Assembly (NCBI GenBank): GCA_016235865.1
Contig: JACRIK010000027.1
Location: forward strand, 26,213-90,212
Length of the DNA stretch: 64,000 nt
DNA from: Planctomycetota bacterium
Lineage (GTDB): Bacteria; Planctomycetota; MHYJ01; JACQXL01
Direction: 5' to 3'
Shown here: positions 1 to 64,000 of the stretch, in pieces
How positions within the stretch are numbered: the first letter of the stretch is position 1
Layout of the letters: the number at the start of each line of letters is the position of its first letter
Translations under genes and position numbers: made by a program
The notes under the pieces: model-generated
What the model was told of the DNA's origin: nothing
Databases searched by the model: none
The model's input: only the letters and a program-made list of their open reading frames with translations

Positions 1-174
1 CAGGTTACAGCGGCCCTTACCGGAGATGAGCAGTTTCCGTCCGGGCGACTCATTGCGTTCGACCAGGAGCACTTGTCGGCCCCGTTCCGCGGCGCGGATA
101 GCGGACATCATCCCGGCCGGCCCGGCGCCGATAACAATCGCGTCATAATGTTGGTCGCTGGCTGGTTTTGTCAT
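1..174 (-). CDS. N-terminal fragment (58 aa, runs off the window) of an FAD-dependent flavoprotein, HI0933/aminoacetone-oxidase-like family
   Basis: Reverse-strand translation MTKPASDQHYDAIVIGAGPAGMMSAIRAAERGRQVLLVERNESPGRKLLISGKGRCNL. It carries a GxGxxG dinucleotide-binding motif and the ISGKGRCN motif typical of the HI0933 family. Confidence 0.6.
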   Translation of the reverse strand, partial: MTKPASDQHYDAIVIGAGPAGMMSAIRAAERGRQVLLVERNESPGRKLLISGKGRCNL

Positions 175-319
175 AAGGGCATATTATCAGGAAATATTGG
201 AAAACCAAGTAAATAGAACGTAGTTTGGAGAAGTTCGTGGGACACGATTTATAATTTCTGAGCTATATTTTTCTTCAACCAATTGACTTGTATAGGGTTA
301 TTCTATTTCCGGCATAAAT

Positions 320-365
320 CAGCCCACAGGGGGGGTACCCCGGGTATACCCACCCCCACCCCCCG
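320..365. repeat. G/C-homopolymer-run palindromic tract (gggggggtacccc, two gggtataccc palindromes, cccacccccacccccc)
   Basis: Read directly from the sequence. It lies immediately upstream of the 22-bp tandem array. Confidence 0.5.
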
Positions 366-398
366 GTATACCCGGTCTGGCTTTTGGGATAATATTAT

Positions 399-665
399 GT
401 TAGTTTTGGACTAACATAATCTTAGTTTTGAGCTAACATAACCTTAGTTTTGAGCTAACATAACCTTAGCTTTGAACTAACATAATCTTAGCTTTGAACT
501 AACATAACCTTAGCTTTGAACTAACATAATCTTAGCTTTGAACTAACATAACCTTAGCTTTGAGCTGACATAACCTTAGTTTTGAGCTAACATAATATCA
601 GTTTTGAACTAACATAACCTTAGTTTTGAGCTAACATAATATCAGTTTTGAACTAACATAATATT
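399..665. repeat. Tandem array of about 12 copies of a 22-bp unit (ttagttttgagctaacataacc and variants ttagctttgaactaacataatc, atcagttttgaactaacataat)
   Basis: Exact 22-nt periodicity is visible at 421-442 and 443-464. Units sit head to tail with no spacers. Confidence 0.9.
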
Positions 666-987
666 AGGCCACTCAGGCCGGGGTTTTTACACAAAATCCA
701 ATTTTTCTTGTCCGTTTTTGACTTAATTGGGGGCTAATTGCGGGGCAGTTTCTACCCTGATATTTAGGACTTTATTTTCATCCGTATATATGATATAGGG
801 GCTGATTGATATATCAATGCAGAAACCACGAATGGACACGCCCCTACGGGCGGGCGTAAGCCCGAATGAACGCTAATGGGATGCAGATGAATAAAATCTG
901 GATTCCCGCTTTCGCGGGAATGACATCTTTATAGTCCTTTGTGAACTTTGTGGTCTCCGTGGTGAATGCTTATTTGTTTTCCTTGGG

Positions 988-1016
988 TTGACACGGCTGG
1001 GAGTTTGTGCTATCCT
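988..1016 (+). promoter_or_regulatory. Candidate sigma70-like promoter for uvrB (TTGACA, 17-nt spacer, TATCCT). It ends 9 nt before the ATG, so the mRNA may be leaderless
   Basis: Hexamers read from the sequence. No Shine-Dalgarno sequence precedes ATG 1025. Confidence 0.3.
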
Positions 1017-1024
1017 AACTTACT

Positions 1025-3136
1025 ATGGACTCCTTTAAATTAGTCAGCAGATTCAAGCCCTGCGGTGACCAGCCCCAGGCCATTAAGAAGCTCGTCGCGG
1101 GCATCAATGCGAATAAGCAGAATCAGGTTTTGTTGGGCGTGACCGGCTCAGGCAAGACATTCACTGTGGCTAATGCCATAGCCAAAGTCAATCGTCCGAC
1201 ACTGGTGATTTCACATAACAAGACCCTGGCCGCCCAGTTATACGCCGAGTTCAAGGAGTTTTTCCCGCATAACGCGGTGCATTATTTCGTGAGTTATTAC
1301 GATTATTACCAGCCCGAGGCCTATATCCCCCAGCGGGATATCTATATAGAAAAGGACGCGGCGATTAATGAGAATCTGGAGCGGCTGCGACTGGCCGCCA
1401 CCTCGGCCCTGCTGTCCCGGCGCGATGTGATTATCGTGGCCAGCGTTTCCTGCATCTACAATCTCGGCTCGCCTGAGGATTATGCCGGGATGGCGCTGCC
1501 GATTAAAAAGGGTGACCGGATGCCCAGGCGGGAGTTCCTGAAACGGCTGGTGGATATGCAATACGAGCGCTCGGAGACGGATTTCAAGCCGGGCAGTTTC
1601 CGGCTGCGGGGCGGCGAGATTATAGAGATTTTCCCGCCGTACCAGGATAATGCGCTCCGGATTATATTCGGCGATAAATTAGCCCCTCACCTATCCTCTC
1701 CCCAAGGGGGAGAGGGAAGGGTACGGGGAGATACCATAGAGCAGATTCTGATGGTGCATCCGCTGACCGGACAGACCATTTCAGCCCTGGACCAATACAT
1801 GCTTTTCCCGACCAAGCATTTTATCATTCCGGAAACCAAGGTGGCCCAAGGGGTGGAGTCCATCCGGCGCGAGCTGGAGTCGCATCTCAAGGCGCTCCAG
1901 AAGCAGGGCAAGGCGCTGGAGGCCCAGCGGCTCCAGAGCCGGACCAATTATGATTTGGAGATGATTGCGGAAATCGGGTATTGCAAGGGCATCGAGAACT
2001 ACGCCCGTCATTTCAGCGGCCGGCCGGCTGGGCAGAGGCCGACCACGCTGATTGATTATTTCCCGCCGGATTTCCTGACCCTGGTGGACGAGTCGCACGT
2101 GACTATCCCGCAGATACGGGGGATGTTCAACGGCGACCAGGCGCGCAAGAAGGTGCTGATAGAATACGGGTTCCGGTTGCCCTCGGCGCTGGATAACCGG
2201 CCGATGAAGTTTCCGGAATGGGAATCCTCGGTCAGGCAGCGGGTGTTCATCTCGGCCACGCCCGGTCCGTATGAAATGGGGCTGGCAAGCCCCATTAGAA
2301 ATGACACAACCGCTACTGATAATAATAATCGGGCGACAAAGACACCTGCCAAGGCGGGCATTTCTAACGGGGCAAGTAAGCCGGATGTGGTGGAACAGAT
2401 TATTCGCCCGACCGGATTGGTTGACCCGGCAATCATCATCAGGCCGATTACCGGGCAGATTGCCGACCTGCTCCAGCGGATTCAGCAGCGGATAAAATCC
2501 AATGAGCGGGTGCTGATTACCACACTGACCAAGCGGCTGGCTGAGGAGCTGTCATCCTATCTGCAGGAGAACCGGATAAAGGGCAAATACCTGCATTCGG
2601 ATATACATACGATTGAGCGGGTCAAGATTCTCAATGAACTGCGCCAGGGTAAGTTTGATGTCCTGGTCGGCGTGAATCTGCTCAGGGAAGGGCTGGACCT
2701 GCCTGAGGTGTCGCTGGTGGCGATTCTGGATGCGGATAAGGAGGGGTTCCTGCGTTCGGCTACATCCATTATCCAGACGGTCGGGCGGACGGCCCGGAAT
2801 GTCAATGGCGAGGTGGTGCTCTATGCGGACCATATGACTGATTCCATCAACCAGGCGATGAGCGAGACCACCCGGCGCCGGAATATTCAGCTGGCTTACA
2901 ATAAGAAGAATAATATTACGCCTAAGACCATCAAGAAGGAGATTCTTAAGGGGATTGAGATGGAAGACCGGGGCAGGGAGGTCTCGGCCCGGGCTATCGG
3001 GATGAAGTTAGAGGCGTATAAAGGGGTGGAGCTGGTTCGGGAACTGGAAAGAGAGATGTACGAGGCGGCTGAGAAGCTGGATTTTGAATACGCGGCTCAG
3101 GTCAGGGATACCATAAAGAAGATAAGGAAGAAGTAG
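1025..3136 (+). CDS. uvrB: Excinuclease ABC subunit B (UvrB), 703 aa, with two lineage-specific insertions
   Basis: N-terminus FKPCGDQPQAIKKL, Walker A GVTGSGKT, helicase motifs and a C-terminal UvrB/UvrC interaction helix (EYAAQVRDTIKKI). Length exceeds typical UvrB because of the inserts at aa 220-238 and about 422-455. Confidence 0.95.
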   Translation: MDSFKLVSRFKPCGDQPQAIKKLVAGINANKQNQVLLGVTGSGKTFTVANAIAKVNRPTLVISHNKTLAAQLYAEFKEFFPHNAVHYFVSYYDYYQPEAYIPQRDIYIEKDAAINENLERLRLAATSALLSRRDVIIVASVSCIYNLGSPEDYAGMALPIKKGDRMPRREFLKRLVDMQYERSETDFKPGSFRLRGGEIIEIFPPYQDNALRIIFGDKLAPHLSSPQGGEGRVRGDTIEQILMVHPLTGQTISALDQYMLFPTKHFIIPETKVAQGVESIRRELESHLKALQKQGKALEAQRLQSRTNYDLEMIAEIGYCKGIENYARHFSGRPAGQRPTTLIDYFPPDFLTLVDESHVTIPQIRGMFNGDQARKKVLIEYGFRLPSALDNRPMKFPEWESSVRQRVFISATPGPYEMGLASPIRNDTTATDNNNRATKTPAKAGISNGASKPDVVEQIIRPTGLVDPAIIIRPITGQIADLLQRIQQRIKSNERVLITTLTKRLAEELSSYLQENRIKGKYLHSDIHTIERVKILNELRQGKFDVLVGVNLLREGLDLPEVSLVAILDADKEGFLRSATSIIQTVGRTARNVNGEVVLYADHMTDSINQAMSETTRRRNIQLAYNKKNNITPKTIKKEILKGIEMEDRGREVSARAIGMKLEAYKGVELVRELEREMYEAAEKLDFEYAAQVRDTIKKIRKK
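1683..1731. repeat. Roughly 46-bp palindromic element inserted in frame within uvrB (cccctcacctatcctctcccc aag ggggagagggaagggtacgggg)
   Basis: Inverted repeat cctctcccc/ggggagagg. It encodes the extra peptide LAPHLSSPQGGEGRVRGD between the conserved IFGD and TIEQI segments. Its 21-mer is identical to the reverse complement of 45716-45736. Confidence 0.7.
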
Positions 3137-3347
3137 TGGTCAATTTTGCCACAGAGACACAGAGAACGCAGAGCGACTGCGGAGTAGATACGAAGCGAAC
3201 ACGGAGAAATGCAACCACGAATGGACACAAATAAACACGAAAGAGAACTCCGCAGAGACCGTGAAGCGAACACGAATGGCACGAATAGGAGCGAATTACA
3301 CGAATAATTATTAACCACAGATGAACACAGATGGGCGCGGATGATTT
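3137..3347. repeat. Intergenic spacer between convergent genes, built from reiterated octamer-like units (ccacagag, cgcagag, cacgaatg, ccacagat, acacagat): a REP-like repeat family
   Basis: Read directly. The same words and their reverse complements recur in other spacers (4020-4050, 13585-13656, 33590-33680, 34355-34425, 46480-46545, 55530-55620, 56740-56850). Confidence 0.5.
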
Positions 3348-3992
3348 CTACTTCTTTTCCTTTACACCGGTGCACGGAGGCCAGGGATTAGTTTTGCGGT
3401 ATTCTTCAGTCGGAACTTCAGCTTGTTTGGCTTCTGCGTCGACTACAAAACGATATTCTTCAGATGACCAATAGAGATATTTATTATTCTCTTCCCACCA
3501 TTTAATAAACTTATTGTCAATTTTATTTTCGCATAATGGAGTGCCGTAGTGAAATAATTGTAACATATGATTTGCTATCCAACTATTAGGATTTTCAAAC
3601 TGTGCAATCCTGAGATATTCATCAAATTCGGATAAGTCCTTAAAGGCAAAGGCCAATGTATATATAAGAGACAGTTTCTTTCTTGAATCAGTTGTTTTTC
3701 TTATCTCCTCCTTAAGTGCCTTATGAGCTGGTTCGCCAATATCCGCGAGTGCCATGGGGAGATAACAATAACCTCGTACAAAAGGGCTCTCCTCTTTTAT
3801 TTTTGTTATTATCGGAGTTATAGCTCTACGGCCACAAGCAGCTAAAGGTTTTACATAATCACCCGATACCTCACCTCTTCTATTTAAGTGCATTTGGAAA
3901 ATATAATAATGCGGCAATAGCCACCAGCCAAGAAACATTAATCCAAACAGCAATAATGTCAGGATAAACAGGTAAATCTTTTTACGATTCAT
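3348..3992 (-). CDS. Hypothetical protein, 214 aa, with an N-terminal transmembrane anchor
   Basis: ORF with hydrophobic N-terminus IYLFILTLLLFGLMFLGWWLL. No recognisable catalytic motif. Confidence 0.45.
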   Translation of the reverse strand: MNRKKIYLFILTLLLFGLMFLGWWLLPHYYIFQMHLNRRGEVSGDYVKPLAACGRRAITPIITKIKEESPFVRGYCYLPMALADIGEPAHKALKEEIRKTTDSRKKLSLIYTLAFAFKDLSEFDEYLRIAQFENPNSWIANHMLQLFHYGTPLCENKIDNKFIKWWEENNKYLYWSSEEYRFVVDAEAKQAEVPTEEYRKTNPWPPCTGVKEKK

Positions 3993-4138
3993 AGTATAAT
4001 AGGTATCACCCCAATAGGGGTATTGTCAACTACAATCTGTATAATCTGTGTAAATACCCGGTGCGCTCCGGTAGGTGCTCCCGACCATCTCTTCGCTCAG
4101 GGGAGCGTGGAGCGTATAGCGTAGAGATTTGATACAGA

Positions 4139-6271
4139 TTACGCCAGATAGCCGTCGGTTTGAATCTTGCAGAGGTTGTGATAGACGCCCTTCTTTTCCA
4201 TCAGTTCCTGATGATTACCGGTTTCTTTTATCTCGCCTTTGTGGATGACATAGATGCGGTCAACATTCTGGATGGTTGATAACCGGTGCGCGATGATGAT
4301 AGAGGTCATTTTCTTGACCATCTTCTTAATGGCTTCCTGGATGTAATACTCGGTTTCCACGTCCACTGATGAGGTAGCTTCGTCCAGTATCAGGATAGAC
4401 GGTTCAAAGGCCATGGTCCGGGCGAATGCCAGCAACTGGCGCTGGCCGCCGGAAAGGGTCATGCCGCGCTCGCCGACCCGGCTGTCGTATTTGTTGGGCA
4501 TCTTCTCAATAAAGGTGGAAGCGAAGATATCCTCGCAGACGTCTTTTACTTTAGCCGGGGTGACGGCGCTATCCCAGAGCGAGATGTTGTCGTTGACCGT
4601 GCCGGCGAAGAGGAAGACATCCTGGAGCACGATGCCCAATCTGCGGCGCAGGTCCTGCTGGCTCATATCCTTGATGTTAATGCCGTCAATCAGAATCCGG
4701 CCTGAGTCGACATCATAGAATCGGCAGAGCAGATTGATAATTGTAGATTTGCCGCTGCCGGTCACGCCGACAAAGGCAATGCTTTCGTTCTTCTTTATCT
4801 TGAACGAGATGTTCTTCAGGACCGGCTTGCCCGGCTCGTATGAGAAGGTGACATTGTCAAACTCTATTTCGTGCCCCTGCGGGTCTTCTTTCAGTTCCCG
4901 GGGCAGGGCCGGGTTCCGGACATCAACCGGCGTATCCAGTATTTGGAAGATGCGCTCGGCCGAGGCCATGGCGCCCTGGAACATCAAATACTTATCAGCC
5001 AGGTCCTGAATCGGGCCGAAGAAGTTAATACTGTATTCCATAAACGTATAGATTACGCCGATTTCAATGACGTCGTTTAAAGCCAATCCGCCGCCGAAAT
5101 ATAAAATCAGGGCAATGACCGAGCCCCGGAGTATGGAGACCAGCGGTATAAAAGTTGACTGGTAAATCAGGGCCCGGCGGGACAGGTCATAGTGCTCATA
5201 ATTGATGCCGGAGAATTTATTGAGGGTCTTGGGCTCCTGATTGAATGACTGGATGACCTTTACGCCGGACAGGCTTTCAGCCAGATAGGCGTTTAATTGA
5301 GCCAGTTTCTTGCGCATGTCCCGGTAGGTGGTTCTTAATTTCGGTTTGAATATCATGGTTATGATGAGCAGGGGGATTACGGCGGACAGCGCAATCAACG
5401 CCAGTTTATAGTTCAGCCAAAACATGACAACTGCCAATACGACAATTATAAATATATCATTCACTACGGTAACCATGGCCGTGGAAAGGAAATCACCCAG
5501 AGCATTAACATCGTTAGTCACCCGGGTAATCAGCCGGCCGACCGGCTGTTTGTCATAAAAGCCCAGGGACATCTGCTGGAGATGCCCGAATGTTTTCATC
5601 CTGATATTAAAGATAATCTTTTGGCCCAGTTTTGACATGGAGTAATTCTGCCAGATGCTCAGGAGCAGGCAAATAACCAGATTGGCCAGGATAATCAGGG
5701 CGATAACGATAAACTGGCGCCGGTCAAACTTATCGGACGTAATCTTTAGTTGAGGGGTTTCGGCCGGGTATAGCAATTCCAGCGCATTTCGGTTGAGCCG
5801 TTTTATGACTTTCTCGCCTTGGGCTCCTTTTATCCGGCCGTAAAGATTGGCCAGGTCTTTAGCTGCCTTATCTGAACTTGGTTTTCTTATTGTGATTAAT
5901 TTTGCAATCGCGTCTTTTTGGTTTAGTAAATTATTGAGTTCCTCAACCGTATCATTCTGAATAACAACCCCATCTATCCTGAGCGCGTCACAGAGATTCT
6001 TGACGGAAAATTTGCCAGTATCAGTGGGGCTGATCGCGGGCTGGTCGGTAAATTCATTGTCAGAGAAGTCGGACACAGGCACAAGTTCATTTAACGCCAA
6101 ACCCTGTAATCTCGGGCCGAGGGCCACGGATAATATAGTCAGAACAAATGTCAGGAAGATAAGCACGATTATCTGTCCGGTAAAGGGCTTAGCAAAGACC
6201 AGGAGCCGTTTGGGCAGGCTCAGGTCATACTGCTTGTCAACAATGTCGTCTTCTTGGTGATACGCTTGCAT
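4139..6271 (-). CDS. ABC transporter, fused permease/ATPase (MsbA-like exporter), 710 aa, with a roughly 130-aa extracytoplasmic insert between TM1 and TM2
   Basis: Walker A GVTGSGKST, ABC signature LSGGQRQ, Walker B ILILDEATS, and six transmembrane helices in the N-terminal half. Confidence 0.85.
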   Translation of the reverse strand: MQAYHQEDDIVDKQYDLSLPKRLLVFAKPFTGQIIVLIFLTFVLTILSVALGPRLQGLALNELVPVSDFSDNEFTDQPAISPTDTGKFSVKNLCDALRIDGVVIQNDTVEELNNLLNQKDAIAKLITIRKPSSDKAAKDLANLYGRIKGAQGEKVIKRLNRNALELLYPAETPQLKITSDKFDRRQFIVIALIILANLVICLLLSIWQNYSMSKLGQKIIFNIRMKTFGHLQQMSLGFYDKQPVGRLITRVTNDVNALGDFLSTAMVTVVNDIFIIVVLAVVMFWLNYKLALIALSAVIPLLIITMIFKPKLRTTYRDMRKKLAQLNAYLAESLSGVKVIQSFNQEPKTLNKFSGINYEHYDLSRRALIYQSTFIPLVSILRGSVIALILYFGGGLALNDVIEIGVIYTFMEYSINFFGPIQDLADKYLMFQGAMASAERIFQILDTPVDVRNPALPRELKEDPQGHEIEFDNVTFSYEPGKPVLKNISFKIKKNESIAFVGVTGSGKSTIINLLCRFYDVDSGRILIDGINIKDMSQQDLRRRLGIVLQDVFLFAGTVNDNISLWDSAVTPAKVKDVCEDIFASTFIEKMPNKYDSRVGERGMTLSGGQRQLLAFARTMAFEPSILILDEATSSVDVETEYYIQEAIKKMVKKMTSIIIAHRLSTIQNVDRIYVIHKGEIKETGNHQELMEKKGVYHNLCKIQTDGYLA

Positions 6272-6289
6272 ATATTTTTAACAACAGGA

Positions 6290-6395
6290 TTTAGCCGATT
6301 AAGCGGAAATCGGGTAATTAACCTGCGCGCACTTCGTGTGCTCGGATTCACGCTCCGCTTAGTTCCGCTTAATCCCGTTGTCGTTAATTACGGCG
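6290..6395. repeat. Copy, in reverse orientation, of a roughly 80-bp dispersed intergenic element (ggaactaagcggagcgtgaatccgagcac ... gcgcgcaggttaatta)
   Basis: The reverse complement of 6300-6390 matches 46290-46365 over most of its length. Confidence 0.6.
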
Positions 6396-6399
6396 TTTA

Positions 6400-8217
6400 T
6401 TATATTTCTTCCAGTTGTTCTTTTATATTCTGGTATTCGCAGAATCGGGCATAGGCGTTATTCTTGGCCAGCAACTCCGAATGGGTTCCCTGCTCAATAA
6501 TTTCCCCCTTGTCCATAAAGACAATCAAATCAGCCATGCTCATCACGGCCAGCCGGTGCGAGACCACCAGCACGGTCTGGCTTTGTGATTTATTGGCGAT
6601 AATATTCCTGAGGATGGTTCGCTCGGTTTCGTAATCCACGGCCGAGAAACAGTCGTCCAGGATGAGCAGGGGCGGATTTTTAATCAAGGCCCGGGCCAGC
6701 GAGACCCGTTGGCGCTGGCCGCCGGAGAGATTGATACCCCGCTCGCCCAGATAGGCTTCATATTTTTGGGGTATGGAATCTATGGCTTCGCGCATGACTA
6801 CGGATCCGGCGGTGTTGGATATGGTTTCGTCCGAGGCCGGGTCATCCAGCCCGAAGGTTATGTTATTCCTGATGGTATCCGAGAACAGGAAGACATCCTG
6901 GGGCACTACGCCCATCAGAGAGCGCAGGTTTTTGACGGAGTAATTCTTGATGTTGATGCCGTTAATCATGATTTCGCCCGAATCGCCGTCGTAGAACCGG
7001 ACCAGCAGGTTGAGCAGGGTGGTTTTGCCTGAGCCGATGGGCCCGGTAATGGCCACGATGGAATTGGCCGGAATCTTAAGGTTGATATTCTTAAGCACCT
7101 GGATGACCTTACATTTATCCTGTTGGGGCAGCCCATCTTGGGATAATTCCGGTATCTTGTGAGAGAAATTTACGTCCCGGAATTCCACTCTCACATCGCT
7201 GGTTTCGGGAACCGGGCTGGCGCCCCGGTCTTCAACCTCCGGCTGGATATTGAGTATCTGCTCTAATCTTTTCATTGAAGCCGAAGCAAACTGGTAAAAC
7301 CTAACTGACATTCCCAAGCCAACCATGGGCCAGGCAATCCGGCCCAGAAGCTGCATAAATGTTACCAAATCCCCCGGCGTAATCTGCCCGTCAATTACCT
7401 GAATCCCGCCAAAGAAAAGTATGACAAAAGCAGTGACGCCTACGTTAAAGCCCAGAAATGGATGAAAATACGAAGAAAGCTTGGCCAGCGAAAGGTTCTT
7501 TTTCAGGTAGATATCATTTGCCTCGCGGAAACGGTCTAACTGGTTGGCCTCCTGGGCAAATGATTTGACCACCCGGACGCCGGAGAAGTTCTCCTCGGCT
7601 GACTGCGAAATGCCGGACATTGATTCCTGCACCTGGGTTCCTTTAGCATGCATACGTTTACCTACAGCCCATACTAAGAATGGCAATAAGGAGCAGCTGA
7701 GGACAGTATAAAGGGTCAAGCTCGGGCTTATACCTATCATAATGAACGGCACCATTATGAAATAGAAGAAGATATCCACGATGATGATGGCGCCATCACC
7801 CAGGAACATCTTGACCCATTCCACGTCATTGGTGGCCCGGGACATGATGTCGCCGGTTCGGGCGTTGTGGAAGAAGTTCATTGATAGTTTCTGGAGATGT
7901 CCGAACAGCTTGTTTCTGATATTGTTGGCGACCAAAAGCGAGGCGCTCTGATATAAGTAACGCCACCAATAACGCAGGAAACCTTGGATGAGTATTCCGC
8001 CTATATAAGCCAGCAAAAGCAGGCCCAGTCGCCTGATGGTTTCAGTCGGATTGGTTGTGCCGATGATGCCGCCCACCGTTATGTTGACTGCCAGTCCGGT
8101 AAGTATTGGCAGGTAGACATCGATGACATCCACTACAAACAGCGCCAGGCTGGCGATGATATACTTCTTGTAGTGCCCCTTCAGCAACGGCAGAAACAAC
8201 CTTAGGTTCTTGAACAT
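6400..8217 (-). CDS. ABC transporter, fused permease/ATPase, 605 aa (probable heterodimer partner of the upstream exporter)
   Basis: Walker A GPIGSGKTT, signature LSGGQRQRVSLARAL, Walker B LLILDDCFSAVD. Confidence 0.85.
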   Translation of the reverse strand: MFKNLRLFLPLLKGHYKKYIIASLALFVVDVIDVYLPILTGLAVNITVGGIIGTTNPTETIRRLGLLLLAYIGGILIQGFLRYWWRYLYQSASLLVANNIRNKLFGHLQKLSMNFFHNARTGDIMSRATNDVEWVKMFLGDGAIIIVDIFFYFIMVPFIMIGISPSLTLYTVLSCSLLPFLVWAVGKRMHAKGTQVQESMSGISQSAEENFSGVRVVKSFAQEANQLDRFREANDIYLKKNLSLAKLSSYFHPFLGFNVGVTAFVILFFGGIQVIDGQITPGDLVTFMQLLGRIAWPMVGLGMSVRFYQFASASMKRLEQILNIQPEVEDRGASPVPETSDVRVEFRDVNFSHKIPELSQDGLPQQDKCKVIQVLKNINLKIPANSIVAITGPIGSGKTTLLNLLVRFYDGDSGEIMINGINIKNYSVKNLRSLMGVVPQDVFLFSDTIRNNITFGLDDPASDETISNTAGSVVMREAIDSIPQKYEAYLGERGINLSGGQRQRVSLARALIKNPPLLILDDCFSAVDYETERTILRNIIANKSQSQTVLVVSHRLAVMSMADLIVFMDKGEIIEQGTHSELLAKNNAYARFCEYQNIKEQLEEI

Positions 8218-8289
8218 AATTAGAGTTCGGTCTTATATCATTCTGGGGAAAAATCAAGTAAAATGAGCAGATGACTTACGGCGGACCGT

Positions 8290-11200
8290 TTAATGAACCG
8301 GGGTATTCATTGATTCCTGTGCCTGCCGGACAAAGGCCTCCAGGCGCATCTCCTCGCCCGGATTCTTGATGCCGTCCACGGTCATGGTCAGTACCGGAAT
8401 GTTGTATTCGTCCTTGAAGCGCTTGAGCAGGGCGGTGACGATATTGCCGGGCATGCAGCCGAAGGGAATAATATTGAGGATGCCGTTGAATCCGGCGTGG
8501 GCGTATTCCTCGGCCCGGCCCAGGCTCAGGACCGCCTCGCCTCTCAGGGCCGGTTCAATATAGGCCGAGCCGTGTTTGACCACCACCGAGGTCGGCGATT
8601 CATAGTGGAAATGCCGGATTTTTCCCTTGAAATGCTTCTTGATTTTATTCGCCTCGCGTTCCTGGAAGACCAGGGTGACTTTCTGCTTGATGAAACTCAA
8701 ATAGTCATTCTTGAGCAGGAAATCCTCTTCCCGGAGATAATCGATGTAATCCAGCCACTCCTCAAAAGGCGGCAGGGCCACCTCGGCGCCCAGCTCTTCC
8801 ATTTTAGCCACCGCGTGGTTGTTGGTGAAGGGATTGCTGCGCACGTAGATTTCGCCGATGACGCCGATCTTCGGCTTGGGCTTGGAATAATCGGTCTTGA
8901 TTTTGTCAAACCGCTTGATGGCGTCTTTGGTAAAGCCCTCGATATCGCCGTTCTCTTTGGGCGCGGACTCAATGAATTTCTGGAGACTCTGGAATGTCTC
9001 CGCATAAACCCGGTTGGTCTCGCCCTTGGTCGTTTCATAAGGCCGGGTTTCCCGGGCTAATTTCTGGAGCAGGTCCAGCAGCACCAGCCCGCGCCAGACG
9101 TTTTTCTTGAATTTGGCCGAACCGAGCACCGCCATATCCTTATGGAAATTGGCGGTTTGGTCAAAGGTCACTATGGGCACGTCATTTAAGCCCACCTCGT
9201 CCAGCACCATCCGGTGCAGTTTGTTATACTGGCCGAACCGGCAGGGTCCTTTGGCCGAAGGCATGAAAAAGGCGCTGCGGGCCGGCTTAAAATCCGGAAG
9301 CCGGCTCTGCTTGATAATATCGCCGGTGGTGATGATGCTCGGGAAGCACTCACGACCTGAGGTGTATTTCCGGCCGATAATCAGGCTCTCGTCATCGGAC
9401 GGCGGCAAGGCCTGTGAATCTATGCCGGCCGACCTGAATGCGGCCGCTATGACAAATCCGTGGTCATCCATATAAGGGATATAGATAGTCCGGGAATCGC
9501 GCGGCAGGGCCGCCAGCGATACAGTGGCCGACGGATGGCTGCTGGTGGTGGCCAGGTTCCGGGCGTGCTTTATCGTATCGATGAACGCCTCGCACCGGGT
9601 CTGCATTCCCACGTCCGCGCTGTGCTCGTCTATTTCCAGAGACAGGTAGGGCTTGCCGTGCATCTCCTTCTCGAAGAACTTGGTGATGTAGGAATCCGGC
9701 CCGCAGTTGAAGTTAGTCAGGTAGACCGCAAACAGGTTTTTAGTCCGTCCGATATAGCGGGCCGCGGCCAGGATTTTCTGGCCGGACCGCCAGTACATAT
9801 ACGGATAATCCCGGCCGATTTCCTCGCCCATGGCTTTCATCGGCAGGAAGTCAATCGGGATGACCGTCATGCCCAGCTTGCGCAGTTTCTCAGCCAGATT
9901 GAGATTCAGGCCGGTGTCATAACTGTTGTAGGAACGGGTCAGCAGCACCAGGGCCGGCGCGTTCCCGGCCAGGACCTCCTGGCCGCGTTCAACCTGCCAG
10001 CGGTCGAACCGCTCCTGGGCATCAAAGGCCCGCTCCATGCAGCGCTCGACATTATTCGTGTGGTGCTCGATGGACTTGGCTATCTTCTTTAAGGTTTTTT
10101 CTATTTCCTTCCGGCCCCGGTCCATATAAAATACCGGCCGGATGATTTTAGTATTGTATTTCTTATAATCAATGGCGCTCCGGGTGGTATCCGGCAATGC
10201 CTGGATATAAGGGCAGTTGTACGAACGGTCAAAGTGTTTGCTCAGGGGCGGCATATTCACCTGGAACGGGATAAACAGATAGTCAATGCCCTTTTCCAGG
10301 ACGTTAATGATATGGCCGTGCGCGGTCTTTATCGGGAAGCACGGCTCAGCCACCACGTTCTCCACGCCCTTCTTGATGACCGCCCGGTTGGTGTCGTCGG
10401 ATAAGACTATCTCCAGCCCCAGCTCCGAGAAGAAGGTATGCCAGAGCGGATACAGGTCGTAGAAGACCGAGATGCGCGGAATGCCGATTCTGGGTTTGGC
10501 GGCCTGTCCCTCCTTGTGGACGGGTAAAGTGTCCGCCTGCAGCAGCATCTTCTGGCGTTCCCTGAAGAAGTTGGGCGACTTGGCCCTCAAGTGCTGGGCC
10601 GATTGCTTGTCTTCGGTATCGTCGTATTTCCCGCAGCGCGAGCCGTAGTGCAGGGTTTTGGCCTTGGACTGCTCCCCGCTGAACTTGACCCGGTGTATCT
10701 CGCAGTTGTTCGGGCAATCCGTGCACTCAAACGATGATGATTCATATTGGATATGTTTCAGGTCGAAACCCTTGAATTTGGTTTTATAATCGCTGGTCTC
10801 TCTTTCCTCTTTAGCCATGATGGCCGCGCCGACCGCGCCCAGGATATCGTGATGGGGCGGGACAATCACCTTTTTTCCGGTCACCTGCTCAAAGGCGTTC
10901 TTGACCGCCCGGTTAAAGGCCACGCCGCCTTGGAAAAATATATGCTCGCCGACCTTGCGCTTTTCCACCACCTTGTTGAGATAATTCTCCACAATGGAAT
11001 AAGCCAGGCCGGAAATCAGGTCGTCCTTGGCCACGCCCAGCTGTTTGTAATAATTCAACTGCGATTCCACAAAGACCGTGCAGCGCTCGCCCAGCGAGCA
11101 CGGGCCGCCCGAGCAGAATGCCCGCTCGGCGAATTCCTGGTTAATCTTGATAGCCAGTTTTTCGGCCTGCTCTTCCAGGAACGAGCCGGTGCCGGCCGCG

Positions 11201-12540
11201 CAGACCTTGTTCATGGTGAAATCCACCACCACGCCGTCTTTGAGCGAGATGTATTTGGAATCCTGGCCGCCGATTTCAAAGATGGTATCCACCCGCGGGT
11301 CAGCCGCCACGGCCGCCCGGGCGTGGCTGGTAATCTCGTTCTTGATGACGTCCGCGCCGAAGAATTCGCCGGTCAGATGACGGCCTGAGCCGGTCGAGCC
11401 GGCGCCTTTGATGATGACCTTATCAGCAATCTCGGTCCCGACCTCAAGCAGACCCTGGCGCACCGCCTCGATGGGCTTGCCGGCCGTCATCAGGTAGCGC
11501 CGGGACAGAACGTTGTTGTTATTATCAATCACCACTACGTTGGTGGAAATGGAACCCACGTCCACCCCGACATAGGCCTCAATCTTGGCGCCCGGCTTAG
11601 TCGGATACGGTTCGACCCGGATGGTGTAGTCGTCGTTCTTGAGCGGCGCCAGTTTCTGGATGTCTAACTTGCGCTCGGACAGGTAGCGTTCCAAATCGCT
11701 GATAATCCGGGCCGGGCCGATGGGCATGCCCTTGATGCGCCGGGGCCGGTAAGAATGGGCCAGGGATAGGACCGAGCCGATGGCGCCCATAAAGGCAAAA
11801 TGCTCCGGTACGATGATGTCCTTTTCATCTATCTGGAGGATTTCCCGGAAGGCCCGAATCATGCCCTGATTGGCGGCCACGCCGCCCTGGAAGGCGATGG
11901 GCTTTTCTATATTAATCCCCTTGGCAATGCTGCTCTTAAAATTACGGGCCATGGCAAAGCACAGGCCGGCCAGGATATCGCCGATGGATGTGCCGACCTG
12001 CTGGAGATGAATCATATCGCTCTTGGCAAAGACGCTGCACCGGGCCGCCACGGTGGACGGATGTTTGGAATTCAGGGCCTCCCGACCCACGTCTTCTATC
12101 TTGATACCCATGCGCGAGGCCTGCTGGTCCAGGAACGAGCCGGTGCCGGCCGCGCAGGCCGAATTGGTGGCGAAATCAGTCACCCGGACTGCCTTTCCGT
12201 AATAAGAATCTACCTTGATGACCTTGGCATCCTCGCCGCCGATTTCAATGATGGTCTTGACTTTGGGGTAGAGCGTGCTGGTGCCGGTGGCCTGAGCGGT
12301 AATTTCATTGACAAAGGCCGCGTTGGTGAAGGTGGCCAGGTTCTTGCCGCCCGTGCCGGTGGTGGCGATGAACTCGATGTATTCCGGATTATGCCGGGTA
12401 AAGACATCCTTGAGAACGGCCAGCGTGGTCTCAAAGGGCTGGCCGTGCGAGCGGACGTATTGGGTCTCTTTGATCTTCAGGTCGCCATCCAGCACCACCA
12501 CCTTGACGGCCACAGAACCGATGTCAATGCCTAAATACAT
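8290..12540 (-). CDS. 1416-aa fusion of two BadF/BadG/BcrA/BcrD-type ATPase (CoA-substrate-specific enzyme activase, HgdC-like) domains to a C-terminal 2-hydroxyacyl-CoA dehydratase D-component-like (HgdB/DUF2229-like) domain
   Basis: Two ASKHA-fold starts (MYLGIDIGSVAVKVVVLDG and EAYVGVDVGSISTNVVVID), conserved Cys pairs (CAAGTGSFL twice) and a C-terminal segment RIGIPRISVFYDLYPLWHTFF typical of the dehydratase family. Confidence 0.8.
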   Translation of the reverse strand: MYLGIDIGSVAVKVVVLDGDLKIKETQYVRSHGQPFETTLAVLKDVFTRHNPEYIEFIATTGTGGKNLATFTNAAFVNEITAQATGTSTLYPKVKTIIEIGGEDAKVIKVDSYYGKAVRVTDFATNSACAAGTGSFLDQQASRMGIKIEDVGREALNSKHPSTVAARCSVFAKSDMIHLQQVGTSIGDILAGLCFAMARNFKSSIAKGINIEKPIAFQGGVAANQGMIRAFREILQIDEKDIIVPEHFAFMGAIGSVLSLAHSYRPRRIKGMPIGPARIISDLERYLSERKLDIQKLAPLKNDDYTIRVEPYPTKPGAKIEAYVGVDVGSISTNVVVIDNNNNVLSRRYLMTAGKPIEAVRQGLLEVGTEIADKVIIKGAGSTGSGRHLTGEFFGADVIKNEITSHARAAVAADPRVDTIFEIGGQDSKYISLKDGVVVDFTMNKVCAAGTGSFLEEQAEKLAIKINQEFAERAFCSGGPCSLGERCTVFVESQLNYYKQLGVAKDDLISGLAYSIVENYLNKVVEKRKVGEHIFFQGGVAFNRAVKNAFEQVTGKKVIVPPHHDILGAVGAAIMAKEERETSDYKTKFKGFDLKHIQYESSSFECTDCPNNCEIHRVKFSGEQSKAKTLHYGSRCGKYDDTEDKQSAQHLRAKSPNFFRERQKMLLQADTLPVHKEGQAAKPRIGIPRISVFYDLYPLWHTFFSELGLEIVLSDDTNRAVIKKGVENVVAEPCFPIKTAHGHIINVLEKGIDYLFIPFQVNMPPLSKHFDRSYNCPYIQALPDTTRSAIDYKKYNTKIIRPVFYMDRGRKEIEKTLKKIAKSIEHHTNNVERCMERAFDAQERFDRWQVERGQEVLAGNAPALVLLTRSYNSYDTGLNLNLAEKLRKLGMTVIPIDFLPMKAMGEEIGRDYPYMYWRSGQKILAAARYIGRTKNLFAVYLTNFNCGPDSYITKFFEKEMHGKPYLSLEIDEHSADVGMQTRCEAFIDTIKHARNLATTSSHPSATVSLAALPRDSRTIYIPYMDDHGFVIAAAFRSAGIDSQALPPSDDESLIIGRKYTSGRECFPSIITTGDIIKQSRLPDFKPARSAFFMPSAKGPCRFGQYNKLHRMVLDEVGLNDVPIVTFDQTANFHKDMAVLGSAKFKKNVWRGLVLLDLLQKLARETRPYETTKGETNRVYAETFQSLQKFIESAPKENGDIEGFTKDAIKRFDKIKTDYSKPKPKIGVIGEIYVRSNPFTNNHAVAKMEELGAEVALPPFEEWLDYIDYLREEDFLLKNDYLSFIKQKVTLVFQEREANKIKKHFKGKIRHFHYESPTSVVVKHGSAYIEPALRGEAVLSLGRAEEYAHAGFNGILNIIPFGCMPGNIVTALLKRFKDEYNIPVLTMTVDGIKNPGEEMRLEAFVRQAQESMNTPVH

Positions 12541-12764
12541 AGTTCAATCAAGTAAAGAGTTCACTGTTCTCTATGATAAAGGAATGGTGATATTAGCAGG
12601 TTAGCGGAGAAATGTCAAGAAGTTTGTAAAGAAGATAACACGAATCTCAGAGCTTTTGCCTTTAATAGGGATATGGCTATACATATTGTCGACAGGGTAT
12701 TACCCCCTCCGAACTACGTTCTATATTACTTGTGGTTTCCCATATTTCTTGATAAGATGTTCGT

Positions 12765-13580
12765 ATGGTAAGAACATCCTGCGAGCGGTATTACGACCGG
12801 GTGGCCGGGAGATACGATGATTCCTACCAGACCCCATACTGGGAGTTCTATAACGCCGTGACCTGGCATAATCTCAAACGCTTCCTGCCCCGGCTGACCG
12901 GACGCCAGGTGCTGGATATCGGCGGCGGTACCGGACTCTGGGCCCTGAAACTGGCTAAGTCCGGCTATGAAGTTACCTGTGCGGACATCTCCCAGAAAAT
13001 GCTGGATAAGGCCAAAGATAAGGCCGAACAAGCCGGATTCAGCTCAAAGATTACCTTCGTCAAGGCCGACATCTGCGACTTAACTCAATTTCAACCAGAT
13101 TCCTTTGATTTAGTAATAGCCCAGGGCGACCCGCTGTCCTGTTGCGCTGATGCCCGTCAGGCCGTTAAAGAGGTCTGGCGTGTGCTTAAGCCCAAGGGAT
13201 TATTCATCGCCTCGGTGGACAACAAGTTCGGCGGCATGCGGGTCTTCGTTAACCAGGGCGCTATTGATGAGCTGGAACAGTTCGTCAAAACCGGACAGAC
13301 CAACTGGTTCACCAAGAATGAGGCCGAACAATACCCAATTACCTATTTTACGCCGGATGGGTTGCGGAAGTTATTTGCCCAGAACGGGTTTGAGATGCAG
13401 TCTTTAATCGGCAAGGTGGTTCTGCCTCTGAATTCCACCAGTGAGATTTTCAAGGACAGGAACATGTTTGACCGGTTGCTGAAACTGGAACTGAAACTCC
13501 ACGCCGAAGAGGTTCTGCTGGGCTCAGCCGGGCATCTGGAAATCACGGGAAGAAAAGCAACCGCAGATAAACACGGATAA
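12765..13580 (+). CDS. Class I SAM-dependent methyltransferase, 271 aa
   Basis: Motif I VLDIGGGTGLWALKLA, followed by an acidic residue (CADIS). Confidence 0.75.
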   Translation: MVRTSCERYYDRVAGRYDDSYQTPYWEFYNAVTWHNLKRFLPRLTGRQVLDIGGGTGLWALKLAKSGYEVTCADISQKMLDKAKDKAEQAGFSSKITFVKADICDLTQFQPDSFDLVIAQGDPLSCCADARQAVKEVWRVLKPKGLFIASVDNKFGGMRVFVNQGAIDELEQFVKTGQTNWFTKNEAEQYPITYFTPDGLRKLFAQNGFEMQSLIGKVVLPLNSTSEIFKDRNMFDRLLKLELKLHAEEVLLGSAGHLEITGRKATADKHG

Positions 13581-13584
13581 ACCA

Positions 13585-13656
13585 CTGAGAAATGTAACCA
13601 CAGATTACGCTGATTACACAGATTTTAATCAGAGGAATCTGTGGTTAAAAGTATTT
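13585..13656. terminator. Hairpin between convergent genes (aaccacagat ... atctgtggtt stem), a candidate bidirectional terminator built from the octamer repeat family
   Basis: Perfect 10-bp inverted repeat around a loop of about 45 nt that itself contains cacagatt units. Confidence 0.4.
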
Positions 13657-13658
13657 CA

Positions 13659-14174
13659 TTACCTATCAAAATAGATATTTTTCCCGGTGGCCGAGAGCGG
13701 GATGCCGATAACCACATCCGCGTCAATGAGTTTCATCTGCCGGGCCAGGACGCCGACCCGGTACATTATCCGATTATCCGCATTGAGCAGTCCGGCGGTC
13801 TTGACCGCGCTACCCAGGGCAATGCCCAAATCCATCAGCCGGTAGGCGCAGTGCGGGCCTTTGAATTCCGGACCGGCTTTTGCCTTGGGTAATTTAGCGC
13901 ATTGGTCATAACCGCAGGCGCCGCAATTCAGCCCGATGCTTTTGGAGTCCTTAATGCCAATCAGGACCAGGGCCTCGGATTTCCGGATGCCGGCGCTGTC
14001 CCGGTCGAAGTTCTTCTTGCCGGTCTTAGCGCCGTAGGCCAGCATAGCGCCAGCCAGCTTGGTCAAGGTAGCGCCTTCGACTATTTCTATCCTGATGAAA
14101 TCCTGTCCAAGACCCTTGGGCGCGGTCCGGGCCGCTACGGCCATCAGTTCGGCTATGGTTTTTAGGTAATTCAT
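13659..14174 (-). CDS. Small Cys-motif protein, 171 aa, DUF2148-like (ferredoxin-like CGACGYDQC ... C)
   Basis: CxxCxxxxC plus a distal Cys (HCAYRL). The family assignment rests on memory of the DUF2148 architecture and is uncertain. Confidence 0.45.
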   Translation of the reverse strand: MNYLKTIAELMAVAARTAPKGLGQDFIRIEIVEGATLTKLAGAMLAYGAKTGKKNFDRDSAGIRKSEALVLIGIKDSKSIGLNCGACGYDQCAKLPKAKAGPEFKGPHCAYRLMDLGIALGSAVKTAGLLNADNRIMYRVGVLARQMKLIDADVVIGIPLSATGKNIYFDR

Positions 14175-14180
14175 AATGCT

Positions 14181-15515
14181 TTATTCATCGGATATTTTAG
14201 CGAAGACGACCTCGTGTCCGGCCCGGAGCAGTTTCTTGGCGTCTTCGTCGCATCTCAAGACCTTTTTGTAGAGCACGTCGCCCAAGATCTCGGCTTTGGC
14301 TTCCCGGTCTTCCTTGCTCAGGAAATAAGAGCCGACGGTGTCGTCCGAACAGCAGGAGCCGTCGCTTTCGTATTTCAGGGTCATGTCATAGCCCTGGTCC
14401 AGGACTTTTTGGGCGTTGGGGAACCAGTCATAGTCCTTGGCGCCCAGGTCGGCGTTGATGGCGATATGCGCGGTCAGGGACAGGTTCTTAATTTTCATTG
14501 TTTTGACCATATCTTTACAGGCCATAAATTTCTCGGCGTTAATCGCATTGCCCAGATTGATTTCCCGGACCGGCGTGGAGCCGTCCCGGCGCTTGAATTC
14601 CTTGAGGATGCCCAGCAAGACCCGGAATTGGATGAGGTTGTGCAGTCCCATAAAGCAGGAGATTTTAAATGACAGGTTGGGGATGTCATATCCGTAATAA
14701 CAGCCGGCGGCAATGGTGGACCAGCTGGGATTGAGGAAGAAGTTGTTGCCGGTTTCCAGGGCGGTTCGGGTGATGCTGTCCAGATAGACCAGATGGTTGT
14801 CGTTGCCGACCTCGATGCCGCATAAGTTTCCGAAGACGGTGCCCATATTGTTCATCCGGAGTTGTTTCATGTTGCTGCCCAGGTCGAGCGTATCCAGAGC
14901 CGCGCCGGTAATCTTTTTGATGCGGTCGAACCGGTGGGCCGGCAGGGGCACGCCCAGCAGCGAGGTAGAGCAGAATTTTCCGCCCATGATGTTTTCACAC
15001 ATTATCAGGGTGGCCAGCAAATCGCCGCCATAGACGTATTCCTCGGTCAGGGGCATGACCGAAATCATCTCGTTGGGCAGGAAGACTGAGCCGTTGTCGG
15101 CCAGCCGCTTCATACAGTTATGGGTGACCTTGTAACCCTGCCAGGCCGAGACCTGGGTGGTGGCAATGCCTTTCCGGAGCACCCGGATATTATTTTTCTT
15201 GTTGAAGGTGCCCGCCTTGGGGAATGATTTGGCGAACTCCTCGGCTTCCTGGATGAATTTACCGAATCCCTTTTTATCGGCGGTCTTCCGGCGCGAGGCA
15301 TAGTCCCGTTTGACCTCAATGGTCTTGACGATTTTCTTGGCTCCGCCGTAGGATGATTTGAGTTTATCAATGGCCTTCATTTCCGGGTTGCTCAAGTACG
15401 ATGTTTTCATAAGATGCATCCTTTTCTTACGGACTGTTAAATCTTTGGTTGTTATGACCTTAGGAGTCCCGCAGGGACAGTCCGTTAAACCCCGCATAAT
15501 TGCGGGGTCATCCAT
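14181..15515 (-). CDS. Hypothetical Cys-rich protein, 444 aa, family not recognised
   Basis: Long ORF with a 7-nt gap to the previous gene. Cys motifs CPCGTP (N-terminal), CGIEVGNDNH and GSCCSDD (C-terminal). Confidence 0.5.
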   Translation of the reverse strand: MDDPAIMRGLTDCPCGTPKVITTKDLTVRKKRMHLMKTSYLSNPEMKAIDKLKSSYGGAKKIVKTIEVKRDYASRRKTADKKGFGKFIQEAEEFAKSFPKAGTFNKKNNIRVLRKGIATTQVSAWQGYKVTHNCMKRLADNGSVFLPNEMISVMPLTEEYVYGGDLLATLIMCENIMGGKFCSTSLLGVPLPAHRFDRIKKITGAALDTLDLGSNMKQLRMNNMGTVFGNLCGIEVGNDNHLVYLDSITRTALETGNNFFLNPSWSTIAAGCYYGYDIPNLSFKISCFMGLHNLIQFRVLLGILKEFKRRDGSTPVREINLGNAINAEKFMACKDMVKTMKIKNLSLTAHIAINADLGAKDYDWFPNAQKVLDQGYDMTLKYESDGSCCSDDTVGSYFLSKEDREAKAEILGDVLYKKVLRCDEDAKKLLRAGHEVVFAKISDE

Positions 15516-15524
15516 TTCTATACA

Positions 15525-16508
15525 TTAATCCGCCACTTTCCACTGGGCGCCTCCGGGACCGATTATCGAAATAGGATTAGGGCCGGGCCATTGGAGGACT
15601 GTTTTACTTTGGTTGCTGCCCGGGTCGACTTCATAAATTGTGCCGCTTTCATCTACAATAAATGTTTTTGTGCCGGTTTTTCCGTACGTTTCCGGATAGG
15701 CGACAAAGGCGAACCTGGTCTGGTTGGCGGCCGGGATACCGGCCACCATTTCCTGGTTATAGGATTCCCCGGCCTCATCCTCGGACATGGCCTCGAACAA
15801 ATAGCCATATTTGGGCTGAACCTTGGCGCTGAGCCGTTGGGCTAATTTGCTATTCTCGAATATGCTGACATCGGCCGGAGAGGCATCGGCATTGGCCAGG
15901 TCAACGGAAATAAACTCGCATTTGGTCCGCCCGTCAGCTCGGAGCATCCGATACAGGCCGGAGACGTCATAGGTCCAATAATCCCGTATGCCATTGCCGT
16001 CCGCGTCCTGCTGGCGCCATAAGGCTTCGGCCGCAACTATTGCCCTGAGCGAGGCAACCGCGGATATCTCGTTGGCGGATATCCGGCTGCCCAGCAGGTC
16101 GGGCGCTAGCGCTTCCGACGAGAAAAGATTGTCCATTTCACCGGCTGATTTATCGATGCCCAGCTTTTGGGACTCCAATTCCTTTAGCACGCCGGTATGA
16201 TATGTTTCCCTGGCGGCTTGACGGCCGGTCATCAGATTGGGAATGGCAATAGCGGCGATGAGGACGATGGGCATCAGCACAAAGGCCAATCCGCCCAGGA
16301 CAATACCGGCAATGGCCTTGCCTTTGCCGGTCAGCAATCCCTTGGCGGCGTTAATCTTTACCAGGGCAATGATGCCGAAGATGATGGCCAGTAAAGAGGG
16401 AATGACTATCACGCACAGGATCAGGCCCGTGATGCCCAGGACCAAACTCCAGGTGGCGAATCCGCAGGATTGTGGTTTCGCGGCGGTATCGGTCTTTATC
16501 TCTTCCAT
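15525..16508 (-). CDS. Membrane protein, 327 aa: DUF4190-like N-terminal anchor followed by a type IV pilin/pseudopilin-like helix (AIAIPNLM) and a globular domain
   Basis: N-terminus AAKPQSCGFATWSLVLGITG ... KGKGKAIAGI, then ...LIAAIAIPNLMTGRQAARE resembling the mature pilin N-terminus but lacking a prepilin cleavage site. Confidence 0.6.
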   Translation of the reverse strand: MEEIKTDTAAKPQSCGFATWSLVLGITGLILCVIVIPSLLAIIFGIIALVKINAAKGLLTGKGKAIAGIVLGGLAFVLMPIVLIAAIAIPNLMTGRQAARETYHTGVLKELESQKLGIDKSAGEMDNLFSSEALAPDLLGSRISANEISAVASLRAIVAAEALWRQQDADGNGIRDYWTYDVSGLYRMLRADGRTKCEFISVDLANADASPADVSIFENSKLAQRLSAKVQPKYGYLFEAMSEDEAGESYNQEMVAGIPAANQTRFAFVAYPETYGKTGTKTFIVDESGTIYEVDPGSNQSKTVLQWPGPNPISIIGPGGAQWKVAD

Positions 16509-16545
16509 AATAGAAATCTTCTCCTTTAAGCAAGAGTTCTGTTAA

Positions 16546-17406
16546 TCAGTAACTCTCCCTAACCCTCCATTGCCTACCTCCGGGACCATATTCCTCACAT
16601 GGGTTTATGCCGGGCCATTGGAGGACTGTTTTCTGGCTATCACTTCCGCAATCAGTGCAATAGATAGTGCCTTCCTGATTAACAATATAAGTGTTTACGC
16701 CGGTTGTCCCATATGTTGCCGGATAGGCGACAAAGGCGAACTTGGTCTGGTTGGCGGCGGGGATGCCGTCCACCATTTCCTGGCCATAGGGCTGCCCGTT
16801 TGACTCTAATTCCATCGCTCTGAATAAATAGCCGTTCTTAGGCATTGAGCTTAGTTCCGGTAAGTCTGTAATCCGGAAATATGTATTGCCGAAGACGTCT
16901 GACCGGGCCGGATTAATATCTGCTCTGGCCAAATCAATGGGTATGAAAGCAACCTCGGTGGCATTATCTGGGCGTAGCGCCCGGTAAAAGCAGGAGACAT
17001 CATAGGTCCAATAATCCATTGCGCCATTGCCATCCGCGTCCTGCTGGCGCCATAAGGCTTCGGCAGAAGTCATCAATTTTAACGAGGCAGCAGCAGATGC
17101 CTCGTTGGCGGATATCCGGCCGCTCAGCAGATTGGGAATGGCAATAGCGGCCACGATGGCAATAAAGGGTATCATTACTACCCAAAGCCCGCCCAGGATG
17201 ATACCGGCAATGGCCTTGCCTTTGCCGACCAGCAGACCCTTGCTGTTGCCGATTTTGACCAGGGCCACGATGCCGAAGATTACGGCTAGTATAGAGGGAA
17301 TGATTAGCACGCACAGGACCAGGCCCGTGATGCCCAGGACCAAACTCCAGGTAGCCAGCCCGCAGGATTGTGGTTTCGCGGCGGTGTCGGTTGTTATCTC
17401 TCTCAT
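16546..17406 (-). CDS. Tandem paralog (286 aa) of the preceding DUF4190/pilin-like membrane protein
   Basis: The N-terminal 100 aa are nearly identical to 15525..16508 at protein and DNA level. It shares the WRQQDADGNG ... DYWTYDVS motif. Confidence 0.6.
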   Translation of the reverse strand: MREITTDTAAKPQSCGLATWSLVLGITGLVLCVLIIPSILAVIFGIVALVKIGNSKGLLVGKGKAIAGIILGGLWVVMIPFIAIVAAIAIPNLLSGRISANEASAAASLKLMTSAEALWRQQDADGNGAMDYWTYDVSCFYRALRPDNATEVAFIPIDLARADINPARSDVFGNTYFRITDLPELSSMPKNGYLFRAMELESNGQPYGQEMVDGIPAANQTKFAFVAYPATYGTTGVNTYIVNQEGTIYCTDCGSDSQKTVLQWPGINPCEEYGPGGRQWRVRESY

Positions 17407-17420
17407 AGATACCTCCTTCT

Positions 17421-18470
17421 TTAAATGGTGATTACCGGAATCGGCTTGGTAATACAGCCGAATTCATCCCCGAATCCCTCCAGGAAGACCAGAGAATAGG
17501 TTCTGAAGAAAACGGTTACCGGCAGGTAAAACACCTGAGATAAATAGTTAAATAAGATAATCAAGACAATAATGCCGACGGCGAAGAGCGCCCAGAAGGC
17601 GGGCCATTTTATAGCCAGGGCGGCAACCCCAATCAGGATTGCGCCCGGCATGGCCACGATACAGCAGAGCCCAAACATTGGGATGCACATGAGCATAAAC
17701 GCTCCCAAGGTCAATCCTATTTTAAGAAGCAGATAAAGCAGGAACTGTATTTTATTAGCGCGGAGTATCCGGAGGAATATCTTCCAGGCCTCTATGATTC
17801 TTATCCGGCGCAGATACATTATCGGAACGACAAAATCAACAGCCAAGACGCCAATTATCGCCAGAATGATAATAAGGCTGATAAAAGCTATCCCCAGCGC
17901 TACAAACCCCAGTATAATCCACAGGGAAAAACCCTTAGCCAGTCCGGCAAATATCAGGAGAGTCACCGGGATACCGATGATTAACAGGATGCCCAGAAAC
18001 GCGGATGGAGCAAATATTATCCGCCAGAGAAATAACGACCAGCCCGGAGCCCCGTTTTCTTTGTAGGCCTGCTTTATCATAACCTCCTTTTTTATCGTCC
18101 CATCGAGAAAGACAAAGGTGAACCTGGAGCCGAAATAGAGAAAGACCAGCCAGACAATAATAATAAGCAGGGCAATTAAGGCCCCGATAATAATAACCAG
18201 CGTCAGATTAGCCAGCACCCACTGGGACGCCTGGTTAAAGACGGGGTTTGATTCGGTGATTATCGCCCTGTCTCCTCTGTCGCCGGGCATATTGAAATTG
18301 AAGTTCGAGCCTTGGCCCGTTCCCAGCGCCATCAAAAAGGCCACCAGGCCGAACTTGAGCCATTTAACCAGTTTGAATGGCCTAAAGAGGACGGCAATCA
18401 TATGCTTGAATGCCGGGGTAATCGCATCAATCACGGAGATGGTCGGCTGCCTGGTTGAGAAATCTGTCAT
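17421..18470 (-). CDS. Polytopic membrane protein, 349 aa, unknown function
   Basis: At least 7 predicted hydrophobic helices. No catalytic motif recognised. Confidence 0.5.
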   Translation of the reverse strand: MTDFSTRQPTISVIDAITPAFKHMIAVLFRPFKLVKWLKFGLVAFLMALGTGQGSNFNFNMPGDRGDRAIITESNPVFNQASQWVLANLTLVIIIGALIALLIIIVWLVFLYFGSRFTFVFLDGTIKKEVMIKQAYKENGAPGWSLFLWRIIFAPSAFLGILLIIGIPVTLLIFAGLAKGFSLWIILGFVALGIAFISLIIILAIIGVLAVDFVVPIMYLRRIRIIEAWKIFLRILRANKIQFLLYLLLKIGLTLGAFMLMCIPMFGLCCIVAMPGAILIGVAALAIKWPAFWALFAVGIIVLIILFNYLSQVFYLPVTVFFRTYSLVFLEGFGDEFGCITKPIPVITI

Positions 18471-18478
18471 ATTTTGAT

Positions 18479-19054
18479 TCAGGCGCTGAATTTCTTCCCG
18501 GCCTCAAAGGCATCCTTGAGCGCGGTCGGGTGTTCTCTTATGGCGCCCTTGATATCGACCTTATTATATACCAATTCGCCCGAATAGTCTACATTAATTG
18601 CCTTAAAGAAATATTTGATGGTCAGGATGGTGCCGGTAAAGAGATGCTCGCCCTTGGTGCCGCCGGTGGAGATGAAGAAGCCCTTTCTTGTGATTTGAGA
18701 TTTGGGATTCGTGATTTTAAGTATGTATTTGCGGGCCCAGAGGGCCTGGCAGCGGTCGATGATTATCTTTACCTGGGCCGGGACGTTGTAGAAGAATATT
18801 GGCGCGGCCAGGATTACCGCATCAGCTTTCAGTAATTGTTCGTAAAGGGTATTCATCTCATCCTGAATGGCGCAGTTACCGGTCTTGAGGCAGGTATTGT
18901 ATTCCTGGCAGGGGGTAATCTTGAGGTCGCGGATGAATATCTTTTGTATCTGAATTTTCGGGGCGGCAGACAGGGCGCCCTTGAGGAATTCGTCCAGCAG
19001 GATATCAGTGTTACCACCCTGGCGCGGACTTCCATAAAGGGCTAAGAGGAGCAT
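18479..19054 (-). CDS. Flavodoxin-like fold NAD(P)H-dependent FMN reductase/iron-sulfur flavoprotein-like protein (about 191 aa from the internal start MLLLALYGSPR; the ORF itself extends to 19111)
   Basis: YGSPRQGGNT and DAVILAAPIFFYNVP motifs of the NADPH-dependent FMN reductase family. Confidence 0.65.
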   Translation of the reverse strand: MLLLALYGSPRQGGNTDILLDEFLKGALSAAPKIQIQKIFIRDLKITPCQEYNTCLKTGNCAIQDEMNTLYEQLLKADAVILAAPIFFYNVPAQVKIIIDRCQALWARKYILKITNPKSQITRKGFFISTGGTKGEHLFTGTILTIKYFFKAINVDYSGELVYNKVDIKGAIREHPTALKDAFEAGKKFSA

Positions 19055-19127
19055 AAATGTTAGGCGTTGAGCGTTTTGCGTAGAGCGTGAAGCGCAGGAC
19101 GCATAACGCATGGCTTATAGACGCAGA

Positions 19128-21533
19128 TTATCCGCATTCGGAATAGGCGCAGGCGTGGCAGACCACGCAGCCCTCTTCGTAAGACAGTGTGCCGCCGCAG
19201 TCCGGACAGGCGCCTTTGTGCATCACCGTGGTCGAGCGGGCTTTTTTACCTGAGTTCTCAGCCGTAGCCGCGGTTTTTGGGACAGCGGTTTTGGTCTCGG
19301 CCTCCGGCATCATGGCTGGCGGCGCGATAGTTGCCGAACCCTCCAGGCAATATTCCAGGGCCTTGCTGATGGCGTCGGCACAGGAGAGAATCTTGCCGTT
19401 CTTGCCCCAGGCGACCGAATGGCAGGAAATACCTTTTAGCTGCTTGGTTATTTCTTTTACATCGGCGCCGCTGCGCAGAGAGAATGAAATCAGGCGCGAG
19501 ATGGCCTCGGATTGCGAGGCCGCGCAGCCGCCGGCCTTGCCCATGGTGCTGAATAATTCAAAGGGCTTGTTGTCCTGGCCGTAGTTGACGGTGACATATA
19601 AACTGCCGCAGCCGGTCTTTATCTTGCGGGTGAATCCGTAGGTCATTTCCGGCCGGGGACGCGGGGCGATGCTGAACGGGGTTTCCGCCTCTTCAATCGG
19701 CTTGTCTTTGGCCGGCGCCTTCTTTTCCGTGGTCAGGACCTGTTCGCTCCGGCAGCCGTCGCGGTAAACCGTGACGCCCTTGCAGTTGGTCCGGTAGGCC
19801 GTGAAATACGCCTCGGTGATATCCTCGCGGGTAGCCGTATGTGGGAAATTAACGGTTTTGGAAACGGCGTTGTCGGTATATTTCTGGAATGCGGCCTGCA
19901 TCTTAATATGCCATTCGGGCGAAACGTCGTGGGCCGTGACAAAGGCCTTACGGATATTTTCCGGGATGTCGGTCATGGACTGGATGCTGTTATGAGCCGC
20001 GATATTCTTTATCAGTTCCTCGGAATACCAGCCGTCGCGCTTGGCGATTTTCTCGAATATTGGATGGACCTCGACCAGTTTGGCGCCGTCCATGACGTTG
20101 CGGGTGAAACAAACGGCAAAAAGCGGTTCGATGCCGCTGGAGGCGCCGGCAATGATACTGATGGTGCCGGTCGGGGCAATGGTGGTGGTGGTGGCGTTTC
20201 TCAAGAGCGGCCCGCCCGGACGGTCATAGACGCTTTTCTTAAAATTGGGGAAGGCGCCGCGCTCCTCGGCAATCTTCTGCGAGGCGCGCTTTGATTCCAG
20301 CGAGATGAATTTCATTACCTCTTCGGCGGTTTCCAGGCCCGGTTCGGAATTATAGGGGATGCCCAGTTGGATGAGCAGGTCGGCGAAACCCATGATGCCC
20401 AGCCCGATTTTGCGGTTGCCCTTGGTCATCTTTTCTATTTCCGGCAACAGATAACAATTGGCTTCAATGACATTATCCAGGAAACGGACCGATAGGTGCA
20501 CGGTCCTCCTTAATTTTTCCCAGTCGATGGCCGGCTTGGTGACGCTCTGGGTCATCATTTTGCCGAGATTAATCGAGCCGAGGTTGCAGGATTCGTAGGG
20601 CAGCAACGGCTGCTCGCCGCAAGGATTGGTGCTTTCAATGGCGCCGATGTGCGGCGTGGGATTCCCTTTGTTCAGGCGGTCGATAAAGACGATGCCCGGC
20701 TCGCCCGATGCCCAGGAGGTGCTGACAATCAGGTCGAAGACCTTGCGGGCCTTGAGTCGTCCGGCCGGTTTCTTACTCCGGGGATTTATCAGGTCGTAGT
20801 CCTCGTTGCGTTCGGCCCGGCGCATGAACTCCTCGGTGATGCCGACCGAGATATTGAAATTAGTCAGCGCCTTTTCGTTGGTCTTGCAGGTGATGAATTC
20901 AATGATATCCGGGTGATCGTGGTTCAGGATGGCCATATTGGCCCCGCGCCTGAACCCGCCCTGGTTGATGGCTTCGGTGGCCTCGTTGAATACCTTCATA
21001 AACGATATCGGACCGCTAGACAGTCCGTGCGAGGTGGAGACCCGGTCGTTTCGGGGTCTGATATTGGTGAAAGAAAATCCGGTGCCACCGCCGCTCTTGT
21101 GAATCCGGGCCGCATTCTTGACGGTTTCGAAGATACTGTCGATGGAATCGCCCACCGGCATGACAAAACAGGCGGAAAGCTGCTGGAGTTCCCGTCCGGC
21201 GTTCATCAGGGTGGGTGAATTGGGCATAAATTCCAGGTGGGCCATCATTTCGTAGAAGGACTTTTCCCATTTGCGCACATCCGCCTTCTCGGAGAACGAT
21301 TTTTCTATGGAGGCGATGTTCAGCGCCACCCGTTCGAGCATCCCCTTGGGCGTTTCCACGCTCTTGCCATTGGCATCTTTCCTGAGATAGCGCTTTTCCA
21401 GGATGAGCAGGGCGTTAGACGTGAACTCCGGCTCAATCAGGTTCTCTAACGGCTTGGTTTCAGGGGTTTTGAGGTCGCTGAGATTGAATATTTCGGTTTC
21501 GTGCCCGATGCTGGATTGTTTGGTCTTTGCCAT
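19128..21533 (-). CDS. nrdJ: Class II adenosylcobalamin-dependent ribonucleotide reductase, 801 aa, with a C-terminal CxxC...CxxC zinc ribbon
   Basis: Active-site motif TNPCGEQPL, monomeric class II length, C-terminal CPDCGG...CVVCHAC, and no adjacent nrdB. Confidence 0.85.
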   Translation of the reverse strand: MAKTKQSSIGHETEIFNLSDLKTPETKPLENLIEPEFTSNALLILEKRYLRKDANGKSVETPKGMLERVALNIASIEKSFSEKADVRKWEKSFYEMMAHLEFMPNSPTLMNAGRELQQLSACFVMPVGDSIDSIFETVKNAARIHKSGGGTGFSFTNIRPRNDRVSTSHGLSSGPISFMKVFNEATEAINQGGFRRGANMAILNHDHPDIIEFITCKTNEKALTNFNISVGITEEFMRRAERNEDYDLINPRSKKPAGRLKARKVFDLIVSTSWASGEPGIVFIDRLNKGNPTPHIGAIESTNPCGEQPLLPYESCNLGSINLGKMMTQSVTKPAIDWEKLRRTVHLSVRFLDNVIEANCYLLPEIEKMTKGNRKIGLGIMGFADLLIQLGIPYNSEPGLETAEEVMKFISLESKRASQKIAEERGAFPNFKKSVYDRPGGPLLRNATTTTIAPTGTISIIAGASSGIEPLFAVCFTRNVMDGAKLVEVHPIFEKIAKRDGWYSEELIKNIAAHNSIQSMTDIPENIRKAFVTAHDVSPEWHIKMQAAFQKYTDNAVSKTVNFPHTATREDITEAYFTAYRTNCKGVTVYRDGCRSEQVLTTEKKAPAKDKPIEEAETPFSIAPRPRPEMTYGFTRKIKTGCGSLYVTVNYGQDNKPFELFSTMGKAGGCAASQSEAISRLISFSLRSGADVKEITKQLKGISCHSVAWGKNGKILSCADAISKALEYCLEGSATIAPPAMMPEAETKTAVPKTAATAENSGKKARSTTVMHKGACPDCGGTLSYEEGCVVCHACAYSECG

Positions 21534-21747
21534 AAACCCACCCGTTACCCTTCTGCAAACGGATTAACAGATTCCACTGAAGACAGCACGATGCAAAAAA
21601 CTGTTTTGACGACAGTTGAATCGGTTAAAGCCGTTTACTGAACAAATTACTAATTATTGATTAAGGTTTATATACAACTTATTGTATCGAGGCGTATTCT
21701 AATACTATAAATTGTAATGTCAAGAGAAATTTTAGATTTTATGAAAA

Positions 21748-22899
21748 TTATTTTGGCGGAATGCCGGTAGGCGAGAAATTTTCTTTCCGGACGGGTTCTT
21801 TTAAGGATTGCTCAGCGCTATTTTTAGTGCAATCGCAGGCGTTTGGCCCGGAATTTTCACCGGTTTCAGGCGGCGAGACCGTTTCTATCTTCGGAGAAAT
21901 AAATTTTACCAGATTATAGTGAAGCGCCAGATAAAGTCCGCCGCCGGTTAGTACCACATCGACAAACCGGTAGACCAGCAAGTACGACGCTGCATCTGCC
22001 GCATTAATTCCCACGATGGCAAAGATGCCCATCTGTCCGCCTTCAAACACCCCGATGCAGGCCGGGGTGATGTGGAACACCAGGAGTATCTGGGAAAAGG
22101 TGAATATCACGGCTATTTCGGTCAGCGAGAAGATATTTTGGTGATAAAGAAAGTAGAAAAATATCACCGGCCTGAGGATGGCCGCGATAATGGACGAAAA
22201 GTTGAACAGAAAAGCAATCAGGCTCGCCTTCCAGTCATGTTTGAAGGCCATGAAGATAAGTTCCTCGGTATTGATTATCTTTGGGATGATTTTTTCTATC
22301 TTTTTAGTTAGGATTCCTCTTCTGGCAATCCAGGCGGCGATGTGGGAGAAGATTGGGCTGTTCCGGATAATGCTTCTCAGCGCCATCAGGACGATGATTC
22401 CCAGAAAGATATCCACGGCCAAGAGCATGGTCCACATCCATTTGGCCAGCTGTAGTTCTTTCGCCTCCAGGATCATCACCAGCGTGCCGGCGTAGATGAA
22501 CAGAATCAAACTGGCTAATTCCTGGAACTTGGAAAATATCGCCGTAGAAAAAACCTTAGTTTTGGAGATGTCGTAAGCGGTTCCGATATAATGGGCCTTA
22601 ACCGGCTCGCCGCCCAGATACATGGAAGGCGTGATAAAGCCGATGGCATTGCCGATTAGCTGCCCGATGGTTGCATGCAGGAATTTTATTTTTATATTAT
22701 GTGAGCGCAGAATCAAATACCAGCCGATGACGGTAACCACCAAGCCGGCGATTGACACGCCCATAAACAAGGAGACCCCGACGAATCCTATTTTCCGGAA
22801 ATTATCAACCACCTTGTCAAAATCTACCAGGGAAAAGATTATGATAATGGCGGCAATCGCCAGGATAATCAGTAGCGTGTATAATAAACCATGTTTCAT
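21748..22899 (-). CDS. Flippase-like (lysylphosphatidylglycerol-synthase transmembrane region/UPF0104) membrane protein, 383 aa
   Basis: Eight or more transmembrane helices in the UPF0104-like arrangement. Moderate recall. Confidence 0.5.
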   Translation of the reverse strand: MKHGLLYTLLIILAIAAIIIIFSLVDFDKVVDNFRKIGFVGVSLFMGVSIAGLVVTVIGWYLILRSHNIKIKFLHATIGQLIGNAIGFITPSMYLGGEPVKAHYIGTAYDISKTKVFSTAIFSKFQELASLILFIYAGTLVMILEAKELQLAKWMWTMLLAVDIFLGIIVLMALRSIIRNSPIFSHIAAWIARRGILTKKIEKIIPKIINTEELIFMAFKHDWKASLIAFLFNFSSIIAAILRPVIFFYFLYHQNIFSLTEIAVIFTFSQILLVFHITPACIGVFEGGQMGIFAIVGINAADAASYLLVYRFVDVVLTGGGLYLALHYNLVKFISPKIETVSPPETGENSGPNACDCTKNSAEQSLKEPVRKENFSPTGIPPK

Positions 22900-23621
22900 T
22901 CTGTTTCTTTACTTCTGTGGAAAAGTATAGAGACAATAGAGAAAACAACAATGACAGTAACAATAATAATTTCCTGATAATCAATCAGGCCCGGAACGAT
23001 ATCAGAAGGCAACCTGATATACCCTGATTTTTTGGCCAGGAATGAAAATATGCCGTTCGGAAATCTTCGGAGCAGGAAATACAGGACCAACGGATAAATC
23101 AGGAGGCGCAGGACGCGGGTAATTTCATTGCCTGATGAGACAAGCACGGCCCAGGAAAATCTCTTGCCAACCGAAGGGTAGCGCTTGAAGATGAGCGGTA
23201 TAAACCTCGGCACCTTCTGGATATATACCGGATAATCGTTGGGGAAGAGTTCTGTTAGGTGCGTCTCCTCTTTTTTCATCCGGCGGTAATAAATGAAATA
23301 AGCGAGGACAATGTAGGCGGCAAATATTATCGGGTTGGCGCCGACCGAGCAGATACCCATGTCTATCAGGAGGTTAGCCAGATAAAACGGATGGCGGATA
23401 AAGCGGTAAGGGCCCCAGACGGTCAGCTGGCTATTGCGGACCAGGCAGCCGATTGCCCAGATGTGGAGCAGCATTCCTATAAAGATAAAACTGAAGCCGA
23501 TAAGAAGAGAAGTAAAATTAGCCGTTCCGAATAAGAGAACCAGGAGTATGGTGAACCTTCTTAACCAAGCGCGTCCTTTTAGCTTCATATAGGAAAGCAT
23601 TATATATTTCCACGGGGCCAA
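22896..23621 (-). CDS. Membrane methyltransferase of the isoprenylcysteine carboxyl methyltransferase/phospholipid methyltransferase family, 241 aa
   Basis: Motif GPYRFIRHPFYLANLL. It overlaps the preceding gene by 4 bp, which suggests an operon. Confidence 0.6.
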   Translation of the reverse strand: MAPWKYIMLSYMKLKGRAWLRRFTILLVLLFGTANFTSLLIGFSFIFIGMLLHIWAIGCLVRNSQLTVWGPYRFIRHPFYLANLLIDMGICSVGANPIIFAAYIVLAYFIYYRRMKKEETHLTELFPNDYPVYIQKVPRFIPLIFKRYPSVGKRFSWAVLVSSGNEITRVLRLLIYPLVLYFLLRRFPNGIFSFLAKKSGYIRLPSDIVPGLIDYQEIIIVTVIVVFSIVSILFHRSKETE

Positions 23622-23648
23622 GCCAAGAAAACGGCGATAAATATTTTG

Positions 23649-24263
23649 TTACCGGGCATTGAATATGTTTAGGATATCCTCGGGCTGGGTATTCTTGGTT
23701 ACGGAAACCCCGATTATTTTTGCTCCCGCGGAATGATAATATTCAAGGAGTCCCACAGTCCGCTGATTGAACAAGGCGATTTTATTTTGGACCGAGGTTG
23801 CATTGTCATCAGTTCGTCCTGTTCGGTCTCCTCCGCTGTTGCTTCTGATTCTTGCCCGGACCACTTCGGGTGTGCAGATTAGATGAATTACCGTCTTAAT
23901 ATCCAGAATTGAAGCAATGTCTCTGGCTTGGTCGAGGTGTCTGGGCAGGCCGTTAAGGATAATCAATTCGTCGGCGCCGATATGATTGCGTTCGATAAAT
24001 CGGTCAAGTATTTTCCACGCCAGGTAGAAATGCTCGTTTCCCAGAAGAGCGCCGCTGGCCAGAACTTTATTAATGAAATCAATTTCTTCCGCTGTAAATT
24101 TATTATCAGCGTTCTTAGTTTTGGAGATTGCCCGGAGATTCTTGCCGAAGTCAAAATGATAACATTTCCGACCACCGACCCCTTTCTTTTCCAAAAGAGC
24201 ACCCAGGGGTGTTTTACCTGAGCCGGTTGGGCCAAGAATGAGAATGGCTTTATTTAAAATCAT
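23649..24263 (-). CDS. P-loop nucleoside-monophosphate kinase, adenylate-kinase-like, 204 aa
   Basis: Walker A ILGPTGSGKT and LID-like segment RIRSNSGGDRTGRTDDN ... LLEYY. Confidence 0.55.
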   Translation of the reverse strand: MILNKAILILGPTGSGKTPLGALLEKKGVGGRKCYHFDFGKNLRAISKTKNADNKFTAEEIDFINKVLASGALLGNEHFYLAWKILDRFIERNHIGADELIILNGLPRHLDQARDIASILDIKTVIHLICTPEVVRARIRSNSGGDRTGRTDDNATSVQNKIALFNQRTVGLLEYYHSAGAKIIGVSVTKNTQPEDILNIFNAR

Positions 24264-25440
24264 AACTCAATCGCTTGATAATAATAGTGGCATAGGCGCC
24301 GCGGGGCAGTTGTAATTCCATAGTTACTTTTAATCGCTTGCCTTTGGCGAGTTCATCATTTTCTACGCCTTTTATGGATAGTGTTTCAGGGAAAATAATT
24401 GCCTTGCGTTCTCCCCTTCTGAAATAGGTTTTTTCCATTCCGCGGGTCCGGAAATCGTTCTGGGCGATGCCTTCTTCTTTGAGAATCTCGGAGAAAACAG
24501 CGGATATTGTTTCGTCAGGGAATATGGTTTTATGGGTCATAAACGGGATGGATAATTCCTTCAATATTTTGAGGGTATCATCGTTCAGTGATTGGTAAAA
24601 TATGAATTCGCCCAGTAGATAGGGCATTTTAACGATGTCTCTGTTCTTTTTCTGTGACGCTTCGAGATGTTTTAAAAGCAACCGGTTTAACCCCTTATTC
24701 CAGATGAAACTCTGGTAAGAATGCAGGAAAAGCAAAACCAAGTTAGGATTCATCAATTCAAATGCCTGTCTGAAATTGAATGGATGCATGACCAGGTAGT
24801 TAATAATGCTTCGTTCTGATGAGCGGTCCAGCGATTCAAAGCATTTTTTCCAATCGCCCCAGTTCTCGGCGATAGCTTGGCGGGTTTTCCGGACGAGGCT
24901 GCGGTCTTCTTTTGAGGTGGCGGTCAGCGCGGTTTTCAGGGCGCCTTCATAATCGCGCTTAATTAACTGCTTGGCCGGGAATTCATTGCCGCCCCTGACC
25001 GACCCGAATCTTTGTTCGTCAAAATAGTTTGATACGCCATATTGGTTTATTTCCTTAATGCGTTCCTGAATCTTTTCGGTGTCGCTTTTGGATAAATCTC
25101 TCAGGACAATGGTAAAATGATTAGCGGAAAGCGAATCCGGCCTGATGGGCTGATCGGATTGCCCCAGGTATTTCAGGCCGATGGAGTGATGCTGTAAGTC
25201 CTTCATCGGCCCGCGGCAGATGGATATCAGTTGTTCGGTCTGGGCGTGACGGTCCTTGAGGGCGCCGGTGGATAACAGGGGGCGTCTGATATTCCATAGC
25301 TGGAGGATCAGGTTAATTGCCTCCAGGGTGCCGACCGACGTCTTGCTCAGCCGGTAAACTGAATGCAGGCCATCTTTAACCGGTGTATAATCGCTGACCT
25401 CGCGGACGATAAAATCGTTGGGCGTCTGTTTTACTTTCAT
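24250..25440 (-). CDS. truD: tRNA pseudouridine(13) synthase TruD, 396 aa
   Basis: KQTPNDFIVREV, GALKDRHAQTEQ and YFDEQRFGS align with E. coli TruD motifs. Confidence 0.8.
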   Translation of the reverse strand: MKVKQTPNDFIVREVSDYTPVKDGLHSVYRLSKTSVGTLEAINLILQLWNIRRPLLSTGALKDRHAQTEQLISICRGPMKDLQHHSIGLKYLGQSDQPIRPDSLSANHFTIVLRDLSKSDTEKIQERIKEINQYGVSNYFDEQRFGSVRGGNEFPAKQLIKRDYEGALKTALTATSKEDRSLVRKTRQAIAENWGDWKKCFESLDRSSERSIINYLVMHPFNFRQAFELMNPNLVLLFLHSYQSFIWNKGLNRLLLKHLEASQKKNRDIVKMPYLLGEFIFYQSLNDDTLKILKELSIPFMTHKTIFPDETISAVFSEILKEEGIAQNDFRTRGMEKTYFRRGERKAIIFPETLSIKGVENDELAKGKRLKVTMELQLPRGAYATIIIKRLSYDFK

Positions 25441-25479
25441 TTTTTTAGTCAGCGTTATGAACGAATAAATAACTTGCGG

Positions 25480-25995
25480 CTACTTATCGGCAGGGATAAA
25501 TAACTCGAACCGTTCTTTTTTTACCTTGCAGATAGGGCAGGTTTCGGGCGGTTCTTCCCGGGCGCAGAGATACCCGCAGACCTTACAGCGCCAGACCGGT
25601 AAGGGCAGGCTGGAAACGGTATTATCCATAGGCTTCAGTTCCTTCTTCGCTTTTTGCTCCGGCACCGGGCGCCGCTCGGGTATGGAGGTTGCCTTCTTCT
25701 CACCCCGGGCTACCCGGCCCGAAACATAAAGGCAGCAATAACAGGCGTCATAGTCATTCAAGTCCGCATCGCGGTAATCGCAGGGGCAGATGATATCTAG
25801 GTCTTGGTCCTTCTTGCCCGAAGCCAGCCGGCAAGGACAAGCCCAGTAGCCGTAACGGTTCTCGTTTACCAGCAATCCTTTAATTAAGCTTTTGGTAAAC
25901 TCCAAATCGGGGTTGAGATTGTAACCGCTTTGTTTTGCCTCGCGATTTAACTTTTCATATACCCGCTGGATTTCCTCATCGGTGATGTTAATCAT
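25480..25995 (-). CDS. Ferredoxin-thioredoxin reductase catalytic-subunit-like domain fused to a C-terminal rubredoxin-like zinc ribbon, 171 aa
   Basis: CPCR ... CPC ... CYCC spacing like the FTR beta CPC/CPC/CHC motifs. C-terminus CKVCGY ... CPICK. Confidence 0.6.
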
Positions 25996-26273
25996 TTTCC
26001 TAATTCAGTTTTTATTTCATCCTCGGCAAACCCCACGATGCATTTCTTTTCATTGATGACCATGGTTGGAAAAGAGCAGGATGGATTCCATTTTTTTATG
26101 GTATCGACCGTCTTGGATTTCTCAGACTCTCCCAGCAGGTCAACATCCACATAGGAATACTCTACGCCGAGCTGGCCGAGCAAATCCTTGACCTTCCGGC
26201 ACCAGATACAGGTGCTTAAGGTATACAACATTACTTTGCCTTTATTTTTCCCATCAATATGTTTTATTTCCAT
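25992..26273 (-). CDS. Glutaredoxin-like/NrdH-like thioredoxin-fold protein, 93 aa
   Basis: Active-site CIWC in a [13 protein letters not shown] context. Overlaps the preceding gene by 4 bp. Confidence 0.65.
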
Positions 26274-26340
26274 AAAACCTCCAAGTTTAAATATTAGAGT
26301 ATTAATCTAACAAAGACATATCGATTAGTCAATTCTTTTA

Positions 26341-27321
26341 TCAACCAGGCGCGATTAAATCCATCCGGGTTAATTCATCCATAATATTTGTTACCTCTTC
26401 CTTGGTCTTGGCCCGGAATGTCTTTTCTCTTAACGGCCTGATGCCGGGGATTCTTTTGGTGTACCAGTAAAAGAACTTGCGGAAAACAACCACGCCAATC
26501 CGCTCGCCGTGGAAGTCGCATAATAGTTCGAAATGTTTATGCATTGTTTTAATCAAGTCATCAAGTGAATGCTGCGGCGCAGTTGCGCCATCCTTGAAAA
26601 ACTGAGCGACCTGCGGAAATATCCAGGGGTTACCCAAGGCGCCCCGGGCAATGGCCACCGCGTCACAGCCGGTTTCGTCGAACATCTTTTTGACCAGTTC
26701 CGGCGAAAATGCATCTCCGCTGCCTACTACCGGTATCTGCACCGACTCTTTAACCTTACGGATGATATTGTAATCCACCTTGCCCCGATAGCTTTGAGCC
26801 CTGGTCCGGCCGTGGATAAAAATGGTTTTTACGCCGGCGTCTTCAGCCAGCCGGGCGATATCCACGGCATTGACTGAATTCTCATCCCAGCCCGAGCGTA
26901 TCTTGACCGAGGCCGCCAATCTTGATTCCTTGACAATAATCTGGAGCAGCGCATGGAGTTTTTTGGGGTCCTTGAGCAGCGCCGCGCCTTCGCCCCGGTT
27001 GACGGCTTTTCTGACCGGACAGGCCGCATTAAAATCCAATGCCGCAAAATCAGATTGGTTTATTATTTCTATTGCCTGCCGGATAAAGACCGGGTCAGCC
27101 CCGAGCAGCTGCACGCCGAGCGGCTTATCCTCCGGGACTGAGGCAATCAGCTTGAGGGTCTTTTTGCTTTTGTAGGCCAGGGCCCGGGCGCTGACCATCT
27201 CGGCAAAAGCGAACTCGCAGCCGAACGAGCGGGTAATCAGCCGGAAGGGCAGGTCGCTTACCCCGGCCATCGGCGCCAGGAGAATCGGCGGAGAAAGGGT
27301 TACTTTTCCGAGTTTGAACAT
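26341..27321 (-). CDS. tRNA-dihydrouridine synthase, 326 aa
   Basis: LAPMAGVSDLPFR N-terminal motif and catalytic Cys ACP in a TIM-barrel FMN enzyme. Confidence 0.85.
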   Translation of the reverse strand: MFKLGKVTLSPPILLAPMAGVSDLPFRLITRSFGCEFAFAEMVSARALAYKSKKTLKLIASVPEDKPLGVQLLGADPVFIRQAIEIINQSDFAALDFNAACPVRKAVNRGEGAALLKDPKKLHALLQIIVKESRLAASVKIRSGWDENSVNAVDIARLAEDAGVKTIFIHGRTRAQSYRGKVDYNIIRKVKESVQIPVVGSGDAFSPELVKKMFDETGCDAVAIARGALGNPWIFPQVAQFFKDGATAPQHSLDDLIKTMHKHFELLCDFHGERIGVVVFRKFFYWYTKRIPGIRPLREKTFRAKTKEEVTNIMDELTRMDLIAPG

Positions 27322-28712
27322 ACGTAATTATTTCTTACCTTGCCCCGCGCCAGCGAGGCAAAGACGCCGACAAAACAGATTATCGCAAAGACCAGGAAGG
27401 CGGTTTTCATGCAGGACAGGAACATCGGATAATATTCAGGCGTGATTTCGACCCGCCCTAAATATAAGGCAAAAAGCAGGGTGACCACGCCTAAGCTGAA
27501 CATCTGGCCTAGCAGCCGCATCGTGCCTAACATAGCCGAGGCAATGCCGTAGGTTTTTCGGTCCACCGAACTCATTACCGCATTTGTATTAGGCGATGAG
27601 AACAAGGCAAAACCTGAGCCCAGGATAACCAGGCAGGCGACGATGAATATCAGGTTGCTGGCGCCATTGAGGAAAGACAGCAGGAACAGTCCGGCCACGG
27701 TAAGCGCCATGCCGATTGACGAGACCATCCGCGGTTCAATCCGGTCCGAGAGCATCCCGGCAAACGGCGAGAACGCTGTCATGATAATGGGTTGGGCTAT
27801 CAGGACCATTCCGGCCGATGCGGGACTGAAACCCCGGATGTATTGGAGATATAAACTCAGGAGAAAACCCACGCCAAAGGTGGCGCTGTAGTTTATCAGG
27901 GCGGCCAGATTGGAGAAGATAAAGACGGTATTATTTCGGAATATGGCGATGTTAAGAATCGGATGCTGGATTCTTATCTCGCGCCTGACGAATAATACGG
28001 ATAATAATACGCTGGAGGCAATAAACGCCGCTCCGGCGATTCCGGGCAGGAGCGAGAATCCGTACATCAACGATATAAGCATCAAACCATAGACGACAGA
28101 TCCGATAAAATCAAAACGCTCGCCTTTTGCGTCCGTCCATTCGCCCGATATTTTCCAGAGCGCCAAGACCAGGATTATCAGGCAGAGCGGTATGTTAATC
28201 AGGAATATGGCGCGCCAGTCGAGATGCTGGGTGATAAGCCCGCCCAGGGGCGGGCCTAACGAAAGCCCAAGATAAACCGCCGCCACGCTGATGCCCAGGA
28301 CCTTTCCTCTTTGCTCTTTGGGAAATACCGAGGTCAGGATGGCCAGGGCAGTGGCCGAAAACATGGCGCTGCCGATGCCCTGCAGGGCGCGCGAAGCAAT
28401 GAGCATCGCGGCGGATACGGAAAATCCGGCCAGGGTCGAGCCGAGCGTATAAATGATTATCCCGAGTATGAATATCCGCTTGCGGCCGTGGATGTCGGCG
28501 ATTCGGCCGAATGGAATGAGACATACGGCCACCGAGAGGATAAAGGCCGTGGCTACCCAACTGAGCAGGATAGCATCGAGATTGAATTCCTTTCCGATAG
28601 AAGGCAGGGCAATATTGATGGACGAGCCCATAAAAGGCATCAGGAATGCCGCTAAAAGGGTGATCAGCAGGATAGACCATCTGTTGGCCGAAATTTCATT
28701 TTCCATAAGCAT
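27300..28712 (-). CDS. MFS transporter (DHA2-like, 14 TM), 470 aa
   Basis: 14 hydrophobic segments and MFS signature GRIADIHGRKR. Confidence 0.8.
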   Translation of the reverse strand: MLMENEISANRWSILLITLLAAFLMPFMGSSINIALPSIGKEFNLDAILLSWVATAFILSVAVCLIPFGRIADIHGRKRIFILGIIIYTLGSTLAGFSVSAAMLIASRALQGIGSAMFSATALAILTSVFPKEQRGKVLGISVAAVYLGLSLGPPLGGLITQHLDWRAIFLINIPLCLIILVLALWKISGEWTDAKGERFDFIGSVVYGLMLISLMYGFSLLPGIAGAAFIASSVLLSVLFVRREIRIQHPILNIAIFRNNTVFIFSNLAALINYSATFGVGFLLSLYLQYIRGFSPASAGMVLIAQPIIMTAFSPFAGMLSDRIEPRMVSSIGMALTVAGLFLLSFLNGASNLIFIVACLVILGSGFALFSSPNTNAVMSSVDRKTYGIASAMLGTMRLLGQMFSLGVVTLLFALYLGRVEITPEYYPMFLSCMKTAFLVFAIICFVGVFASLARGKVRNNYVCSNSEK

Positions 28713-28762
28713 TAAATAAATAGGGTATTTGTCCTTGGGTGTGAGTAATCAGCCATTGTGTC

Positions 28763-30175
28763 TCACAGGGATTTTACAATTTTCTTAAATAGTGCGCCGC
28801 GTTCGGCGAAGTTACGAAACATATCAAAGCTGGCGCAGGCCGGTGACAGCAAAACCGTATCCCCGGTCTTGGCGATTCGTTTGGCTAAGAGCACCGTTTC
28901 CAGAAGATAGCCTGCTTTTAATATAACTGTATTATCCTGAAGACAGCCAGAGCCGTATTTTAATAAGGCACTTTCAATCTTATCCGCCGTGGCGCCTATC
29001 AGGATAACGCTTTTGACGCGCCGGTGACTGCGAATGATTGTCTTGGCTAATTCGTCAAAAGGCAGAAGCTTGTCATAACCGCCCAGGATGAGATGAAGAT
29101 TGCCGGATACCGCGTTGATGGCGCCGATGGTCGAGACCGGATTGGTGGCAATCGAATCGTTATAATATCTCACGTTGTTTACCTCAGCCACGAATTCCAG
29201 CCGGTGTTCCACGCCCGGGAACGTCCTGATGACCTGGGCCAGATGAGCCGTCGGTATATTAAAGATTCCGGCCGCAGCCAGGGCGGCTGAGATATTTTCA
29301 CGATTAAAATTGCCCAGCAATCTGGTATCGGAGGTGTCGCAGATAGCGCGCCTGGAGCCATTGGCCGAGATATAGAATTTGTTATTATGGATAAATACTC
29401 CGCCGTAAGAATGTTTGCGGCGGCTGAAATATAATATCTTGCCGTCTGATTCTTTTACCCATTGCCGGACTTCCCAGTCATCGAGATTCAGGACGGCGTA
29501 ATCGGATTTGGCCTGATGGCGCAGGATGGATTTCTTGGCATTAATATAATTGCGCATTGTTTTGTGCCGGTCAAGGTGATTAATCGATATATTGGTAACC
29601 ACGCTGATATGGGGTGACTTTCGGATGCGACTGAGGTCTTCCAGCTGGAAACTGGAGAGTTCTAGGACAACGATATTGTTTCTGCCAATCCGGTCGGTCT
29701 TTTCCAGCAGTGAATCCTTGCCGACATTGCCGCCCAGCCAGATTTTCCGCTTTGTGCCCTTGAGCATCTCGGCAATCAGATACGCCGTAGTGGTCTTGCC
29801 GTTACTGCCGGTCACGCCGATAATCGGCGCCAGGCAGAGCTGGAAAAAGAGATTGCTTTCCGTCTCCAGCCGGACGCGGTTCTTCTTGGCCAGCGCCAGA
29901 TAAGGCGAATCAGGCGGCACAGCCGGATTGACCACGACCAAATCCGCCTTGGTGAAATCCTTGGTCCGATGCCCGCCCAGATGATAGCTGATGCCTTTTA
30001 GGTCTGCCAGCGCCTGAAGCGATTCTTGTAGTTCGGATGGTTTTCTGATATCTGTAACAGTTATTTTGGCGCCGGATTTATGGAGCCAGCGGGTGACGCC
30101 CACGCCTCCGCCGAAGAGCCCCAGGCCCATTACGGTAACGCGCTTGCCTTTGAATATATTTGCAGTTAAATTCAT
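28763..30175 (-). CDS. murD: UDP-N-acetylmuramoylalanine--D-glutamate ligase, 470 aa
   Basis: VMGLGLFGGGVGV N-terminal Rossmann fold, GSNGKTTT P-loop and LELSSFQLE. Confidence 0.85.
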   Translation of the reverse strand: MNLTANIFKGKRVTVMGLGLFGGGVGVTRWLHKSGAKITVTDIRKPSELQESLQALADLKGISYHLGGHRTKDFTKADLVVVNPAVPPDSPYLALAKKNRVRLETESNLFFQLCLAPIIGVTGSNGKTTTAYLIAEMLKGTKRKIWLGGNVGKDSLLEKTDRIGRNNIVVLELSSFQLEDLSRIRKSPHISVVTNISINHLDRHKTMRNYINAKKSILRHQAKSDYAVLNLDDWEVRQWVKESDGKILYFSRRKHSYGGVFIHNNKFYISANGSRRAICDTSDTRLLGNFNRENISAALAAAGIFNIPTAHLAQVIRTFPGVEHRLEFVAEVNNVRYYNDSIATNPVSTIGAINAVSGNLHLILGGYDKLLPFDELAKTIIRSHRRVKSVILIGATADKIESALLKYGSGCLQDNTVILKAGYLLETVLLAKRIAKTGDTVLLSPACASFDMFRNFAERGALFKKIVKSL

Positions 30176-30529
30176 TTAGCCCTTCTTCAGATGATGGCCT
30201 ACGGTATCTATAATTGCCTGGCGATACTTTTCATCTATGGCCAGGAATTCAATCCTGGTGTTATAAACCGCCAGCTTGCCCATCGGCGATGATTCGATCA
30301 CTCGTCCGATAATCTCCACCGGTTCGCGCGCCGAGGGCACCCGGACCTTTAGGATAAGTCTGGCATCGGTCTGGAATTGAATACTGGTGGTTATGGCCAT
30401 TCCGCCGATACTTAAGTTCTTGGTCTGGGATATATCCAGTGCGTCCTGGCGTTCCAGCGGGCAATACGATACCACAAAGTGCGTATTGACGCGGGGGAAC
30501 TTCCTTTTTTCGGCCGATGAACTGCCCAT
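30176..30529 (-). CDS. PilZ domain protein, 117 aa
   Basis: RKFPR ... and DISQTKNLSIGG (RxxxR / DxSxxG c-di-GMP binding motifs). Confidence 0.65.
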   Translation of the reverse strand: MGSSSAEKRKFPRVNTHFVVSYCPLERQDALDISQTKNLSIGGMAITTSIQFQTDARLILKVRVPSAREPVEIIGRVIESSPMGKLAVYNTRIEFLAIDEKYRQAIIDTVGHHLKKG

Positions 30530-30949
30530 TTATTTCTTGTCCTGCTTCGCCCCGTCTTCTTTCAGCTTTTCCTCTAAGTGGTCTTTAAGGCGTTCCATTC
30601 TTTCTAATGATTTTTTGATATCGGTCTTGCCCTGTTTTTCCAGGATGAAATAGAACGAGTGGTTGTCCACAAAAGGATAAGGGATAAGGAGCATCATAAT
30701 ATCAAGCGGAAAAATCTGGAATATCGGGGCGCTGACTGGGATGATGGATTTATAGGTCTGGTAGCCGTCTTTTTCCAGCAGCACTTCGCGCTTGCCGTAG
30801 AAGGTGAAAGGCACCGAAAGCGGCGTAATGCCTTTATCCTGTCCGTCCAGCGTGACCTTTGCGCCGGCCGGTTCTGAGGTAATCAGAATCCGGTGCTCGG
30901 CGCAACTCACCAGCAGGATTGATAGAATAATTAAACCAATTAATCGCAT
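30530..30949 (-). CDS. PEGA-domain lipoprotein, 139 aa
   Basis: Lipobox LLVSC, then ILITSEPAGAKVTLDGQDKGITP (PEGA motif). Confidence 0.55.
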   Translation of the reverse strand: MRLIGLIILSILLVSCAEHRILITSEPAGAKVTLDGQDKGITPLSVPFTFYGKREVLLEKDGYQTYKSIIPVSAPIFQIFPLDIMMLLIPYPFVDNHSFYFILEKQGKTDIKKSLERMERLKDHLEEKLKEDGAKQDKK

Positions 30950-33390
30950 TTTCTCATTAACTCCCCGATTTTCTTATAGTCAGGATAAAACTCCTCCGCT
31001 TTAATAAGGAGTTCCTTGGCCCGGGATTTATTGCTCAATTCTAAATAAATCTCCGCCTGAGAGCAATAAAAATCAGCCAATACCTTGTTGCGTTCGCCGG
31101 AGGTCGTCCTCATGGTCAGCCGGATGGCCATATCGTATTCCCGCAATGCGGCGTCAGGTTGTTTCTGGGCGCGGTATCCTTTGGCTAGGTAATTATGTAG
31201 CTGGATGCTCTCCGGTTCCAGATAGACCGCGTCTTGCAGGAGCGCTACCAGTTTATCGTACTGCTTCAGCGAAACGTAGTGTTTGGCCAGCTTCATCCGG
31301 TTGGTGAAATCCAAGTGATTAATCTTGATTAACTCCTCTATCTCGGCATACATCTGGTCTGTCTGTTTTTGTTCTTCATAAATGGAAATCAGGTAGTGGT
31401 AGGGGCTGAAACCCGCTTTGGCATAATGCGGAAAGTATTGCTTGGCCTTTATGAATTCGGCAATCGCCTCATTAGTCTTGTTGCGCTTGTATAACTCCCG
31501 GGCATTGTTGAACGTCTTCTCGAACTCCTTGAAATTGATGCCCTTGAGAAACTCATTGTTAAAATAGTCGAAGAACTCCTTATCAAATCCTTCCACGTTT
31601 TTATCCAGGCATTCCTTGAAAATCGTTTCGGTATCCTTACCCGCGCCCCAGCCTTTAAGCATCTTGATAATCGTTTCCATCCCGTATTTATGGTGGAGGT
31701 ATTCTATGATGACCGAACTCAGGTAATAAGAATGGGTTACGTCGGCGTCCCGGCGGTCCACGAAATCAGTCAGGTGTTTGAGCTTGTTCTCCGAGATGGC
31801 CTTGACTAGGTCGTCCTCAATCTCCTCGCCCCAGGCCGGGTTATAGAGTTTCTCGGCATAGACCGAGCAGCCCTCGGTGAACCAGCGCGGCACGCGGAAC
31901 CGGCTCATTTGCAGGGTGATGATGTGCATAAATTCGTGCACCGTAATAGAGCCCCAGTGGAAACGCTCGGCCATCTGTTCCTGGGCCTTGGGCGATAAAA
32001 CCAGGAAGGTTTGGGCAAAGCACACCCCGCGCGCCGCGATAAATCCCGGAAAGCCCATCAGCCGGACCGAGAAATCATTGTGGTTCGGAAAGGCCTCAAC
32101 CAGCAACGGCGTTATCGGCTTGTATTGATAGAGCGTGGTGAACTTATCATAGGCGTCCTCCAGCAACTCCGGCATATACGGCTCCAACAGGAAGCGCTCG
32201 TCCTTGTGCATCTTAATCTCAAAATCCCCGGTCTTGACTATCTCAAACTCATCCCGGAGCGCATCCAGGACCTTGAGCATATTGTGGACCTTGACGTTGA
32301 ACGGGTCGCGGGCAAAGGCCTCGCCCAATAATTTTCGGCCTTGCATTTCATAGTCTGGACCGAGGTGCATATAATTGAATCCGGTGGCAGTCCGGGCGTC
32401 CCAGAGATGCCCGTCCAGGGTCAGCGCCTTTTCATAGAATCCGGTTGCCTCCATATAAAACAGTCGCCGGTCTAAATTATCTCCGATAATCAGATAGAAC
32501 AACGCCGGATTCCTGTTCACCTCCAGGATTGCCCGGCATTCCTTGTCAAACTCCGGCATCTTGTTGGTGAGATAATAAATGCTGGCCCTGGTAGCCCGGT
32601 ATGAGACCGAATTAGGGTTAATGGACAGGGATTTATTAACGGTATCAAGCGCGTTGGAAAACTGCTCGTTCATCAATTGGACCGTAGCCAGGAGATTATA
32701 GGCTTCAGCCTGGACTGAAAGAAGGGGTAATACGGTTGATACGGTAGAGGATGTGGCTCCTGTTTTGTCGTCAGGCGGGGATGATAAACTCAGAGCCATA
32801 TTGATATTATAAAGATTCTTTTCCCGGTCCCAGATGGCAAAATAGGTCTTGGCCAGGCCGAGATATGCCTCGGCCGAAGACGGATTTGTCTTCGAAGTGT
32901 CGGTGAAGCACCCGGCCGCGGCCGGCAGGTCGCCCTTCTCCAGATAGCAATTGCCCCAGAACGTATAGAGCGCCGAGCGTAATGATGGTTCTGTTGCCGA
33001 TTTCTCTATCTGAGGCAGTAAATCACGTACCACCTTCTGGAAAATATCCTTATCGCCCTGGCGCGTGGCATACAGCCAGGTGCCCTGGGCCAGCCAGAGC
33101 AGTTCCTGGGGTTTGAGTTTAGATGATGCTGATTCGGTTATGGCCGGAAAATACTCCAGCAGTGTTTCTGCCTTCTGGTATTCTCCGGTCTCCAGATAGA
33201 GATGGCTCAGGACCAGGCGGGTGAAGAGGTTGTCAGGCAATCTGGTCAGGACTTTTTGAGCATCACTGATGGCTTTTCGGTATTCGCCCTTGATGGCTGA
33301 GGCAATGAAATCGTCAGTATCTTCTGCGTGAGAAAAGAGAGGATTCACCACAAAGGCACAAAGGACACAAAGAGGAAATAAGTATTTCAT
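30940..33390 (-). CDS. Secreted TPR-repeat protein with an HExxH (HEFMH) metallopeptidase-like motif, about 816 aa from the start MKYLFPL
   Basis: Signal-peptide-like N-terminus and multiple TPR-like helical repeats. The longer ORF to 33489 would run into the tRNA-Ser gene, so the internal start was chosen. Confidence 0.6.
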   Translation of the reverse strand: MKYLFPLCVLCAFVVNPLFSHAEDTDDFIASAIKGEYRKAISDAQKVLTRLPDNLFTRLVLSHLYLETGEYQKAETLLEYFPAITESASSKLKPQELLWLAQGTWLYATRQGDKDIFQKVVRDLLPQIEKSATEPSLRSALYTFWGNCYLEKGDLPAAAGCFTDTSKTNPSSAEAYLGLAKTYFAIWDREKNLYNINMALSLSSPPDDKTGATSSTVSTVLPLLSVQAEAYNLLATVQLMNEQFSNALDTVNKSLSINPNSVSYRATRASIYYLTNKMPEFDKECRAILEVNRNPALFYLIIGDNLDRRLFYMEATGFYEKALTLDGHLWDARTATGFNYMHLGPDYEMQGRKLLGEAFARDPFNVKVHNMLKVLDALRDEFEIVKTGDFEIKMHKDERFLLEPYMPELLEDAYDKFTTLYQYKPITPLLVEAFPNHNDFSVRLMGFPGFIAARGVCFAQTFLVLSPKAQEQMAERFHWGSITVHEFMHIITLQMSRFRVPRWFTEGCSVYAEKLYNPAWGEEIEDDLVKAISENKLKHLTDFVDRRDADVTHSYYLSSVIIEYLHHKYGMETIIKMLKGWGAGKDTETIFKECLDKNVEGFDKEFFDYFNNEFLKGINFKEFEKTFNNARELYKRNKTNEAIAEFIKAKQYFPHYAKAGFSPYHYLISIYEEQKQTDQMYAEIEELIKINHLDFTNRMKLAKHYVSLKQYDKLVALLQDAVYLEPESIQLHNYLAKGYRAQKQPDAALREYDMAIRLTMRTTSGERNKVLADFYCSQAEIYLELSNKSRAKELLIKAEEFYPDYKKIGELMRKCD

Positions 33391-33406
33391 TTGTCTGAAA
33401 ATAGAA

Positions 33407-33495
33407 CGGAGGGAGTGAGATTTGAACTCACGGTCCACCATAAGGCAGACACCCGCTTTCGAGGCGGGCCCTTTCAACCACTCAGGCATCCCTCC
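33407..33495 (-). tRNA. tRNA-Ser (anticodon CGA), 89 nt with a long variable arm
   Basis: Reverse complement GGAGGGATGCCTGAGTGGTTGAAAGGGCCCGCCTCGAAAGCGGG ... GTGAGTTCAAATCTCACTCCCTCCG. Acceptor GGAGGGA/TCCCTCC and anticodon loop CUCGAAA. Close to E. coli serU in layout. Confidence 0.85.
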
Positions 33496-33680
33496 GTGTT
33501 TAAGGCCGCCGCTTTTTAGAGCCAGTTAGACCTATGGTCGTTACTGGCTCTTATCCCGATTACTCATCGGGGCAACCACTCAGCAACCTCTCCGTAAGAA
33601 AATTAGCCACAGAGTCGCAGAGTTCACAGAGAGTAATTAACTCCGTGTTCTCCGTGCCTCTGTGGCTATTTATTAGTATA

Positions 33681-33754
33681 TACGCCCGACAGGAGTCGAA
33701 CCTGTAACCTTTTGATCCGTAATCAAAAGCTCTATCCAGTTGAGCTACGGGCGC
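33681..33754 (-). tRNA. tRNA-Arg (anticodon ACG), 74 nt
   Basis: Reverse complement GCGCCCGTAGCTCAACTGGATAGAGCTTTTGATTACGGATCAAAAGGTTACAGGTTCGACTCCTGTCGGGCGT. Anticodon loop UUACGGA and T-loop GGTTCGACTCC. Confidence 0.85.
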
Positions 33755-33826
33755 TTTACTCGCTGTTACCCAGCCCGTAGGGGTGGGGTTACAGCGAGTT
33801 ATCCCGGCAGTTTTTGCCGGGAATTA

Positions 33827-34306
33827 TTAGCATTGTTTATCTGCGGCCTTCCTCTTCTTCTTAAAGAATTCCTTCATCAGCCACTGGCAGTCCCGGGCCA
33901 TCACGCCTGAGACCACCTCAATGCGGTGATTCAGCCGTTTGTCATTGACCACGTTGACAATCGAACCGCAGCCGCCGGCCTTGGAGTCATCGGCTCCATA
34001 GACCAGATGCTTGACCCGGGCATTGACCAAAGCCCCGGCGCACATGATGCACGGCTCTATGGTTACATACAGCGTCACATCGTTCAGCCGCCAGTCCTCC
34101 AGATAGGCCGCGGCCTGGGTTAGGGCAATCATCTCCGCGTGGGCCGTCGGGTCCTTCAACCGCTCGCGCTGGTTATAGGCCCGGGCGATAATCCGGTTCT
34201 TGTGCACGATAATGGCGCCGATGGGCACCTCGTCGTCATCCAGGGCCTTGACGGCCTCCTTAATCGCCTCCTTCATATAGACCGGGTGTATCTCAGATTC
34301 AAGCAT
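33827..34306 (-). CDS. tadA: tRNA-specific adenosine-34 deaminase, 159 aa
   Basis: HAEMIAL and PCIMCAGAL zinc-binding motifs of the CDA-fold TadA. Confidence 0.85.
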   Translation of the reverse strand: MLESEIHPVYMKEAIKEAVKALDDDEVPIGAIIVHKNRIIARAYNQRERLKDPTAHAEMIALTQAAAYLEDWRLNDVTLYVTIEPCIMCAGALVNARVKHLVYGADDSKAGGCGSIVNVVNDKRLNHRIEVVSGVMARDCQWLMKEFFKKKRKAADKQC

Positions 34307-34461
34307 ACGGCATATTCTCTACCAGAATCAGCCGAAGAAGGCAAGAAAAACCACAGATTACACAGATGGGCACAGATTTTCCAAAATATAATCCGTGTAA
34401 TCTGCGAAATCTGTGGTTGCTTTTCCTTGCATTTATTCCGGTTCTGTGGTATAATTATTCT

Positions 34462-36054
34462 ATGCCAACAAAGACCATCGGTGAATTCGAATTATACGAA
34501 GACCGGTTAATCGGCAAAGGCGCCTGGGGCGAGGTCTATCACGGGAGACAGAAATCCCTGGACCGGCCGGTGGCTATTAAAATCCTGAAATCCGACCTGA
34601 CCCAGGACGCGGAATTCGTCAGCCGGTTCAAGCGCGAGGCGGAAATCCTGGCCAAAATCACCGACGACCACATCATCCACGTCTATTCAGCCGGCCAGCA
34701 CGAAGGCGCGTATTATTTCATAATGGAATATGTGGAGGGCAAACCCCTGAGCAGTTTCGTTGACAGCGGCTATAAATTCTCGACCGACGAAATAATCTAC
34801 GTGGCCCAGTCCGTGGCCCAGGCGCTCAATGCGGCCTGGGAATCAGCCGCTAAAATCATCCACCGCGACATCAAACCGTCCAATATCATGGTGGCTCATT
34901 CTGCCTCCGTGGTTAAATCCGCCGGAGACGGCGCTATCAGTATCCTGGCCGGCAAAATTAAGGTTATGGACTTCGGGCTGGCCAAGTTATCAGCCGGCGG
35001 CAAAGACGCCACCATTGCCGGCACCATCATCGGTACGCCCAAATACATCTCGCCTGAACAGGGCATGGGCAAGACCGCGGACATCCGTTCGGACATATAT
35101 TCACTCGGCATCGTGCTGTATGAAATGGCCACGGGCCGGATTCCGTTCGAGGGCGAAACAGCCGTTAGCATGATTCGCCACCATATCTATGACACGGTGG
35201 CGGTTCCGTCCCAGTTTAATAAGGATATTCCCAAGGAGCTGGAAGACATCATAATGAAGTGCGTGCACAAGGACCCGGACAGCCGCTATGCCACTCCGGC
35301 CCAGATGCTGGAGGACCTGAACGGCTTCAAGCAGAAGAGCGGGCTGATTCACGCCAAGAATGCCACCCTGGATGCGACCATTGTTTCAGGCGCCGTGCGC
35401 CGGAAACAGACCGCGCGCAATCTGGCTTATGCCACGATTGCCCTGGTCCTTTTCCTGGCCGGCGGATTTATCTTCTATAAGAATCAGACGTCTGCTGGCC
35501 CAATCGCCAAAAACGACCAAACTGAGTTAACTGGCAAAATCGGCGCACCGGGAGGCACTGGCGTAATAGTAGATAGTCCAACAGACCAGACAGTCCCGGC
35601 AGTTGACGAGAAATTCGCCATCAAGGTCTGGGTGAATGACGGCAAGGCCGCGACCTACAAGCAAGGCGACGACCTGAAATTCCATTTCCGGGCCAACAAG
35701 GACTGCTCTATCTATCTCTATCATCGCGATGGTGCGGGAACCGTCAAGATGCTCTTCCCCAATCCTTACAGCAGTGACAACAAAATCAAAGGAGGTCAGG
35801 TCTACACCATACCGGACAGCAAGATGAACTTTGGGATTACGGTCACGCCGCCCTTTGGCACGGAGACGGTCTGGGCCGTGGCCAGTTTACAGCCCATGAC
35901 CGAGATGGACATCCAGGCCGGCGAAAAGGATTTCCGGGACCTGGGCAAATTAGCCAGTTTAGGCGAAAGCGAACTGGTCACCCGGTCGCTGGAACTGGTG
36001 CCCAAACAAGCCCGGGCCGAGGACACCTGCACCATCAGCACGACGGAGAAATAA
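34462..36054 (+). CDS. Hanks-type Ser/Thr protein kinase with one TM helix and an extracytoplasmic C-terminal beta-rich (DUF4384-like) domain, about 530 aa from the start MPTKTIGEF
   Basis: GKGAWGEVY, VAIK, HRDIKPSN, DFGLAK and GTPKYISPE kinase subdomains. TM helix LAYATIALVLFLAGGFIFY. The C-terminal domain assignment is from memory. Confidence 0.85.
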   Translation: MPTKTIGEFELYEDRLIGKGAWGEVYHGRQKSLDRPVAIKILKSDLTQDAEFVSRFKREAEILAKITDDHIIHVYSAGQHEGAYYFIMEYVEGKPLSSFVDSGYKFSTDEIIYVAQSVAQALNAAWESAAKIIHRDIKPSNIMVAHSASVVKSAGDGAISILAGKIKVMDFGLAKLSAGGKDATIAGTIIGTPKYISPEQGMGKTADIRSDIYSLGIVLYEMATGRIPFEGETAVSMIRHHIYDTVAVPSQFNKDIPKELEDIIMKCVHKDPDSRYATPAQMLEDLNGFKQKSGLIHAKNATLDATIVSGAVRRKQTARNLAYATIALVLFLAGGFIFYKNQTSAGPIAKNDQTELTGKIGAPGGTGVIVDSPTDQTVPAVDEKFAIKVWVNDGKAATYKQGDDLKFHFRANKDCSIYLYHRDGAGTVKMLFPNPYSSDNKIKGGQVYTIPDSKMNFGITVTPPFGTETVWAVASLQPMTEMDIQAGEKDFRDLGKLASLGESELVTRSLELVPKQARAEDTCTISTTEK

Positions 36055-36151
36055 AATTATCGCCTACACCTCAACTATCTATGGCTATCTGATGGGTAGT
36101 GATGCATTATAACATTTTTTGACGCTCCCCCGTCTTATATGAACAGGTAGC

Positions 36152-36410
36152 GCTTATCATACCAAGAAACGGCGCCTACGATACCAAGCAGTATGGTATA
36201 TAACTATCAGAACTGGGGTTTAGTTTACCAAGAAATAGGGCTTACCATACCAAGAAGAGGCGCTTTATTTACCAAAAAGATGGGCTTATCATACCAAGAA
36301 CAGGGGCTTTAGCTATCAAGCAGTATGGTATATAACTATCAGAACCGGGGCTTAAGTTACTAAGAAATATGGCTTATTATACCAAGAGTTAGGGCCTATA
36401 ATATCAATAA
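36152..36410. repeat. Tandem repeat array with 22-bp base period (units like ataccaagaaNNgggcNtta) organised as two roughly 132-bp higher-order copies. A G/C-run tract lies at 36411-36450
   Basis: gcttatcataccaagaa recurs at 36152 and 36284 (132 = 6 x 22). The array is followed by gggcggggggttagtctaatgggggtggggcacctcccccc. Confidence 0.8.
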
Positions 36411-36539
36411 GGGCGGGGGGTTAGTCTAATGGGGGTGGGGCACCTCCCCCCTGCCAAAGTAAGTGGTTGATTTATATGGGGATGGGGAAACGGAAATAGC
36501 CGAAAATAGATATTTTGAATGGTTTCTTAAGAGGAAAAG

Positions 36540-36578
36540 GGCGCCCCGATGTTGCATCGGGACGCCCCGCTAAAGGTG
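36540..36578 (-). terminator. Rho-independent terminator candidate for the aminotransferase gene (hairpin ggggcgtcccgatgcaacatcggggcgccc, then a U-rich tract on the minus strand)
   Basis: GC-rich inverted repeat immediately 3' of stop 36582, followed by ttttcctctt on the coding strand. Confidence 0.5.
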
Positions 36579-36581
36579 TTT

Positions 36582-37652
36582 CTACATGGTTTTGAGTATC
36601 TTGTCCATGGCATCGAGCAGGCCCTTGAGTTCCTCGGCGTTGCAGTCGCCCATATGGGCAATCCTGAATGTGCTGTCCTTGAGCTTGCCGTAGCCGGCTG
36701 ATATCATATAGCCGACCTTGCCTAATTCCTCATTGAGTTTCTTGATGTCTATCTTTTTGGTGTTGTCCGCCGTGGTCATGGTGATTGATTCATAGCCCGG
36801 CTCGGTGAAGAGCTTGAATCCGTTGTCGGTCACCCACTTGCGGCACATCTTGGCCAGTTCTTTCAGGCGCTCGAACCTTTTTTCCAGTCCCTCTTTGAGC
36901 ATCTGGTCCAGCTGGTAATTGAGCGCGAAGATGTGCGAGACCGAGGGCGTGGTCGGGGTCTGGTTCTTGGCGTCAAAGGCGTCGAATTCCACAAAGTCAA
37001 AGTAATAGCCGCGGTTCGGGACGGTCTTGGCGCGCTCCAAAGCCCGTCCGCTGACCGAACAGATGGCAAAGCCCGGCGGCAGGGCAAAGCCCTTTTGGGT
37101 GCTGGCCAGGCACACGTCAATGCCCCAGGCATCCACTTCTATCTTGGCGCCGGCCATTGAACTGACTGCATCCACCATAAACAGCACGTTTGGATACTTC
37201 TTGACTACGTCCGAGATTTCCTTCAAGGGGTTCATCACGCCGACCGAGGTTTCGTTGTGGGTGACAAAGACCGTGTCATACTTGCCGGTGGCTAATTCCT
37301 TATCAACCATGGCCGGTTTTATGGACTGGCCCAGCGGGACCTCAAACTTGTCGGCCGGTTTGCCGTTGGCGACCGATATGCCGAACCATCTCTCGCCGAA
37401 TTCACCGCAGACGAAGTGAGCGGCGCGTTTGCTGATGCAGTTGCGCACGCAGGCCTCCATCAGTCCGGTGCCGGACGAGGTGCTCAGGTATATCTTGTTC
37501 TTGGTGTAGAGCAGTTGCTGGAGTTTTCCCTTTACCGCGCCGTGCAGGTCGGTATAGTCCTTGGTCCGATGTCCGATCATCGGCGTGGCCATGGCGTTTA
37601 ACACGCCCGGATAGACCTCGACCGGGCCCGGGATAAACAGTTTCTTGTGCAT
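36582..37652 (-). CDS. Class V PLP-dependent aminotransferase (serine-pyruvate/alanine-glyoxylate/phosphoserine aminotransferase-like), about 356 aa from the start MHKKLFIPGP
   Basis: N-terminal IPGPVEV motif. Conserved neighbourhood with a serA-like gene and a DUF1015 gene. Confidence 0.8.
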   Translation of the reverse strand: MHKKLFIPGPVEVYPGVLNAMATPMIGHRTKDYTDLHGAVKGKLQQLLYTKNKIYLSTSSGTGLMEACVRNCISKRAAHFVCGEFGERWFGISVANGKPADKFEVPLGQSIKPAMVDKELATGKYDTVFVTHNETSVGVMNPLKEISDVVKKYPNVLFMVDAVSSMAGAKIEVDAWGIDVCLASTQKGFALPPGFAICSVSGRALERAKTVPNRGYYFDFVEFDAFDAKNQTPTTPSVSHIFALNYQLDQMLKEGLEKRFERLKELAKMCRKWVTDNGFKLFTEPGYESITMTTADNTKKIDIKKLNEELGKVGYMISAGYGKLKDSTFRIAHMGDCNAEELKGLLDAMDKILKTM

Positions 37653-37666
37653 AGCACTCTCTCTTT

Positions 37667-39175
37667 CTATCTGAATGAAGCCGAGCAAATGGCGCAACCC
37701 TTACGGGCCTTCTTGCCCTTTGCGCTGCCCTTGGTTTCGTTTTCGTGCAGGTAGTTTATCTTACTGATGACGATACCGCTCAGGAGTTTGGGATAGAAAT
37801 CAGTTGATTTCTGGGGCATCCGTTCGCCCTTGAGCGAGACGTTCTTGACCTCGGCAATCCTGGTCGGATTGAGGATGAAGGCCATCTGGTACTTGCCTTT
37901 TGTTACGCTGTCAATGGCCTCGTCTTCGGAGCGGATGTAGTTGACGTTTTCCTCGTTGGCCACCTGTTCCTTGTTGATGCCCAGCATTTTCTCAAGTATC
38001 AGGGAGTGGAGAATGGTCACGTCCAGCCGTTTCCAGGTGGACGACTGTTTTTCGGTGATGACCTTATCCATTATCTTGTCGTTCTTCAGGGTGAGCACGA
38101 AGTATTTCTTGACGCCCTTGACAATCAGTCCGAAGGCATGGGCCCGCTCCCCGGTCATCCTGAGGTCCTCGGAGAATTCCTGGCGGCTGGCCTTTTCCTC
38201 TTTGGAGGTGTGGGTTGGATACTCGTTAATCCAGAAATACTGCTTGAGCTTGGCCAGCAGGTTATTGAAGGAGAAGTCCTTCCCCGATTTGGTCGGGACT
38301 CCGCTGTCGCTGCGAAGCCCGAAGATGAGCCGGTGGGTGGGCAGGATGGTCAGGCCTTTGTCGTCCATATTGACAAAGGTCATCATCCGGTTCTCGAATG
38401 ACTCGTTGCCGATGCATTTCAGGCCCAGGGCGCGCATCTCGTTGCGGTAATTAAGCGCGGTTTCGTAGCGGTGATGGCCGTCCGCGATGAAGACGGCCTT
38501 CTTTTTCATGGTGTTCTGGACAACCTTGATTATCCTGGGATCGGTGACCTTCCAGAGCTTGTGAATCACGCCGTCGTCGTCTTTGAGCTTGATATCAGCC
38601 GGCCGGTAGTTGGTAACCCGGGCCAGGGCCTGATTGATGACCAGTTTCGGGTCCGAGTAGAGCATGAAGATTTGTCCGGTCGAGCCGCCCACCGCGCGCA
38701 TGGTGCTTAAGCGGTCCTGCTTGGGCTTGAGGAGCGTGCGTTCGTGCGGATGGACGCCGCCCTGGCCGAATTCCACCAGCCGCATCAGTCCGATAAAGCC
38801 CTTGCGGATTTCCGGCGCGTGAGCGCCATAAGGGCGCCATGGCGCTTCGGCGCCACAGGCGGACTTGTTCTTGATGGGTGAATGGAATTCTTCGTGATAG
38901 GCATAGATGGCCCGCTTGTTGTCTTGGACCAGGATATTCTTCTTCAGCCAGGCATTGAGATAATCAGCCGCCCGGGTGTATTTGTTGTTGCTGTCGTTGT
39001 CGCCCTTGAGGTCCTTGCCCTTGGTGATGCGCACCAGGTTGTAGGGGTTCCGTTTGTAATACATGGCCTGCATCTCGGGCGTGATTTTGTCATACGGCTG
39101 GGTCAGGACCAGCCCGTAATCCTTGATTTTGGACTTGTTATAGGTGATGCCGTAAAAAGGCAGGATATCGGTCAT
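37667..39175 (-). CDS. DUF1015-like conserved hypothetical protein, 502 aa, with a Lys/Cys-rich C-terminal tail
   Basis: N-terminal LPFYGITY-type start and the known serA-serC-DUF1015 gene neighbourhood. The family call is from memory. Confidence 0.55.
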   Translation of the reverse strand: MTDILPFYGITYNKSKIKDYGLVLTQPYDKITPEMQAMYYKRNPYNLVRITKGKDLKGDNDSNNKYTRAADYLNAWLKKNILVQDNKRAIYAYHEEFHSPIKNKSACGAEAPWRPYGAHAPEIRKGFIGLMRLVEFGQGGVHPHERTLLKPKQDRLSTMRAVGGSTGQIFMLYSDPKLVINQALARVTNYRPADIKLKDDDGVIHKLWKVTDPRIIKVVQNTMKKKAVFIADGHHRYETALNYRNEMRALGLKCIGNESFENRMMTFVNMDDKGLTILPTHRLIFGLRSDSGVPTKSGKDFSFNNLLAKLKQYFWINEYPTHTSKEEKASRQEFSEDLRMTGERAHAFGLIVKGVKKYFVLTLKNDKIMDKVITEKQSSTWKRLDVTILHSLILEKMLGINKEQVANEENVNYIRSEDEAIDSVTKGKYQMAFILNPTRIAEVKNVSLKGERMPQKSTDFYPKLLSGIVISKINYLHENETKGSAKGKKARKGCAICSASFR

Positions 39176-39209
39176 TTGTTTGGTCCTCTCTTTAGAGTCC
39201 GTTGGAGTA

Positions 39210-39245
39210 GGGCGGCTTATGGACTCTTATGTCCCCCGATGTTAT
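39210..39245 (-). terminator. Hairpin cccccgatataacatcggggg downstream of the STAS gene, related in sequence to the hairpin at 36540-36578
   Basis: Shared core ccccgatgtt(r)(y)atcgggg in both hairpins. There is no clear U-tract, so terminator function is uncertain. Confidence 0.35.
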
Positions 39246-39262
39246 ATCGGGGGGCTGTCATA

Positions 39263-39622
39263 TTAATGGGACAATTCACTCAGTTCTTTAATGGCATCCT
39301 GCAGGTTATTGGTAATGCTGTAGAAGGTGGACAGCTTGAATAGTTTGAATACCTCCATGACATTGGCCTGGGGGCTGATAAAGACAATCGTGCCCTTGTG
39401 CTTTTCCAGTTCATCCAGCAGAGAGATAAACAGCCCGATGCCCGGGCTGCCCATATAGCTCACTCCGGATAAGTCTACTACGAGCTTCCATATCTTACGG
39501 TTAAACAGGGACTGGATTGCCTCGAAAAGCGTTTCCGAGGTCTCGTTATTCAATACGCCGTCCAGCGTTATCAGGCAGGACTTGCCTTCCAGTATTTTAA
39601 CGTCAATAGCCAGTTCTTGCAT
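39263..39622 (-). CDS. STAS-domain anti-sigma-factor antagonist (SpoIIAA-like), 119 aa
   Basis: VVDLSGVSYMGSPGIGLFI motif of anti-anti-sigma factors. Confidence 0.7.
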   Translation of the reverse strand: MQELAIDVKILEGKSCLITLDGVLNNETSETLFEAIQSLFNRKIWKLVVDLSGVSYMGSPGIGLFISLLDELEKHKGTIVFISPQANVMEVFKLFKLSTFYSITNNLQDAIKELSELSH

Positions 39623-39625
39623 AGG

Positions 39626-40552
39626 TTATTTCTTTGCGAAAGCGATAAGTTTATCGGCCACCGCGTCGCCCACCCGGTTCTGGCCTTCGACCGAAGAGGC
39701 GCCCAGATGGGGCGTCAGGATTATTTTCTCGCCCACCGCAATCAGCGGATTGTCCGGCGTAACCGGTTCTTTTTCATAGACATCAATAGCCGCGCCGGCA
39801 ATGGTGCCGGCCTTGAGCGCTTCGGCCAGGTCCTTTTCCACGATGATGCCGCCCCGGGCGCAGTTGAGGATATAGGCGGTCTTCTTCATCTTCTGGAATG
39901 CCTCGGCGTTAATCATGCCGGCGGTTTCCTTGGTCTTGGGCATATGGAGCGAGATATAATCGCTTTGACTGTAAACCTCATCCAGGGTTTTGACCATTTT
40001 GATGCCGGCTTTGGTGATATGTTCCGGCACCGGATTGAGATAGGGGTCGTAGCCGATGACGGACATACCCAGGGCGATGGCCCGCTTGGCCGCTTCAAAT
40101 CCGATTCGGCCCACGCCGACTAAGCCGAGCGTCTTCTGGTAAAGCTCGGTGCCTTCCAGGCGCTTCTTTTCCCATTTGCTGGTCTTCATGGTGCTGTCGG
40201 CAATGGTGATTTTCCGAGCTAAGGCGAACATCAGTCCGATGGTCAGTTCGGCCACCGAGATAGACGATGCCTCGGGTGTGTTTTCCACCTTGACATTGGC
40301 TTTCTTGGCCGCCTCGGCGTCGATATTGTCCATGCCCACCCCGCCCCGGACGATGAGTTTCAGGTTCTTGCCTTTTTCGATGACCTCTTTGGTGGCCTTG
40401 GTGGCGCTGCGGACGACCATAATGTCGTAGTCACCCACCACGTTAAGCAGATCCTGGGCCGTGATGCCGCCCTTGTCGTCCACGGTCAGTCCGCCCTGGC
40501 GCATCTTTTCCACGGCGGAACTTTCCACCTTGTCGCAGATTAAGACCTTCAT
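39626..40552 (-). CDS. serA: D-3-phosphoglycerate dehydrogenase-like D-isomer-specific 2-hydroxyacid dehydrogenase (short form without an ACT domain), 308 aa
   Basis: NAD-binding GLVGVGRIG, and catalytic RGG ... E ... H triad context (LNCARGGIIVEKDL, HLGASS). Lies in a serine-pathway neighbourhood. Confidence 0.7.
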   Translation of the reverse strand: MKVLICDKVESSAVEKMRQGGLTVDDKGGITAQDLLNVVGDYDIMVVRSATKATKEVIEKGKNLKLIVRGGVGMDNIDAEAAKKANVKVENTPEASSISVAELTIGLMFALARKITIADSTMKTSKWEKKRLEGTELYQKTLGLVGVGRIGFEAAKRAIALGMSVIGYDPYLNPVPEHITKAGIKMVKTLDEVYSQSDYISLHMPKTKETAGMINAEAFQKMKKTAYILNCARGGIIVEKDLAEALKAGTIAGAAIDVYEKEPVTPDNPLIAVGEKIILTPHLGASSVEGQNRVGDAVADKLIAFAKK

Positions 40553-40623
40553 GTGTTCTCCTCTCTAATTTCCCCCGCTACTGTCCTCCTATAATACCTG
40601 TTTTACCCGATAATATCAAGAAA

Positions 40624-43600
40624 TTACGGTATCAATTCATTAAACCGCTTATCCCGGCGCAGGTTTTCCAGGTCCGGGTCTTTTTTGGCCCAGTCCAGGC
40701 CGGTCATCCCGAATTCGATGGCCTTTTTCAGGGCCATAAATGCCTCGTCAATGTTGTTATTGCGGGACAGGGCGCAGGCGTAATTATACCACAGCCCGGA
40801 GATGTTCGGGAAACAGGCCACCGCCTTCTGGTAATACTCAACCGCCTGGGCATAGTTACCGCCTTCCAGGGCTTCCAGGCCTTTCTGGATGTATTCCAGC
40901 CCGGCTAAATCAGTCTCTTGGAATTTTACCTGGCTTTGGAGCGACTCTAGGGTAGTGATATCTGACTTTCCGCCCAGCAGGGCAGTGAAACTATCCGCTA
41001 AAATACTGTTGATGGCCAGGTTATAACCCTCTTTCCAGAGAATAACCGCGCCGGCCTTGTTTATCAGGAGCACCGAGGGCATAAGCTCCTTTTTCTTGGT
41101 GGCCACATCCGGGATAAACTGTTTGGCCGCGGCCATATCCTTATCCAGCAACATCGGTAGTGACACGCCGTTTAAACGCTCGTCATTTTCGCCCTTTTCG
41201 TCAACCAGCACGGTCCAGATTTCCACGCCGGCTGATTTGGCCTGGTTAATCGTGGACTGAATCAGCGGCAGCATCCTCAGGGACGGCTCGGATTCCAGGG
41301 TGAAGAATACCAGGAGTATATTATTATTCTTGAGCGCTGATTGTAAGTTATGCGTTTGCCCGGCCTTATCCGTCAGGGTGAAATCCGGCCGGGTCTTGAG
41401 TTCCCGTACCACCCGTTCACCGCTGCTGAGCATATCCATCGGCAAATCCAGCGGTACAGTTACCTCAATGCCTTTTTCCGAGGCGATGGTAATCGGCCGG
41501 GCGTAGATAAGCACATCGCCGTTGGCGTTGCGGTTGGCGGCGGTTAGGAGATATTCGCCCGGCGCCGCGGTCAGCCAGCCGTTGCTGACGTTGAGCTCCT
41601 CTTCCAGGAAATCCCAGCCGCCGTCGCTGAACCTGGAAATGCCGCAATTCATCTCGCTGGTCTGGTATTCAAATCCGTTCTTGGTGGTGATGATTCTTAC
41701 CCCGCCTTTCTTGACGTATTGCTTTTTGGTATCCTCGTTCAATTCCGTCTTGCCCAGATTCTTGCTGTCCATGGGATAAAGCGGCAGCCAGTTGGCGCCG
41801 TCGTAAAACTCCACCCAGTCGGACTTGATATTAGCCGGGATGCCCACAGACCGCAATGCGGCGATGGTGGACATAACCGGCCCGCCCTTGAGCGCGCGCC
41901 GGCTCTTAAAGACATCGGCCGGATTGGGCGAACAGAAAAACCGGCCGCTGGCTGAGTCCGCTATCTTGATGTTCTGTTCAATCCACTGGTTGATTCTTAA
42001 GGCCGCCTCGGTAATGGTCAGAGGTTTTTTACCTTGGTAAACCACGGGCATGAGCAGGTCATAAAGATCTTTGCGCCATTGATAAATATGCATGTAGGGC
42101 ATCCGGGGCGACAGGACATAGGAATGATAAATATCGTCGGTTACCTTTACCGGCATCTGGCTCCGGGCTAATTGGGCGTACTTGACGTGCTCCAGCAGGA
42201 TGGTCTTGTTGGTTTCGATGCTGTCCACCAGGTTCATCTGGGCCACCAGCCAGAACAGGTCTTCTTTCTGTTCCTTGGAGGCTTCATTCATAGCCGCAAC
42301 GATTTCCGTCCAGTTGCCGCCCGAGCGCTTCAGCACGCTGATGATATTGCCGGACAGCGGGCTGGACATGATTAGTTCGTTGACATCTGGGTGTTCCTCT
42401 ATTTTGAACTCCGCGCAATAATAGGCCTCCGGCGGCGCTATCGGGCAATGGTCGGAATTAATTTTCTTATATTTGGCCGGGACTTCCGGGTCAGGCCCGG
42501 CATTGGCCGCGGCCGGATTAAACGCCACATACGCCGCATGGGTGTCCGGGAAGCGCAGGGTATAATAACCGGACGGGCCACTCTTGTTTGATAACGTCAT
42601 GGTGACGGGCAGGGTGCCTGAAATAGTGGAGATAATCTGCCAGTCCAGCTGTCCGGTATTCCCGGCGCTGAGCATATACTGTCCGACGCCGGTGGTAATC
42701 GAGGCCTTGCCCTGGGCATCGGTCTTCTGCAGGGCGACCTTACGGAATACCGCCCAGTTTACCACGGACAGTGTCACCGGCGTGCCGGAAGCCGGCTGGC
42801 CGTCGGCCGCCAGAACGGTGACATCCAATTTGCAGGTCAGCGAATAATTGGACAGGACGTTCAGAATGGAGTCCTTTTTACTGGCCCGGTAGATTGTGGA
42901 CTTGTCCTCGGGCTGTCCGAACCGGGCGCAGTAAATCGCCGCGCCGGTAGCTGAGAATTCCGTGAACCAGGCCCGGCCGGCTGTGGCGGCCATGGCTGAT
43001 TGGATGGATGGTTCGCAGCTGCCCATGGAAAACCATTTATCGCCGGCCCAGATCTCGGTCCAGGCGTGGTTGTTGTCGCATTTGGGCCAGTAAGGCGTAT
43101 AGACGCTCCGAGACGGGATGCCGACCGCTCGGGTAGCGGCCATAAAGATAATCATCATCTCCTCGCAGCGTCCCTGGCTGGATAGAAGCGTGGCAAAGGG
43201 CGATTTGTCCCTGGCCTCGCTCGGCTCAAAATGGACCCGTTGCTTGGCGTATCCGGCCTGGGTGTCTTTGCGCTCGCCGCCCAGCCAGAGATTGACCTGA
43301 TAAGCCGCCTCTAACATCGTCTCGCAGTCCTTAACCAGCGGGTCTAACTGGTCGTAGAAATATTTGCGATGCGCGGTAATCGGTTCTTCAGCCATCCGGT
43401 AGGGCAGGACATAGGCCAAAAAAGTGTCCTCGGGCATATCCTTCATCCAATGGTATTTGTGTTTTATCAGATATGCGTAATGGATGTGCTCCAGCAGATA
43501 ATCGGCCTTGATGGAAATCAGGTCCGGGAAGGGCATGGTGCTGATGAGGAACGCCGCGCCTTCCAACTCCTCGCCTTTGAGCGTGGTCAAAACCTTGAGC

Positions 43601-43776
43601 AGTTCCGGGGCGTTCTCGCCGGCTTCATTCAATGCCGATTGGACATTGGCAACGTATTTGGCAGGCGCATATTTGGAGATGTCCGCGTATGGTTTTGAAC
43701 CGGATGACTTGCAGGAGGATAACATGAAAACAACCAGAAGCGCGCCTAAAACCAGTTTGGTGTGTCTGATAACCAT
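40624..43776 (-). CDS. Large lipoprotein (1050 aa) with a transglutaminase-like cysteine-protease core domain, a redoxin-like fold without CxxC, and C-terminal TPR repeats
   Basis: Lipobox LSSCKS, transglutaminase-core-like GRCEEMMIIFMAATRAVGIPSR, and C-terminal TPR (AVEYYQKAVACFPN). Confidence 0.65.
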   Translation of the reverse strand: MVIRHTKLVLGALLVVFMLSSCKSSGSKPYADISKYAPAKYVANVQSALNEAGENAPELLKVLTTLKGEELEGAAFLISTMPFPDLISIKADYLLEHIHYAYLIKHKYHWMKDMPEDTFLAYVLPYRMAEEPITAHRKYFYDQLDPLVKDCETMLEAAYQVNLWLGGERKDTQAGYAKQRVHFEPSEARDKSPFATLLSSQGRCEEMMIIFMAATRAVGIPSRSVYTPYWPKCDNNHAWTEIWAGDKWFSMGSCEPSIQSAMAATAGRAWFTEFSATGAAIYCARFGQPEDKSTIYRASKKDSILNVLSNYSLTCKLDVTVLAADGQPASGTPVTLSVVNWAVFRKVALQKTDAQGKASITTGVGQYMLSAGNTGQLDWQIISTISGTLPVTMTLSNKSGPSGYYTLRFPDTHAAYVAFNPAAANAGPDPEVPAKYKKINSDHCPIAPPEAYYCAEFKIEEHPDVNELIMSSPLSGNIISVLKRSGGNWTEIVAAMNEASKEQKEDLFWLVAQMNLVDSIETNKTILLEHVKYAQLARSQMPVKVTDDIYHSYVLSPRMPYMHIYQWRKDLYDLLMPVVYQGKKPLTITEAALRINQWIEQNIKIADSASGRFFCSPNPADVFKSRRALKGGPVMSTIAALRSVGIPANIKSDWVEFYDGANWLPLYPMDSKNLGKTELNEDTKKQYVKKGGVRIITTKNGFEYQTSEMNCGISRFSDGGWDFLEEELNVSNGWLTAAPGEYLLTAANRNANGDVLIYARPITIASEKGIEVTVPLDLPMDMLSSGERVVRELKTRPDFTLTDKAGQTHNLQSALKNNNILLVFFTLESEPSLRMLPLIQSTINQAKSAGVEIWTVLVDEKGENDERLNGVSLPMLLDKDMAAAKQFIPDVATKKKELMPSVLLINKAGAVILWKEGYNLAINSILADSFTALLGGKSDITTLESLQSQVKFQETDLAGLEYIQKGLEALEGGNYAQAVEYYQKAVACFPNISGLWYNYACALSRNNNIDEAFMALKKAIEFGMTGLDWAKKDPDLENLRRDKRFNELIP

Positions 43777-43870
43777 AGTCGAATCCCTTCTTAGTTACGG
43801 TTATGATGGAAATTCGGATTATTATATAGCAAACGGTCATGATGTTCAATATTTCCAACGATAAATCCAT

Positions 43871-44026
43871 TGACCCCGCACATAAACTATGTTAACAATA
43901 CTGCAATAAAGTTCGTTAAACGGTAGCATATAAGTGTTTAATTAAATCGTTATACTTATGTGCGGGGTTGACCCCGTTAAGTGGGGGACTTACGATAGTG
44001 CTCCCCTCTATTAAGAGGGGTCGGGG
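43871..44026. promoter_or_regulatory. Highly structured divergent-promoter spacer: long inverted repeat tgaccccgcacataa / ttatgtgcggggt plus cggggttgaccccg and cccctctattaagagggg mini-hairpins, upstream of lpxK
   Basis: Inverted repeats read directly from the sequence. Function unknown. Confidence 0.3.
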
Positions 44027-45085
44027 GTGTGTCAGATAATTACCATTATGAAGTTTATCAGACAGATTTGGTTTAGGGCCGTGCACCAGAATCCCAAGGG
44101 GTTTTTCTGGTGGCAGGTTCGGGGGGTGCTCCGTCTGATGTCATTTTTCTATTATATCGGCATCAAACTGCGCCTGTTCCTTTATTGGATTGGCATCTTC
44201 AGGTCGCGTAAATTGGTTGCCCGGGTCATCAGCGTGGGCAATCTGACCGTGGGCGGGACCGGCAAAACCCCTTTTGTGCTTTATCTGGCAGAGAAACTGT
44301 CTAAAGGAAGCAAGGTCGGGATTCTGACTAGAGGATATGGAGCCGGGTCTAAGTCCACAGAAGATGACGAGAATATGGCCCTGCCGGCTAATGTGATTCG
44401 GGCTACTAATCCCGACCGGGTCAGTAGTGGCGAGAAACTGATAAAAGAACAGGGTGTTCAGACCATTATCCTTGATGACGGGTTCCAGCATCTTTCATTA
44501 AAGCGTGATGTGGATATTGTGCTTATAGACGCCACTAATCCGTTTGGTAAGGGACGGCTGATGCCGGCCGGGATTCTACGCGAGCCGCTGGCCGCCCTTA
44601 AACGGGCTGATATCTTTGTCATTACCCACGCTGATTTGGTGACACCGGAGCAACTCAATGTGCTGGAGCAGAAACTTAAAAGGTATAATAAGAAGATGGT
44701 CAAGGCGATTCATAAGCCGCAATATCTGGTGGACATGGCCCAGCCGGATAAAACCATTGACCTGGCCGAAATCAAAGGCCAGAATATCTGGGAATTCTGC
44801 GGTATCGGCAATCCATTCCAGTTCCACAAGACCCTCAATGCGCTCTGCATGGTCAAGGGCCTTTCGATATTTCCGGACCATTATTACTATTCCCAGCCGG
44901 ACCTTCAGGCCATGTTCCTGAAAGCGAAGATGGAAAAGGCCGAGGCCTTTGTGACCACGGAAAAGGACGCCCTGCGGCTGAAAGGCGTAACAATCCCACA
45001 GGATATTCCCTGCTATTATCTGAAGATAAAGATAGAAATAATCCAAGGAGAAGATGTGATAGGAAGCTTAGAGCAAAGAGCATAG
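44027..45085 (+). CDS. lpxK: Tetraacyldisaccharide 4'-kinase, 352 aa
   Basis: P-loop VISVGNLTVGGTGKTP and ILTRGYG motifs. Confidence 0.85.
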   Translation: MCQIITIMKFIRQIWFRAVHQNPKGFFWWQVRGVLRLMSFFYYIGIKLRLFLYWIGIFRSRKLVARVISVGNLTVGGTGKTPFVLYLAEKLSKGSKVGILTRGYGAGSKSTEDDENMALPANVIRATNPDRVSSGEKLIKEQGVQTIILDDGFQHLSLKRDVDIVLIDATNPFGKGRLMPAGILREPLAALKRADIFVITHADLVTPEQLNVLEQKLKRYNKKMVKAIHKPQYLVDMAQPDKTIDLAEIKGQNIWEFCGIGNPFQFHKTLNALCMVKGLSIFPDHYYYSQPDLQAMFLKAKMEKAEAFVTTEKDALRLKGVTIPQDIPCYYLKIKIEIIQGEDVIGSLEQRA

Positions 45086-45136
45086 AGACAAGATTATCTC
45101 TACGCTATACGCTATACGCTCTACGCTATACGCTCT

Positions 45137-46273
45137 ATGCTGTATTTCCGTATCATTGACGTCAATGCCAATCGGGCGCGGGAGGCAACCCGGGTTATAG
45201 AGGATTACGCCCGCTTTATCCTGGAGGATGCGGTCTTGAGCGCCAAGGCCCGGAGCATTAGGCATCAATTAGTAAATATCCTCAAGCCCTGCGCTCGGCA
45301 GATGCTGGCCAGCCGGGATATTCAGGCCGATATCGGCAAGGAAACCGCGACATCAGCCAAGACAACCGCTGAGATTGTCATCAGTAATCTCCGCCGGTTA
45401 AGCGAGTCATTACGCAGTATTTCAGAGTATTCTAAAACTATTATTAAAGATAATCTGTGTAAATCTGCTTGCACTGAGCAAAGCGAATGTGTGTCATCTG
45501 TGGTTAGGGATGTTGAACGCCTGCGCTTTGAGGCATACCAATTAGAACAGGAATTCTCATTTATCCTCTATCCTAACAAGGCATTTGATAAGGTGCGTCT
45601 TTATGTGTTGGTGCCGGGCATCCGGAACGATAAGATTATCAGGGATTTGATTAAGGGAGGAGCAGGTGCTATTCAATTAAGAGTAAATACCCCCTCACCC
45701 TTCCCTCTCCCCTGTGGGGAGAGGATAGGTGAGGGGAGCGGTACCGAATCATTAACCGACAAGAAATTATTGGAGCTGGCTGTAAAGTTTCGGAAGATTA
45801 CCAGAGCGCATCAGGCCTTGTTTATTATCAATAACCGGATTGATATTGCTTTGTTGAGCAATGCAGACGGCGTGCATCTGGGCGCCACTGATTGTTCTGT
45901 CCGTGACGCTCGCAAAATATTAGGGCCGGATAAGATTATCGGCGCCACCAGCCATTCCATTGCCGAGGCGCTGGACGCCCAGCGGAACGGGGCTGATTAC
46001 GTCTCGGTCGGTCCGATGTTCTCGTCGCCCACCAAGCCGCATCTGGCGCTGGTTGGGTTCAGTTATCTCAAGGAGGTGGCCAGGAAGATACATATTCCCT
46101 ATGTGGCTATCGGCGGCATCACCGCAAGAAATCTGCCGGTTCTGTTGAAGGCGCATAAGAGGTTATTTAAAGAACCGCTCAAGATTGCGGTTTCATCGGG
46201 GATTCTCAACAGCAAGAATGTATCAGAAGCAACAAGGCGGATAAATAAAATACTTAACCACAAGGGACATTAA
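45137..46273 (+). CDS. thiE: Thiamine-phosphate synthase (ThiE) domain with an unrecognised roughly 160-aa N-terminal domain, 378 aa. The ThiE domain is interrupted in frame by a palindromic element
   Basis: ThiE motifs AIQLR ... FIINNRIDIAL ... ADGVHLG ... IGATSHS ... GADYVSVGPMF. The insert VNTPSPFPLPCGERIGEGSGTES sits directly after QLR. Confidence 0.75.
   Translation: MLYFRIIDVNANRAREATRVIEDYARFILEDAVLSAKARSIRHQLVNILKPCARQMLASRDIQADIGKETATSAKTTAEIVISNLRRLSESLRSISEYSKTIIKDNLCKSACTEQSECVSSVVRDVERLRFEAYQLEQEFSFILYPNKAFDKVRLYVLVPGIRNDKIIRDLIKGGAGAIQLRVNTPSPFPLPCGERIGEGSGTESLTDKKLLELAVKFRKITRAHQALFIINNRIDIALLSNADGVHLGATDCSVRDARKILGPDKIIGATSHSIAEALDAQRNGADYVSVGPMFSSPTKPHLALVGFSYLKEVARKIHIPYVAIGGITARNLPVLLKAHKRLFKEPLKIAVSSGILNSKNVSEATRRINKILNHKGH
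45691..45736. repeat. 46-bp palindromic element inserted in frame within thiE (cccctcacccttccctctcccc tgt ggggagaggataggtgagggg). It is the inverse-orientation copy of the uvrB element
   Basis: The 22/21-nt arms are reverse complements of each other. Positions 45716-45736 are the exact reverse complement of uvrB 1683-1703. Confidence 0.75.
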
Positions 46274-46282
46274 TAAATTAGA

Positions 46283-46365
46283 CAACAGGATTTAACGGAA
46301 CTAAGCGGAGCGTGAATCCGAGCACCCCGACCCGTACGGGCGGGGCGCGCAGGTTAATTATCAGA
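46283..46365. repeat. Second copy of the roughly 80-bp dispersed intergenic element (matches the reverse complement of 6300-6390), with an internal ccccgacccgtacgggcgggg palindrome
   Basis: Shared ggaactaagcggagcgtgaatccgagcac and gcgcgcaggttaatta segments. Confidence 0.6.
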
Positions 46366-46579
46366 TTAGAATTACTTGTAGTGAGTGACCCACAGGGTCC
46401 CAGTGGGAAACGAATCTATCTGTTTAATCAGTGTAATCCAGTTGTTATCATTTAATTTCTGGGGCAGTATATTTATTATTCATTCGTGTTTATTTGTGTC
46501 TATTCGTGGTTGCTGTTTTCCTTGTTTATCTGTGGTTTCAAAATCTTGACTTGTGTGGCTGGAAAGGTTAATTAGTGTT

Positions 46580-47344
46580 ATGATTACGATAGGCATAAAC
46601 GGCGCGTCAGGCAAGATGGGTCTTTCGCTGGTGCGTCTGATAACTGAATCCAAGGACCTTCGGCTGGTTATGGCTATTGACCGTTCGGATAATCCCAACA
46701 TCGGCAAGGACATCGGCCTGATGGCCGGTCTGGGCAAGGCCTTGGGCGTTCGCCTGTCTGCTGGGATGACCCAGAGAGCAAGTGTAATGATTGACTTCTC
46801 CCATCCGGCGGGCACAATGAAGATTCTCAAGGAATGCCTCAAATACAAAACCGCATTATTAATCGGCACGACCGGATTAAGTACGGCCCAGAAAAACCAG
46901 ATTCGTTTAGCCGGCAAGAAGATTGCCTGTCTGATTAGTCCGAATATGAGTATCGGGGCCAATCTGCTCTTCAAGGTCGCTCCCCAGATTGCGGCGATAT
47001 TAGGCCAGGAATACGATATAGAGATAGTAGAGACACATCACCGGTTCAAGAAAGACGCGCCCAGCGGCACGGCCATCCGACTGGCTGACGCCATTACCGC
47101 TACTACCGGTAAAAAGATACCGACCCACTCATTACGCATAGGCGATGTGGTGGGCGACCACACGGCAATTTACAGCACCTTAGGCGAGCGCATAGAATTG
47201 ACCCACCGGGTCCACACCAGAGACATCTTCAGCCGTGGCGCATTAAAGGTCGCCCGTTTCCTGGCCAAAGTCCGGCCCGGATTTTATACCATGGCTACCG
47301 CCATTGGCGAGCCTCGCCCTGCGGGGCGGGATGCGATAAAGTAG
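46580..47344 (+). CDS. dapB: 4-hydroxy-tetrahydrodipicolinate reductase, about 254 aa from the start MITIGINGASGKMG
   Basis: GxxGxxG NAD(P) motif, EIVETHHRFKKDAPSGTA and GERIELTH DapB motifs. The ORF opens at GTG 46553; ATG 46580 is preferred because a ggaaagg purine-rich tract precedes it. Confidence 0.85.
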   Translation: MITIGINGASGKMGLSLVRLITESKDLRLVMAIDRSDNPNIGKDIGLMAGLGKALGVRLSAGMTQRASVMIDFSHPAGTMKILKECLKYKTALLIGTTGLSTAQKNQIRLAGKKIACLISPNMSIGANLLFKVAPQIAAILGQEYDIEIVETHHRFKKDAPSGTAIRLADAITATTGKKIPTHSLRIGDVVGDHTAIYSTLGERIELTHRVHTRDIFSRGALKVARFLAKVRPGFYTMATAIGEPRPAGRDAIK

Positions 47345-47478
47345 AGTGGCTTCTTTCCTCCCGTTAACGCAAAACCTTGCCAAGGCGAAGCTAAATGATA
47401 GGCTTGTCATAGAGGCACATTCGCTTGGCTCAGTGTAAACTTAGCGAAGGAATAGGATTAAGCATAGGAGATTAAATT

Positions 47479-47715
47479 ATGAATAAAGAAAGAGCGCTGG
47501 CGGTTTTTGAAGATTATAAAATCCGCCGGATATATGATGAGGCGTCAGCCACCTGGTTCTTTTCATTGGTGTATATCATCGGGGCGCTGATTCAGCAGAC
47601 GGATTATAAATCGGACAGAAACTATTGGAAGGTCTTAAAGAATCGACTAAATAAAGAAGGCAGTGAGTCGGTTACAAAATGTAACCAACTGAAACTAGCC
47701 GACGCGATAAAGTAA
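47479..47715 (+). CDS. Small protein (78 aa) resembling the N-terminal Bro-N/KilA-N-like domain of DNA-damage-inducible protein D (DinD), apparently truncated
   Basis: FEDYKIRRIYDEASATWFF ... DYKSDRNYWKVLKNR is similar to E. coli DinD FEEIRHYGTEGQEFWSARELAPLLDYRDWRNFQKVLARA (from memory). Good Shine-Dalgarno sequence aggag. Confidence 0.4.
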   Translation: MNKERALAVFEDYKIRRIYDEASATWFFSLVYIIGALIQQTDYKSDRNYWKVLKNRLNKEGSESVTKCNQLKLADAIK

Positions 47716-47815
47716 AGTGTCATCGGAATTAACCTATCCCCTGCAACCTATTTTGGTCTGTTTTTGACGCTACCCTTTGATTTATCTGCACTTATCCCAA
47801 TTTCCGTTAAAAAAA

Positions 47816-47842
47816 GGTGGGGGAGGGGGTATGGTGGGGGGT
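47816..47842. repeat. G-run tract ggtgggggagggggtatggtgggggg (potential G-quadruplex-forming) directly upstream of the third 22-bp array
   Basis: Four G runs of 5-6 nt, read directly. Confidence 0.5.
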
Positions 47843-47851
47843 AGTACCCTT

Positions 47852-48137
47852 GGCGCTACGGAGGTACGTTATCGGCGCTATGGAGGCACGTCACCGGCCC
47901 TACAGAGGTGCATTCCAGGCGCTACAGAGGTGCATTCCAGGCACTACAAAGGTATATTCCAAGCATTACGAAGGTATATTCCAAGCGCTACAAAGGTATT
48001 CTCCAGGCATTACGAAGGTATGCTTCCGGCGCTACGAAGGTATGCTTCTGGCGTTACAGAGGTATGCTCCAGGCGCTACAGAGGTATGCTTCCGGCGCTA
48101 CGGAGGCACGTCACCGGCGCTATCATCGGTGTATGCT
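47852..48137. repeat. Tandem array of about 13 copies of a 22-bp unit (ggcgctacagaggtatgcttcc and variants) immediately upstream of the Type III mod gene
   Basis: Exact 22-nt period across 47852-48137. The three overlapping ORF-track entries 47777..48151, 47817..48218 and 47908..48186 are reading-frame artefacts of the repeat. Confidence 0.9.
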
Positions 48138-48223
48138 CACCATACGGATAGGAGGGCAAAAAACAAAGTATTTATTGCTTTTTTAATGAAGGCGGGTATG
48201 ATTATTACAAAGGAGTAATATTT

Positions 48224-49810
48224 ATGCCATCACTAAATTTTAAGGGTAAGAATGCAGTTTGGAATCATCATTTGTCCGTTCCATACCAGATACTGGAAAA
48301 GGATAAGAAGCTGTCACTCAAAGGCAAGAATGAGGATGAGAACCTGATTATAGAGGCGGATAATCTGGTCGCGCTAAAAAGCTTGTTACCGAAATATCAG
48401 GGCCGGATAAAGTGTATTTACATAGACCCGCCATATAATACCGGCAATGAAAATTGGGTTTATAGCGATAATGTCAGCAGTCCGTTAATAAAAGAATGGC
48501 TAAAAAAAGGGCCTGTTGGTTCTGAGGATTTAACCCGTCACGACAAATGGCTTTGTATGATGACGCCTCGCCTTAAACTTCTTCGTGAATTGATGAGTGA
48601 GGATGGTGTCATATTTGTTAGTATTAACGACATTGAGAGTTCTCATGTGCGTATGCTAATGGATGATATATTTAATGGTAATTTTATTGGTATGTTAATA
48701 TGGAGGAAAAAAGAGGGTGGAGGACAGACTGACGATTACTTTGTAACGGAACATGAGTATGTTCTTGCGTATGCTAAATCGCCAGATTTTAAATGGGTTG
48801 ATGAAACAATTCCGATAGATGAGGCAAAATTCAAGAAAGAAGATAATGACGGAAGATTTACTGCGGTTAAACTTGCTAAATGGGGTTCTGGAGCACGGAA
48901 AGAAGATCGGCCAACGATGCATTTTGCAATAAAATCTCCCGACGGTAAAAATGTGTATCCAAAAGCACCAGATGGGAGTGCTGGAAGGTGGCGCGTTGGG
49001 AAATTAACAATGGATAATCTTCTGGAAAATGGATTAGTCTACTGGGAGGAAAAAAATGGCGATTGGGTGGCCTACGAGAAAATCTATTATGACGAAGAAG
49101 ACGTTAAGACAATTAAAGAACGGAGCATACTATACGAATTAGCTTCTACTGGTGATGCCACGAAGGCGCTAACTGAGTTATTTGGGAAAAAGGATATATT
49201 TGAAAATCCTAAGCCAGTTGAACTTACTAAATTCTTAATGCGATATACCACTGATAAATCTTCAATTATTCTTGATTCCTTTGCTGGTTCGGGAACAACA
49301 GCCCAGGCGGTTTTAGAGTTAAATAAAGAAGATGGTAAGGAGGGGAATAGGAAAGTCATTTTAATTCAACTGCCAGAAGAAATTAGGAAAGATAAGCCAG
49401 CATATAAGGCTGGGTATAGATATGTTCACGAGATTACAAGAGAGCGCGTTAAACGAGTGATTGAAAGAGATAAATTGGGTGTTGGCTTTTCATACATGAA
49501 TCTTGGATCACAGATTGATGCGGATTCTATCTTATCAGGCAAGTTGCCAACCTATAAAGAGTTTGCCAAGTATGTTTATTATCTGGCAACCGGAAAGACA
49601 GGCAACGAGTCAATTTACCTTATATATGAAAAGGACAAGGACAAACTAAAGAAGCTGGCAATTACGCTTGAATGGGCAGAGCAGACAAACAAGAAAGACA
49701 AGGGCAAGAAGATTATCTATGCCCCGGCCTGTTTCATAGATGAAGAATACCTGGAGAAGTTTAATATCCATTTTGTGAGTATTCCTTATAATCTCTTTGA
49801 AAAGAAATAG
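48224..49810 (+). CDS. mod: Type III restriction-modification system methyltransferase (Mod), N6-adenine, beta-class, 528 aa
   Basis: Motif IV DPPYNTGN N-terminal to motif I DSFAGSGTT. Strong Shine-Dalgarno sequence aaggag. Followed 3 nt later by the res gene. Confidence 0.85.
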   Translation: MPSLNFKGKNAVWNHHLSVPYQILEKDKKLSLKGKNEDENLIIEADNLVALKSLLPKYQGRIKCIYIDPPYNTGNENWVYSDNVSSPLIKEWLKKGPVGSEDLTRHDKWLCMMTPRLKLLRELMSEDGVIFVSINDIESSHVRMLMDDIFNGNFIGMLIWRKKEGGGQTDDYFVTEHEYVLAYAKSPDFKWVDETIPIDEAKFKKEDNDGRFTAVKLAKWGSGARKEDRPTMHFAIKSPDGKNVYPKAPDGSAGRWRVGKLTMDNLLENGLVYWEEKNGDWVAYEKIYYDEEDVKTIKERSILYELASTGDATKALTELFGKKDIFENPKPVELTKFLMRYTTDKSSIILDSFAGSGTTAQAVLELNKEDGKEGNRKVILIQLPEEIRKDKPAYKAGYRYVHEITRERVKRVIERDKLGVGFSYMNLGSQIDADSILSGKLPTYKEFAKYVYYLATGKTGNESIYLIYEKDKDKLKKLAITLEWAEQTNKKDKGKKIIYAPACFIDEEYLEKFNIHFVSIPYNLFEKK

Positions 49811-49812
49811 AT

Positions 49813-52299
49813 ATGATTCTAAAGGATTATCAGATAGAGGTCATCGATAAACTAAAAGAGTTCTATACCGAGGCGGAAAAACAAAAGAGCGAGGTAGAGA
49901 AGTCAAATGATAAGGTTTTAAGAGAATCTGTTTCTTATGTTGATACTGTTTATACTAAGCTTGACCTGCATTTTGCCGACCGGCCTAAGAACGGCTTAGG
50001 ACAATCATATACCCGTTTTTGCCTGAAGATTCCGACCGGCGGGGGCAAGACCCTATTGGCAATTGAGGCCATCCGGGAATACCAAAACCTATTCGCCAAG
50101 AAAAGAACCGGGTTAGTGGTTTGGATAGCGCACCGCGAGACCATCTACCGCCAGACCATAGAGAAACTCAGGGATAAAAATCATATCTACCGCCAGTGGC
50201 TGGACCAATGCAGCGGCAACCGGACCATTATTCTGGAAAAAGGACAGCCGTTACGGATGCAGGACACGGACAGCAATCTGGTGATTCTGATGCTGATGAT
50301 TCAGTCGGCCGGAAAGAAAACCAAGGAAAATATGAAGGTCTTTCAGGACAGCGGCAAATATATTGACTTCTTCCCGCCGGATAACCAATACGAGGAGCAT
50401 GAAAAACTATTAAGGAGGGTCCCTAATCTTGATCCTACCCCTGGTGATGTATTCGGCAAGAGAATAATAAAGACCAGTTTAGGCAACATAATCAGGATGG
50501 AGAATCCGCTTATGATTGTGGATGAATTCCATACGATGTTTTCGGATATTGCCAAAAGCACGTTGGACGGCTTAAACCCATCAATGATAATCGGACTGTC
50601 GGCTACGCCCAAAAAACGGGAGGGCATGAATATTTTTATAGAAATTACGGGCAAGGCGCTTAAGGACGAGGAGATGATTAAATTAGATATGCACCTGCAT
50701 TCGCCGACTACCAGCGGAGATTGGCATGAAATGATTAACAGCGTCAGAAAGAAAAGGGAGACGTTGGAAAAGACAGCGACTGACTTTAACCGTAATAAGG
50801 GGATATATATCAGGCCGATAGCATTGATACAGGTAGAGCGAACGGGTAAAGACCAGAGGGGAAAAGAATTTGTGCACAGCGAGGATGTGCGCGAATATCT
50901 GGTTGCGCAAGGAGTTCCGGCTCATCAAATCGCGGTAAAATCAAGCGAAATGGATGAGATTAAAGAGGAAAAACTCTTATCGCAGACAAGCGAAATCAGA
51001 TACATCATTACCAAAGAGGCGTTAAAAGAGGGCTGGGATTGTTCATTTGCCTATGTTTTAGGGGTGATACCCAATGCCAGGTCTGAATCCTCAATGACCC
51101 AGTTGGTCGGCCGGATATTACGCCAGCCGTATGCCAAGAAGACCGGGGTGGCGGAATTGGATGAAAGTTATGTCTATTTTAACCAGGGCGATACGGAAGA
51201 TGTCCTGCATAACATCCAGCGCGGATTTGTAGAGGAGGGTTTGGGCGATTTGGTCCAGAATATCAGCCGGGAATCAGGCCCGACCGGCTCGGACAAGATA
51301 AAAACAAAGATTAAGAAAGATATTCTCAATAAATATCCTGAGTCGTTATATCTGCCGGTCTGGCTGGTTAAGGAAGATAACAAATACCGGCGGTTCTCTT
51401 ATGATATTGATATCAGGCCCAGGATTAACTGGCAAAACGGGCATTACGATAAATGGCTGGAAAAAGAAATCCTGCCTTTGCTTAGCGCGAAATCATCCGC
51501 TTATGAATATATAGTTGATTTGGACAATCGGCATGAAAGGCGGGATTTGGATGAGATGGATGAGGGCGTTTTTGATATTTCATACCTAACCCGCCGGATA
51601 TCCGATGTGGTTGATAATGCCTTTATTGCCTTTGACCTGGCTCAGGAATTTATCTCGGCCGGCGATAAATACAAAGACAGGCAAAAACTGCTAATCAACA
51701 GTGGATTCATTATCAAGGAAATCGTCAAGAAGTTGTCAGATGAAAAAATCCAGCAAGAGCAATTAATATTTGATTCATTACTGAAAGGCAAGGAATTAAT
51801 GCTGGCGGTCAGCGATGACGAGCAGGTCGGGTATTCGTTGCCGAAAAATAATGAGGTCTATCCGGAATATGCCGAGACATATAAACTGAATCTTTTTGAG
51901 AAGTCGGATATAAAATCAATGAATTCGCTGGAGCGGAGAATTGCCGGTTCTATTGATAATAAGAAAAATGTAATCTGGTGGGCGCGGAATATAGCCAGCA
52001 GCAGGAAATGGTATGCCATAAGAGGTTGGAAGAGAGGCAAAATCAGGCCTGATTTTATCGTGGCCAGGAAGAATAAAAGCGATGCGTTGGAACTCGTTTA
52101 TATCATTGAGAGCAAGGGCGAACATTTAATTGGCAATCCGGATACGATTTATAAAAAGAGCGTATTTGATAAGATGAATCAGGAAACCATTGAACAGGTA
52201 ACCCTGAAACTAATCAAGTTTAAGCTGAATAAGGACTTTAGGTTTGAACTGGTTGAGCAGGGACAGGAAGATATTGAGATAAACAGATTCTTTAATTAA
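49813..52299 (+). CDS. res: Type III restriction enzyme Res subunit (SF2 helicase domain plus C-terminal PD-(D/E)xK nuclease), 828 aa
   Basis: Motif I KIPTGGGKT, motif II MIVDEFH, helicase C-domain, and C-terminal RPDF ... ELVYIIESKGEH endonuclease motif. Confidence 0.85.
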   Translation: MILKDYQIEVIDKLKEFYTEAEKQKSEVEKSNDKVLRESVSYVDTVYTKLDLHFADRPKNGLGQSYTRFCLKIPTGGGKTLLAIEAIREYQNLFAKKRTGLVVWIAHRETIYRQTIEKLRDKNHIYRQWLDQCSGNRTIILEKGQPLRMQDTDSNLVILMLMIQSAGKKTKENMKVFQDSGKYIDFFPPDNQYEEHEKLLRRVPNLDPTPGDVFGKRIIKTSLGNIIRMENPLMIVDEFHTMFSDIAKSTLDGLNPSMIIGLSATPKKREGMNIFIEITGKALKDEEMIKLDMHLHSPTTSGDWHEMINSVRKKRETLEKTATDFNRNKGIYIRPIALIQVERTGKDQRGKEFVHSEDVREYLVAQGVPAHQIAVKSSEMDEIKEEKLLSQTSEIRYIITKEALKEGWDCSFAYVLGVIPNARSESSMTQLVGRILRQPYAKKTGVAELDESYVYFNQGDTEDVLHNIQRGFVEEGLGDLVQNISRESGPTGSDKIKTKIKKDILNKYPESLYLPVWLVKEDNKYRRFSYDIDIRPRINWQNGHYDKWLEKEILPLLSAKSSAYEYIVDLDNRHERRDLDEMDEGVFDISYLTRRISDVVDNAFIAFDLAQEFISAGDKYKDRQKLLINSGFIIKEIVKKLSDEKIQQEQLIFDSLLKGKELMLAVSDDEQVGYSLPKNNEVYPEYAETYKLNLFEKSDIKSMNSLERRIAGSIDNKKNVIWWARNIASSRKWYAIRGWKRGKIRPDFIVARKNKSDALELVYIIESKGEHLIGNPDTIYKKSVFDKMNQETIEQVTLKLIKFKLNKDFRFELVEQGQEDIEINRFFN

Positions 52300-52335
52300 T
52301 AGGGGGAATACCCCTCCTTTCTCTAATGTAAAACT

Positions 52336-54183
52336 ATGTATTTCACAAAGCCCGTTTTAGCGGTAATCAAAAGAGTTATAAAAGACCTGAAAACCCGGAC
52401 AGAACTTGATAACTTATTTGAATCGTATGGCTTTGATCCTAAAAAAGATTGTGATGTTGGCAATAAATTAAATCTGGCTGGTTCATATTTAGACCATCAA
52501 GATTGGAGTGATGGAACAACGGCACATAATTTATTGGAGCTTTTGACCGAAGTTCTTCTGGGCGAGAAAGAGTCAGATACCTATCGCTGGCCCCAGGTGG
52601 AATTAATGCTTAACGCGCTAATTAAAGACAGCTATTACTGGATTAATAAGAATAAGAAATTTATCAGACAAGGTGAGCCATTTCCGCAACCCGCATTAAA
52701 TAAACCTGTTGAGCAAAAGCCTTCTGCGGAGAAGACGCCAGCTATTTTACCAGAAAATACCGGGGAGATAGCAGGAAAATACGTTAAAGAGATTCTTGAT
52801 AGGGAAAGAAATAATTTATTGTTTATAAGCAAATTCCTGGTTGATATAAAGCCCTTCTGGAATGACTGGCAATCATTTAAAGTAAAACTTCTTACAGTAC
52901 TTAACAATGAGAAAAAACGGATTATTATTAACGGGCAGGTTATCTTAGAGGTAAGTCCGATTGACTCTAAGGAAAAGCCCATTCTCCTTGAAATAGATAA
53001 TTTTTTCCAGGGCATTACTTTCCGCTATCCTTTTGCTGAATTAGAAGGATTCCTTAAAAACCTTATGACCGGCAAGGTGGTTGCTCAGGGAGAAGAATAT
53101 CATTTTGTGAACACCTCTCTTGGGCCATACGGTCCGGTTTGGGTGAACTACGCATATGATTACCCCGCACCAGTGAGCATGATAGAATCATTGAGCGGTA
53201 AAACAGCGTTTGCCATAGATTACAACGGAGATAAACTCTCAAACATTCTTGATAATACCAAAATTAAATGGCAGGACTTTTACCGGACTTGTCGGGGAAA
53301 AGGTTATAATGACCCATCTTACTTATTTAGATTATTCTTCGGATTAAGGGATGCTTATGTTACCAACGATTACCAGACCCAAATATGGATATATGCACCA
53401 ATTGATGTTTATATCAAGGAGTTTAAACCGCTTAAAAATAAATTGTCGGCCGTTATCTGGGCTGGCCCGTTAATAAAGCCGGATAATGTTGCATTGCGAT
53501 TTGTTCCCAGTAGGGAATCCCTTCCAGAACAAAGACCGGAATTTAAGCTGTCTGATTTTTCGCCACAAGGCAATTGTTTGTACCAGAAAGATATCCCAGC
53601 TGATTTTGATCAAACAGCTTTTATTGATTTAACCTATAAGGAAAAATTATTTTCAAAGGAACTTGAAATGCCGACATCTTCCGAAGATAAGCCCATTACT
53701 TTATCTATGGCAAAGAAATCAAAGATAGGCGCTAAAAATACTACAATTATTCATATGCCTAAAGGAACTAAGCCCAATGATATTACTTTTAGATTTAAAG
53801 ACCGCCGAACGATGGATGTTTTACTAAAAGATAATACCTTTAAGAGTAATGTATCATTTGATGAACTTGGATTTCAAAAGCAAAGCACCGGCAAAAAGAA
53901 GAAATCAGAACCAAGTATGCTATGGGAATTATTGGTAACGATGAGTGTAAATTATTCTAACCCGGGTTGGTCTTTTAAGGACAAGTCCACTAAAGGAAGG
54001 CAGCAGATAAGTTTACTTAGGGACAAACTTAAAACATTGCTAAATATAGAAGACGACCCCATTCCACTTAATTCTGAATTAAGAGGTTATCGCCCGGAAA
54101 TTCGTCTTGAGCCGCCACCAGATGAGCGACATCATTCCTATATAAATCCTGACGAAAAAGAGTCTGATTTGGAAGACGAGTAA
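52336..54183 (+). CDS. Hypothetical protein, 615 aa, no recognisable domain. Co-oriented immediately downstream of res within the AT-rich island
   Basis: Long ORF with AT-rich codon usage like mod and res. No Walker, nuclease or transmembrane motifs recognised by eye. Acidic, Lys-rich C-terminus. Confidence 0.6.
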   Translation: MYFTKPVLAVIKRVIKDLKTRTELDNLFESYGFDPKKDCDVGNKLNLAGSYLDHQDWSDGTTAHNLLELLTEVLLGEKESDTYRWPQVELMLNALIKDSYYWINKNKKFIRQGEPFPQPALNKPVEQKPSAEKTPAILPENTGEIAGKYVKEILDRERNNLLFISKFLVDIKPFWNDWQSFKVKLLTVLNNEKKRIIINGQVILEVSPIDSKEKPILLEIDNFFQGITFRYPFAELEGFLKNLMTGKVVAQGEEYHFVNTSLGPYGPVWVNYAYDYPAPVSMIESLSGKTAFAIDYNGDKLSNILDNTKIKWQDFYRTCRGKGYNDPSYLFRLFFGLRDAYVTNDYQTQIWIYAPIDVYIKEFKPLKNKLSAVIWAGPLIKPDNVALRFVPSRESLPEQRPEFKLSDFSPQGNCLYQKDIPADFDQTAFIDLTYKEKLFSKELEMPTSSEDKPITLSMAKKSKIGAKNTTIIHMPKGTKPNDITFRFKDRRTMDVLLKDNTFKSNVSFDELGFQKQSTGKKKKSEPSMLWELLVTMSVNYSNPGWSFKDKSTKGRQQISLLRDKLKTLLNIEDDPIPLNSELRGYRPEIRLEPPPDERHHSYINPDEKESDLEDE

Positions 54184-54487
54184 GACTGGTTGTGAAATCA
54201 ACCCTCTGGATTTCACATAATTCACAACAATTCCAATAATTCTTGAAAAATCTCGCTATCTAACATCTTTAAACTATTGAAGTTGTAGCAAGTAGTTTAA
54301 CCGCTAAAAGATTACCCCTTGTTTTTTGCCTATTTCACGGCCTAATTATAGAGGCACACGTTCGGGACGTCACCGGAAGCGGATGCGTGATGTCATCCAA
54401 TCCCGTCCGGACTTGTCTTCTATGAGTATCTGCTTGATGCCTGTTTGGCAGTTAGTCATATAAATAACAAAATAGGTGGGAACGACT

Positions 54488-54571
54488 ATGAAAAAGAGTT
54501 TTTGGAGGCGCATCATCAGGACGGTTATTGAAATCGTGCTTACGGTGATTCGTGACAAGATGAAGAAGTAA
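54488..54571 (+). CDS. Candidate small membrane-active peptide ORF (27 aa: MKKSFWRRIIRTVIEIVLTVIRDKMKK), type I toxin-like
   Basis: Shine-Dalgarno-like aggtggg 7 nt upstream of the ATG. Hydrophobic helix core flanked by basic residues. A 62-aa antisense ORF (54370..54558) overlaps it. Below the ORF-track length cutoff. Confidence 0.3.
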   Translation: MKKSFWRRIIRTVIEIVLTVIRDKMKK

Positions 54572-54677
54572 CTTCGCTTGTTTCCCGGTTTGGCGGGTTA
54601 TCCGGAAACGGATAGCCCCCGGCCGGGCTCCAAAAAGAAGGTGGCGCCAAAGGCGTCATTTAAGAAAGGATTAAATT

Positions 54678-55472
54678 ATGGGTACTATCAGTGAAGTGAA
54701 ACTGGCGGTTCTGCTGGGTATAGCAGAGGCCGGAGAGGTCCAGGTGGAGCGCTGGAAACGGGGCACCAAGAATAACGCTGACCTGACCTACCAGCAAATG
54801 CAACAGGCAATCGGCAACGAGTCCGATTATAAGTCCAAACTGGCTCTGCCGGCGGCCACGGCCTACGCGCCGGCGATGAATCCGGCTTTCGTGTCTCGCT
54901 CAGGTCTGGACCGGAACCGGATTGTCCGCAAGCAGGCGGATAACATCAACCAGGGCTACAATAATTACGCCGCTTCTCTGGCCCAGGCGTTTGAGACCGT
55001 GGATGGCGAACCGGCCAAGCGCTATAAGGAGGCGATTGACGCCTCAGCCGAGAATTACAGCCAGAAGGCGGCCCGGAACGTTCTGCCCTTTACCGGGTCG
55101 CGCGAACTGGGACTGGGCATCGCGCCCATCGCTTCAAGGTGGCTGACCGGCGATATTACGACTGAACGGCTGCTCAGGGGCGATGACCAAATCGGCCTGG
55201 GCGGGCCAATCAACGTGGCCCGGGTGACGCCGGATATGCGGACGGCCCTGAAGGCGGCCATCACCAACCGGATAGTCCAGTCAGGCAAGGTGCTGATTAG
55301 CGCGGATTGGGACCCGGCCGTAATGGTCCAGGAGAACGACCATATCAATAACCTGATTGCCTCTTTGCAGGACGCGGCTTATGTGGCTTTTGCCACGGCC
55401 GGGGTCTCGCATTGCGATTGGATTGTGATAGACGGCCGGAAATACCTGGAGATAAAGGTGGCAACAGTGTAG
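54678..55472 (+). CDS. Hypothetical protein, 264 aa, GC-rich, possibly phage-structural-like
   Basis: ORF whose GC content is visibly higher than the adjacent RM island. No motif recognised. Confidence 0.5.
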   Translation: MGTISEVKLAVLLGIAEAGEVQVERWKRGTKNNADLTYQQMQQAIGNESDYKSKLALPAATAYAPAMNPAFVSRSGLDRNRIVRKQADNINQGYNNYAASLAQAFETVDGEPAKRYKEAIDASAENYSQKAARNVLPFTGSRELGLGIAPIASRWLTGDITTERLLRGDDQIGLGGPINVARVTPDMRTALKAAITNRIVQSGKVLISADWDPAVMVQENDHINNLIASLQDAAYVAFATAGVSHCDWIVIDGRKYLEIKVATV

Positions 55473-55633
55473 GAAATGCGGAATGCGGGGTGCGGAATTA
55501 ACCGTGCCCCGCTTCCCTTTAATTAAAACAAAATACGAACACGAATGGGACGAATAGGAACGAATGGTACGAATGAATATTATTCGTGTGATTTATCTTA
55601 ATTCGTGTGATTCGTGTTAAAAGGAGTTGATTT

Positions 55634-56728
55634 ATGTCATTAAAACCAAATGAGGTAAAAACCAGTAACATCGCGACCTATGCGGTCACGACATCAAAGA
55701 TTGCCAAGAGCGCGATAACCACCGATAAGATAGCCGACGGCGCTATTACCAGCGCTAAGTTGCAGGAGGATTGCGTCACTACTAATAAGATAAGTGATAT
55801 GGCAATCACCAATGATAAGATTGCGGATAGGACGATTACCCAGGATAAACTGGTACTGCCGATAATTCCGCCATCGCCGATTACCAGGCCGATTTCGCCG
55901 CAGGTGGAGAGCGCTGAAATCAAGGACGGGGCGATTGTCCGGGCCAAGATTGCCGTCAATGCGGTGGAGAGCGATAATATCAAGGACCTGAATGTCACCA
56001 GCGGGAAACTGGCGTCCAGCGCGGTGACCAACGCCAAGATTGCGGATAACGCAATAACCGCATCTAAGATTGCATCTAATGCTGTGGGTTCGAGCGAGAT
56101 TGCGGCTAACGCAGTTGGGACGAGTGAGATTGCTAACGGCGCCGTGACGCCTGAGAAACTGTCGTTTGTGCCGGGCGGAGCGGTGAGACCGTTAACACCG
56201 CCGGTTACTACAGCAGAAATCGGTGATGGACAAGTGACCGGGCCGAAGATTGCATCTTCGGCAGTAGGCAGTAGTCAGTTGGCAGTAGACAGTGTAATAA
56301 CTGAGAAAATCCTGAATGGCGCGGTTACTGCTGAGAAGTTAGCGCCCGGCGTGGGCGGAGGCGATACCCTGACCATGTTCCCAACGCCACAGACCGCGCT
56401 GGACCAGGGCGGCATCACGGCCACGACCGTACCGGCCACGGTTGACCTTTCCGCAATTATCCCGGTCGGCACCAAGGGCGTGATTGTCTCAATCGCCTGT
56501 ATCACCCAGAGTTATACGGATGGCGGGATGATGGCGTACGTCTTCAGGCAACTGGGCGCGGAATATGCCCTGCAGGTCGGAGCTCCGCCGGTTAATGCGC
56601 CGGGGATTAGTAACGGTGGCTCAGTCCTGATGCCGGTGGCGGCTGATAGGACGTTGCTTTGGCAAGCCTATGTATCAGGAAACAACTCAACCGAGCTGGT
56701 AATCTACATTTTAGGTTATGTTGTATAG
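55634..56728 (+). CDS. Repeat protein, 364 aa: about 20 tandem 11-residue repeats (consensus x-K-I-A-x-x-A-V/I-T-x-x) followed by a Gly/Ala-rich globular C-terminal domain. Phage tail-fiber-like architecture
   Basis: Repeats read directly (KIAKSAITTD, KIADGAITSA, KIADNAITAS, KIASNAVGSS ...). No signal peptide. Confidence 0.6.
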   Translation: MSLKPNEVKTSNIATYAVTTSKIAKSAITTDKIADGAITSAKLQEDCVTTNKISDMAITNDKIADRTITQDKLVLPIIPPSPITRPISPQVESAEIKDGAIVRAKIAVNAVESDNIKDLNVTSGKLASSAVTNAKIADNAITASKIASNAVGSSEIAANAVGTSEIANGAVTPEKLSFVPGGAVRPLTPPVTTAEIGDGQVTGPKIASSAVGSSQLAVDSVITEKILNGAVTAEKLAPGVGGGDTLTMFPTPQTALDQGGITATTVPATVDLSAIIPVGTKGVIVSIACITQSYTDGGMMAYVFRQLGAEYALQVGAPPVNAPGISNGGSVLMPVAADRTLLWQAYVSGNNSTELVIYILGYVV

Positions 56729-56854
56729 GGGTTAGAGGTTAAGAATTGGGACGCAGATTTCGCTGATTTACGCAGATAAATCCTGATAATCTGTAAAATC
56801 TGCGTTTATCTGCGTTCTATTTCTCGGTCTCTGCGGAGTTTATCTGTGGTTACC
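56729..56854. terminator. Convergent-gene spacer composed of cgcagat/atctgcg and atctgtgg octamer units forming nested hairpins (acgcagataaatcctgataatctgtaaaatctgcgt). Candidate bidirectional terminator
   Basis: Inverted repeats read directly. Same unit family as 3137-3347. Confidence 0.4.
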
Positions 56855-58549
56855 TTACACCTCCATCTTCCGGATAGTTCTCAAGCCCAGCCAGACCGAG
56901 AATCCGGTAGTGACGATGGCAATGGCCGAGATGACTATGATACTGATGGTCTGCAGTTTTCTGAAGGTGTCTTCATTGATACGGCTGGTCATATAATAAA
57001 TATGCGAAGGCAGACTGCCGATGACGATAATTGACAGGACATAGAGCAGGGACAGGACCAGGGTCAGGGTGCCGCCGAATCCAGAGACAATCTTGGACGG
57101 GTTATCCTCGCGCATATTGGGATACAAGACGCCTAAGGTCACGGCGATGGATGACAGTCCCAGGCATATCAGCAGGGTCAGGTAGAGATGGTGCAGGAGC
57201 ATAAACGAAGGGACCTCCAGCTGGTATGAGGAGATAAACACCAGCGGTTCGCTGATAAGGATTGAACCGGCTAAAGCAAAGACCAGCTTGCTGTAGAAGA
57301 TATCCTCGCGCTTTAAGGGCATCATGCCAATTATCCAGAACCGTTTGCCTTCCAAACTGATTTGCGGATAGACGAATCGGGTAGTAAAGGTGGCGAGAGT
57401 CAGGGTGGTGGCAATCAAATTGAGCGATGAGACCAGGTACTGCCACATATGTTCCTGCAGGTTGATATAGGGGATATTCTTGATATTGATGAAATAAACG
57501 CCCAGCAGGCCGAAGAAGATGAGAAGTTGGGTCCATTGGGCCGGGTCGCGCAGCAGGGTCTTGATGTCCTTGATGATGACCAGACGCAAAGGCCGGGCCA
57601 GGAATCCGAATGACAGATTGGCCAGCCGGTCCAGGAGCGAGACCGGGTTATATTTCTTGTCACGCCTGGATGAACGCACCAGGGAGTATCCGGTAAAGTA
57701 AAATGCTGAGGCCAGCCAGTACACTACCAGGCTTAGGAATAATACCTGGGCCAAAAGGAGCAGGAAGAAAAACACGGTGTCCGGCAGTCCGGCCAGGTCT
57801 ACGGAGCTGAACAGACCTTGGGTAACCCAATAACTGGGCAGGAGCGGGTTCTGGGCGAATGAGAGATTGCTCATGAATTTCTGCATCCAGCCGGCTGAGA
57901 ACGCAAAACTGGTGCCCCGCAGGCCGGACATCTGGGTGATGATGAAAATCACCGCAATCGCCATTAGGCCGATAAGTCCTATCAGGAGCGCCCGGCGATG
58001 GCGCGGCAGGAACCGGCCGATGACGATGCTGAACAGGCTCCCGATCAGCGCCGGCAGGATGATGAATACGGCTGAAAACAGGAAGGTCCAAACGTAGAAT
58101 AGCCAGTTGGCCTGGCGGTCTATGCCAAAGGCAATCAGGAGCGGCGAGCCCAGGAACAAGAACGCCCAGGAGGAAAAAGCAATGGATTCGGTCAGTTTAT
58201 AGAAGAATATCCGGCCCGGCGAAACCGGCAGTGACATCAGGTAATCCGCCTCGGCGGAATGGAAGAGCGAGGAATAATTGATAATGATATTGCTGATGAC
58301 CAGCATCAGCCCCAGGGCAAAGAAGAACAGGGCCAGAAAGTAGAGCCGGACCACGTCCACAATTTCCTCGACAAACCGGTGGAGGAATCCGAATGATTCG
58401 CGGAAGAATACAAAAATGCTCACCCAGAGGACCAGGGCTGATACCGAGACGATGATGAATTTAAGTTTGTTGTCGTCCAGTTGCTGGGCGGCCTGGTTGG
58501 CCAGGGCCCGGGACCGGAATTTATAAAGCGTGGCAAGTGTTGTCATCAT
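56855..58549 (-). CDS. Polytopic ABC-2-type exporter permease-like membrane protein, 564 aa
   Basis: At least 12 hydrophobic helices. Translationally coupled (29-nt overlap) to the upstream ABC ATPase. Confidence 0.65.
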   Translation of the reverse strand: MMTTLATLYKFRSRALANQAAQQLDDNKLKFIIVSVSALVLWVSIFVFFRESFGFLHRFVEEIVDVVRLYFLALFFFALGLMLVISNIIINYSSLFHSAEADYLMSLPVSPGRIFFYKLTESIAFSSWAFLFLGSPLLIAFGIDRQANWLFYVWTFLFSAVFIILPALIGSLFSIVIGRFLPRHRRALLIGLIGLMAIAVIFIITQMSGLRGTSFAFSAGWMQKFMSNLSFAQNPLLPSYWVTQGLFSSVDLAGLPDTVFFFLLLLAQVLFLSLVVYWLASAFYFTGYSLVRSSRRDKKYNPVSLLDRLANLSFGFLARPLRLVIIKDIKTLLRDPAQWTQLLIFFGLLGVYFINIKNIPYINLQEHMWQYLVSSLNLIATTLTLATFTTRFVYPQISLEGKRFWIIGMMPLKREDIFYSKLVFALAGSILISEPLVFISSYQLEVPSFMLLHHLYLTLLICLGLSSIAVTLGVLYPNMREDNPSKIVSGFGGTLTLVLSLLYVLSIIVIGSLPSHIYYMTSRINEDTFRKLQTISIIVISAIAIVTTGFSVWLGLRTIRKMEV

Positions 58550-59300
58550 TGCATAACAGGAGGAATATATCCTCCAGATTCACCCCGCCCCTGCTCGCAG
58601 GGGCTGGGTTCATCTGTCCGTTGTTGTTTATCTGTTTGTTTTTTAGTTCCTCAAAGGTGCCTTGGGCAATGAGTTTGCCCTGGTGAATCACGCCGATAAC
58701 GTCGGCAATCTCCTGGGCAATGGCCAGAATATGGGTGGACATAAAAATGGTCGTTCCATTCCTGACCAGTTGCTTGAATAATTCCTTAACCACCTTGACA
58801 TTGGCCGGGTCCAGCCCGACCAGCGGCTCATCCACCACAATAAGCCGGGGCTTGTGGAGCACGCCGGCCGTGATGACCACTTTCTGCTTCATGCCCAGCG
58901 AGTAACTCTCGATGAGCTGGTCGATATAGTCCTTCATCTGGAACAGTTCCAGGTAGCGGTCTATTTCTGTATTTAGTTCGTCTTTGGGAATCCCATAGAT
59001 ATGCCCGATGAAATTGAGGAATTCCCGGCCGGATAGTTTTTCGTACAGGAACGGCTGGTCCGGGATATAGGCGATGATGCCTTTTAAGCCCAGCGAATCG
59101 GTGGACATATTTTTGTTGTCTATGAGAATCTCACCCGAGGTGGGCTTTAGCAGTCCGGTAATCATCTTGACCGTGGTGGTCTTGCCCGCGCCGTTCGGAC
59201 CGATAAAGGCGAATAATTTGCCTTCGGGTATCTTAAGGTTCAGTCCGTCCACCGCCTTCTTATTGCCGTAGAGTTTGGTGACACTTTTCAGCTCTATCAT
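58521..59300 (-). CDS. ABC transporter ATP-binding protein (ABC-2 subfamily), 259 aa
   Basis: Walker A GPNGAGKTT, signature YSLGMKQK, Walker B LIVVDEP. Confidence 0.85.
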   Translation of the reverse strand: MIELKSVTKLYGNKKAVDGLNLKIPEGKLFAFIGPNGAGKTTTVKMITGLLKPTSGEILIDNKNMSTDSLGLKGIIAYIPDQPFLYEKLSGREFLNFIGHIYGIPKDELNTEIDRYLELFQMKDYIDQLIESYSLGMKQKVVITAGVLHKPRLIVVDEPLVGLDPANVKVVKELFKQLVRNGTTIFMSTHILAIAQEIADVIGVIHQGKLIAQGTFEELKNKQINNNGQMNPAPASRGGVNLEDIFLLLCNDDNTCHAL

Positions 59301-59302
59301 GG

Positions 59303-60142
59303 TTACTCCCTCATCAAATACAATCCCGGTAAAAGTATTTCCTGTTTGAGTATCTGGCCGTCCGGCGTTATATAGGCCGTATAATTCAGGGGCGATTTGG
59401 CCATCCCCAGGTCGCTGATGACTACTTCGTAGACATCAACCATCCGGTTCTGCCATTCTATCTGGGTGCGGCTTTCCACCCGGGCTTTCAGGGTCTGCAT
59501 GGACGCCCCGAAAGGATTGATACAATTAATAGACCATTCCTTGCCGACCGTCAGGTGCGGCATGGAGACAAAAGGCGACAGGCCGTCCGATACGGTGGAG
59601 TCATCTTTATACGGCAGGTAGCTGGTGGAACTCTTCAGCCCGTCGTAGAGGGTGAATCCCAGCAGCCCGCCTTTTACCTCGCCTGAGATATTATAATTCA
59701 GGAAAGGCCCTTTGGCTGAGAACGAGAATGATTTCAGCTTGTATTTTTCGTCAATCAGGGAATACCCGGAGAATGTCATTTTTGATACGTTGGCTTCAGG
59801 GATGTTCCCGGGTTTGCCAGCTTCTTTCTTTTTATTGCGGCGTTTGGTGTCAAACAAGGCGCTCATCATTCCGGGCAGGTTGATGTCGGTGGAATTGGTG
59901 ATTTTGGTCTGGTTGTTTTCTATGGGCTGGATATCGGTCTGGGACGAGCCGATGCGTGCGCCTCCGAAATAGATGCCCATTTTGACGGTTTTATTCTCGC
60001 CCAGGGATTTGAGGTAGGCCTCGTAGGACGGTTGGGATAAGGCCGGCAGGGCCGGCAGTATTTCCCGACGGATGAATAGGCCGGTCATGATCAGCCAGAA
60101 GACGATGATGCCGGCGGAAATCAGATATCCTTTAGAGAGCAT
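59303..60142 (-). CDS. Membrane-anchored hypothetical protein, 279 aa (single N-terminal TM, extracytoplasmic beta-rich domain), probably an accessory component of the ABC-2 exporter
   Basis: N-terminal ISAGIIVFWLIMTGLFI. A 2-nt gap to the ATPase gene. Confidence 0.5.
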   Translation of the reverse strand: MLSKGYLISAGIIVFWLIMTGLFIRREILPALPALSQPSYEAYLKSLGENKTVKMGIYFGGARIGSSQTDIQPIENNQTKITNSTDINLPGMMSALFDTKRRNKKKEAGKPGNIPEANVSKMTFSGYSLIDEKYKLKSFSFSAKGPFLNYNISGEVKGGLLGFTLYDGLKSSTSYLPYKDDSTVSDGLSPFVSMPHLTVGKEWSINCINPFGASMQTLKARVESRTQIEWQNRMVDVYEVVISDLGMAKSPLNYTAYITPDGQILKQEILLPGLYLMRE

Positions 60143-60161
60143 ATGGTTTAAGGAAGCGCTG

Positions 60162-60521
60162 CTACTTCTTATTTAGTTTCACATAGAGGAGCTGCAGGCC
60201 GGAAATCAGGTTCTGGAAATTAGTTTCTTCTTCCTTGGACAGATTGCCCATGGTCTTTTCCTTGAGCATGATGAGGATGTCGATGATATAGCGGCCCTGG
60301 ATCAGGTCGATTTCCTTTTTCTTGGTCATCGGGTTTTCTATCTGACCGAGTGAAATCAGGGCCTGGGCCGATAACGAAGCTAGGTAGGTATTGAAATCAG
60401 GCGGCGGGAGCTCATGGGGTTCTTTGTCTGCGGCCTGGGCCAGATGCTCTTTTTCTTCAGTGGCCTTCTGTTTCCAATCCTCATCCACCTTTTTCTCGAA
60501 TTTAGTTTTGTCTTCTGTCAT
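60162..60521 (-). CDS. DUF1844-like small protein, 119 aa
   Basis: PPPDFNTYLASLSAQALISLGQ ... IDILIMLKEKT pattern recalled for DUF1844. Immediately upstream of pyrG. Confidence 0.5.
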   Translation of the reverse strand: MTEDKTKFEKKVDEDWKQKATEEKEHLAQAADKEPHELPPPDFNTYLASLSAQALISLGQIENPMTKKKEIDLIQGRYIIDILIMLKEKTMGNLSKEEETNFQNLISGLQLLYVKLNKK

Positions 60522-60522
60522 A

Positions 60523-62139
60523 TTATCTTTTTAACGCCGCCTTTATAAAATCCCTGAATAGCGGGTGGGGCTTAACCGGTTTGGATTTGAATTCCGGATG
60601 GAATTGCACGCCGACAAACCAGGGATGGTCTTTTAATTCTATGATTTCAGCCAGTTCGGTTATCGGCTGGCCCTGCGAATCGTTGATGGTGCAGGATCCG
60701 GCTATGTTAAAGCCCTGGCAGGTGAACTGGTCTTTATAGGTGTTGTTGAATTCATAACGGTGTCGATGTCGTTCCTGGACGAGTTCCGCCTGATACGCTT
60801 TTGAGGCCAGCGAATTGGGCTTAAGTTTGCAGGGATAGGCGCCCAGGCGCATGGTGCCGCCCAGATTCTTTATCTGGCGTTGTTCCCGCATCAGGTCAAT
60901 CACCGGGTGAGGGCTGTTCGGAACGAATTCTGAGCTATGTGCTTCTTTTAGTCCCAGGACATGGCGGGCGAATTCTATGGTGGCGCATTGCATCCCCAGG
61001 CAGATGCCGAAGAACGGAATCTTGTTTTCCCGGGCGTATTTGATAGCCGCGATTTTGCCTTCGATGCCCCGGTGGCCGAAACCGCCCGGCACCAGGATGC
61101 CCCGGACGCCCTGGAGCAGTTTTTCCGCACCTTGTTTTTCCACTTCCTCGCTGTTGACCCGTTTTATCTTAAGCCGGACATTATTGGCAATGCCGCCGTG
61201 CGTCAAAGCTTCGTAGATGGATTTATAGGCGTCCTGCAGTTCCAGGTATTTGCCGACCACGGCGATTTCCAGGGTTTCGTCGGCCTTCTTAAACCGCTCG
61301 ACCATGTCGCGCCATTCCTTGATATTATTATCGCCGCATTTCAGGCAGAGCAGGTTTATGATGGTCTGGTCCAGTTTCTGGTTGGCAAATGTCACCGGCA
61401 CTTCATAGATGCTGAAATCAACGTCTTTTTCCTCGACCACGTGTTCGGGTTTGACATTGCAGAACATGGCCAGCTTGTCCCTCATTTCCTCGGTGATGGG
61501 TTTCTCGGTCCGGCAGACGAGGATATCCGGCTGGATGCCGATTTCCCGGAGTTTGCCCACGCTCTGCTGGCTGGGCTTGGTCTTCAATTCCTGGCTGGCC
61601 CTTAAATACGGTATCAGGGTTAGGTGGATATAAAGCACGTTTTCACGGCCGACCTCAAATCCAATCTGGCGGATGGCCTCCAGAAACGGCAGCGATTCGA
61701 TATCGCCGACTGTGCCGCCCATTTCGGCAATGGTCACGTCCACCGGCTCCTTGGACGGATTCTTCATGGCTATCTTTATTTCGTTGGTCACGTGCGGGAT
61801 GACCTGGACGGTTTTGCCCAGGTATTCGCCGGCCCGTTCCTTGGCAATAACGCTGCCGTAGATCCGGCCGGTGGTGAAATTGGAGAGTTTACTGATTTTG
61901 GCGTTGGTGAAACGCTCGTAATGTCCCAGGTCCAGGTCGGTCTCGGCCCCGTCTTCGGTCACATAGACCTCACCGTGCTGGAACGGGCTCATGGTGCCGG
62001 CGTCAACATTGATGTAGGGATCGAATTTCTGAATGGCGACTTTTAATCCGCGGCTTTCCAGGAGCAGACCGATGGATGCGGTGGTCAGTCCTTTGCCCAA
62101 AGAGGAAACCACGCCGCCCGTTATGAAAATGTGTTTCAT
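60523..62139 (-). CDS. pyrG: CTP synthase, 538 aa
   Basis: [18 protein letters not shown]-terminus and C-terminal glutamine amidotransferase domain (GICLGMQ, HPEF). Confidence 0.95.
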
Positions 62140-62286
62140 ATACGGAGTCTAATATTAGATTGTTTTCATGTAAAAGTCAAGTATTTATTGCAATAAATAA
62201 CCCGGACCTGACGCAGGGTTTGTCAGCAAAATCAACCGAATCCGCCGGTTACTATAATATTATAATATAAATAATAATATTTGCAC

Positions 62287-62314
62287 TTGACAAAAAGATG
62301 GCACATGCTATAAT
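62287..62314 (+). promoter_or_regulatory. Sigma70-type promoter for the PHP-domain gene: TTGACA, 16-nt spacer, TATAAT, with an AT-rich UP-like tract upstream
   Basis: Consensus hexamers read directly. ATG lies at 62335. Confidence 0.5.
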
Positions 62315-62334
62315 GTGCTATTTCAAGAGCTAAG

Positions 62335-63138
62335 ATGAAGATAGACCTGCATTTGCATACGACCTGCTCGGATGGTATTTATTCGCCTGAAGCAGTGGTT
62401 AAATTGGCGCATGATAACGGGTTAGATGCGATTTCGCTGACCGACCATGACACCATCGGGGCGTATCAGGACATTGACGGAATAGAAACCAACGGTCTGA
62501 AGATAATCCGCGGGGCGGAAATCACGGCCAACCACGCGGGAAACGAGATGCACATTCTGGGCTATTTTAAGGACGGCCTGAGCGATGATTTGCGGGATTT
62601 TTTGAACAATACCCAGTTCGAGCGGATTAATCGGATAAAGGAGGGATTGAGAAACCTGCGCAAGCATAACATCAACCTGTCCTACGACGAGTTGAATGAA
62701 TTTAACAAGGGAGAAAGTGTCGGGCGCAATCACCTGGCCAACCTGCTGGTGGCCCGGGGTTATACGGCTTCGGTCAAGGAATCGTTTTTGTTATACCTCA
62801 AAGATGAATTGAATATTATACCGCAGTTACTGACGCCGGTAAAAGAGGTGATAGAGATTATCCACAAAAACAAGGGCGTAGCTGTTTGGGCGCATCCGCC
62901 CCATAAGTCCTTCGAGGGCTTTCTGCCGGCCTTTATGGAATGGGGGCTGGACGGCATTGAGGCGTTTAATTACCGCAAGACCACGGCCTTTGCCCATTAT
63001 TACGCCGATACGGCCGCGAAGCATAATCTCTTGATTAGCGCCGGCTCGGACTGGCACGGGTTTGAAGGTGAGATATTCCCGGACAAGGTGTTTTATCAGG
63101 AGGAGATAACCGACAAGTTTGTTAATCTTTTTAGCTAA
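62335..63138 (+). CDS. PHP-domain (polymerase/histidinol-phosphatase family) metal-dependent phosphoesterase, 267 aa
   Basis: MKIDLHLHTTCSDG N-terminal His motif, ISLTDHDT and WAHP. Confidence 0.8.
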   Translation: MKIDLHLHTTCSDGIYSPEAVVKLAHDNGLDAISLTDHDTIGAYQDIDGIETNGLKIIRGAEITANHAGNEMHILGYFKDGLSDDLRDFLNNTQFERINRIKEGLRNLRKHNINLSYDELNEFNKGESVGRNHLANLLVARGYTASVKESFLLYLKDELNIIPQLLTPVKEVIEIIHKNKGVAVWAHPPHKSFEGFLPAFMEWGLDGIEAFNYRKTTAFAHYYADTAAKHNLLISAGSDWHGFEGEIFPDKVFYQEEITDKFVNLFS

Positions 63139-63187
63139 AGGAGTTCATAGCCCAGAGCCGATAGTTACGTAATAGAAAGATAAAGAT

Positions 63188-64000
63188 ATGCTAGACCCTA
63201 AAATCATACTCAAATCGTCATTGGAAGGCCGGGAAATCAGCCCGATTGAAGCGGTTATCCTGATGCAGAGTTATCCGTCCTTTGCCCAGGAAATCCACGA
63301 AACAGCCAACCTGATTAACAAGCGGATTCACCGGGACGTGGTCAGCTTCACCCACAGCAAGAATATCGGCTACACTAATATCTGCCGGTACAGCTGCCGG
63401 TATTGTTCGTTCTACCGCAAGAAGAAGGAGCAGGGCAGTTTTACCCTGGGGATAGACGATATCCTGAAGAAGGTGTCGGAAACGCCCGGCATCAACGAGG
63501 TCTGTATCTACGGCGGGGTTAACACTTCTTTACCGTTTAATTATTATACGGATATGCTGGCCAAGATTGCCAAGAATTTTCCCTCGCTGAGTATCAAGGC
63601 GTTTTCGCCCCTGGAGATATTCTTCATCGGTAAGAAATCTAGGCAGACCGTGGCCGAGGTCCTGAAGAAATTCAAAGAGAACGGGTTAACCAGTCTGCAC
63701 GGCGCTGATGCCGATATCCTCAACGACAAGCTCCGCAAGAAAATCTGCCCGGATAAGATTAAGACGGCCGAATGGATTGATATCATCAAGACCACCCATA
63801 ACCTGGGTATCAAGACCTCGGCCATGATGTTATTCGGGCATCTGGAAAACGAGATTCATATCGCCGAGCATATGGAAATCCTTAGGGACATCCAGAAAAA
63901 GACCCAGGGTTTTACGGAATTTACCCCGATGCCCTTCGGCGAGCACGAGAAGAAGTTGTCTATTCTTGAGAAACTTCTGAAAAGGGGCCGGCGCGAGGAT
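63188..64000 (+). CDS. Radical SAM enzyme of the MqnC/MqnE/CofH family (futalosine-pathway-like), N-terminal 271 aa; continues beyond the window
   Basis: CRYSCRYC (CxxxCxxC) cluster motif about 65 aa from the start, then a TIM-barrel-like segment VCIYGG. No stop before the window end. Confidence 0.7.
   Translation, partial: MLDPKIILKSSLEGREISPIEAVILMQSYPSFAQEIHETANLINKRIHRDVVSFTHSKNIGYTNICRYSCRYCSFYRKKKEQGSFTLGIDDILKKVSETPGINEVCIYGGVNTSLPFNYYTDMLAKIAKNFPSLSIKAFSPLEIFFIGKKSRQTVAEVLKKFKENGLTSLHGADADILNDKLRKKICPDKIKTAEWIDIIKTTHNLGIKTSAMMLFGHLENEIHIAEHMEILRDIQKKTQGFTEFTPMPFGEHEKKLSILEKLLKRGRRED

Follow-up and report, generated by a model that had tools for sequence, protein, structure and literature searches.

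How does a bacterial chromosome come to carry, within a single stretch of 64,000 nucleotides (hereafter the window), three regular arrays of 22-bp direct repeats, each lying against a tract of G runs and C runs, and what could such a combination be for? The initial annotation had described the first of these arrays, upstream of uvrB, as one of three built on the same plan, and had regarded this as unusual for a bacterial chromosome. Tandem Repeats Finder, a lag scan of the entire window and direct reading of the tracts confirm the common plan: arrays of approximately 12 × 22 bp occupy positions 400–667, 36138–36407 and 47852–48137 (arrays 1, 2 and 3), and each abuts a G-run/C-run tract (T1, 329–377; T2, 36408–36455; T3, 47817–47850). 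One correction concerns array 2, whose tract lies on its right-hand side. Tandem Repeats Finder delimits array 1 at 400–667 (period 22, 12.2 copies, 89% matches), array 2 at 36160–36387 (period 22/44) and array 3 at 47852–48122 (period 22, 12.3 copies). In the periodicity profile of the window, which the initial annotation had proposed, the exact 22-bp period appears at these three arrays and nowhere else; the one other periodic stretch is a 30-bp repeat within an ORF at about 55.6–56.2 kb.

T1, read directly as GGGGGGGTACCCCGGGTATACCCACCCCCACCCCCCGGTATACCCGG, is a palindromic anchor composed of G7-TA-C4, GGGTATACCC, C5-A-C6 and GGTATACCCGG, and it holds an 11-nt perfect inverted repeat in which positions 340–350 pair with 365–375. 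Two gggtataccc palindromes had been reported for this tract; one is indeed exact (GGGTATACCC), while the second copy reads cGGTATACCCgg. The segment that follows (378–399, TGGCTTTTGGGATAATATTATG) is, when read against the unit consensus, a degenerate unit, and alignment with the orthologous locus of a second species (L002) places it on the 22-bp grid, so that array 1 begins directly at T1. The array proper (400–667) comprises 12.2 copies of TTAGTTTTGAACTAACATAATC, a copy number which, the array being very homogeneous, rests like its exact length on short-read assembly. Its unit carries a dyad with 9-bp arms (ATGTTAGTT-N3-AACTAACAT), 44-bp sub-patterns indicate duplication in two-unit blocks, and the consensus unit, as read from the sequence, has stops in all six frames, so that the array is non-coding. 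Thirteen units align with those of L002 in register, gap-free and at 58% identity, and the phase is exact up to lag 176. Further towards uvrB lies a flanking module, M40 (686–722, plus strand, TTTACACAAAATCCAATTTTTCTTGTCCGTTTTTGAC), which is 36/40 identical to positions 1759–1795 (minus strand) of L080, a non-orthologous locus at a contig end; the 3′ part of M40 resembles the 5′ part of the array 3 leader described below, and M40 is probably part of a multi-copy upstream module rather than of the tract–array unit. Likewise, a conserved box between the array and uvrB (753–778, plus strand, TACCCTGATATTTAGGACTTTATTTT), 24/26 identical in L002 (1998–2023), has a relative, ACCCTGATA, immediately upstream of the uvrB promoter in L081 and probably belongs with the sequences upstream of uvrB and not with the array. 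At L001, where UvrB is 95% identical, there is no element upstream of uvrB.

Array 2 (36138–36407) consists of about 12 degenerate 22-bp units (TACCAAGAANNNGGGCTTANNN) and contains a 132-bp higher-order duplication. Its anchor motifs follow an exact 22-bp grid between 36160 and 36402, from which two units depart by +1, the register being restored each time. T2 (36408–36455, GGGCGGGGGGTTAGTCTAATGGGGGTGGGGCACCTCCCCCC) reads G6-AGGTG-C4-A-C5...C6 on the minus strand, and on that strand its run pattern is that of T1. It is placed between a Ser/Thr kinase gene and an aminotransferase gene, both with their 3′ ends towards it, and array 2 is missing beside aminotransferase orthologues of 78–95% identity. 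Array 3 (47852–48137) comprises 12 units and a partial 13th of GGCGCTACRRAGGTAYGYTYCM, with end units that are alike and central units richer in A/T, and its TA anchor recurs at intervals of exactly 22 bp between 47856 and 48120. A small ORF and the mod gene of a type III restriction–modification system flank the array, which is unlikely to be coding, since an ORF would need to cycle through three frames. T3 (47817–47850, GGTGGGGGAGGGGGTATGGTGGGGGGTAGTACCC) is G-rich on the plus strand and, again, shows the run pattern of T1 when taken on the minus strand. It is preceded by a leader-like module (47739–47807, plus strand), about 80% identical over 68 nt to positions 121–189 of L003 (nhmmer E-values of 7e-21 and 5e-24), where the module precedes a different tract and array beside uvrB; the leader is common to array 3 and L003 only. 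This leader also contains a sequence that matches a DnaA box at 7/9 positions (TTATCCCAA), noticed outside any systematic scan, and none is present at arrays 1 or 2.

The combination of tract and 22-bp array recurs in five loci of related Planctomycetota MAGs and metagenome contigs (L002, L003, L004, L062 and L082). The search for the units in relatives suggested by the initial annotation thus recovers the plan, but the units of non-orthologous arrays are unrelated. Every period-22 array (8/8) touches a G/C-run cluster, of which there are 18 in approximately 208 kb of clade DNA, and clusters of this type are absent from approximately 196 kb of outgroup DNA; moreover, tandem arrays of the clade with a period of at least 10 and at least four copies always have a period of 21 or 22. 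The arrays are therefore not a product of chance. Neither are they the assembly artefacts that had been envisaged, since the same architecture is found in independent assemblies from other samples. The plan itself was not found in the outgroup genomes (~196 kb) or in about 500 kb of viral contigs, which bears out the view that such arrays are unusual. In this uncultured Planctomycetota lineage the elements occur about once per 20–25 kb of chromosome. The copy number is narrow (approximately 10–13 units), the array may be to the left or to the right of its tract, the neighbouring genes may be convergent, divergent or tandem, and the tract presents either strand to the array; array 2 and those of L004, L082 and L062 sit between or beside gene 3′ ends. 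The elements are lineage-restricted, non-coding and chromosomal.

The tracts are conserved. T1 and the orthologous tract of L002 (1580–1614) are identical at 34/35 positions, which does not by itself exceed the 90% expected under neutrality. T3, on the other hand, is identical at 31/31 positions to its counterpart in L062 (5743–5780, minus strand), as against only 71% identity at the 4-fold degenerate sites of the neighbouring thiDE; by our own calculation the probability of this outcome under neutrality is 0.71^31, about 2e-5, which indicates that T3 is under constraint. The G-quadruplex propensity raised by the initial annotation exists in some of the tracts. A canonical motif is present on the minus strand in T1 (349–373) and in the L002 tract, and T2 and the L082 tract qualify only if loops of up to 12 nt are allowed; no motif of four G runs of at least 3 nt, with loops of either 1–7 or 1–12 nt, is present in T3 or in the tracts of L003, L004 and L062. 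A G-quadruplex is accordingly not a family-wide property. As read from the sequence, a single G run precedes two or more C runs in the tracts, in blocks of 4–7 nt with some loops longer than 6 nt, a layout that recalls the G/C-rich intrastrand triplex motifs known as BoxC/TM_ECO (Holder et al. 2015, PMC4666352). Both have at least three G-run/C-run blocks with short loops and occur as multi-copy, intergenic sequences at locally rearranged loci. However, the published ITxF/TM_ECO criteria ask for three consecutive compatible blocks with 6–15-nt stems, 6 nt being the minimum, and 1–6-nt loops, which the tracts, judged by eye from their block and loop lengths, do not appear to match, and TM_ECO elements are not attached to tandem arrays. 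BoxC-like elements proper occur in the window as separate features (1683–1728 and 45690–45736), and the genome is rich in other small palindromic repeats, with BoxC-like triplex motifs even in frame inside uvrB and thiDE. A candidate solo tract at L077 turned out on inspection to be a BoxC-like palindromic element, outside the present family.

The arrays evolve in a very different manner from the tracts. Between the window and L002, orthologous arrays are only 58% identical, as compared with 90% at 4-fold sites, and for non-orthologous arrays the unit consensuses resemble one another no more closely than shuffled sequences do. Nevertheless, in all eight arrays, the sample on which the geometry and association claims rest, the autocorrelation peaks fall on exact multiples of 22 as far as lag 176, with lags one nucleotide shorter or longer at background, and there is no phase drift over 8–12 units. 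Anchor motifs keep exact grids even where unit identity is only 40–60%, and array 1 and its L002 orthologue, from two species, have the same copy number and align gap-free over 13 units. Dyad symmetry is seen in the units of half of the arrays, namely array 1, that of L004 and the three 21-bp arrays of L062. Transitions exceed transversions within array 1 (20:3) and array 3 (44:11), but the ratio is about 1:1 in the other arrays and the window and L002 differ by 50 transitions and 80 transversions, so that transition-biased editing or deamination was dropped as an explanation. A TA step occurs in all eight 22-bp arrays, yet two of the 21-bp arrays do not have it, and it is not relied on here as a universal kink site. 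A Hin-type recombination half-site in GTTTTTGAY was judged coincidental, as only a half-site is present. Judging from these alignments, the arrays are best read as sequences that would be free to change while their geometry (period, phase and unit number) is held.

No known repeat family matches this element, and a description of tract–array elements was not found in the literature. Iterons of theta-replicating plasmids (the R6K gamma origin, pPS10, RK2, F and P1) are also spaced by about 22 bp; they number 3–9, and their neighbours are the cognate rep gene, an unwinding element and DnaA boxes. The present arrays share with them direct repeats of about two helical turns near G+C-rich and A+T-rich segments and would likewise be arrays of DNA-level binding sites; they differ in having approximately 12 units, no rep gene, a housekeeping chromosomal context, no plasmid similarity and many loci with different units. 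Tandem-repeat centromeres of plasmids, such as sopC of F (12 × 43 bp), parC of R1 (10 × 11 bp) and parC of pSK41 (20-bp repeats), often contain internal dyads and assemble a higher-order nucleoprotein complex. Here too, some 10–12 phased direct repeats are found, often with internal dyads, but without parA, parB, parR or parM neighbours and as several different arrays per 64 kb with unrelated units. The succession of a conserved sequence at one end and a regular array of units with a conserved and a variable part is reminiscent of CRISPR loci; there are, however, no spacers and no cas genes in the window, a unit of 22 bp leaves no room for both a repeat and a spacer (CRISPR repeats being 23–47 bp and the unique spacers between them about as long), and the variable parts change by substitution and duplication, not by acquisition. 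The ToxI antitoxin RNAs of type III toxin–antitoxin systems consist of 36-nt tandem repeats (2–5.5 copies of 34–45 nt across the class) and resemble the arrays as intergenic, non-coding head-to-tail repeats of constant length. In contrast to ToxIN, the arrays are followed not by an endoribonuclease toxin gene but by uvrB, a convergent aminotransferase gene or the mod methylase gene, have 12 × 22 nt and lack a conserved promoter or terminator. Another parallel in layout is BrickBuilt of Porphyromonas gingivalis, which has a single 23-nt unit consensus, IS5-like terminal inverted repeats and a copy number of 1 to 22.8 (Klein et al. 2015, PMC4596501). Both are spacer-less head-to-tail repeats of about 22–23 nt with imperfect units and conserved flanking leader or tail modules, and both are confined to intergenic DNA of a single lineage, where each genome has many copies, whatever the orientation of the genes. 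Contrary to BrickBuilt, the units differ among non-orthologous arrays, terminal repeats were not found, the copy number is about 10–13, and what is conserved beside the array, in direct contact with it, is a palindromic tract of G runs and C runs.

With limited confidence, we favour an element acting at the DNA level, in which a selected anchor, either structure-prone or protein-bound, would be combined with a putative platform of sites two helical turns apart. Such a tract of 35–50 bp, with a G run of 5–7 nt, an A/T-centred palindrome core (GGGGTACCCC, GGGTATACCC or GGGGGATATCCCCC) and then at least two C runs, would be under selection because it is recognized by a protein or adopts a non-B structure (a hairpin or cruciform, an intrastrand triplex or, in some copies, a G-quadruplex). 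Approximately 12 units of exactly 22 bp would start at the tract on either side, and duplication and gene conversion, acting on one or two units at a time, would both create and remodel them; this would explain why the unit sequence drifts fast and differs between loci. A factor nucleated at the tract could then bind or oligomerize along the phased sites, in a manner that would resemble iteron or plasmid centromere action, but without a Rep or Par partner and not on a plasmid. We infer this protein binding, and any cellular role with it, from a reading whose architecture, conservation pattern, exact phasing and lineage restriction are direct observations. A period of 21–22 bp, equal to two helical turns, speaks for this interpretation, as do the 8/8 association, the constraint on the tract, the held geometry, the narrow copy number and the dyads in half of the arrays. 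Likewise, among the functions listed by the initial annotation, an array of phased DNA-level protein-binding sites would best fit the exact phase and the narrow, conserved copy number; membership of the iteron or centromere classes, proposed in the same breath, finds no support, as there are no rep or par genes and no plasmid or phage similarity, and the units differ. On the other hand, a candidate binding protein was not found, the flanking genes are unrelated housekeeping genes, and the elements are dispensable on short time scales, as seen at uvrB of L001 and beside the aminotransferase orthologues. Moreover, since the units are unrelated, a single sequence-specific binder could not read all arrays, and the model would require binding based on structure or spacing. 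It is tempting to speculate, although we regard it as unlikely, that the conserved anchor belongs to a hitherto undescribed chromosome-wide system and recruits a machine with a 22-bp ruler, which would either build nucleoprotein arrays of about 12 units every 20–25 kb, of nucleoid-organizing or centromere-like nature, or actively write and rewrite spacer-less 22-bp repeats beside the anchor by means of an integrase or polymerase able to duplicate repeats, in concept like the repeat duplication of CRISPR loci but with no spacer taken up.

Alternatively, the repeats may be a by-product of instability, or a selfish minisatellite, and this is the main competing interpretation, in our opinion only slightly less probable than the favoured one. 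The tract would be a structure-prone replication barrier (hairpin, intrastrand triplex or G-quadruplex), stalling would lead to template switching or slippage, and the repeats would be regenerated, functionless debris whose 22-bp ruler would be set by the machinery of replication or repair, or would reflect a common ancestor of all copies. Arrays do occur on either side of a tract whose strand stays the same (L004 versus L082), tract-proximal units resemble the tract in L003 (CCATACCCCT), L004 (GGGGGTATC) and array 2, and higher-order duplications of 44 and 132 bp are found within arrays. The presence or absence of the elements among close relatives, their location at gene-order breaks or beside a restriction–modification island, and the many other small palindromic repeats of the genome, including the in-frame BoxC-like motifs of uvrB and thiDE, are also consistent with such an origin, and G/C-rich intrastrand triplex motifs have been tied to local rearrangement in E. 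coli (PMC4666352). However, slippage alone does not predict a single exact period in 8/8 arrays, an exact phase that survives 40–50% unit divergence, or a narrow copy number with equal length in two species, and purifying selection on the tract implies that this part at least is not junk. A non-coding RNA gene, in which tract and array would be co-transcribed as an RNA of approximately 330–400 nt whose 22-nt units act as a protein sponge or are processed into small RNAs, appears quite unlikely. The elements stand alone in intergenic DNA in any gene orientation, as RNA genes do; T-rich stretches or weak hairpins with U runs follow several of the arrays read from tract to array (array 1, 667–690; array 3, 48160–48186; L003, 460–480); and array 1 folds far better than shuffled sequences (z-scores of −8.6 and −7.6 for the two strands). 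Yet excess structure is lacking in array 3 (−2.85 and −0.16) and in array 2, which at +1.1 and +1.4 folds no better than shuffles. Rfam searches, which applied gathering thresholds to the window together with four related loci and E-value mode to arrays 1 and 3, returned only the two tRNAs of the window and chance-level miRNA matches in array 1. Promoter and terminator scans around the three arrays gave no consistent signal, and the terminator-like end of array 1 is not kept in L002. The RNA copy of the tract would be G-rich in some elements and C-rich in others, and an RNA role needs no exact global phase. The absence of RNA structure in arrays 2 and 3 and the presentation of either tract strand to the array thus disfavour an RNA-level role, and the structured RNA suggested by the initial annotation is not a property of the family.

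Similar reasoning applies to mobility. It is improbable, in our estimation, that the elements are MITE-like and carry an internal minisatellite of the BrickBuilt type, with the tract, the leader and M40 as ends and a transposase acting in trans from elsewhere. Modules do recur at non-orthologous loci (about 80% identity between the leaders of array 3 and L003; 36/40 for M40 and L080), the elements are intergenic, multi-copy, confined to one lineage and variably present, and BrickBuilt offers a precedent with 23-nt head-to-tail repeats, a leader and a tail in 19 intergenic copies (PMC4596501). Against this, conserved terminal inverted repeats and target-site duplications were not found: the sole pair, of 12 nt, flanks array 1 (314–325 with 799–810) and was rejected as transposon ends because it is absent in L002, and a search around array 3 gave no flanking pair. 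The window contains no transposase, the order of the modules varies between copies and, unlike in BrickBuilt (PMC4596501), the repeat unit is not common to them. An origin as iterons or a centromere derived from a plasmid, or a function as a promoter-spacing phase-variation switch, is very improbable, these options being largely refuted. The 22-bp spacing is typical of theta-plasmid iterons, some 12 tandem repeats recall sopC of plasmid F, and the gene downstream of array 3 is of the type III mod class, whose members are often phase-variable. Nevertheless, a Pfam scan covering the window's 51 main ORFs, which took all candidate genes except uvrB and the ABC-transporter genes (recognized from homologues), revealed housekeeping genes and one restriction–modification system but no rep, par, transposase or cas gene, and no relaxase or integrase gene accompanies the arrays in their housekeeping context. 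Sensitive blastn searches found no match to any of the three arrays among 72,556 plasmids, nor to array 1 or array 3 among 50,697 phages. In viral contigs, a gapped G6...CCACCCCCA...C6 pattern and the 18-nt core of the leader hit only unrelated sequences without 22-bp arrays, and three exact patterns (two tract types and M40) hit none; the sole match of the leader pattern in JGI metagenomes was a chance one within a coding gene. As for phase variation, which the initial annotation had also considered, promoter spacing is irrelevant for array 2 and for those of L004, L082 and L062, given their position at gene 3′ ends, and the convergent, divergent and tandem contexts together with an equal copy number in two species make it unlikely.

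If the arrays are a by-product, they would represent a natural case in which a structure-prone motif makes tandem duplications of fixed length, and the ruler of slippage would be directly testable. Either way, these elements break short-read assemblies, the contigs of L003, L080 and L081 ending at or near the sites of the relatives' elements; they mark gene-order breakpoints and the edges of genomic islands, and they are easily mis-annotated as CRISPR-like or iteron arrays. If the arrays are functional, they would constitute a new kind of architectural element of bacterial chromosomes, an anchor and a platform in which geometry (two helical turns per unit, approximately 12 units) and not sequence is selected. 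This would bear on the evolution of phased protein–DNA assemblies without sequence conservation, as well as on the organization of the unusually condensed nucleoids of Planctomycetota.

Tandem Repeats Finder and sliding autocorrelation (all lags 5–69) bore out the claim of the initial annotation that the window holds three arrays of 22-bp period, each adjoining a tract of G and C runs. Array 1 (400–667) has a period of 22 bp with 12.2 copies and 89% matches, array 2 (36160–36387) a period of 22/44 bp, and array 3 (47852–48122) a period of 22 bp with 12.3 copies. The lag-22 signal is confined to these three places, and the only further periodic stretch in the window is a 30-bp (10 aa) repeat at 55646–56175, inside a 364-aa ORF (55634–56728) that has no Pfam match. 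Dense clusters of G and C runs touch the arrays at 329–377 (T1, GGGGGGGTACCCCGGGTATACCCACCCCCACCCCCCGGTATACCCGG), 36408–36455 (T2, GGGCGGGGGGTTAGTCTAATGGGGGTGGGGCACCTCCCCCC) and 47817–47850 (T3, GGTGGGGGAGGGGGTATGGTGGGGGGTAGTACCC). Array 1 does follow T1, to which a degenerate unit (378–399) connects it directly; array 2, however, has its tract T2 on the right, and of the two palindromes claimed for the first tract the exact GGGTATACCC occurs only once. Array 1 is non-coding, since all six frames of its consensus unit contain stop codons. The units had rightly been called unrelated: between non-orthologous arrays, consensus units resemble each other no more than shuffled controls do, and the only pair that stands out (16/22) is that of array 1 and its orthologue in a relative, L002.

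The scanned genes of the window are of ordinary chromosomal kinds (ribonucleotide reductase, TruD, Dus, Mur ligase, TadA, LpxK, ThiDE, DapB and CTP synthase among them), with no rep, par, transposase, integrase or cas gene in the scanned set, and UvrB is 100% identical to the UvrB annotated in a 'Planctomycetes bacterium' MAG (248-kb contig). The flanking genes are divergent at array 1, convergent at array 2 and tandem at array 3. The latter forms the left boundary of a low-GC island (38–45% G+C, 48224–54183) encoding type III restriction–modification (Mod, Res) and a 615-aa protein with no Pfam match; in the relative's locus L062, the equivalent space from dapB to the ABC_tran_2 gene holds other genes, and a tract and array lie at the opposite edge. 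Just upstream of the array 3 leader, a 78-aa ORF (47479–47715; no Pfam hit), which we take to resemble the N-terminal part of Bro-N/DNA-damage-inducible protein D-like proteins, perhaps represents a gene fragment at the island edge. Elsewhere, a mechanically called 849-aa TPR/peptidase ORF (30940–33489) overlaps tRNA-Ser(cga) (33406–33496), and its true start must therefore lie further downstream.

In related MAGs and metagenome contigs, loci obtained via UvrB, ThiDE and aminotransferase homologues contain five more tract-plus-array elements, and their occurrence in independent assemblies rules out an assembly artefact. The array 1 orthologue (L002, 1577–1920) lies upstream of uvrB, as does an element with a different tract, GGTGGGGGATACGGTATCCCCCC (L003, 200–457). 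A third is found downstream of uvrB (L004, 2560–2851; units GGGGGTATCTAYTAGTAG, tract GGGGGGATATCCCCCGGGATATACGGGTATATCCCCCTCCCCC), the element of L062 (5500–5780) has as its tract the reverse complement of T3, and in L082 (2600–2912) 12 highly degenerate units come after the tract GGGGGGATACCCCACCCCCC. Oriented with their C-rich strand uppermost, the tracts all share a plan: a G run of 3–7, a short A/T-centred core, and C runs of 4–6 set apart by one to a few bases. The core is often a perfect palindrome, such as GGGGTACCCC, GGGTATACCC, GGGGGATATCCCCC or GGGGGATAC-G-GTATCCCCC. All tandem arrays in clade DNA (about 193–208 kb) with a period of at least 10 and at least four copies have a period of 22 or 21, outgroup genomes (~196 kb) contain one array only, of 21 bp, and the arrays of viral contigs (~500 kb) have many different periods, 22 not being among them. 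Clade DNA has 18 G/C-run clusters and the outgroup none, and every 22-bp array abuts such a cluster (8/8). A rough estimate gives any single array end a ~1% probability of landing within 30 bp of a cluster (~15 clusters in 208 kb), and adjacency in eight cases out of eight cannot be a coincidence.

Three independent contigs of relatives end at or near a present or expected element: L003 starts at a G-rich tract upstream of its element, L080 ends 45 nt beyond the flanking module M40, and L081 starts 78 bp upstream of uvrB. The repeats thus seem to interrupt short-read assembly. The G-rich tract at the very end of L003 (20–118, ~95 nt) has many G4–G8 runs and strong G-quadruplex potential, and precedes the leader, tract and array adjoining uvrB. 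In L062, three successive arrays of 21-bp period (4658–5275, ~9–10 copies each) lie ~230 bp from the 22-bp array, with no G/C tract directly adjoining them; each unit has a short dyad (GGGAGGTCTCCC, ACCAGGGCTGGT or ATACA-N6-TGTAT), and the first two arrays overlap a 169-aa ORF in which they would encode heptad repeats.

The spacing of the units is exact. Autocorrelation peaks fall at exactly 22, 44, ... 176 bp in all eight arrays, with background values at ±1 even where unit identity is only 40–60%. Short anchor motifs confirm this phasing: 11 in L003 are spaced by exactly 22 bp throughout, 13 in array 3 lie on the grid, and those of L082 keep to 0 mod 22 over 220 bp. Two units of array 2 are off by +1, the grid being regained immediately after each. 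Every array has 10–13 units, and no uncompensated insertions or deletions were seen within the arrays, as against several per array expected under ordinary substitution with typical bacterial indel-to-substitution ratios. These observations suggest that a two-helical-turn ruler is at work, either in function or in repeat generation.

Tract and array differ in conservation when measured against 4-fold degenerate sites of adjacent genes, which are 90% identical between the window and L002, 71% between the window and L062, and 66% between L004 and L082. T3 and the L062 tract are identical at 31/31 positions in surroundings that are unalignable, repeat units included; at the neutral rate this would have a probability of 0.71^31, or ~2e-5 by our calculation, and judged by this comparison the tract is evidently under purifying selection. 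The T1 match to L002 (34/35) alone does not exceed neutral expectation. Array 1 aligns with its L002 counterpart over 13 units without any gap, the unit-initial TTAG being in register throughout, at an identity of 58%, far below the neutral 90%. Array 1 is homogeneous, with 44-bp sub-patterns (c-d-c-d, f-g-f-g), and the L002 array heterogeneous. We infer that the turnover of units probably proceeds through duplication and gene conversion of one- or two-unit blocks, with frame and total length kept.

The leader of ~70 nt that precedes T3 (47739–47807) shares ~80% identity with what precedes the L003 tract at another locus; its 5′ part resembles M40 (686–722, + strand), itself 36/40 identical to L080 1759–1795 at yet another locus. 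A box just upstream of uvrB (753–778) is conserved in L002 and, in part, in L081. As their order varies relative to tract and array, we treat these as separate multi-copy upstream modules and take tract plus array as the minimal element. Palindromic G/C-run elements like BoxC/TM_ECO (motif definition in PMC4666352; e.g. CCCCTCACCTATCCTCTCCCC-AA-GGGGGAGAGGGAAGGGTACGGGG) also occur inside coding regions, at 1683–1728 (uvrB), 45690–45736 (thiDE) and L001 1946–2017. The one in UvrB is an in-frame insertion of ~20 aa after '...NALRII', absent from the relatives' proteins P0006 and P0007 and of other length in P0002 and P0004, and resembles the in-frame palindromic-element insertions of Rickettsia. 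A second in-frame UvrB insertion, ASPIRNDTTATDNNNRATKTPAKAGISNGAS (about 2285–2375, residues about 421–450), also occurs in P0002 but not in P0004, P0006 or P0007; its '...PAKAGI...' stretch looks like a translated intergenic repeat, GGATTCCCGCTTTCGCGGGAATGAC (copy at 898–925). Intergenic DNA abounds in short words present in many copies (CACGAATGGACACG, CACAGAGA, GGATTCCCGCTTTCGCGGGAATGACA and CCCGATGYTGCATCGGG terminator hairpins; window 826–925, 3113–3305 and 55475–55617, L001 1100–1150, L080 1390–1740), and the small-repeat load of this lineage is heavy.

As to the structured non-coding RNA initially considered, no Rfam family matches the elements. Array 1 folds strongly because its units are dyads with 9-bp arms (z-scores −8.6 and −7.6); array 3 scores −2.85 and −0.16, and array 2 +1.1 and +1.4. 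Moreover, the tract strand facing the array is G-rich in some copies and C-rich in others, and in the orthologous uvrB–M48 spacer of L004 and L082 the tract strand is the same with arrays on opposite sides. This makes one transcript spanning tract and array, with a fixed RNA motif, unlikely. The suggestion of plasmid iterons or a centromere is not supported: the scanned genes include no Rep or Par gene, and the arrays show no plasmid or phage similarity. The proposed G-quadruplex check gave a canonical motif in some tracts only. The closest described object is BrickBuilt, a MITE of Porphyromonas gingivalis with 23-nt head-to-tail repeats, leader and tail in 19 intergenic copies (PMC4596501). 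However, BrickBuilt has one unit in all copies, IS5-like terminal repeats and a copy number of 1 to 22.8 (PMC4596501), whereas here non-orthologous arrays have unrelated units, the search gave no conserved terminal inverted repeats, and there are 10–13 units; a MITE is accordingly unlikely. We found no description in the literature of tract-anchored 22-bp arrays in Planctomycetota.

In the mechanism that we tentatively prefer, the tract, recognised by a protein or adopting a non-B structure, would nucleate phased assembly along a row of ~12 sites spaced by two helical turns, and the element would operate in the manner of iterons or repeat centromeres without belonging to those families. In the main rival explanation, which we consider nearly as likely, the tract is a structure-prone barrier at which stalling generates and regenerates the 22-bp duplications. 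Such a barrier would fit arrays on either side of the tract, the resemblance of tract-proximal units to the tract in L003, L004 and array 2, and the gain or loss of elements among close relatives and their location at gene-order breaks, as well as the link of G/C-rich triplex motifs to local rearrangement (PMC4666352), but on its own it would account for neither the exact ruler nor the constant unit number. What is established is a lineage-specific, DNA-level composite element, its anchor under selection, its repeat sequence turning over fast, and period, phase and unit number held. We place these elements with the intergenic minisatellites or composite repeats of bacteria, though there is a real chance that they go beyond that kind.

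Follow-up and report, generated by a model that had tools for sequence, protein, structure and literature searches.

A GC-rich palindromic repeat with a core of 46 to 47 bp lies in frame within two housekeeping genes, uvrB and thiE, of an uncultivated groundwater planctomycete and is translated as part of both. It is a repeat of an ordinary, known kind, the BoxC type, in an unusual and informative place. We think it likely that each gene acquired a discrete unit, 54 nt long in uvrB and 60 nt long in thiE, in a forebear of this planctomycete lineage, and that the unit has since been carried, most probably as a neutral passenger. The DNA analyzed, referred to here as the window, is a single stretch of 64 kb.

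Two copies of one palindrome lie in frame within uvrB and thiE

The uvrB gene (window positions 1025 to 3136, plus strand), recognized from the open reading frame list and from UvrB structures, encodes a 703-aa protein that is 100% identical to P0001, titled 'MAG: excinuclease ABC subunit UvrB [Planctomycetes bacterium]', and matches solved structures (3uwx, 2fdc, 1d9z, and others) with E values of about 1e-235. When aligned, the solved UvrBs leave a gap of 18 residues opposite aa 218 to 235, KLAPHLSSPQGGEGRVRG, which bears out the in-frame 18-aa insert proposed in the initial annotation. The corresponding 54 nt lie at 1676 to 1729 (plus strand), with boundaries uncertain by 1 to 2 residues (about 3 to 6 nt) because GD borders the insert on both sides. 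Within the insert, an imperfect, GC-rich hairpin core of 46 bp (copy 1; 1683 to 1728) reads directly as CCCCTCACCTATCCTCTCCCC AAG GGGGAGAGGGAAGGGTACGGGG. Its arms (1683 to 1703 and 1707 to 1727) are 21 nt each and 76% complementary across a 3-nt loop, so the GC-rich palindrome described from the sequence is real. Four blocks can be distinguished in it: CCCCTCACC (1683 to 1691), CCTCTCCCC (1695 to 1703), GGGGAGAGG (1707 to 1715), and GGTACGGGG (1720 to 1728).

Copy 2 lies in thiE (45137 to 46273, plus strand), which encodes a 378-aa ThiD2 plus TMP-TENI thiamine-phosphate synthase (domains PF17792 and PF02581) that is 100% identical to P0121. Its hairpin core (45690 to 45736), inverted with respect to copy 1 as judged by internal asymmetry, reads CCCCCTCACC CTTC CCTCTCCCC TGT GGGGAGAGG ATA GGTGAGGGG. 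The core sits in a 60-nt in-frame insert of the form GTAAATA-hairpin-AGCGGT (45683 to 45742, plus strand) that encodes VNTPSPFPLPCGERIGEGSG. The element has three stop-free reading frames, of which uvrB and thiE each use one; a peptide stretch encoded by the insert is APHLSSPQGGEGR.

The window contains exactly two occurrences of the 21-mer CCCCTCACCTATCCTCTCCCC, one at 1683 to 1703 on the plus strand and one at 45716 to 45736 on the minus strand, as had been noted from the reverse complement of thiE; none is expected, judging from 100 dinucleotide-preserving shuffles of the window. Between the uvrB and thiE copies, blastn extended the match over 40 nt, with 95% identity. When the window was searched with an nhmmer profile of 108 related copies, no others were detected, even with E values as high as 100 allowed. 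A second insert in uvrB (2285 to 2374) is neither palindromic nor GC-rich by eye, and nothing was detected there by a window-wide inverted-repeat scan or by the element-profile search.

Close relatives carry empty, filled, and altered sites

In the alignment of orthologues, the uvrB insert is absent from the UvrB proteins of P0003, P0005, P0006, P0007, and P0009. The empty-site orthologues are about 93 to 94% identical to the window gene at the nucleotide level; for P0003 the values are 96.7% (amino acids) and 93.4% (nucleotides). Likewise, P0123 and nine further aligned ThiE orthologues (P0125 to P0132 and P0134) do not have the insert, and empty-site thiE orthologues are 84% identical in nucleotide sequence. 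Measured by DNA comparison with the empty orthologue L124 (junction CAACTTAGG/ACAGAGCAT), the thiE insert is exactly 60 nt. Since the site is empty in close orthologues of uvrB and of thiE alike, the inserted sequence is not native. The inserts are also present in independent assemblies, L002 for uvrB and L125 and L126 for thiE, which rules out an assembly artifact.

The length of the domain 2 loop does vary among planctomycete UvrBs, as would be expected if the insert were a native, lineage-specific loop extension that is palindromic by chance. That reading, together with an artifact of assembly, is refuted by the empty sites of close relatives, by the identical 21-mer and the 40-nt match in an unrelated gene, and by at least 120 further exact copies of the 21-mer arm in metagenomes, the Hainich aquifer included; we give it almost no weight. 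The proposal that a mobile element interrupts uvrB thus stands as far as a non-native, repeated sequence is concerned, while mobility is suggested by presence and absence among relatives and by copy number.

The filled thiE sites differ from one another. The element in L125 has a 6-nt deletion in an arm, and that in L126 has a nested insertion of about 33 nt within the hairpin loop. In its right half, the thiE element is identical at 30 of 30 positions between genes that are 82% identical overall. A recombination tract around the insert was considered, but the rise in identity to L125 near the insert (0.90 to 1.00 versus 0.82 gene-wide) is modest and was not decisive.

In uvrB, four states occur at one codon position among genes that are 91 to 94% identical at the nucleotide level, and the domain 2 loop of sister lineages is filled by different repeats. 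The codons beside the insert also differ between filled and empty alleles, so the history of the site is not that of a simple single insertion.

The element is a variant of the BoxC/PIT/TMECO repeats

Judged by its sequence and block order, the element is a palindromic four-block (C'-C-G-G') variant of the BoxC/PIT/TMECO intrastrand-triplex-motif repeats. BoxC/PIT elements were reportedly described by Bachellier et al. in the 1990s and by Hoyne et al. in 2000. With these repeats the element shares a C-rich stem, a G-rich stem, and a second G-rich block, with 9-nt stems. The ITxF definition of such motifs asks for three consecutive blocks, in which a pyrimidine stem is joined by a purine stem complementary to it and by a third strand that runs antiparallel to the purines, with triads G*G:C, A*A:T, or T*A:T, stems of 6 to 15 nt, loops of 1 to 6 nt, and at most one mismatch. 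Both the uvrB and thiE copies contain three blocks of this kind (own script). The order CCTCTCCCC-N3-GGGGAGAGG-N3-4-GGTGAGGGG fits the purine-motif triplex rule perfectly, and class II motifs with a perfect 9 of 9 triads are predicted on the thiE plus, thiE minus, and uvrB minus strands (own script). All three consist of CCTCTCCCC, GGGGAGAGG, and GGTGAGGGG, and there are no others of their kind in the 64 kb. The uvrB plus strand departs from the rule by two mismatches in a degenerate third block; the degeneration consists of two synonymous changes (GTG AGG to GTA CGG).

As a DNA hairpin, the copy 2 core has a predicted free energy of -19.4 or -20.6 kcal/mol, with a z score of about -5, and as an RNA hairpin the element reaches -31 to -38 kcal/mol; these values refer to hairpins only, since ViennaRNA leaves triplexes out of its model. 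The G-rich arm also reads as a canonical G-quadruplex motif. An Rfam scan of the window returned two tRNAs and no other family at gathering thresholds, and over positions 1600 to 1820 the only matches were chance hairpins resembling microRNAs or snoRNAs (E > 0.1).

The strict TMECO pattern, CCCTCNCCC N3-6 GGGNGAGGG N3 GGGNGAGGG, was not matched on any of the four strands. The second loop is 3 to 4 nt long with the register one base off, or 2 nt long in the TMECO register; the 2-nt loop and one differing stem position in that register make the element a variant and not a canonical TMECO. By blastn, 4,535 of 5,426 E. coli genomes match the element, the best matches reaching 84.6% identity over 51 nt of the thiE copy (E = 6e-5 against 28 Gb). 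One example of an E. coli BoxC copy (locus L247) is intergenic, in the wcaJ-cpsG spacer. Among the 125 genome copies listed, the third G block is kept in 106 and the outer C block in only 35, which points to C-G-G as the conserved unit, as in TMECO. Palindromic double forms of the TMECO motif are also present in E. coli (PMC4666352).

Copies elsewhere are mostly intergenic

The core pattern was found at 120 or more loci of the genome collection in many phyla, among them Planctomycetota, Nitrospirota, Omnitrophota, and Verrucomicrobiota, at about 85% sequence identity. A search for further copies, both between and within genes, had been suggested as a check, and both kinds were found. Most copies are intergenic: of the metagenome loci listed, 13 of 102 copies lie within long stop-free stretches, compared with 64% of random positions. 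The same kind of test on the genome_contigs set (51% versus 81% for the control) is unreliable because high-GC genomes carry long spurious open frames, and the assignment is based instead on the metagenome loci, with confirmation by Pfam. A minority of copies lie in frame inside RecG, POR/KorA alpha, ValS, NadE, BatA/VWA, and other proteins of other organisms. The element is read in at least three frames, giving different peptides in different proteins.

The element is rare in plasmid and viral-contig collections. Matches were found in 84 of 72,556 plasmid records, mostly very large replicons, and in 13 stretches of IMG/VR viral contigs; there was no match in the 50,697 records of the phage genome collection. 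A plasmid or phage as a clear vehicle was rejected on these counts.

The uvrB insert is predicted to form a flexible loop

An AlphaFold2 (AF2) model of UvrB, of moderate quality only (mean pLDDT, 64.6), shows aa 219 to 234 as coil with pLDDT below 50, between beta strands at 210 to 216 and 237 to 244. Whether the insert maps to a loop had been asked in the initial annotation; in the model it does, and the insertion site is predicted to be a flexible loop within domain 2, the part of UvrB that interacts with UvrA. The insert follows, by 3 to 5 residues, the R213/E215 region, which in Bacillus caldotenax UvrB was reportedly implicated in UvrA binding by Truglio et al. in 2004.

That proximity raises the question of whether the insert has been kept because it is useful, either by altering the binding of UvrB domain 2 to UvrA or through an mRNA hairpin that pauses translation between folding units. 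The stability of the RNA hairpin, the fact that the uvrB copy departs from the consensus by the two synonymous changes only, and the unchanged right half of the thiE element are all compatible with selection. Yet sister lineages whose UvrB is 96 to 97% identical have no insert or have unrelated sequence at the same spot, one element yields different peptides in different frames and proteins, the insert is predicted to be disordered, and most copies are intergenic. Usefulness is therefore improbable in our estimation, and a neutral passenger remains the preferred reading. Translational bypassing over the uvrB insert, suggested by matching GAT codons on either side, was rejected: there is no stop after the putative take-off codon, the frame of the insert is open, and thiE has no matching codons.

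The different repeats in one UvrB loop are consistent with a loop that is permissive or with the local instability described for such motifs. An improbable further reading is that the domain 2 beta-hairpin loop is a hot spot, actively targeted or structurally fragile, at which triplex- or hairpin-forming repeats from several families keep homing in or displacing each other while recombination carries filled alleles between lineages. If so, a repair protein would carry a hypervariable in-frame cassette in its UvrA-binding domain, and BoxC-type motifs in coding sequences would generate protein-loop diversity.

A model for insertion, persistence, and spread

In the explanation that we favor, lengths that are multiples of three, a stop-free frame, and, in uvrB, a predicted flexible loop would have allowed the element to survive in coding sequence. 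Translated there into a loop rich in Pro, Gly, Ser, Glu, and Arg, it most probably persists as a neutral passenger. Its DNA could extrude as a hairpin or cruciform or, by the sequence rule, adopt a purine-motif triplex. Since Holder et al. found no evidence for a stable triplex in duplex DNA or in vivo (PMC4666352), the triplex may play no role, and what counts may be only the hairpin. Slippage, small deletions, and new insertions would be favored at a site with an extruded structure; such structure-driven instability would explain the truncated, nested, or different repeats at orthologous sites in sister genomes. Instability has been reported at E. coli TMECO loci (PMC4666352).

Spread may involve a trans-acting enzyme specific for single strands or hairpins, or a template switch during replication. 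Either fits better than classical cut-and-paste transposition of a MITE because the insert is clean, with no clear target-site duplication. MITEs are defined by terminal inverted repeats and a target-site duplication, whereas the whole element here is one inverted repeat. Target-site duplications had been suggested as a check; comparison of filled and empty thiE sites gave no unambiguous one, and possible short direct repeats are limited to TACC in thiE and GAT in uvrB. The flanks of 42 copies showed just a weak T-rich or GTAA-like bias and a weak AT-rich symmetry. Homologous recombination between related genomes may also help to spread filled alleles.

A more specific proposal is that the element is a REP/MITE-like nonautonomous transposon on which a RAYT-type transposase (IS200/IS605-like Y1), encoded at another place in the genome, would act in trans, inserting hairpin DNA without a target-site duplication. 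The clean 60-nt insert in thiE, the single strong hairpin, and the nested insertion in the hairpin loop of L126 agree with this. In addition, RAYT-like domains of family PF01797 are present in related planctomycetes, with read-through fusions to ThiE in P0180 and P0235, and locus L177 has a RAYT-like match (12015 to 12377) about 1 kb from a copy of the 21-mer (10968 to 10988). Against it, when two RAYT domains from the ThiE fusions were used as queries against the window and against all loci, no credible RAYT/Y1 or other mobilizing transposase emerged in the 64-kb window (best tblastn match, E = 0.008, in an unrelated open reading frame), and Holder et al. in 2015 saw no transposase or integrase close to any TMECO site (PMC4666352). 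The two large REP superfamilies have a GTAG or CGTC tetranucleotide tag at one end of the palindrome (PMC3733652), and no such tag is present at the ends of the element (TTAG/CCCC...GGGG/AGAT and ATAC/CCCC...GGGG/AGCG). The identity of about 85% between E. coli and Planctomycetota is also unlike REP families. We regard the RAYT proposal as unlikely, although it is the most plausible of the alternatives, and prefer a BoxC-type passenger.

Comparison with known repeat families

BoxC/PIT/TMECO repeats have been known since the 1990s. Copies within coding sequences bear on the origin, spread, and function of these repeats because their flanks can be aligned codon by codon across relatives, so that filled sites and empty sites can be compared to the nucleotide. 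They reveal a clean unit of 60 nt, show no obvious duplication, and allow successive decay, nested insertion, and replacement to be followed at one position. The family is also much wider than the set of proteobacterial genomes from which the TMECO pattern was cataloged, and identity of about 85% across many phyla demands either a trans-acting partner that is itself conserved or horizontal spread at a very high rate. For annotation, short Pro/Gly/Glu/Arg-rich inserts (GEGRVRG, PLPxGERIGEG) in metagenome proteins may be translated repeats and not lineage-specific functional motifs.

The match to Rickettsia palindromic elements (RPEs) suggested in the initial annotation applies to behavior and not to membership. 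RPEs are about 150 bp long, comprise ten families confined to Rickettsia, and lie in frame in unrelated, often essential genes at sites thought to be compatible with the fold; each family encodes a conserved peptide (PMC10969869). The element likewise is a palindrome in frame in unrelated housekeeping genes, at a predicted loop in uvrB. However, its core is 46 to 47 bp and its inserts are 54 and 60 nt, it is GC-rich, it is spread over many phyla, it shares with BoxC the block architecture and, in alignment to E. coli BoxC, 85% identity, and it gives different peptides in at least three frames. This distinction is drawn from size, host, and description. Membership in the RPE families is refuted and only the analogy stands; membership or kinship is the least credible of the readings considered.

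Like REP/BIME sequences, the element is a short, GC-rich, imperfect palindrome with many copies that are mostly extragenic and have no obvious target duplication. As far as is known, a REP family is usually limited to one species or genus, and conservation across phyla sets the element apart from such families. Intragenic ERIC/IRU sequences are small enterobacterial mobile sequences of 103 to 168 bp (Delihas 2007, PMC2759123). The element resembles them in being small, nominally intergenic, sometimes located inside genes, and able to carry open reading frames; it differs from the units of 103 to 168 bp described there in length and is unrelated to them in sequence.

The closest comparison is with TMECO. 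The TMECO pattern was cataloged in 262 proteobacterial genomes, with further G/C-rich triplex motifs reported from cyanobacteria and from Thermus, and all 23 copies in E. coli K-12 MG1655 are intergenic (PMC4666352). In both systems the loci are unusually variable among close relatives and have no clear tie to transposases, plasmids, or phages. In contrast with the E. coli K-12 copies, which are always intergenic, both window copies are intragenic and translated, and their host is a groundwater planctomycete and not one of the proteobacteria in which the pattern was cataloged.

In-frame copies of a GC-rich palindrome in uvrB and thiE

The window is part of a planctomycete MAG, and its UvrB and ThiE are 100% identical to NCBI entries titled 'MAG: ... 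[Planctomycetes bacterium]'. Within the uvrB ORF (1025-3136), the insert at 1676-1729 has as its core an imperfect inverted repeat (1683-1728; CCCCTCACCTATCCTCTCCCC AAG GGGGAGAGGGAAGGGTACGGGG), in which a loop of 3 nt separates two arms of 21 nt. End-to-end alignment with solved UvrB structures left an 18-residue gap facing KLAPHLSSPQGGEGRVRG of the window protein. The GC-rich palindrome and the 18-amino-acid insert described in the initial annotation were thus both confirmed. The reverse-complemented repeat of the first 21 nt in thiE (ORF 45137-46273) was likewise exact: the left arm had a single other occurrence in the window, on the opposite strand at 45716-45736, where none is expected by chance. 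The two copies are 95% identical across 40 nt, and a profile from 108 related copies found no third copy in the 64-kb window. On the coding strand, their outer flanks (5' TAAAT...CCCC and GGGGAG..TACC 3'; 1676-1735 and 45683-45745) are oriented alike, and the asymmetry of the inner hairpin is inverted between them. This inversion may have arisen by a flip when the outer stems, each 9 bp long, recombined, or it may be coincidental.

Filled and empty alleles

Judged from aligned orthologues, the element was inserted into both genes, and the empty orthologues reject its reading as a native loop. The uvrB site is empty in P0003, an orthologue with 96.7% amino acid and 93.4% nucleotide identity, and in P0005, P0006, P0007, and P0009, which bears out the proposal that the element is not native to uvrB. 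P0002 (97.1% amino acid identity) keeps the right arm GGGGGAGAGGGAAGGGTGAGGGGGG, with the left part swapped for other GC-rich palindromes. In P0004 and P0008, this codon position is occupied by another repeat, with TGTCATTCTGA at its 5' boundary and TCAGAATGACA (P0004) or TCAGGGTGACA (P0008) at its 3' boundary. At the empty thiE locus L124, CAACTTAGG directly adjoins ACAGAGCAT; window thiE has exactly 60 nt more (45683-45742), consisting of GTAAATA, the hairpin, and AGCGGT. Nine more aligned orthologues also lack the thiE insert. Two other thiE loci carry it in altered form, L125 minus 6 nt in one arm and L126 with a nested insertion of ~33 nt in its hairpin loop. Filled alleles were found in independent assemblies of different samples, and an assembly artefact was therefore rejected. 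Neither insert has an unambiguous target-site duplication, the possible candidates being only short direct repeats, GAT (uvrB) and TACC (thiE).

The UvrB domain 2 loop is a recurrent insertion site

The UvrB model from AlphaFold2 has moderate quality (mean pLDDT, 64.6). In it, residues 219 to 234, flanked by strands 210-216 and 237-244, are coil with pLDDT below 50, and the insert thus occupies a predicted flexible loop in domain 2 (PF17757), which interacts with UvrA. In a set of 119 related UvrBs, no other internal site holds insertions as often as this loop, which is filled in six proteins with at least four different contents. Four uvrB genes with 91 to 94% nucleotide identity have four different states there, and in the gene tree filled P0008 is sister to empty P0007. 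Other repeats occupy the loop in relatives at L002 1876-2060, L003 2660-2850, L248 900-1080, and L263, the last encoding the insert of P0021, a UvrB of a distant lineage with another G/C-rich triplex-like variant (CCCTCCCCC...GGGGGAGGGAAGGGTGGGGG). In the P0002 loop, the triplex element contains a nested palindrome, CCCCC-TTTGCAAA-GGGGG; P0002 and P0021 share a leader, GCTCAGTTAAA, ahead of the C block. Filled alleles have common flanking codons (xIEQIL, and LDTQx in P0004 and P0008), and empty alleles have a differing flank, IMEDNxSQIL. The shared flanks hint either that alleles were exchanged by recombination or that a single old insertion was turned over repeatedly.

Relative to the consensus third block, the uvrB copy carries two synonymous substitutions (GTG AGG to GTA CGG), which weaken the outer stem (-14.6 versus about -20 kcal/mol as DNA) and remove the coding-strand triplex motif. 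Because there are only two changes, this synonymous-only decay is anecdotal.

UvrB has a second in-frame insert of 30 amino acids (2285-2374; residues 421 to 450; ASPIRNDTTATDNNNRATKTPAKAGISNGA), found besides the window only in the closest relative, P0002; every other orthologue lacks it. On visual inspection, it is neither palindromic nor GC-rich, and AlphaFold2 predicts it to be disordered coil.

Resemblance to the BoxC/PIT/TMECO family

Rfam has no entry for the element. The second G-block, GTGAGGGG, which lies outside the query, is kept in 106 of the 125 copies among the genome matches listed, compared with only 35 of the same 125 for the outer left block, CCCCTCAC. The conserved unit is therefore C-block, G-block, and second G-block, and the perfect palindrome is a subtype of it. 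Set antiparallel to GGGGAGAGG, the second G-block GGTGAGGGG gives 9/9 purine-motif triads (G*G:C, A*A:T, T*A:T). Our script found three perfect triplex motifs, two in the thiE copy (one per strand) and one in the uvrB copy (minus strand), and none elsewhere in the window. The same block architecture was described for BoxC, later 'PIT' and 'TMECO' (Holder et al. 2015; PMC4666352). The thiE copy matches 4,535 of 5,426 complete E. coli genomes, at best with 84.6% identity over 51 nt; an example from the wcaJ-cpsG spacer is CCCCTCACCCTAACCCTCTCCCCTGTGGGGAGAGGGCTGGGGTGAGCGG. The window copies do not match the strict TMECO regular expression because their second loop and register differ, and the element is therefore filed as a variant member, not canonical TMECO; at the sequence level, the family resemblance itself is clear. 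Neither in duplex DNA nor in vivo did Holder et al. (PMC4666352) find a triplex that was stable. The G-rich arm moreover constitutes a canonical G-quadruplex motif, and the hairpin may be the sole relevant structure.

Distribution and genomic context

Scanning a single genome of each species for CCTCTCCCC-N2-5-GGGGAGAGGGAAGG gave at least 120 loci. Matches listed came from Alphaproteobacteria (many Sphingomonas), Planctomycetota including Scalindua, Nitrospirota, Omnitrophota, Verrucomicrobiota, Thermodesulfobacteriota, Acidobacteriota, Armatimonadota, Clostridia MAGs, Enterobacter, and Klebsiella. The 21-mer arm had at least 120 loci in metagenomes, with many near-identical copies from Hainich groundwater wells, the source also of the closest uvrB relative. 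Among the metagenome matches listed, 13 of 102 evaluable copies lay in a stretch stop-free for at least 150 nt on both sides, versus 64% of random positions on the same contigs, so the element is mainly intergenic. The intragenic minority is real, with Pfam-supported in-frame copies in RecG, a 2-oxoacid:ferredoxin oxidoreductase alpha subunit, ValS, NadE, and a BatA/VWA protein. The further copies sought in and between coding sequences thus exist, mostly between them, among the matches listed from other organisms. Three of the six frames are stop-free, and direct reading gives the recurrent peptides PHLSSPxGGEGRVRG, PSPFPLPxGERIGEG, and TLSPxGRGKGEG. Plasmid and viral collections gave few matches: 84 of 72,556 plasmid records, 13 stretches in IMG/VR contigs, and none among 50,697 phage genomes.

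In Sphingomonas loci (e.g., L011, L015, L030, L064, and L080), the second block is separated from the third, GGGAAGGGTGAGGG, by an additional GC-rich hairpin (GGCCCGC...GCGGG), making a longer composite element. In Hainich and other groundwater contigs (L138, L148, L175, L190, and L233), the element often adjoins a conserved GTATGGAATTTCAAAG-like segment, a hint that these organisms have a larger composite repeat.

Other repeats and inserts

A second, AT-richer palindromic family (units CACAGATT / AATCTGTG and ACGCAGAT / ATCTGCGT) occurs at 13595-13647, between two convergent ORFs, and at 34350-34418 and 56751-56815. The DNA of the ThiE segment IIKDNLCKSACTEQSECVSSVV, in the ThiD2 domain (~45449-45500), reads AATCTGTG...AAATCTGC...CATCTGTGG; the segment is present in the ThiE orthologues P0121-P0123, P0125, and P0126 and not in P0124 or P0127-P0131. 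From these units and the patchy presence, part of an AT-richer repeat appears to lie in frame within thiE too. The ThiE orthologues P0130, P0132, and P0134 have more lineage-specific inserts at other ThiE positions (e.g., PVRSPSPRGDGRCLGHLTSNGAS in P0130, ~50 amino acids in P0132), and in-frame repeat-like insertions thus appear frequent in this clade. In the distant ThiE homologues P0180 and P0235, read-through joins ThiE to a RAYT-like Y1 transposase domain (PF01797); our own impression is that the linkers (ADILVCPSK, GQTSPSVS, and TDIPVCH) could be translated REP-type repeats. A 19-bp inverted repeat (ACTCGCTGTTACCCAGCCC / GGGTGGGGTTACAGCGAGT; 33758-33799) lies directly beside a tRNA gene (33681-33754).

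Proposed mechanism and comparison with known systems

We propose, as the best-supported account, that a BoxC/TM-type structured repeat was added to uvrB and thiE as a discrete unit. It would have survived selection because its length is a multiple of three, its frame is open, and, in uvrB, it sits in a loop predicted to be flexible. Translated as such a loop, it would be a neutral passenger, as we infer; that it is kept for an adaptive role is very improbable. Mobilization by a RAYT-like enzyme would account for copying and is possible but unsupported here, no RAYT-type transposase gene being present in the window. Under our proposal, the hairpin- or triplex-forming DNA may keep the variable site unstable. 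Arm deletions and nested insertions have been reported at E. coli TMECO loci (PMC4666352), and the L125 deletion and L126 nested insertion parallel them.

Against the open-access full-text literature, with earlier reports possible, four features seem to be new: in-frame translated family copies in housekeeping genes, members ~85% identical to E. coli copies from Planctomycetota and numerous further phyla of uncultivated bacteria, exact filled and empty sites for the family, and a repeatedly hit UvrB loop. The likeness to Rickettsia palindromic elements (PMC10969869) drawn in the initial annotation holds for behavior, which the window element matches, but not for membership, since length and host do not fit.

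Follow-up and report, generated by a model that had tools for sequence, protein, structure and literature searches.

The uvrB neighbourhood and the spacer at 3137-3347

Near one end of the 64-kb window (the whole stretch of DNA analysed here, from an uncultured Planctomycetota MAG), uvrB is followed by a spacer (3137-3347) that consists of about 20 short sequence units, all in a single orientation, grouped in four or five arm-like blocks. The stack extends over 3148..3344 on the plus strand and, when read directly, resolves into GCCACAGAGA-CACAGAGAA-CGCAGAG (block 1, 3148-3173), AACCACGAATGG-ACACAAATAA-ACACGAAAG (block 2, 3213-3245), ACACGAATGG-CACGAATAGG-AGCGAATTA-CACGAATAA (block 3, 3268-3308) and TAACCACAGATGA-ACACAGATGG-GCGCGGATGA (block 4, 3313-3344), with no inverted partner within the spacer. 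Its folding is not notably better than that of shuffled sequences (z = -2.0), which, added to the single orientation of the units, means that the spacer is not a hairpin. The original prediction, in which this spacer was thought to look like a terminator, is therefore not upheld, the region being a stack of same-orientation arms.

Related units are found on the other side of uvrB and beyond the following gene. A forward arm at 824..890 (plus strand; AACCACGAATGG ACACG..CCGAATGA ACGCTAATGG GATGCAGATGA) contains an inserted GC-rich palindrome (838-858, with a core resembling CCCGTACGGG), which is missing from the orthologous arm of the relative L001 (see below). A like palindrome at 46320-46342 is present in one copy of the 80-nt repeat described in the next section and absent from the other, and this small GC-rich element may be a second, tiny mobile palindrome. 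Reverse units (937..964, minus strand; CTTTGTG AACTTTGTGG TCTCCGTGG) lie just 5' of the uvrB promoter (988-1016, TTGACA-17-TATCCT). Past gene 3348-3992, two further reverse units (4034..4050, minus strand; AATCTGTAT AATCTGTG) face the last arm of the focal spacer, although the bracket thus formed around the gene is weak and falls under the inverted-repeat threshold used below. They are followed by a string of 7-nt units (AGCGTGG/AGCGTAT/AGCGTAG; 4102..4126, plus strand) that is conserved in the relatives L002 and L003.

The nearest relatives as judged by UvrB are Planctomycetota/Brocadiia MAGs, and the four contigs compared (L001-L004) encode UvrB proteins 92, 86, 79 and 78% identical to that of the window, respectively. 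Their spacers carry the window's words (CACAGAT, CGCAGAT, CACGAAT, CACAAAG, AGCGTAT and others) at both orthologous and non-orthologous positions. Downstream of uvrB, the window and L001 share a conserved stretch over the first ~40 nt of the spacer and differ in the remainder by indels of unit blocks, with orthologous arrays changing by gain and loss of units and not by whole-element insertion. The slot between uvrB and the ABC transporter is occupied in the window by gene 3348-3992, which encodes a 214-aa hypothetical protein with no Pfam or NCBIfam match, in L001 by a gene for an unrelated 263-aa hypothetical protein (3514-4305) and in L002 by one for a HEAT-repeat protein (4502-5704), with L003 having no gene at this place. 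Word arms flank each of the slot genes, and the presence of a different arm-flanked gene in each genome indicates that the arms mark a spot of gene-content turnover.

Arrays of another kind are also present in the window. Three intergenic tandem arrays with a 22-nt period, each of about 12 copies and with its own unit sequence, are located at 400-667, 36160-36387 and 47852-48122, two of them beside palindromic blocks of G-runs and C-runs (330-385 and 36410-36455). A block and a 22-nt array built of other units are likewise found next to uvrB in the relatives (L002 1590-1920, L003 1-480, L004 2546-2850), the L003 unit being composed of CCATACCCCT plus ~12 variable nt, and these arrays look like a separate, lineage-wide element. 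Directly after the array at 47852-48122 comes an island of low GC content (38-45% vs ~51%; 48224-52299, and 52336-54183), whose genes code for an N6/N4 DNA methylase and a Type III restriction res-subunit helicase.

Words, arms and hairpins in the intergenic DNA

Six core heptamers (CACAGAT, CACGAAT, CACAGAG, CGCAGAT, CGCAGAG and CACGGAG) were counted on both strands of the window, giving 44 occurrences in the 5,991 nt of intergenic DNA versus 22 in the 58,009 nt of coding DNA (Fisher p = 1e-29), that is, a density about 20-fold greater between genes than within them. The same tendency is seen for single words (intergenic versus coding: CACAGAT, 12 vs 3; CACGAAT, 13 vs 4; CACAGAG, 5 vs 1), and 500 dinucleotide-preserving shuffles of the intergenic segments yielded 2.6 +/- 1.6 core heptamers, with a maximum of 8. 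The claim that spacers are filled with reiterated words was thus well founded, the words being far commoner between genes than composition predicts. They form short-period arrays (8-11 nt), typically of three units as in AACCACAGAT-TACACAGAT-GGGCACAGAT, and what had been taken for free-standing octamers are instead units of arms with a 9-10 nt period. A 7-nt period is confined to two minor arrays, at 4102-4126 and 45100-45134, the second consisting of five TACGCT(A/C)T units (plus strand) between lpxK and a thiamine gene. In total, arms occur in ~12 of the 28 window spacers longer than 25 nt.

An array together with its own inverted copy gives a hairpin, and the window has six complete ones, which measure 52-106 nt with both arms and the loop included. 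One of them (6280..6385) is made of another word type (ACAGGAT/GCCGAT/GCGGAA) and has a folding z of -3.7. Its right half corresponds to one copy (6307-6389) of a ~80-nt repeat (..TAATTAACCTGCGCGC..TGCTCGGATTCACGCTCCGCTTAGTTCCG..), the second, inverted copy of which lies at 46276-46365; in alignment the two are ~85-90% identical outside a variable GC-rich centre. The remaining hairpins depart much further from shuffled sequences (z from -6.2 to -9.5). That at 13596..13647 (AACCACAGAT-TACGCTGAT-TACACAGAT, loop, ..ATCTGTGGTT; z = -7.0) sits between convergent genes, whereas the CACAGAG-type hairpin at 33606..33666 (3 + 3 units; z = -8.1 / -9.5) separates tRNA-Ser(CGA) from tRNA-Arg(ACG), and the CACAGAT-type hairpin at 34349..34418 (3 + 3 units; z = -6.2 / -7.7) lies where tadA and a Ser/Thr kinase gene diverge. 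The tadA gene (tRNA adenosine-34 deaminase; 33827-34306) itself adjoins the gene for its substrate tRNA, tRNA-Arg(ACG) (33681-33754). The ACGAAT-type hairpin at 55535..55617 (4 + 4 units; z = -6.6) has on its 5' side three AATGCGG units (55475-55495), which overlap a GC-rich terminator-like stem (55485-55512). Finally, a convergent spacer harbours a CGCAGAT-type hairpin (56750-56815; z = -6.9) and a solo reverse arm (56829-56851; CTCTGCGG..ATCTGTGGTT). The spacer upstream of dapB (46281..46539) is composite, comprising an ACAGGAT-type arm (46281-46310), reverse units (46414-46446), a reverse arm of three ATTCGTG units (46482-46511) and ATCTGTGGTT (46526-46539).

Three of these hairpins (13596-13647, 34349-34418 and 56750-56815) had been recognised beforehand; they exist within about 10 nt of where they had been placed, they fold as anticipated, and the gene orientations reported around the repeats were correct. 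With the boundary marked by a slash, the hairpin ends read ..AAC/CACAGAT, ..AGC/CACAGAG, ..GGGA/CGCAGAT and ..GAA/CACGAAT, and the stems continue to pair past the outer word (AACC..GGTT, AGCC..GGCT, GGGACG..CGTTC(T)). The arms are common to the window copies but the loops differ, which gives no sign of recent copy-paste. Arm-bearing elements are distributed equally among divergent, tandem and convergent spacers, and Rfam at the gathering threshold returned no family for the repeats of the window, its hits there being two tRNAs only.

Spread and fixed architecture beyond the lineage

A scan of one genome per species for exact matches to CACAGAT-N(1-4)-CRCRGAT-N(1-4)-CRCRGAT returned at least 120 loci in more than 100 species from many bacterial phyla and some archaeal MAGs, whereas chance alone would, on a rough estimate, produce a few tens of matches in the entire collection. 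At many of the loci a forward and a reverse match stand 100-300 nt apart, which is beyond chance. Hosts among the matches listed include Acidobacteriota, Verrucomicrobiota, Planctomycetota (Brocadia and Kuenenia included), Bacteroidota (with the isolates Bacteroides hominis, Pedobacter ghigonis and a Chryseobacterium), Cyanobacteria (Scytonema HK-05, Iningainema), Proteobacteria, Nitrospirae, Chloroflexi, Patescibacteria and Treponema. Five archaeal MAGs are also among the matches listed, on short contigs for which binning errors are possible, and the scan of viral contigs gave genuine elements among its listed matches too. The matches in Streptomyces, Nocardioides and a few others look like unrelated simple repeats.

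The architecture of these arrays is remarkably fixed. Exactly three units are present in 174 of 186 arrays, the period between units is 10 nt in 276 intervals and 9 nt in 98 (together 374 of 385), and a C precedes the first word in 160 of the 186. The family was accordingly defined here by about three units with a 9-10 nt period, a C-R-C-N-R-A-N core and an outer word preceded by C. The elements of the window share the three-unit arm and the two inverted arms with complementarity past the outer word, and its arms at 13596, 33606, 34349, 3313, 3213 and 56750 fit the architecture measured on the 186 arrays. Furthermore, one gammaproteobacterial MAG (L117) carries CACAGAT, CACAGAG, CACGAAT, CGCTAAT and CGCAGAG arrays together, which is the repertoire of the window. 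A census of ORF orientation around 120 pattern loci was noisy, with divergent spacers not being avoided. In some Bacteroidota and Phycisphaerae, arms are found inside larger tandem units of 165-250 nt (L012 650-1350, L058 1-900, L099 4600-5000, L123 690-1200).

Association with GxxExxY (PDDEXK_3) genes

At three pattern-scan loci the arms are 380-560 nt apart and a single small ORF fills the "loop". This ORF encodes a GxxExxY protein (NCBIfam TIGR04256, E = 1e-42; Pfam PF13366, PDDEXK_3), and a GxxExxY gene is adjacent to arms in two more of the scan loci. An independent test was made on 80 metagenome loci fetched with GxxExxY peptide patterns alone, 72 of which had enough flanking sequence, with a gene being counted as bracketed when the 140 nt on its upstream side and the 140 nt on its downstream side gave an inverted-repeat score of at least 15. 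By this measure 54 of the 72 GxxExxY genes are bracketed, in a sample made up of the closest relatives of one GxxExxY protein itself found via the arrays, so that distant members of the family may behave differently. Shuffled flanks gave a median score of 8 and a maximum of 14; among other genes, just 1 of 76 from these loci and none of 49 from the window reached 15. An 11-fold difference in array density near versus far from GxxExxY genes was set aside in favour of this per-gene test because the "far" DNA is mostly coding.

Most of the 80 genes have ..aaCC[RC]C..GAT-gaa-C.. just upstream and its inverted counterpart, ATC..G-ttc-ATC..GGtt, just downstream. The arm word varies from locus to locus (CACAGAT, CGCAGAT, CGCCGAT, CGCAAAT, CGCTGAT, CACCGAT, CGCGAAT, and also TCGGATG, CGCAGAC, CACAGAA and ACAGGAT), and between them these words cover every word type of the window. 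In an example from a Planctomycetota MAG the arrangement is ggaaCCGCAGATacaCGCAGATgaaCGCAGAT-13 nt-ATG...TAA-4 nt-ATCTGCGttcATCTGCGtgtATCTGCGGtt, a 30-nt inverted repeat that is perfect even in its spacers. In L330 the dispersed hairpins nearby differ in words from the arms of the cassette. The link between arms and gene is a cross-genome one only, since neither a GxxExxY gene nor a fragment of one was detected in the window or in 36 kb of the relatives L001-L004 (tblastn E > 0.9); a search for decayed GxxExxY genes in the loops of ORF-less hairpins was equally negative.

The 5' arm may overlap the start of the GxxExxY ORF (L330 9985-10012, L332 7075-7102, L076 600-645), so that the repeat itself encodes some of the variable N-terminus of these proteins; for instance, gATGGACACAGAt encodes M-D-T-D and ATGAACACAGAT would give M-N-T-D. 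Many GxxExxY proteins (sample P0121-P0240) come from contigs of 0.5-3 kb, as expected for multi-copy repeats, and this suggests that cassettes or arms routinely break metagenome assemblies.

The GxxExxY protein has ~125 aa and is predicted to be an active PD-(D/E)XK nuclease, its catalytic residues being invariant. Steczkiewicz et al. (2012, PMC3424549) place PF13366 among the families of unknown function and note that it has been transferred several times between Bacteria and Archaea. In two Tepidisphaeraceae whose ValRS proteins are 81% identical, the cassette is found downstream of valS with its arms kept, and the two GxxExxY proteins are 93% identical, with codon differences of 39 synonymous versus 9 nonsynonymous. 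Such a ratio indicates that the gene is functional and maintained and that it can be stably inherited rather than behave as a fast-moving parasite, which fits a domesticated, RAYT-like role. The relative examined for an empty counterpart of the valS site carries the cassette too, and no clean pair of empty and filled sites was found. Target-site duplications were not detected beyond chance at 80 elements, a result that is uninformative for a nuclease of unspecified mechanism.

Competing explanations for the arms

The explanation that is somewhat favoured by these data is that the repeats of the window are ORF-less representatives of a hairpin family associated with GxxExxY, with a nuclease encoded elsewhere in the genome acting on the arms. 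The family itself, its architecture, its spread and the specific bracketing of GxxExxY genes are direct observations; that the nuclease would act on the arms and spread them, and that this genome encodes a GxxExxY protein, is inferred.

The alternative that survives best, although it is an unlikely one, views the arms as hairpins selected by the host for their structure, whether as terminators, as insulators or as stems that stabilise mRNA, and altered in place through duplication and slippage, GxxExxY genes being small genes wrapped in such stems, for example for RNase III processing like that of 23S rRNA intervening sequences. The hairpins are strong and several of them lie 2-15 nt from the stop codons of convergent genes, but elements are equally frequent in divergent and promoter spacers, no T-run follows any word hairpin, and a scan for consensus terminators (loops of 3-8 nt only) found sites at chance frequency (22 vs 22.7, 15 vs 16.5 and 15 vs 10.5) and none on a word hairpin. 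The canonical pattern of intrinsic terminators is therefore not fitted, and by these criteria the earlier reading of the convergent-gene hairpins as terminators is not supported. The pairing itself could be seen as evidence of structure, as it runs past the conserved words: arm pairs are 84% complementary with mismatches that are mostly transitions, and 45 of 80 elements show complementarity that extends at least 3 nt past the outer heptamer while the sequence itself varies (AAC/GTT, ATC/GAT, GGA/TCC and others), a covariation consistent with a paired stem or with concerted ends. However, scoring of the mismatches against the sense strand of GxxExxY gave an even split (61 G.T vs 59 A.C) and no trace of selection on one RNA strand, so that RNA-strand-specific selection was rejected. 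Gain and loss of units between orthologous arrays would also suit evolution in place, yet one-orientation stacks such as 3137-3347 cannot fold, and structure alone does not account for heptamers, a three-unit length and a C-boundary that recur across phyla.

It is rather improbable that the arms are binding-site arrays for a regulator or nucleoid protein, possibly a non-mobile GxxExxY, with three heptamers recruiting a multimer at gene boundaries and promoters. Such a role would make sense of the 9-10 nt phasing, of the fixed number of three units, and of cores that are conserved in sequence rather than in pairing, the two arms differing at R positions; arms also abut promoters, at 937-964 before the uvrB -35 and at 34391-34418. 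Nevertheless, a regulon explains neither the stacked arms downstream of uvrB nor the arm-flanked slot of variable genes, nor does it explain the presence of elements in viral contigs or the many GxxExxY genes each in its own arms; the invariance of the nuclease catalytic residues also speaks against this reading.

Neutral, microsatellite-like slippage of short words in unconstrained spacers, already disfavoured and here regarded as highly improbable, would produce tandem short periods and unit numbers that vary between orthologous spacers, but not the recurrence of identical words in different phyla and at non-orthologous sites, the restriction of 174 of 186 arrays to three units, a conserved outer boundary and the specific bracketing of one gene family.

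Scarcely credible, finally, is the identity originally proposed, that of true REP/BIME elements kept by a RAYT (Y1 HUH) transposase, for although the repeats are extragenic, palindromic and dispersed and a RAYT gene could lie outside the window, no GTAG/CTAC or CGTC/GACG tag adjoins any of the six hairpins, there is no single stem-loop unit of 20-40 nt, the gene found between such arms elsewhere is a PD-(D/E)XK one (PDDEXK_3, PF13366) and not Y1_Tnp, and a Pfam scan of 40 window proteins (a set that left out four ORFs at 37667-43776) revealed no Y1/HUH transposase.

A few other candidates were considered and set aside. Some outer words are similar to the DnaA-box sequence TTATCCACA, but arrays of such boxes are at odds with the inner units and with the presence of arms in archaea; CsrA GGA sites, Rho rut sites and elemental-pause phasing were likewise dropped. 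CAGAG and CGAAT resemble known Type III restriction sites, a likeness put down to coincidence despite the Type III system at 48224-52299.

Relation to known repeat systems

The favoured reading, that of a hairpin family tied to the GxxExxY nuclease, invites comparison with other dispersed repeats. The likeness to REP and RAYT that was first noticed holds as far as dispersed extragenic palindromes tied to a dedicated nuclease gene are concerned, though not for REP and RAYT themselves. As in REP/REPIN-RAYT systems, short extragenic palindromes in high copy number and in inverted pairs are dispersed between genes; as with RAYTs, the enzyme gene itself lies between inverted repeats and target sites are not duplicated. 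Inheritance of RAYTs is vertical, and the single GxxExxY cassette followed in two species is similarly stable in place and under purifying selection. The enzyme, however, is a PD-(D/E)XK nuclease and not a Y1 HUH transposase. A REP unit is a single short (20-40 bp) imperfect palindrome with an unpaired GTAG or CGTC tag at one end (PMC3733652), unlike the untagged arm, which is composed of three tandem 9-10 nt units (27-30 nt) and not of one stem-loop. REP families are, moreover, largely species- or genus-specific (PMC3733652, PMC2817692), while the core words of the GxxExxY arms are common to many phyla and some archaea.

The arrangement is also reminiscent of MITE/IS pairs, in which an "autonomous" gene between inverted ends coexists with gene-less hairpin derivatives. 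Here, in contrast, target-site duplications are lacking, the cargo is a 125-aa nuclease without a recognisable transposase domain, loops are not common to the copies and solo arms are frequent. Intergenic arrays of heptamer words shared by distant lineages are known from the cyanobacterial STRR heptamers and the TAACTGA direct repeats of Beggiatoaceae, whose function is unknown (PMC4679880). STRR and TAACTGA arrays are contiguous 7-nt tandem repeats of variable copy number and mostly direct, unlike arm heptamers, which are spaced 9-10 nt apart (the 374 of 385 intervals given above), mostly come in sets of exactly three with a defined outer boundary, and as a rule are paired with an inverted arm. 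Integron attC sites resemble the arms in being imperfect inverted repeats that fold as hairpins, bound gene cassettes and have short conserved cores; yet an attC consists of a single complete hairpin that follows each cassette, next to an intI platform, whereas in the present case half-arms flank the members of one specific gene family, and the loci inspected showed no integrase. The small ORF enclosed by a long stem of flanking inverted repeats recalls, in turn, the 23S rRNA intervening sequences. The latter are located inside rRNA genes and excised by RNase III, and the arms differ in that no rRNA context was seen for them. Full-text searches yielded no description of these repeats or of their association with GxxExxY; coverage of subscription journals and of database family notes was limited and an earlier mention is possible.

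Proposed model and implications

In the GxxExxY-associated family, an arm is usually composed of three tandem 9-10 nt units. Every unit joins a heptamer core (C-R-C-R-G-A-K, or close variants such as CACGAAT, CGCCGAT and CGCAAAT) to 2-3 nt of spacer, and the outer boundary is typically of the form ..AAC/C or ..AGC/C. Two inverted arms form an imperfect hairpin or cruciform of 27-30 bp; in many genomes they bracket the gene for the ~125-aa GxxExxY protein, and in the window the family is represented by the six complete hairpins together with solo and stacked arms. In the model proposed by analogy with REP/RAYT and MITE/IS pairs, which seems the most economical one, a GxxExxY nuclease encoded elsewhere in the genome would recognise the three phased heptamers of each arm and cut at or near the arm, close to its boundary, either on double-stranded DNA or on the extruded hairpin. 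Cutting might then drive the copying of arms, their homing into hairpin loops, or recombination and rearrangement into intergenic DNA. The resulting copies would persist at gene boundaries, possibly with a secondary role as RNA or DNA hairpins.

A broader proposition, put forward here tentatively and as one that may well prove wrong, is that GxxExxY and the triple-heptamer arms constitute a second, previously undescribed system of the "domesticated nuclease plus dispersed palindrome" type, which would parallel RAYT/REPIN with a PD-(D/E)XK fold, reach into most non-Firmicute bacterial phyla as well as phages and some archaea, and have an active part in shaping intergenic DNA and the turnover of gene cassettes at gene boundaries.

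The arms are a likely cause of assembly breaks and a source of spurious ORF calls, and they flag places where gene content is in flux, the variable slot downstream of uvrB among them. If the link with the nuclease holds, it would provide a function for GxxExxY/PF13366, a widely transferred family of thousands of members. If true, the proposed system would also explain why intergenic 7-nt words recur from Planctomycetota to Bacteroides, cyanobacteria and archaeal MAGs, and would represent a second case of a nuclease maintaining its own palindromic repeats in its hosts, mechanistically distinct from RAYT/REP.
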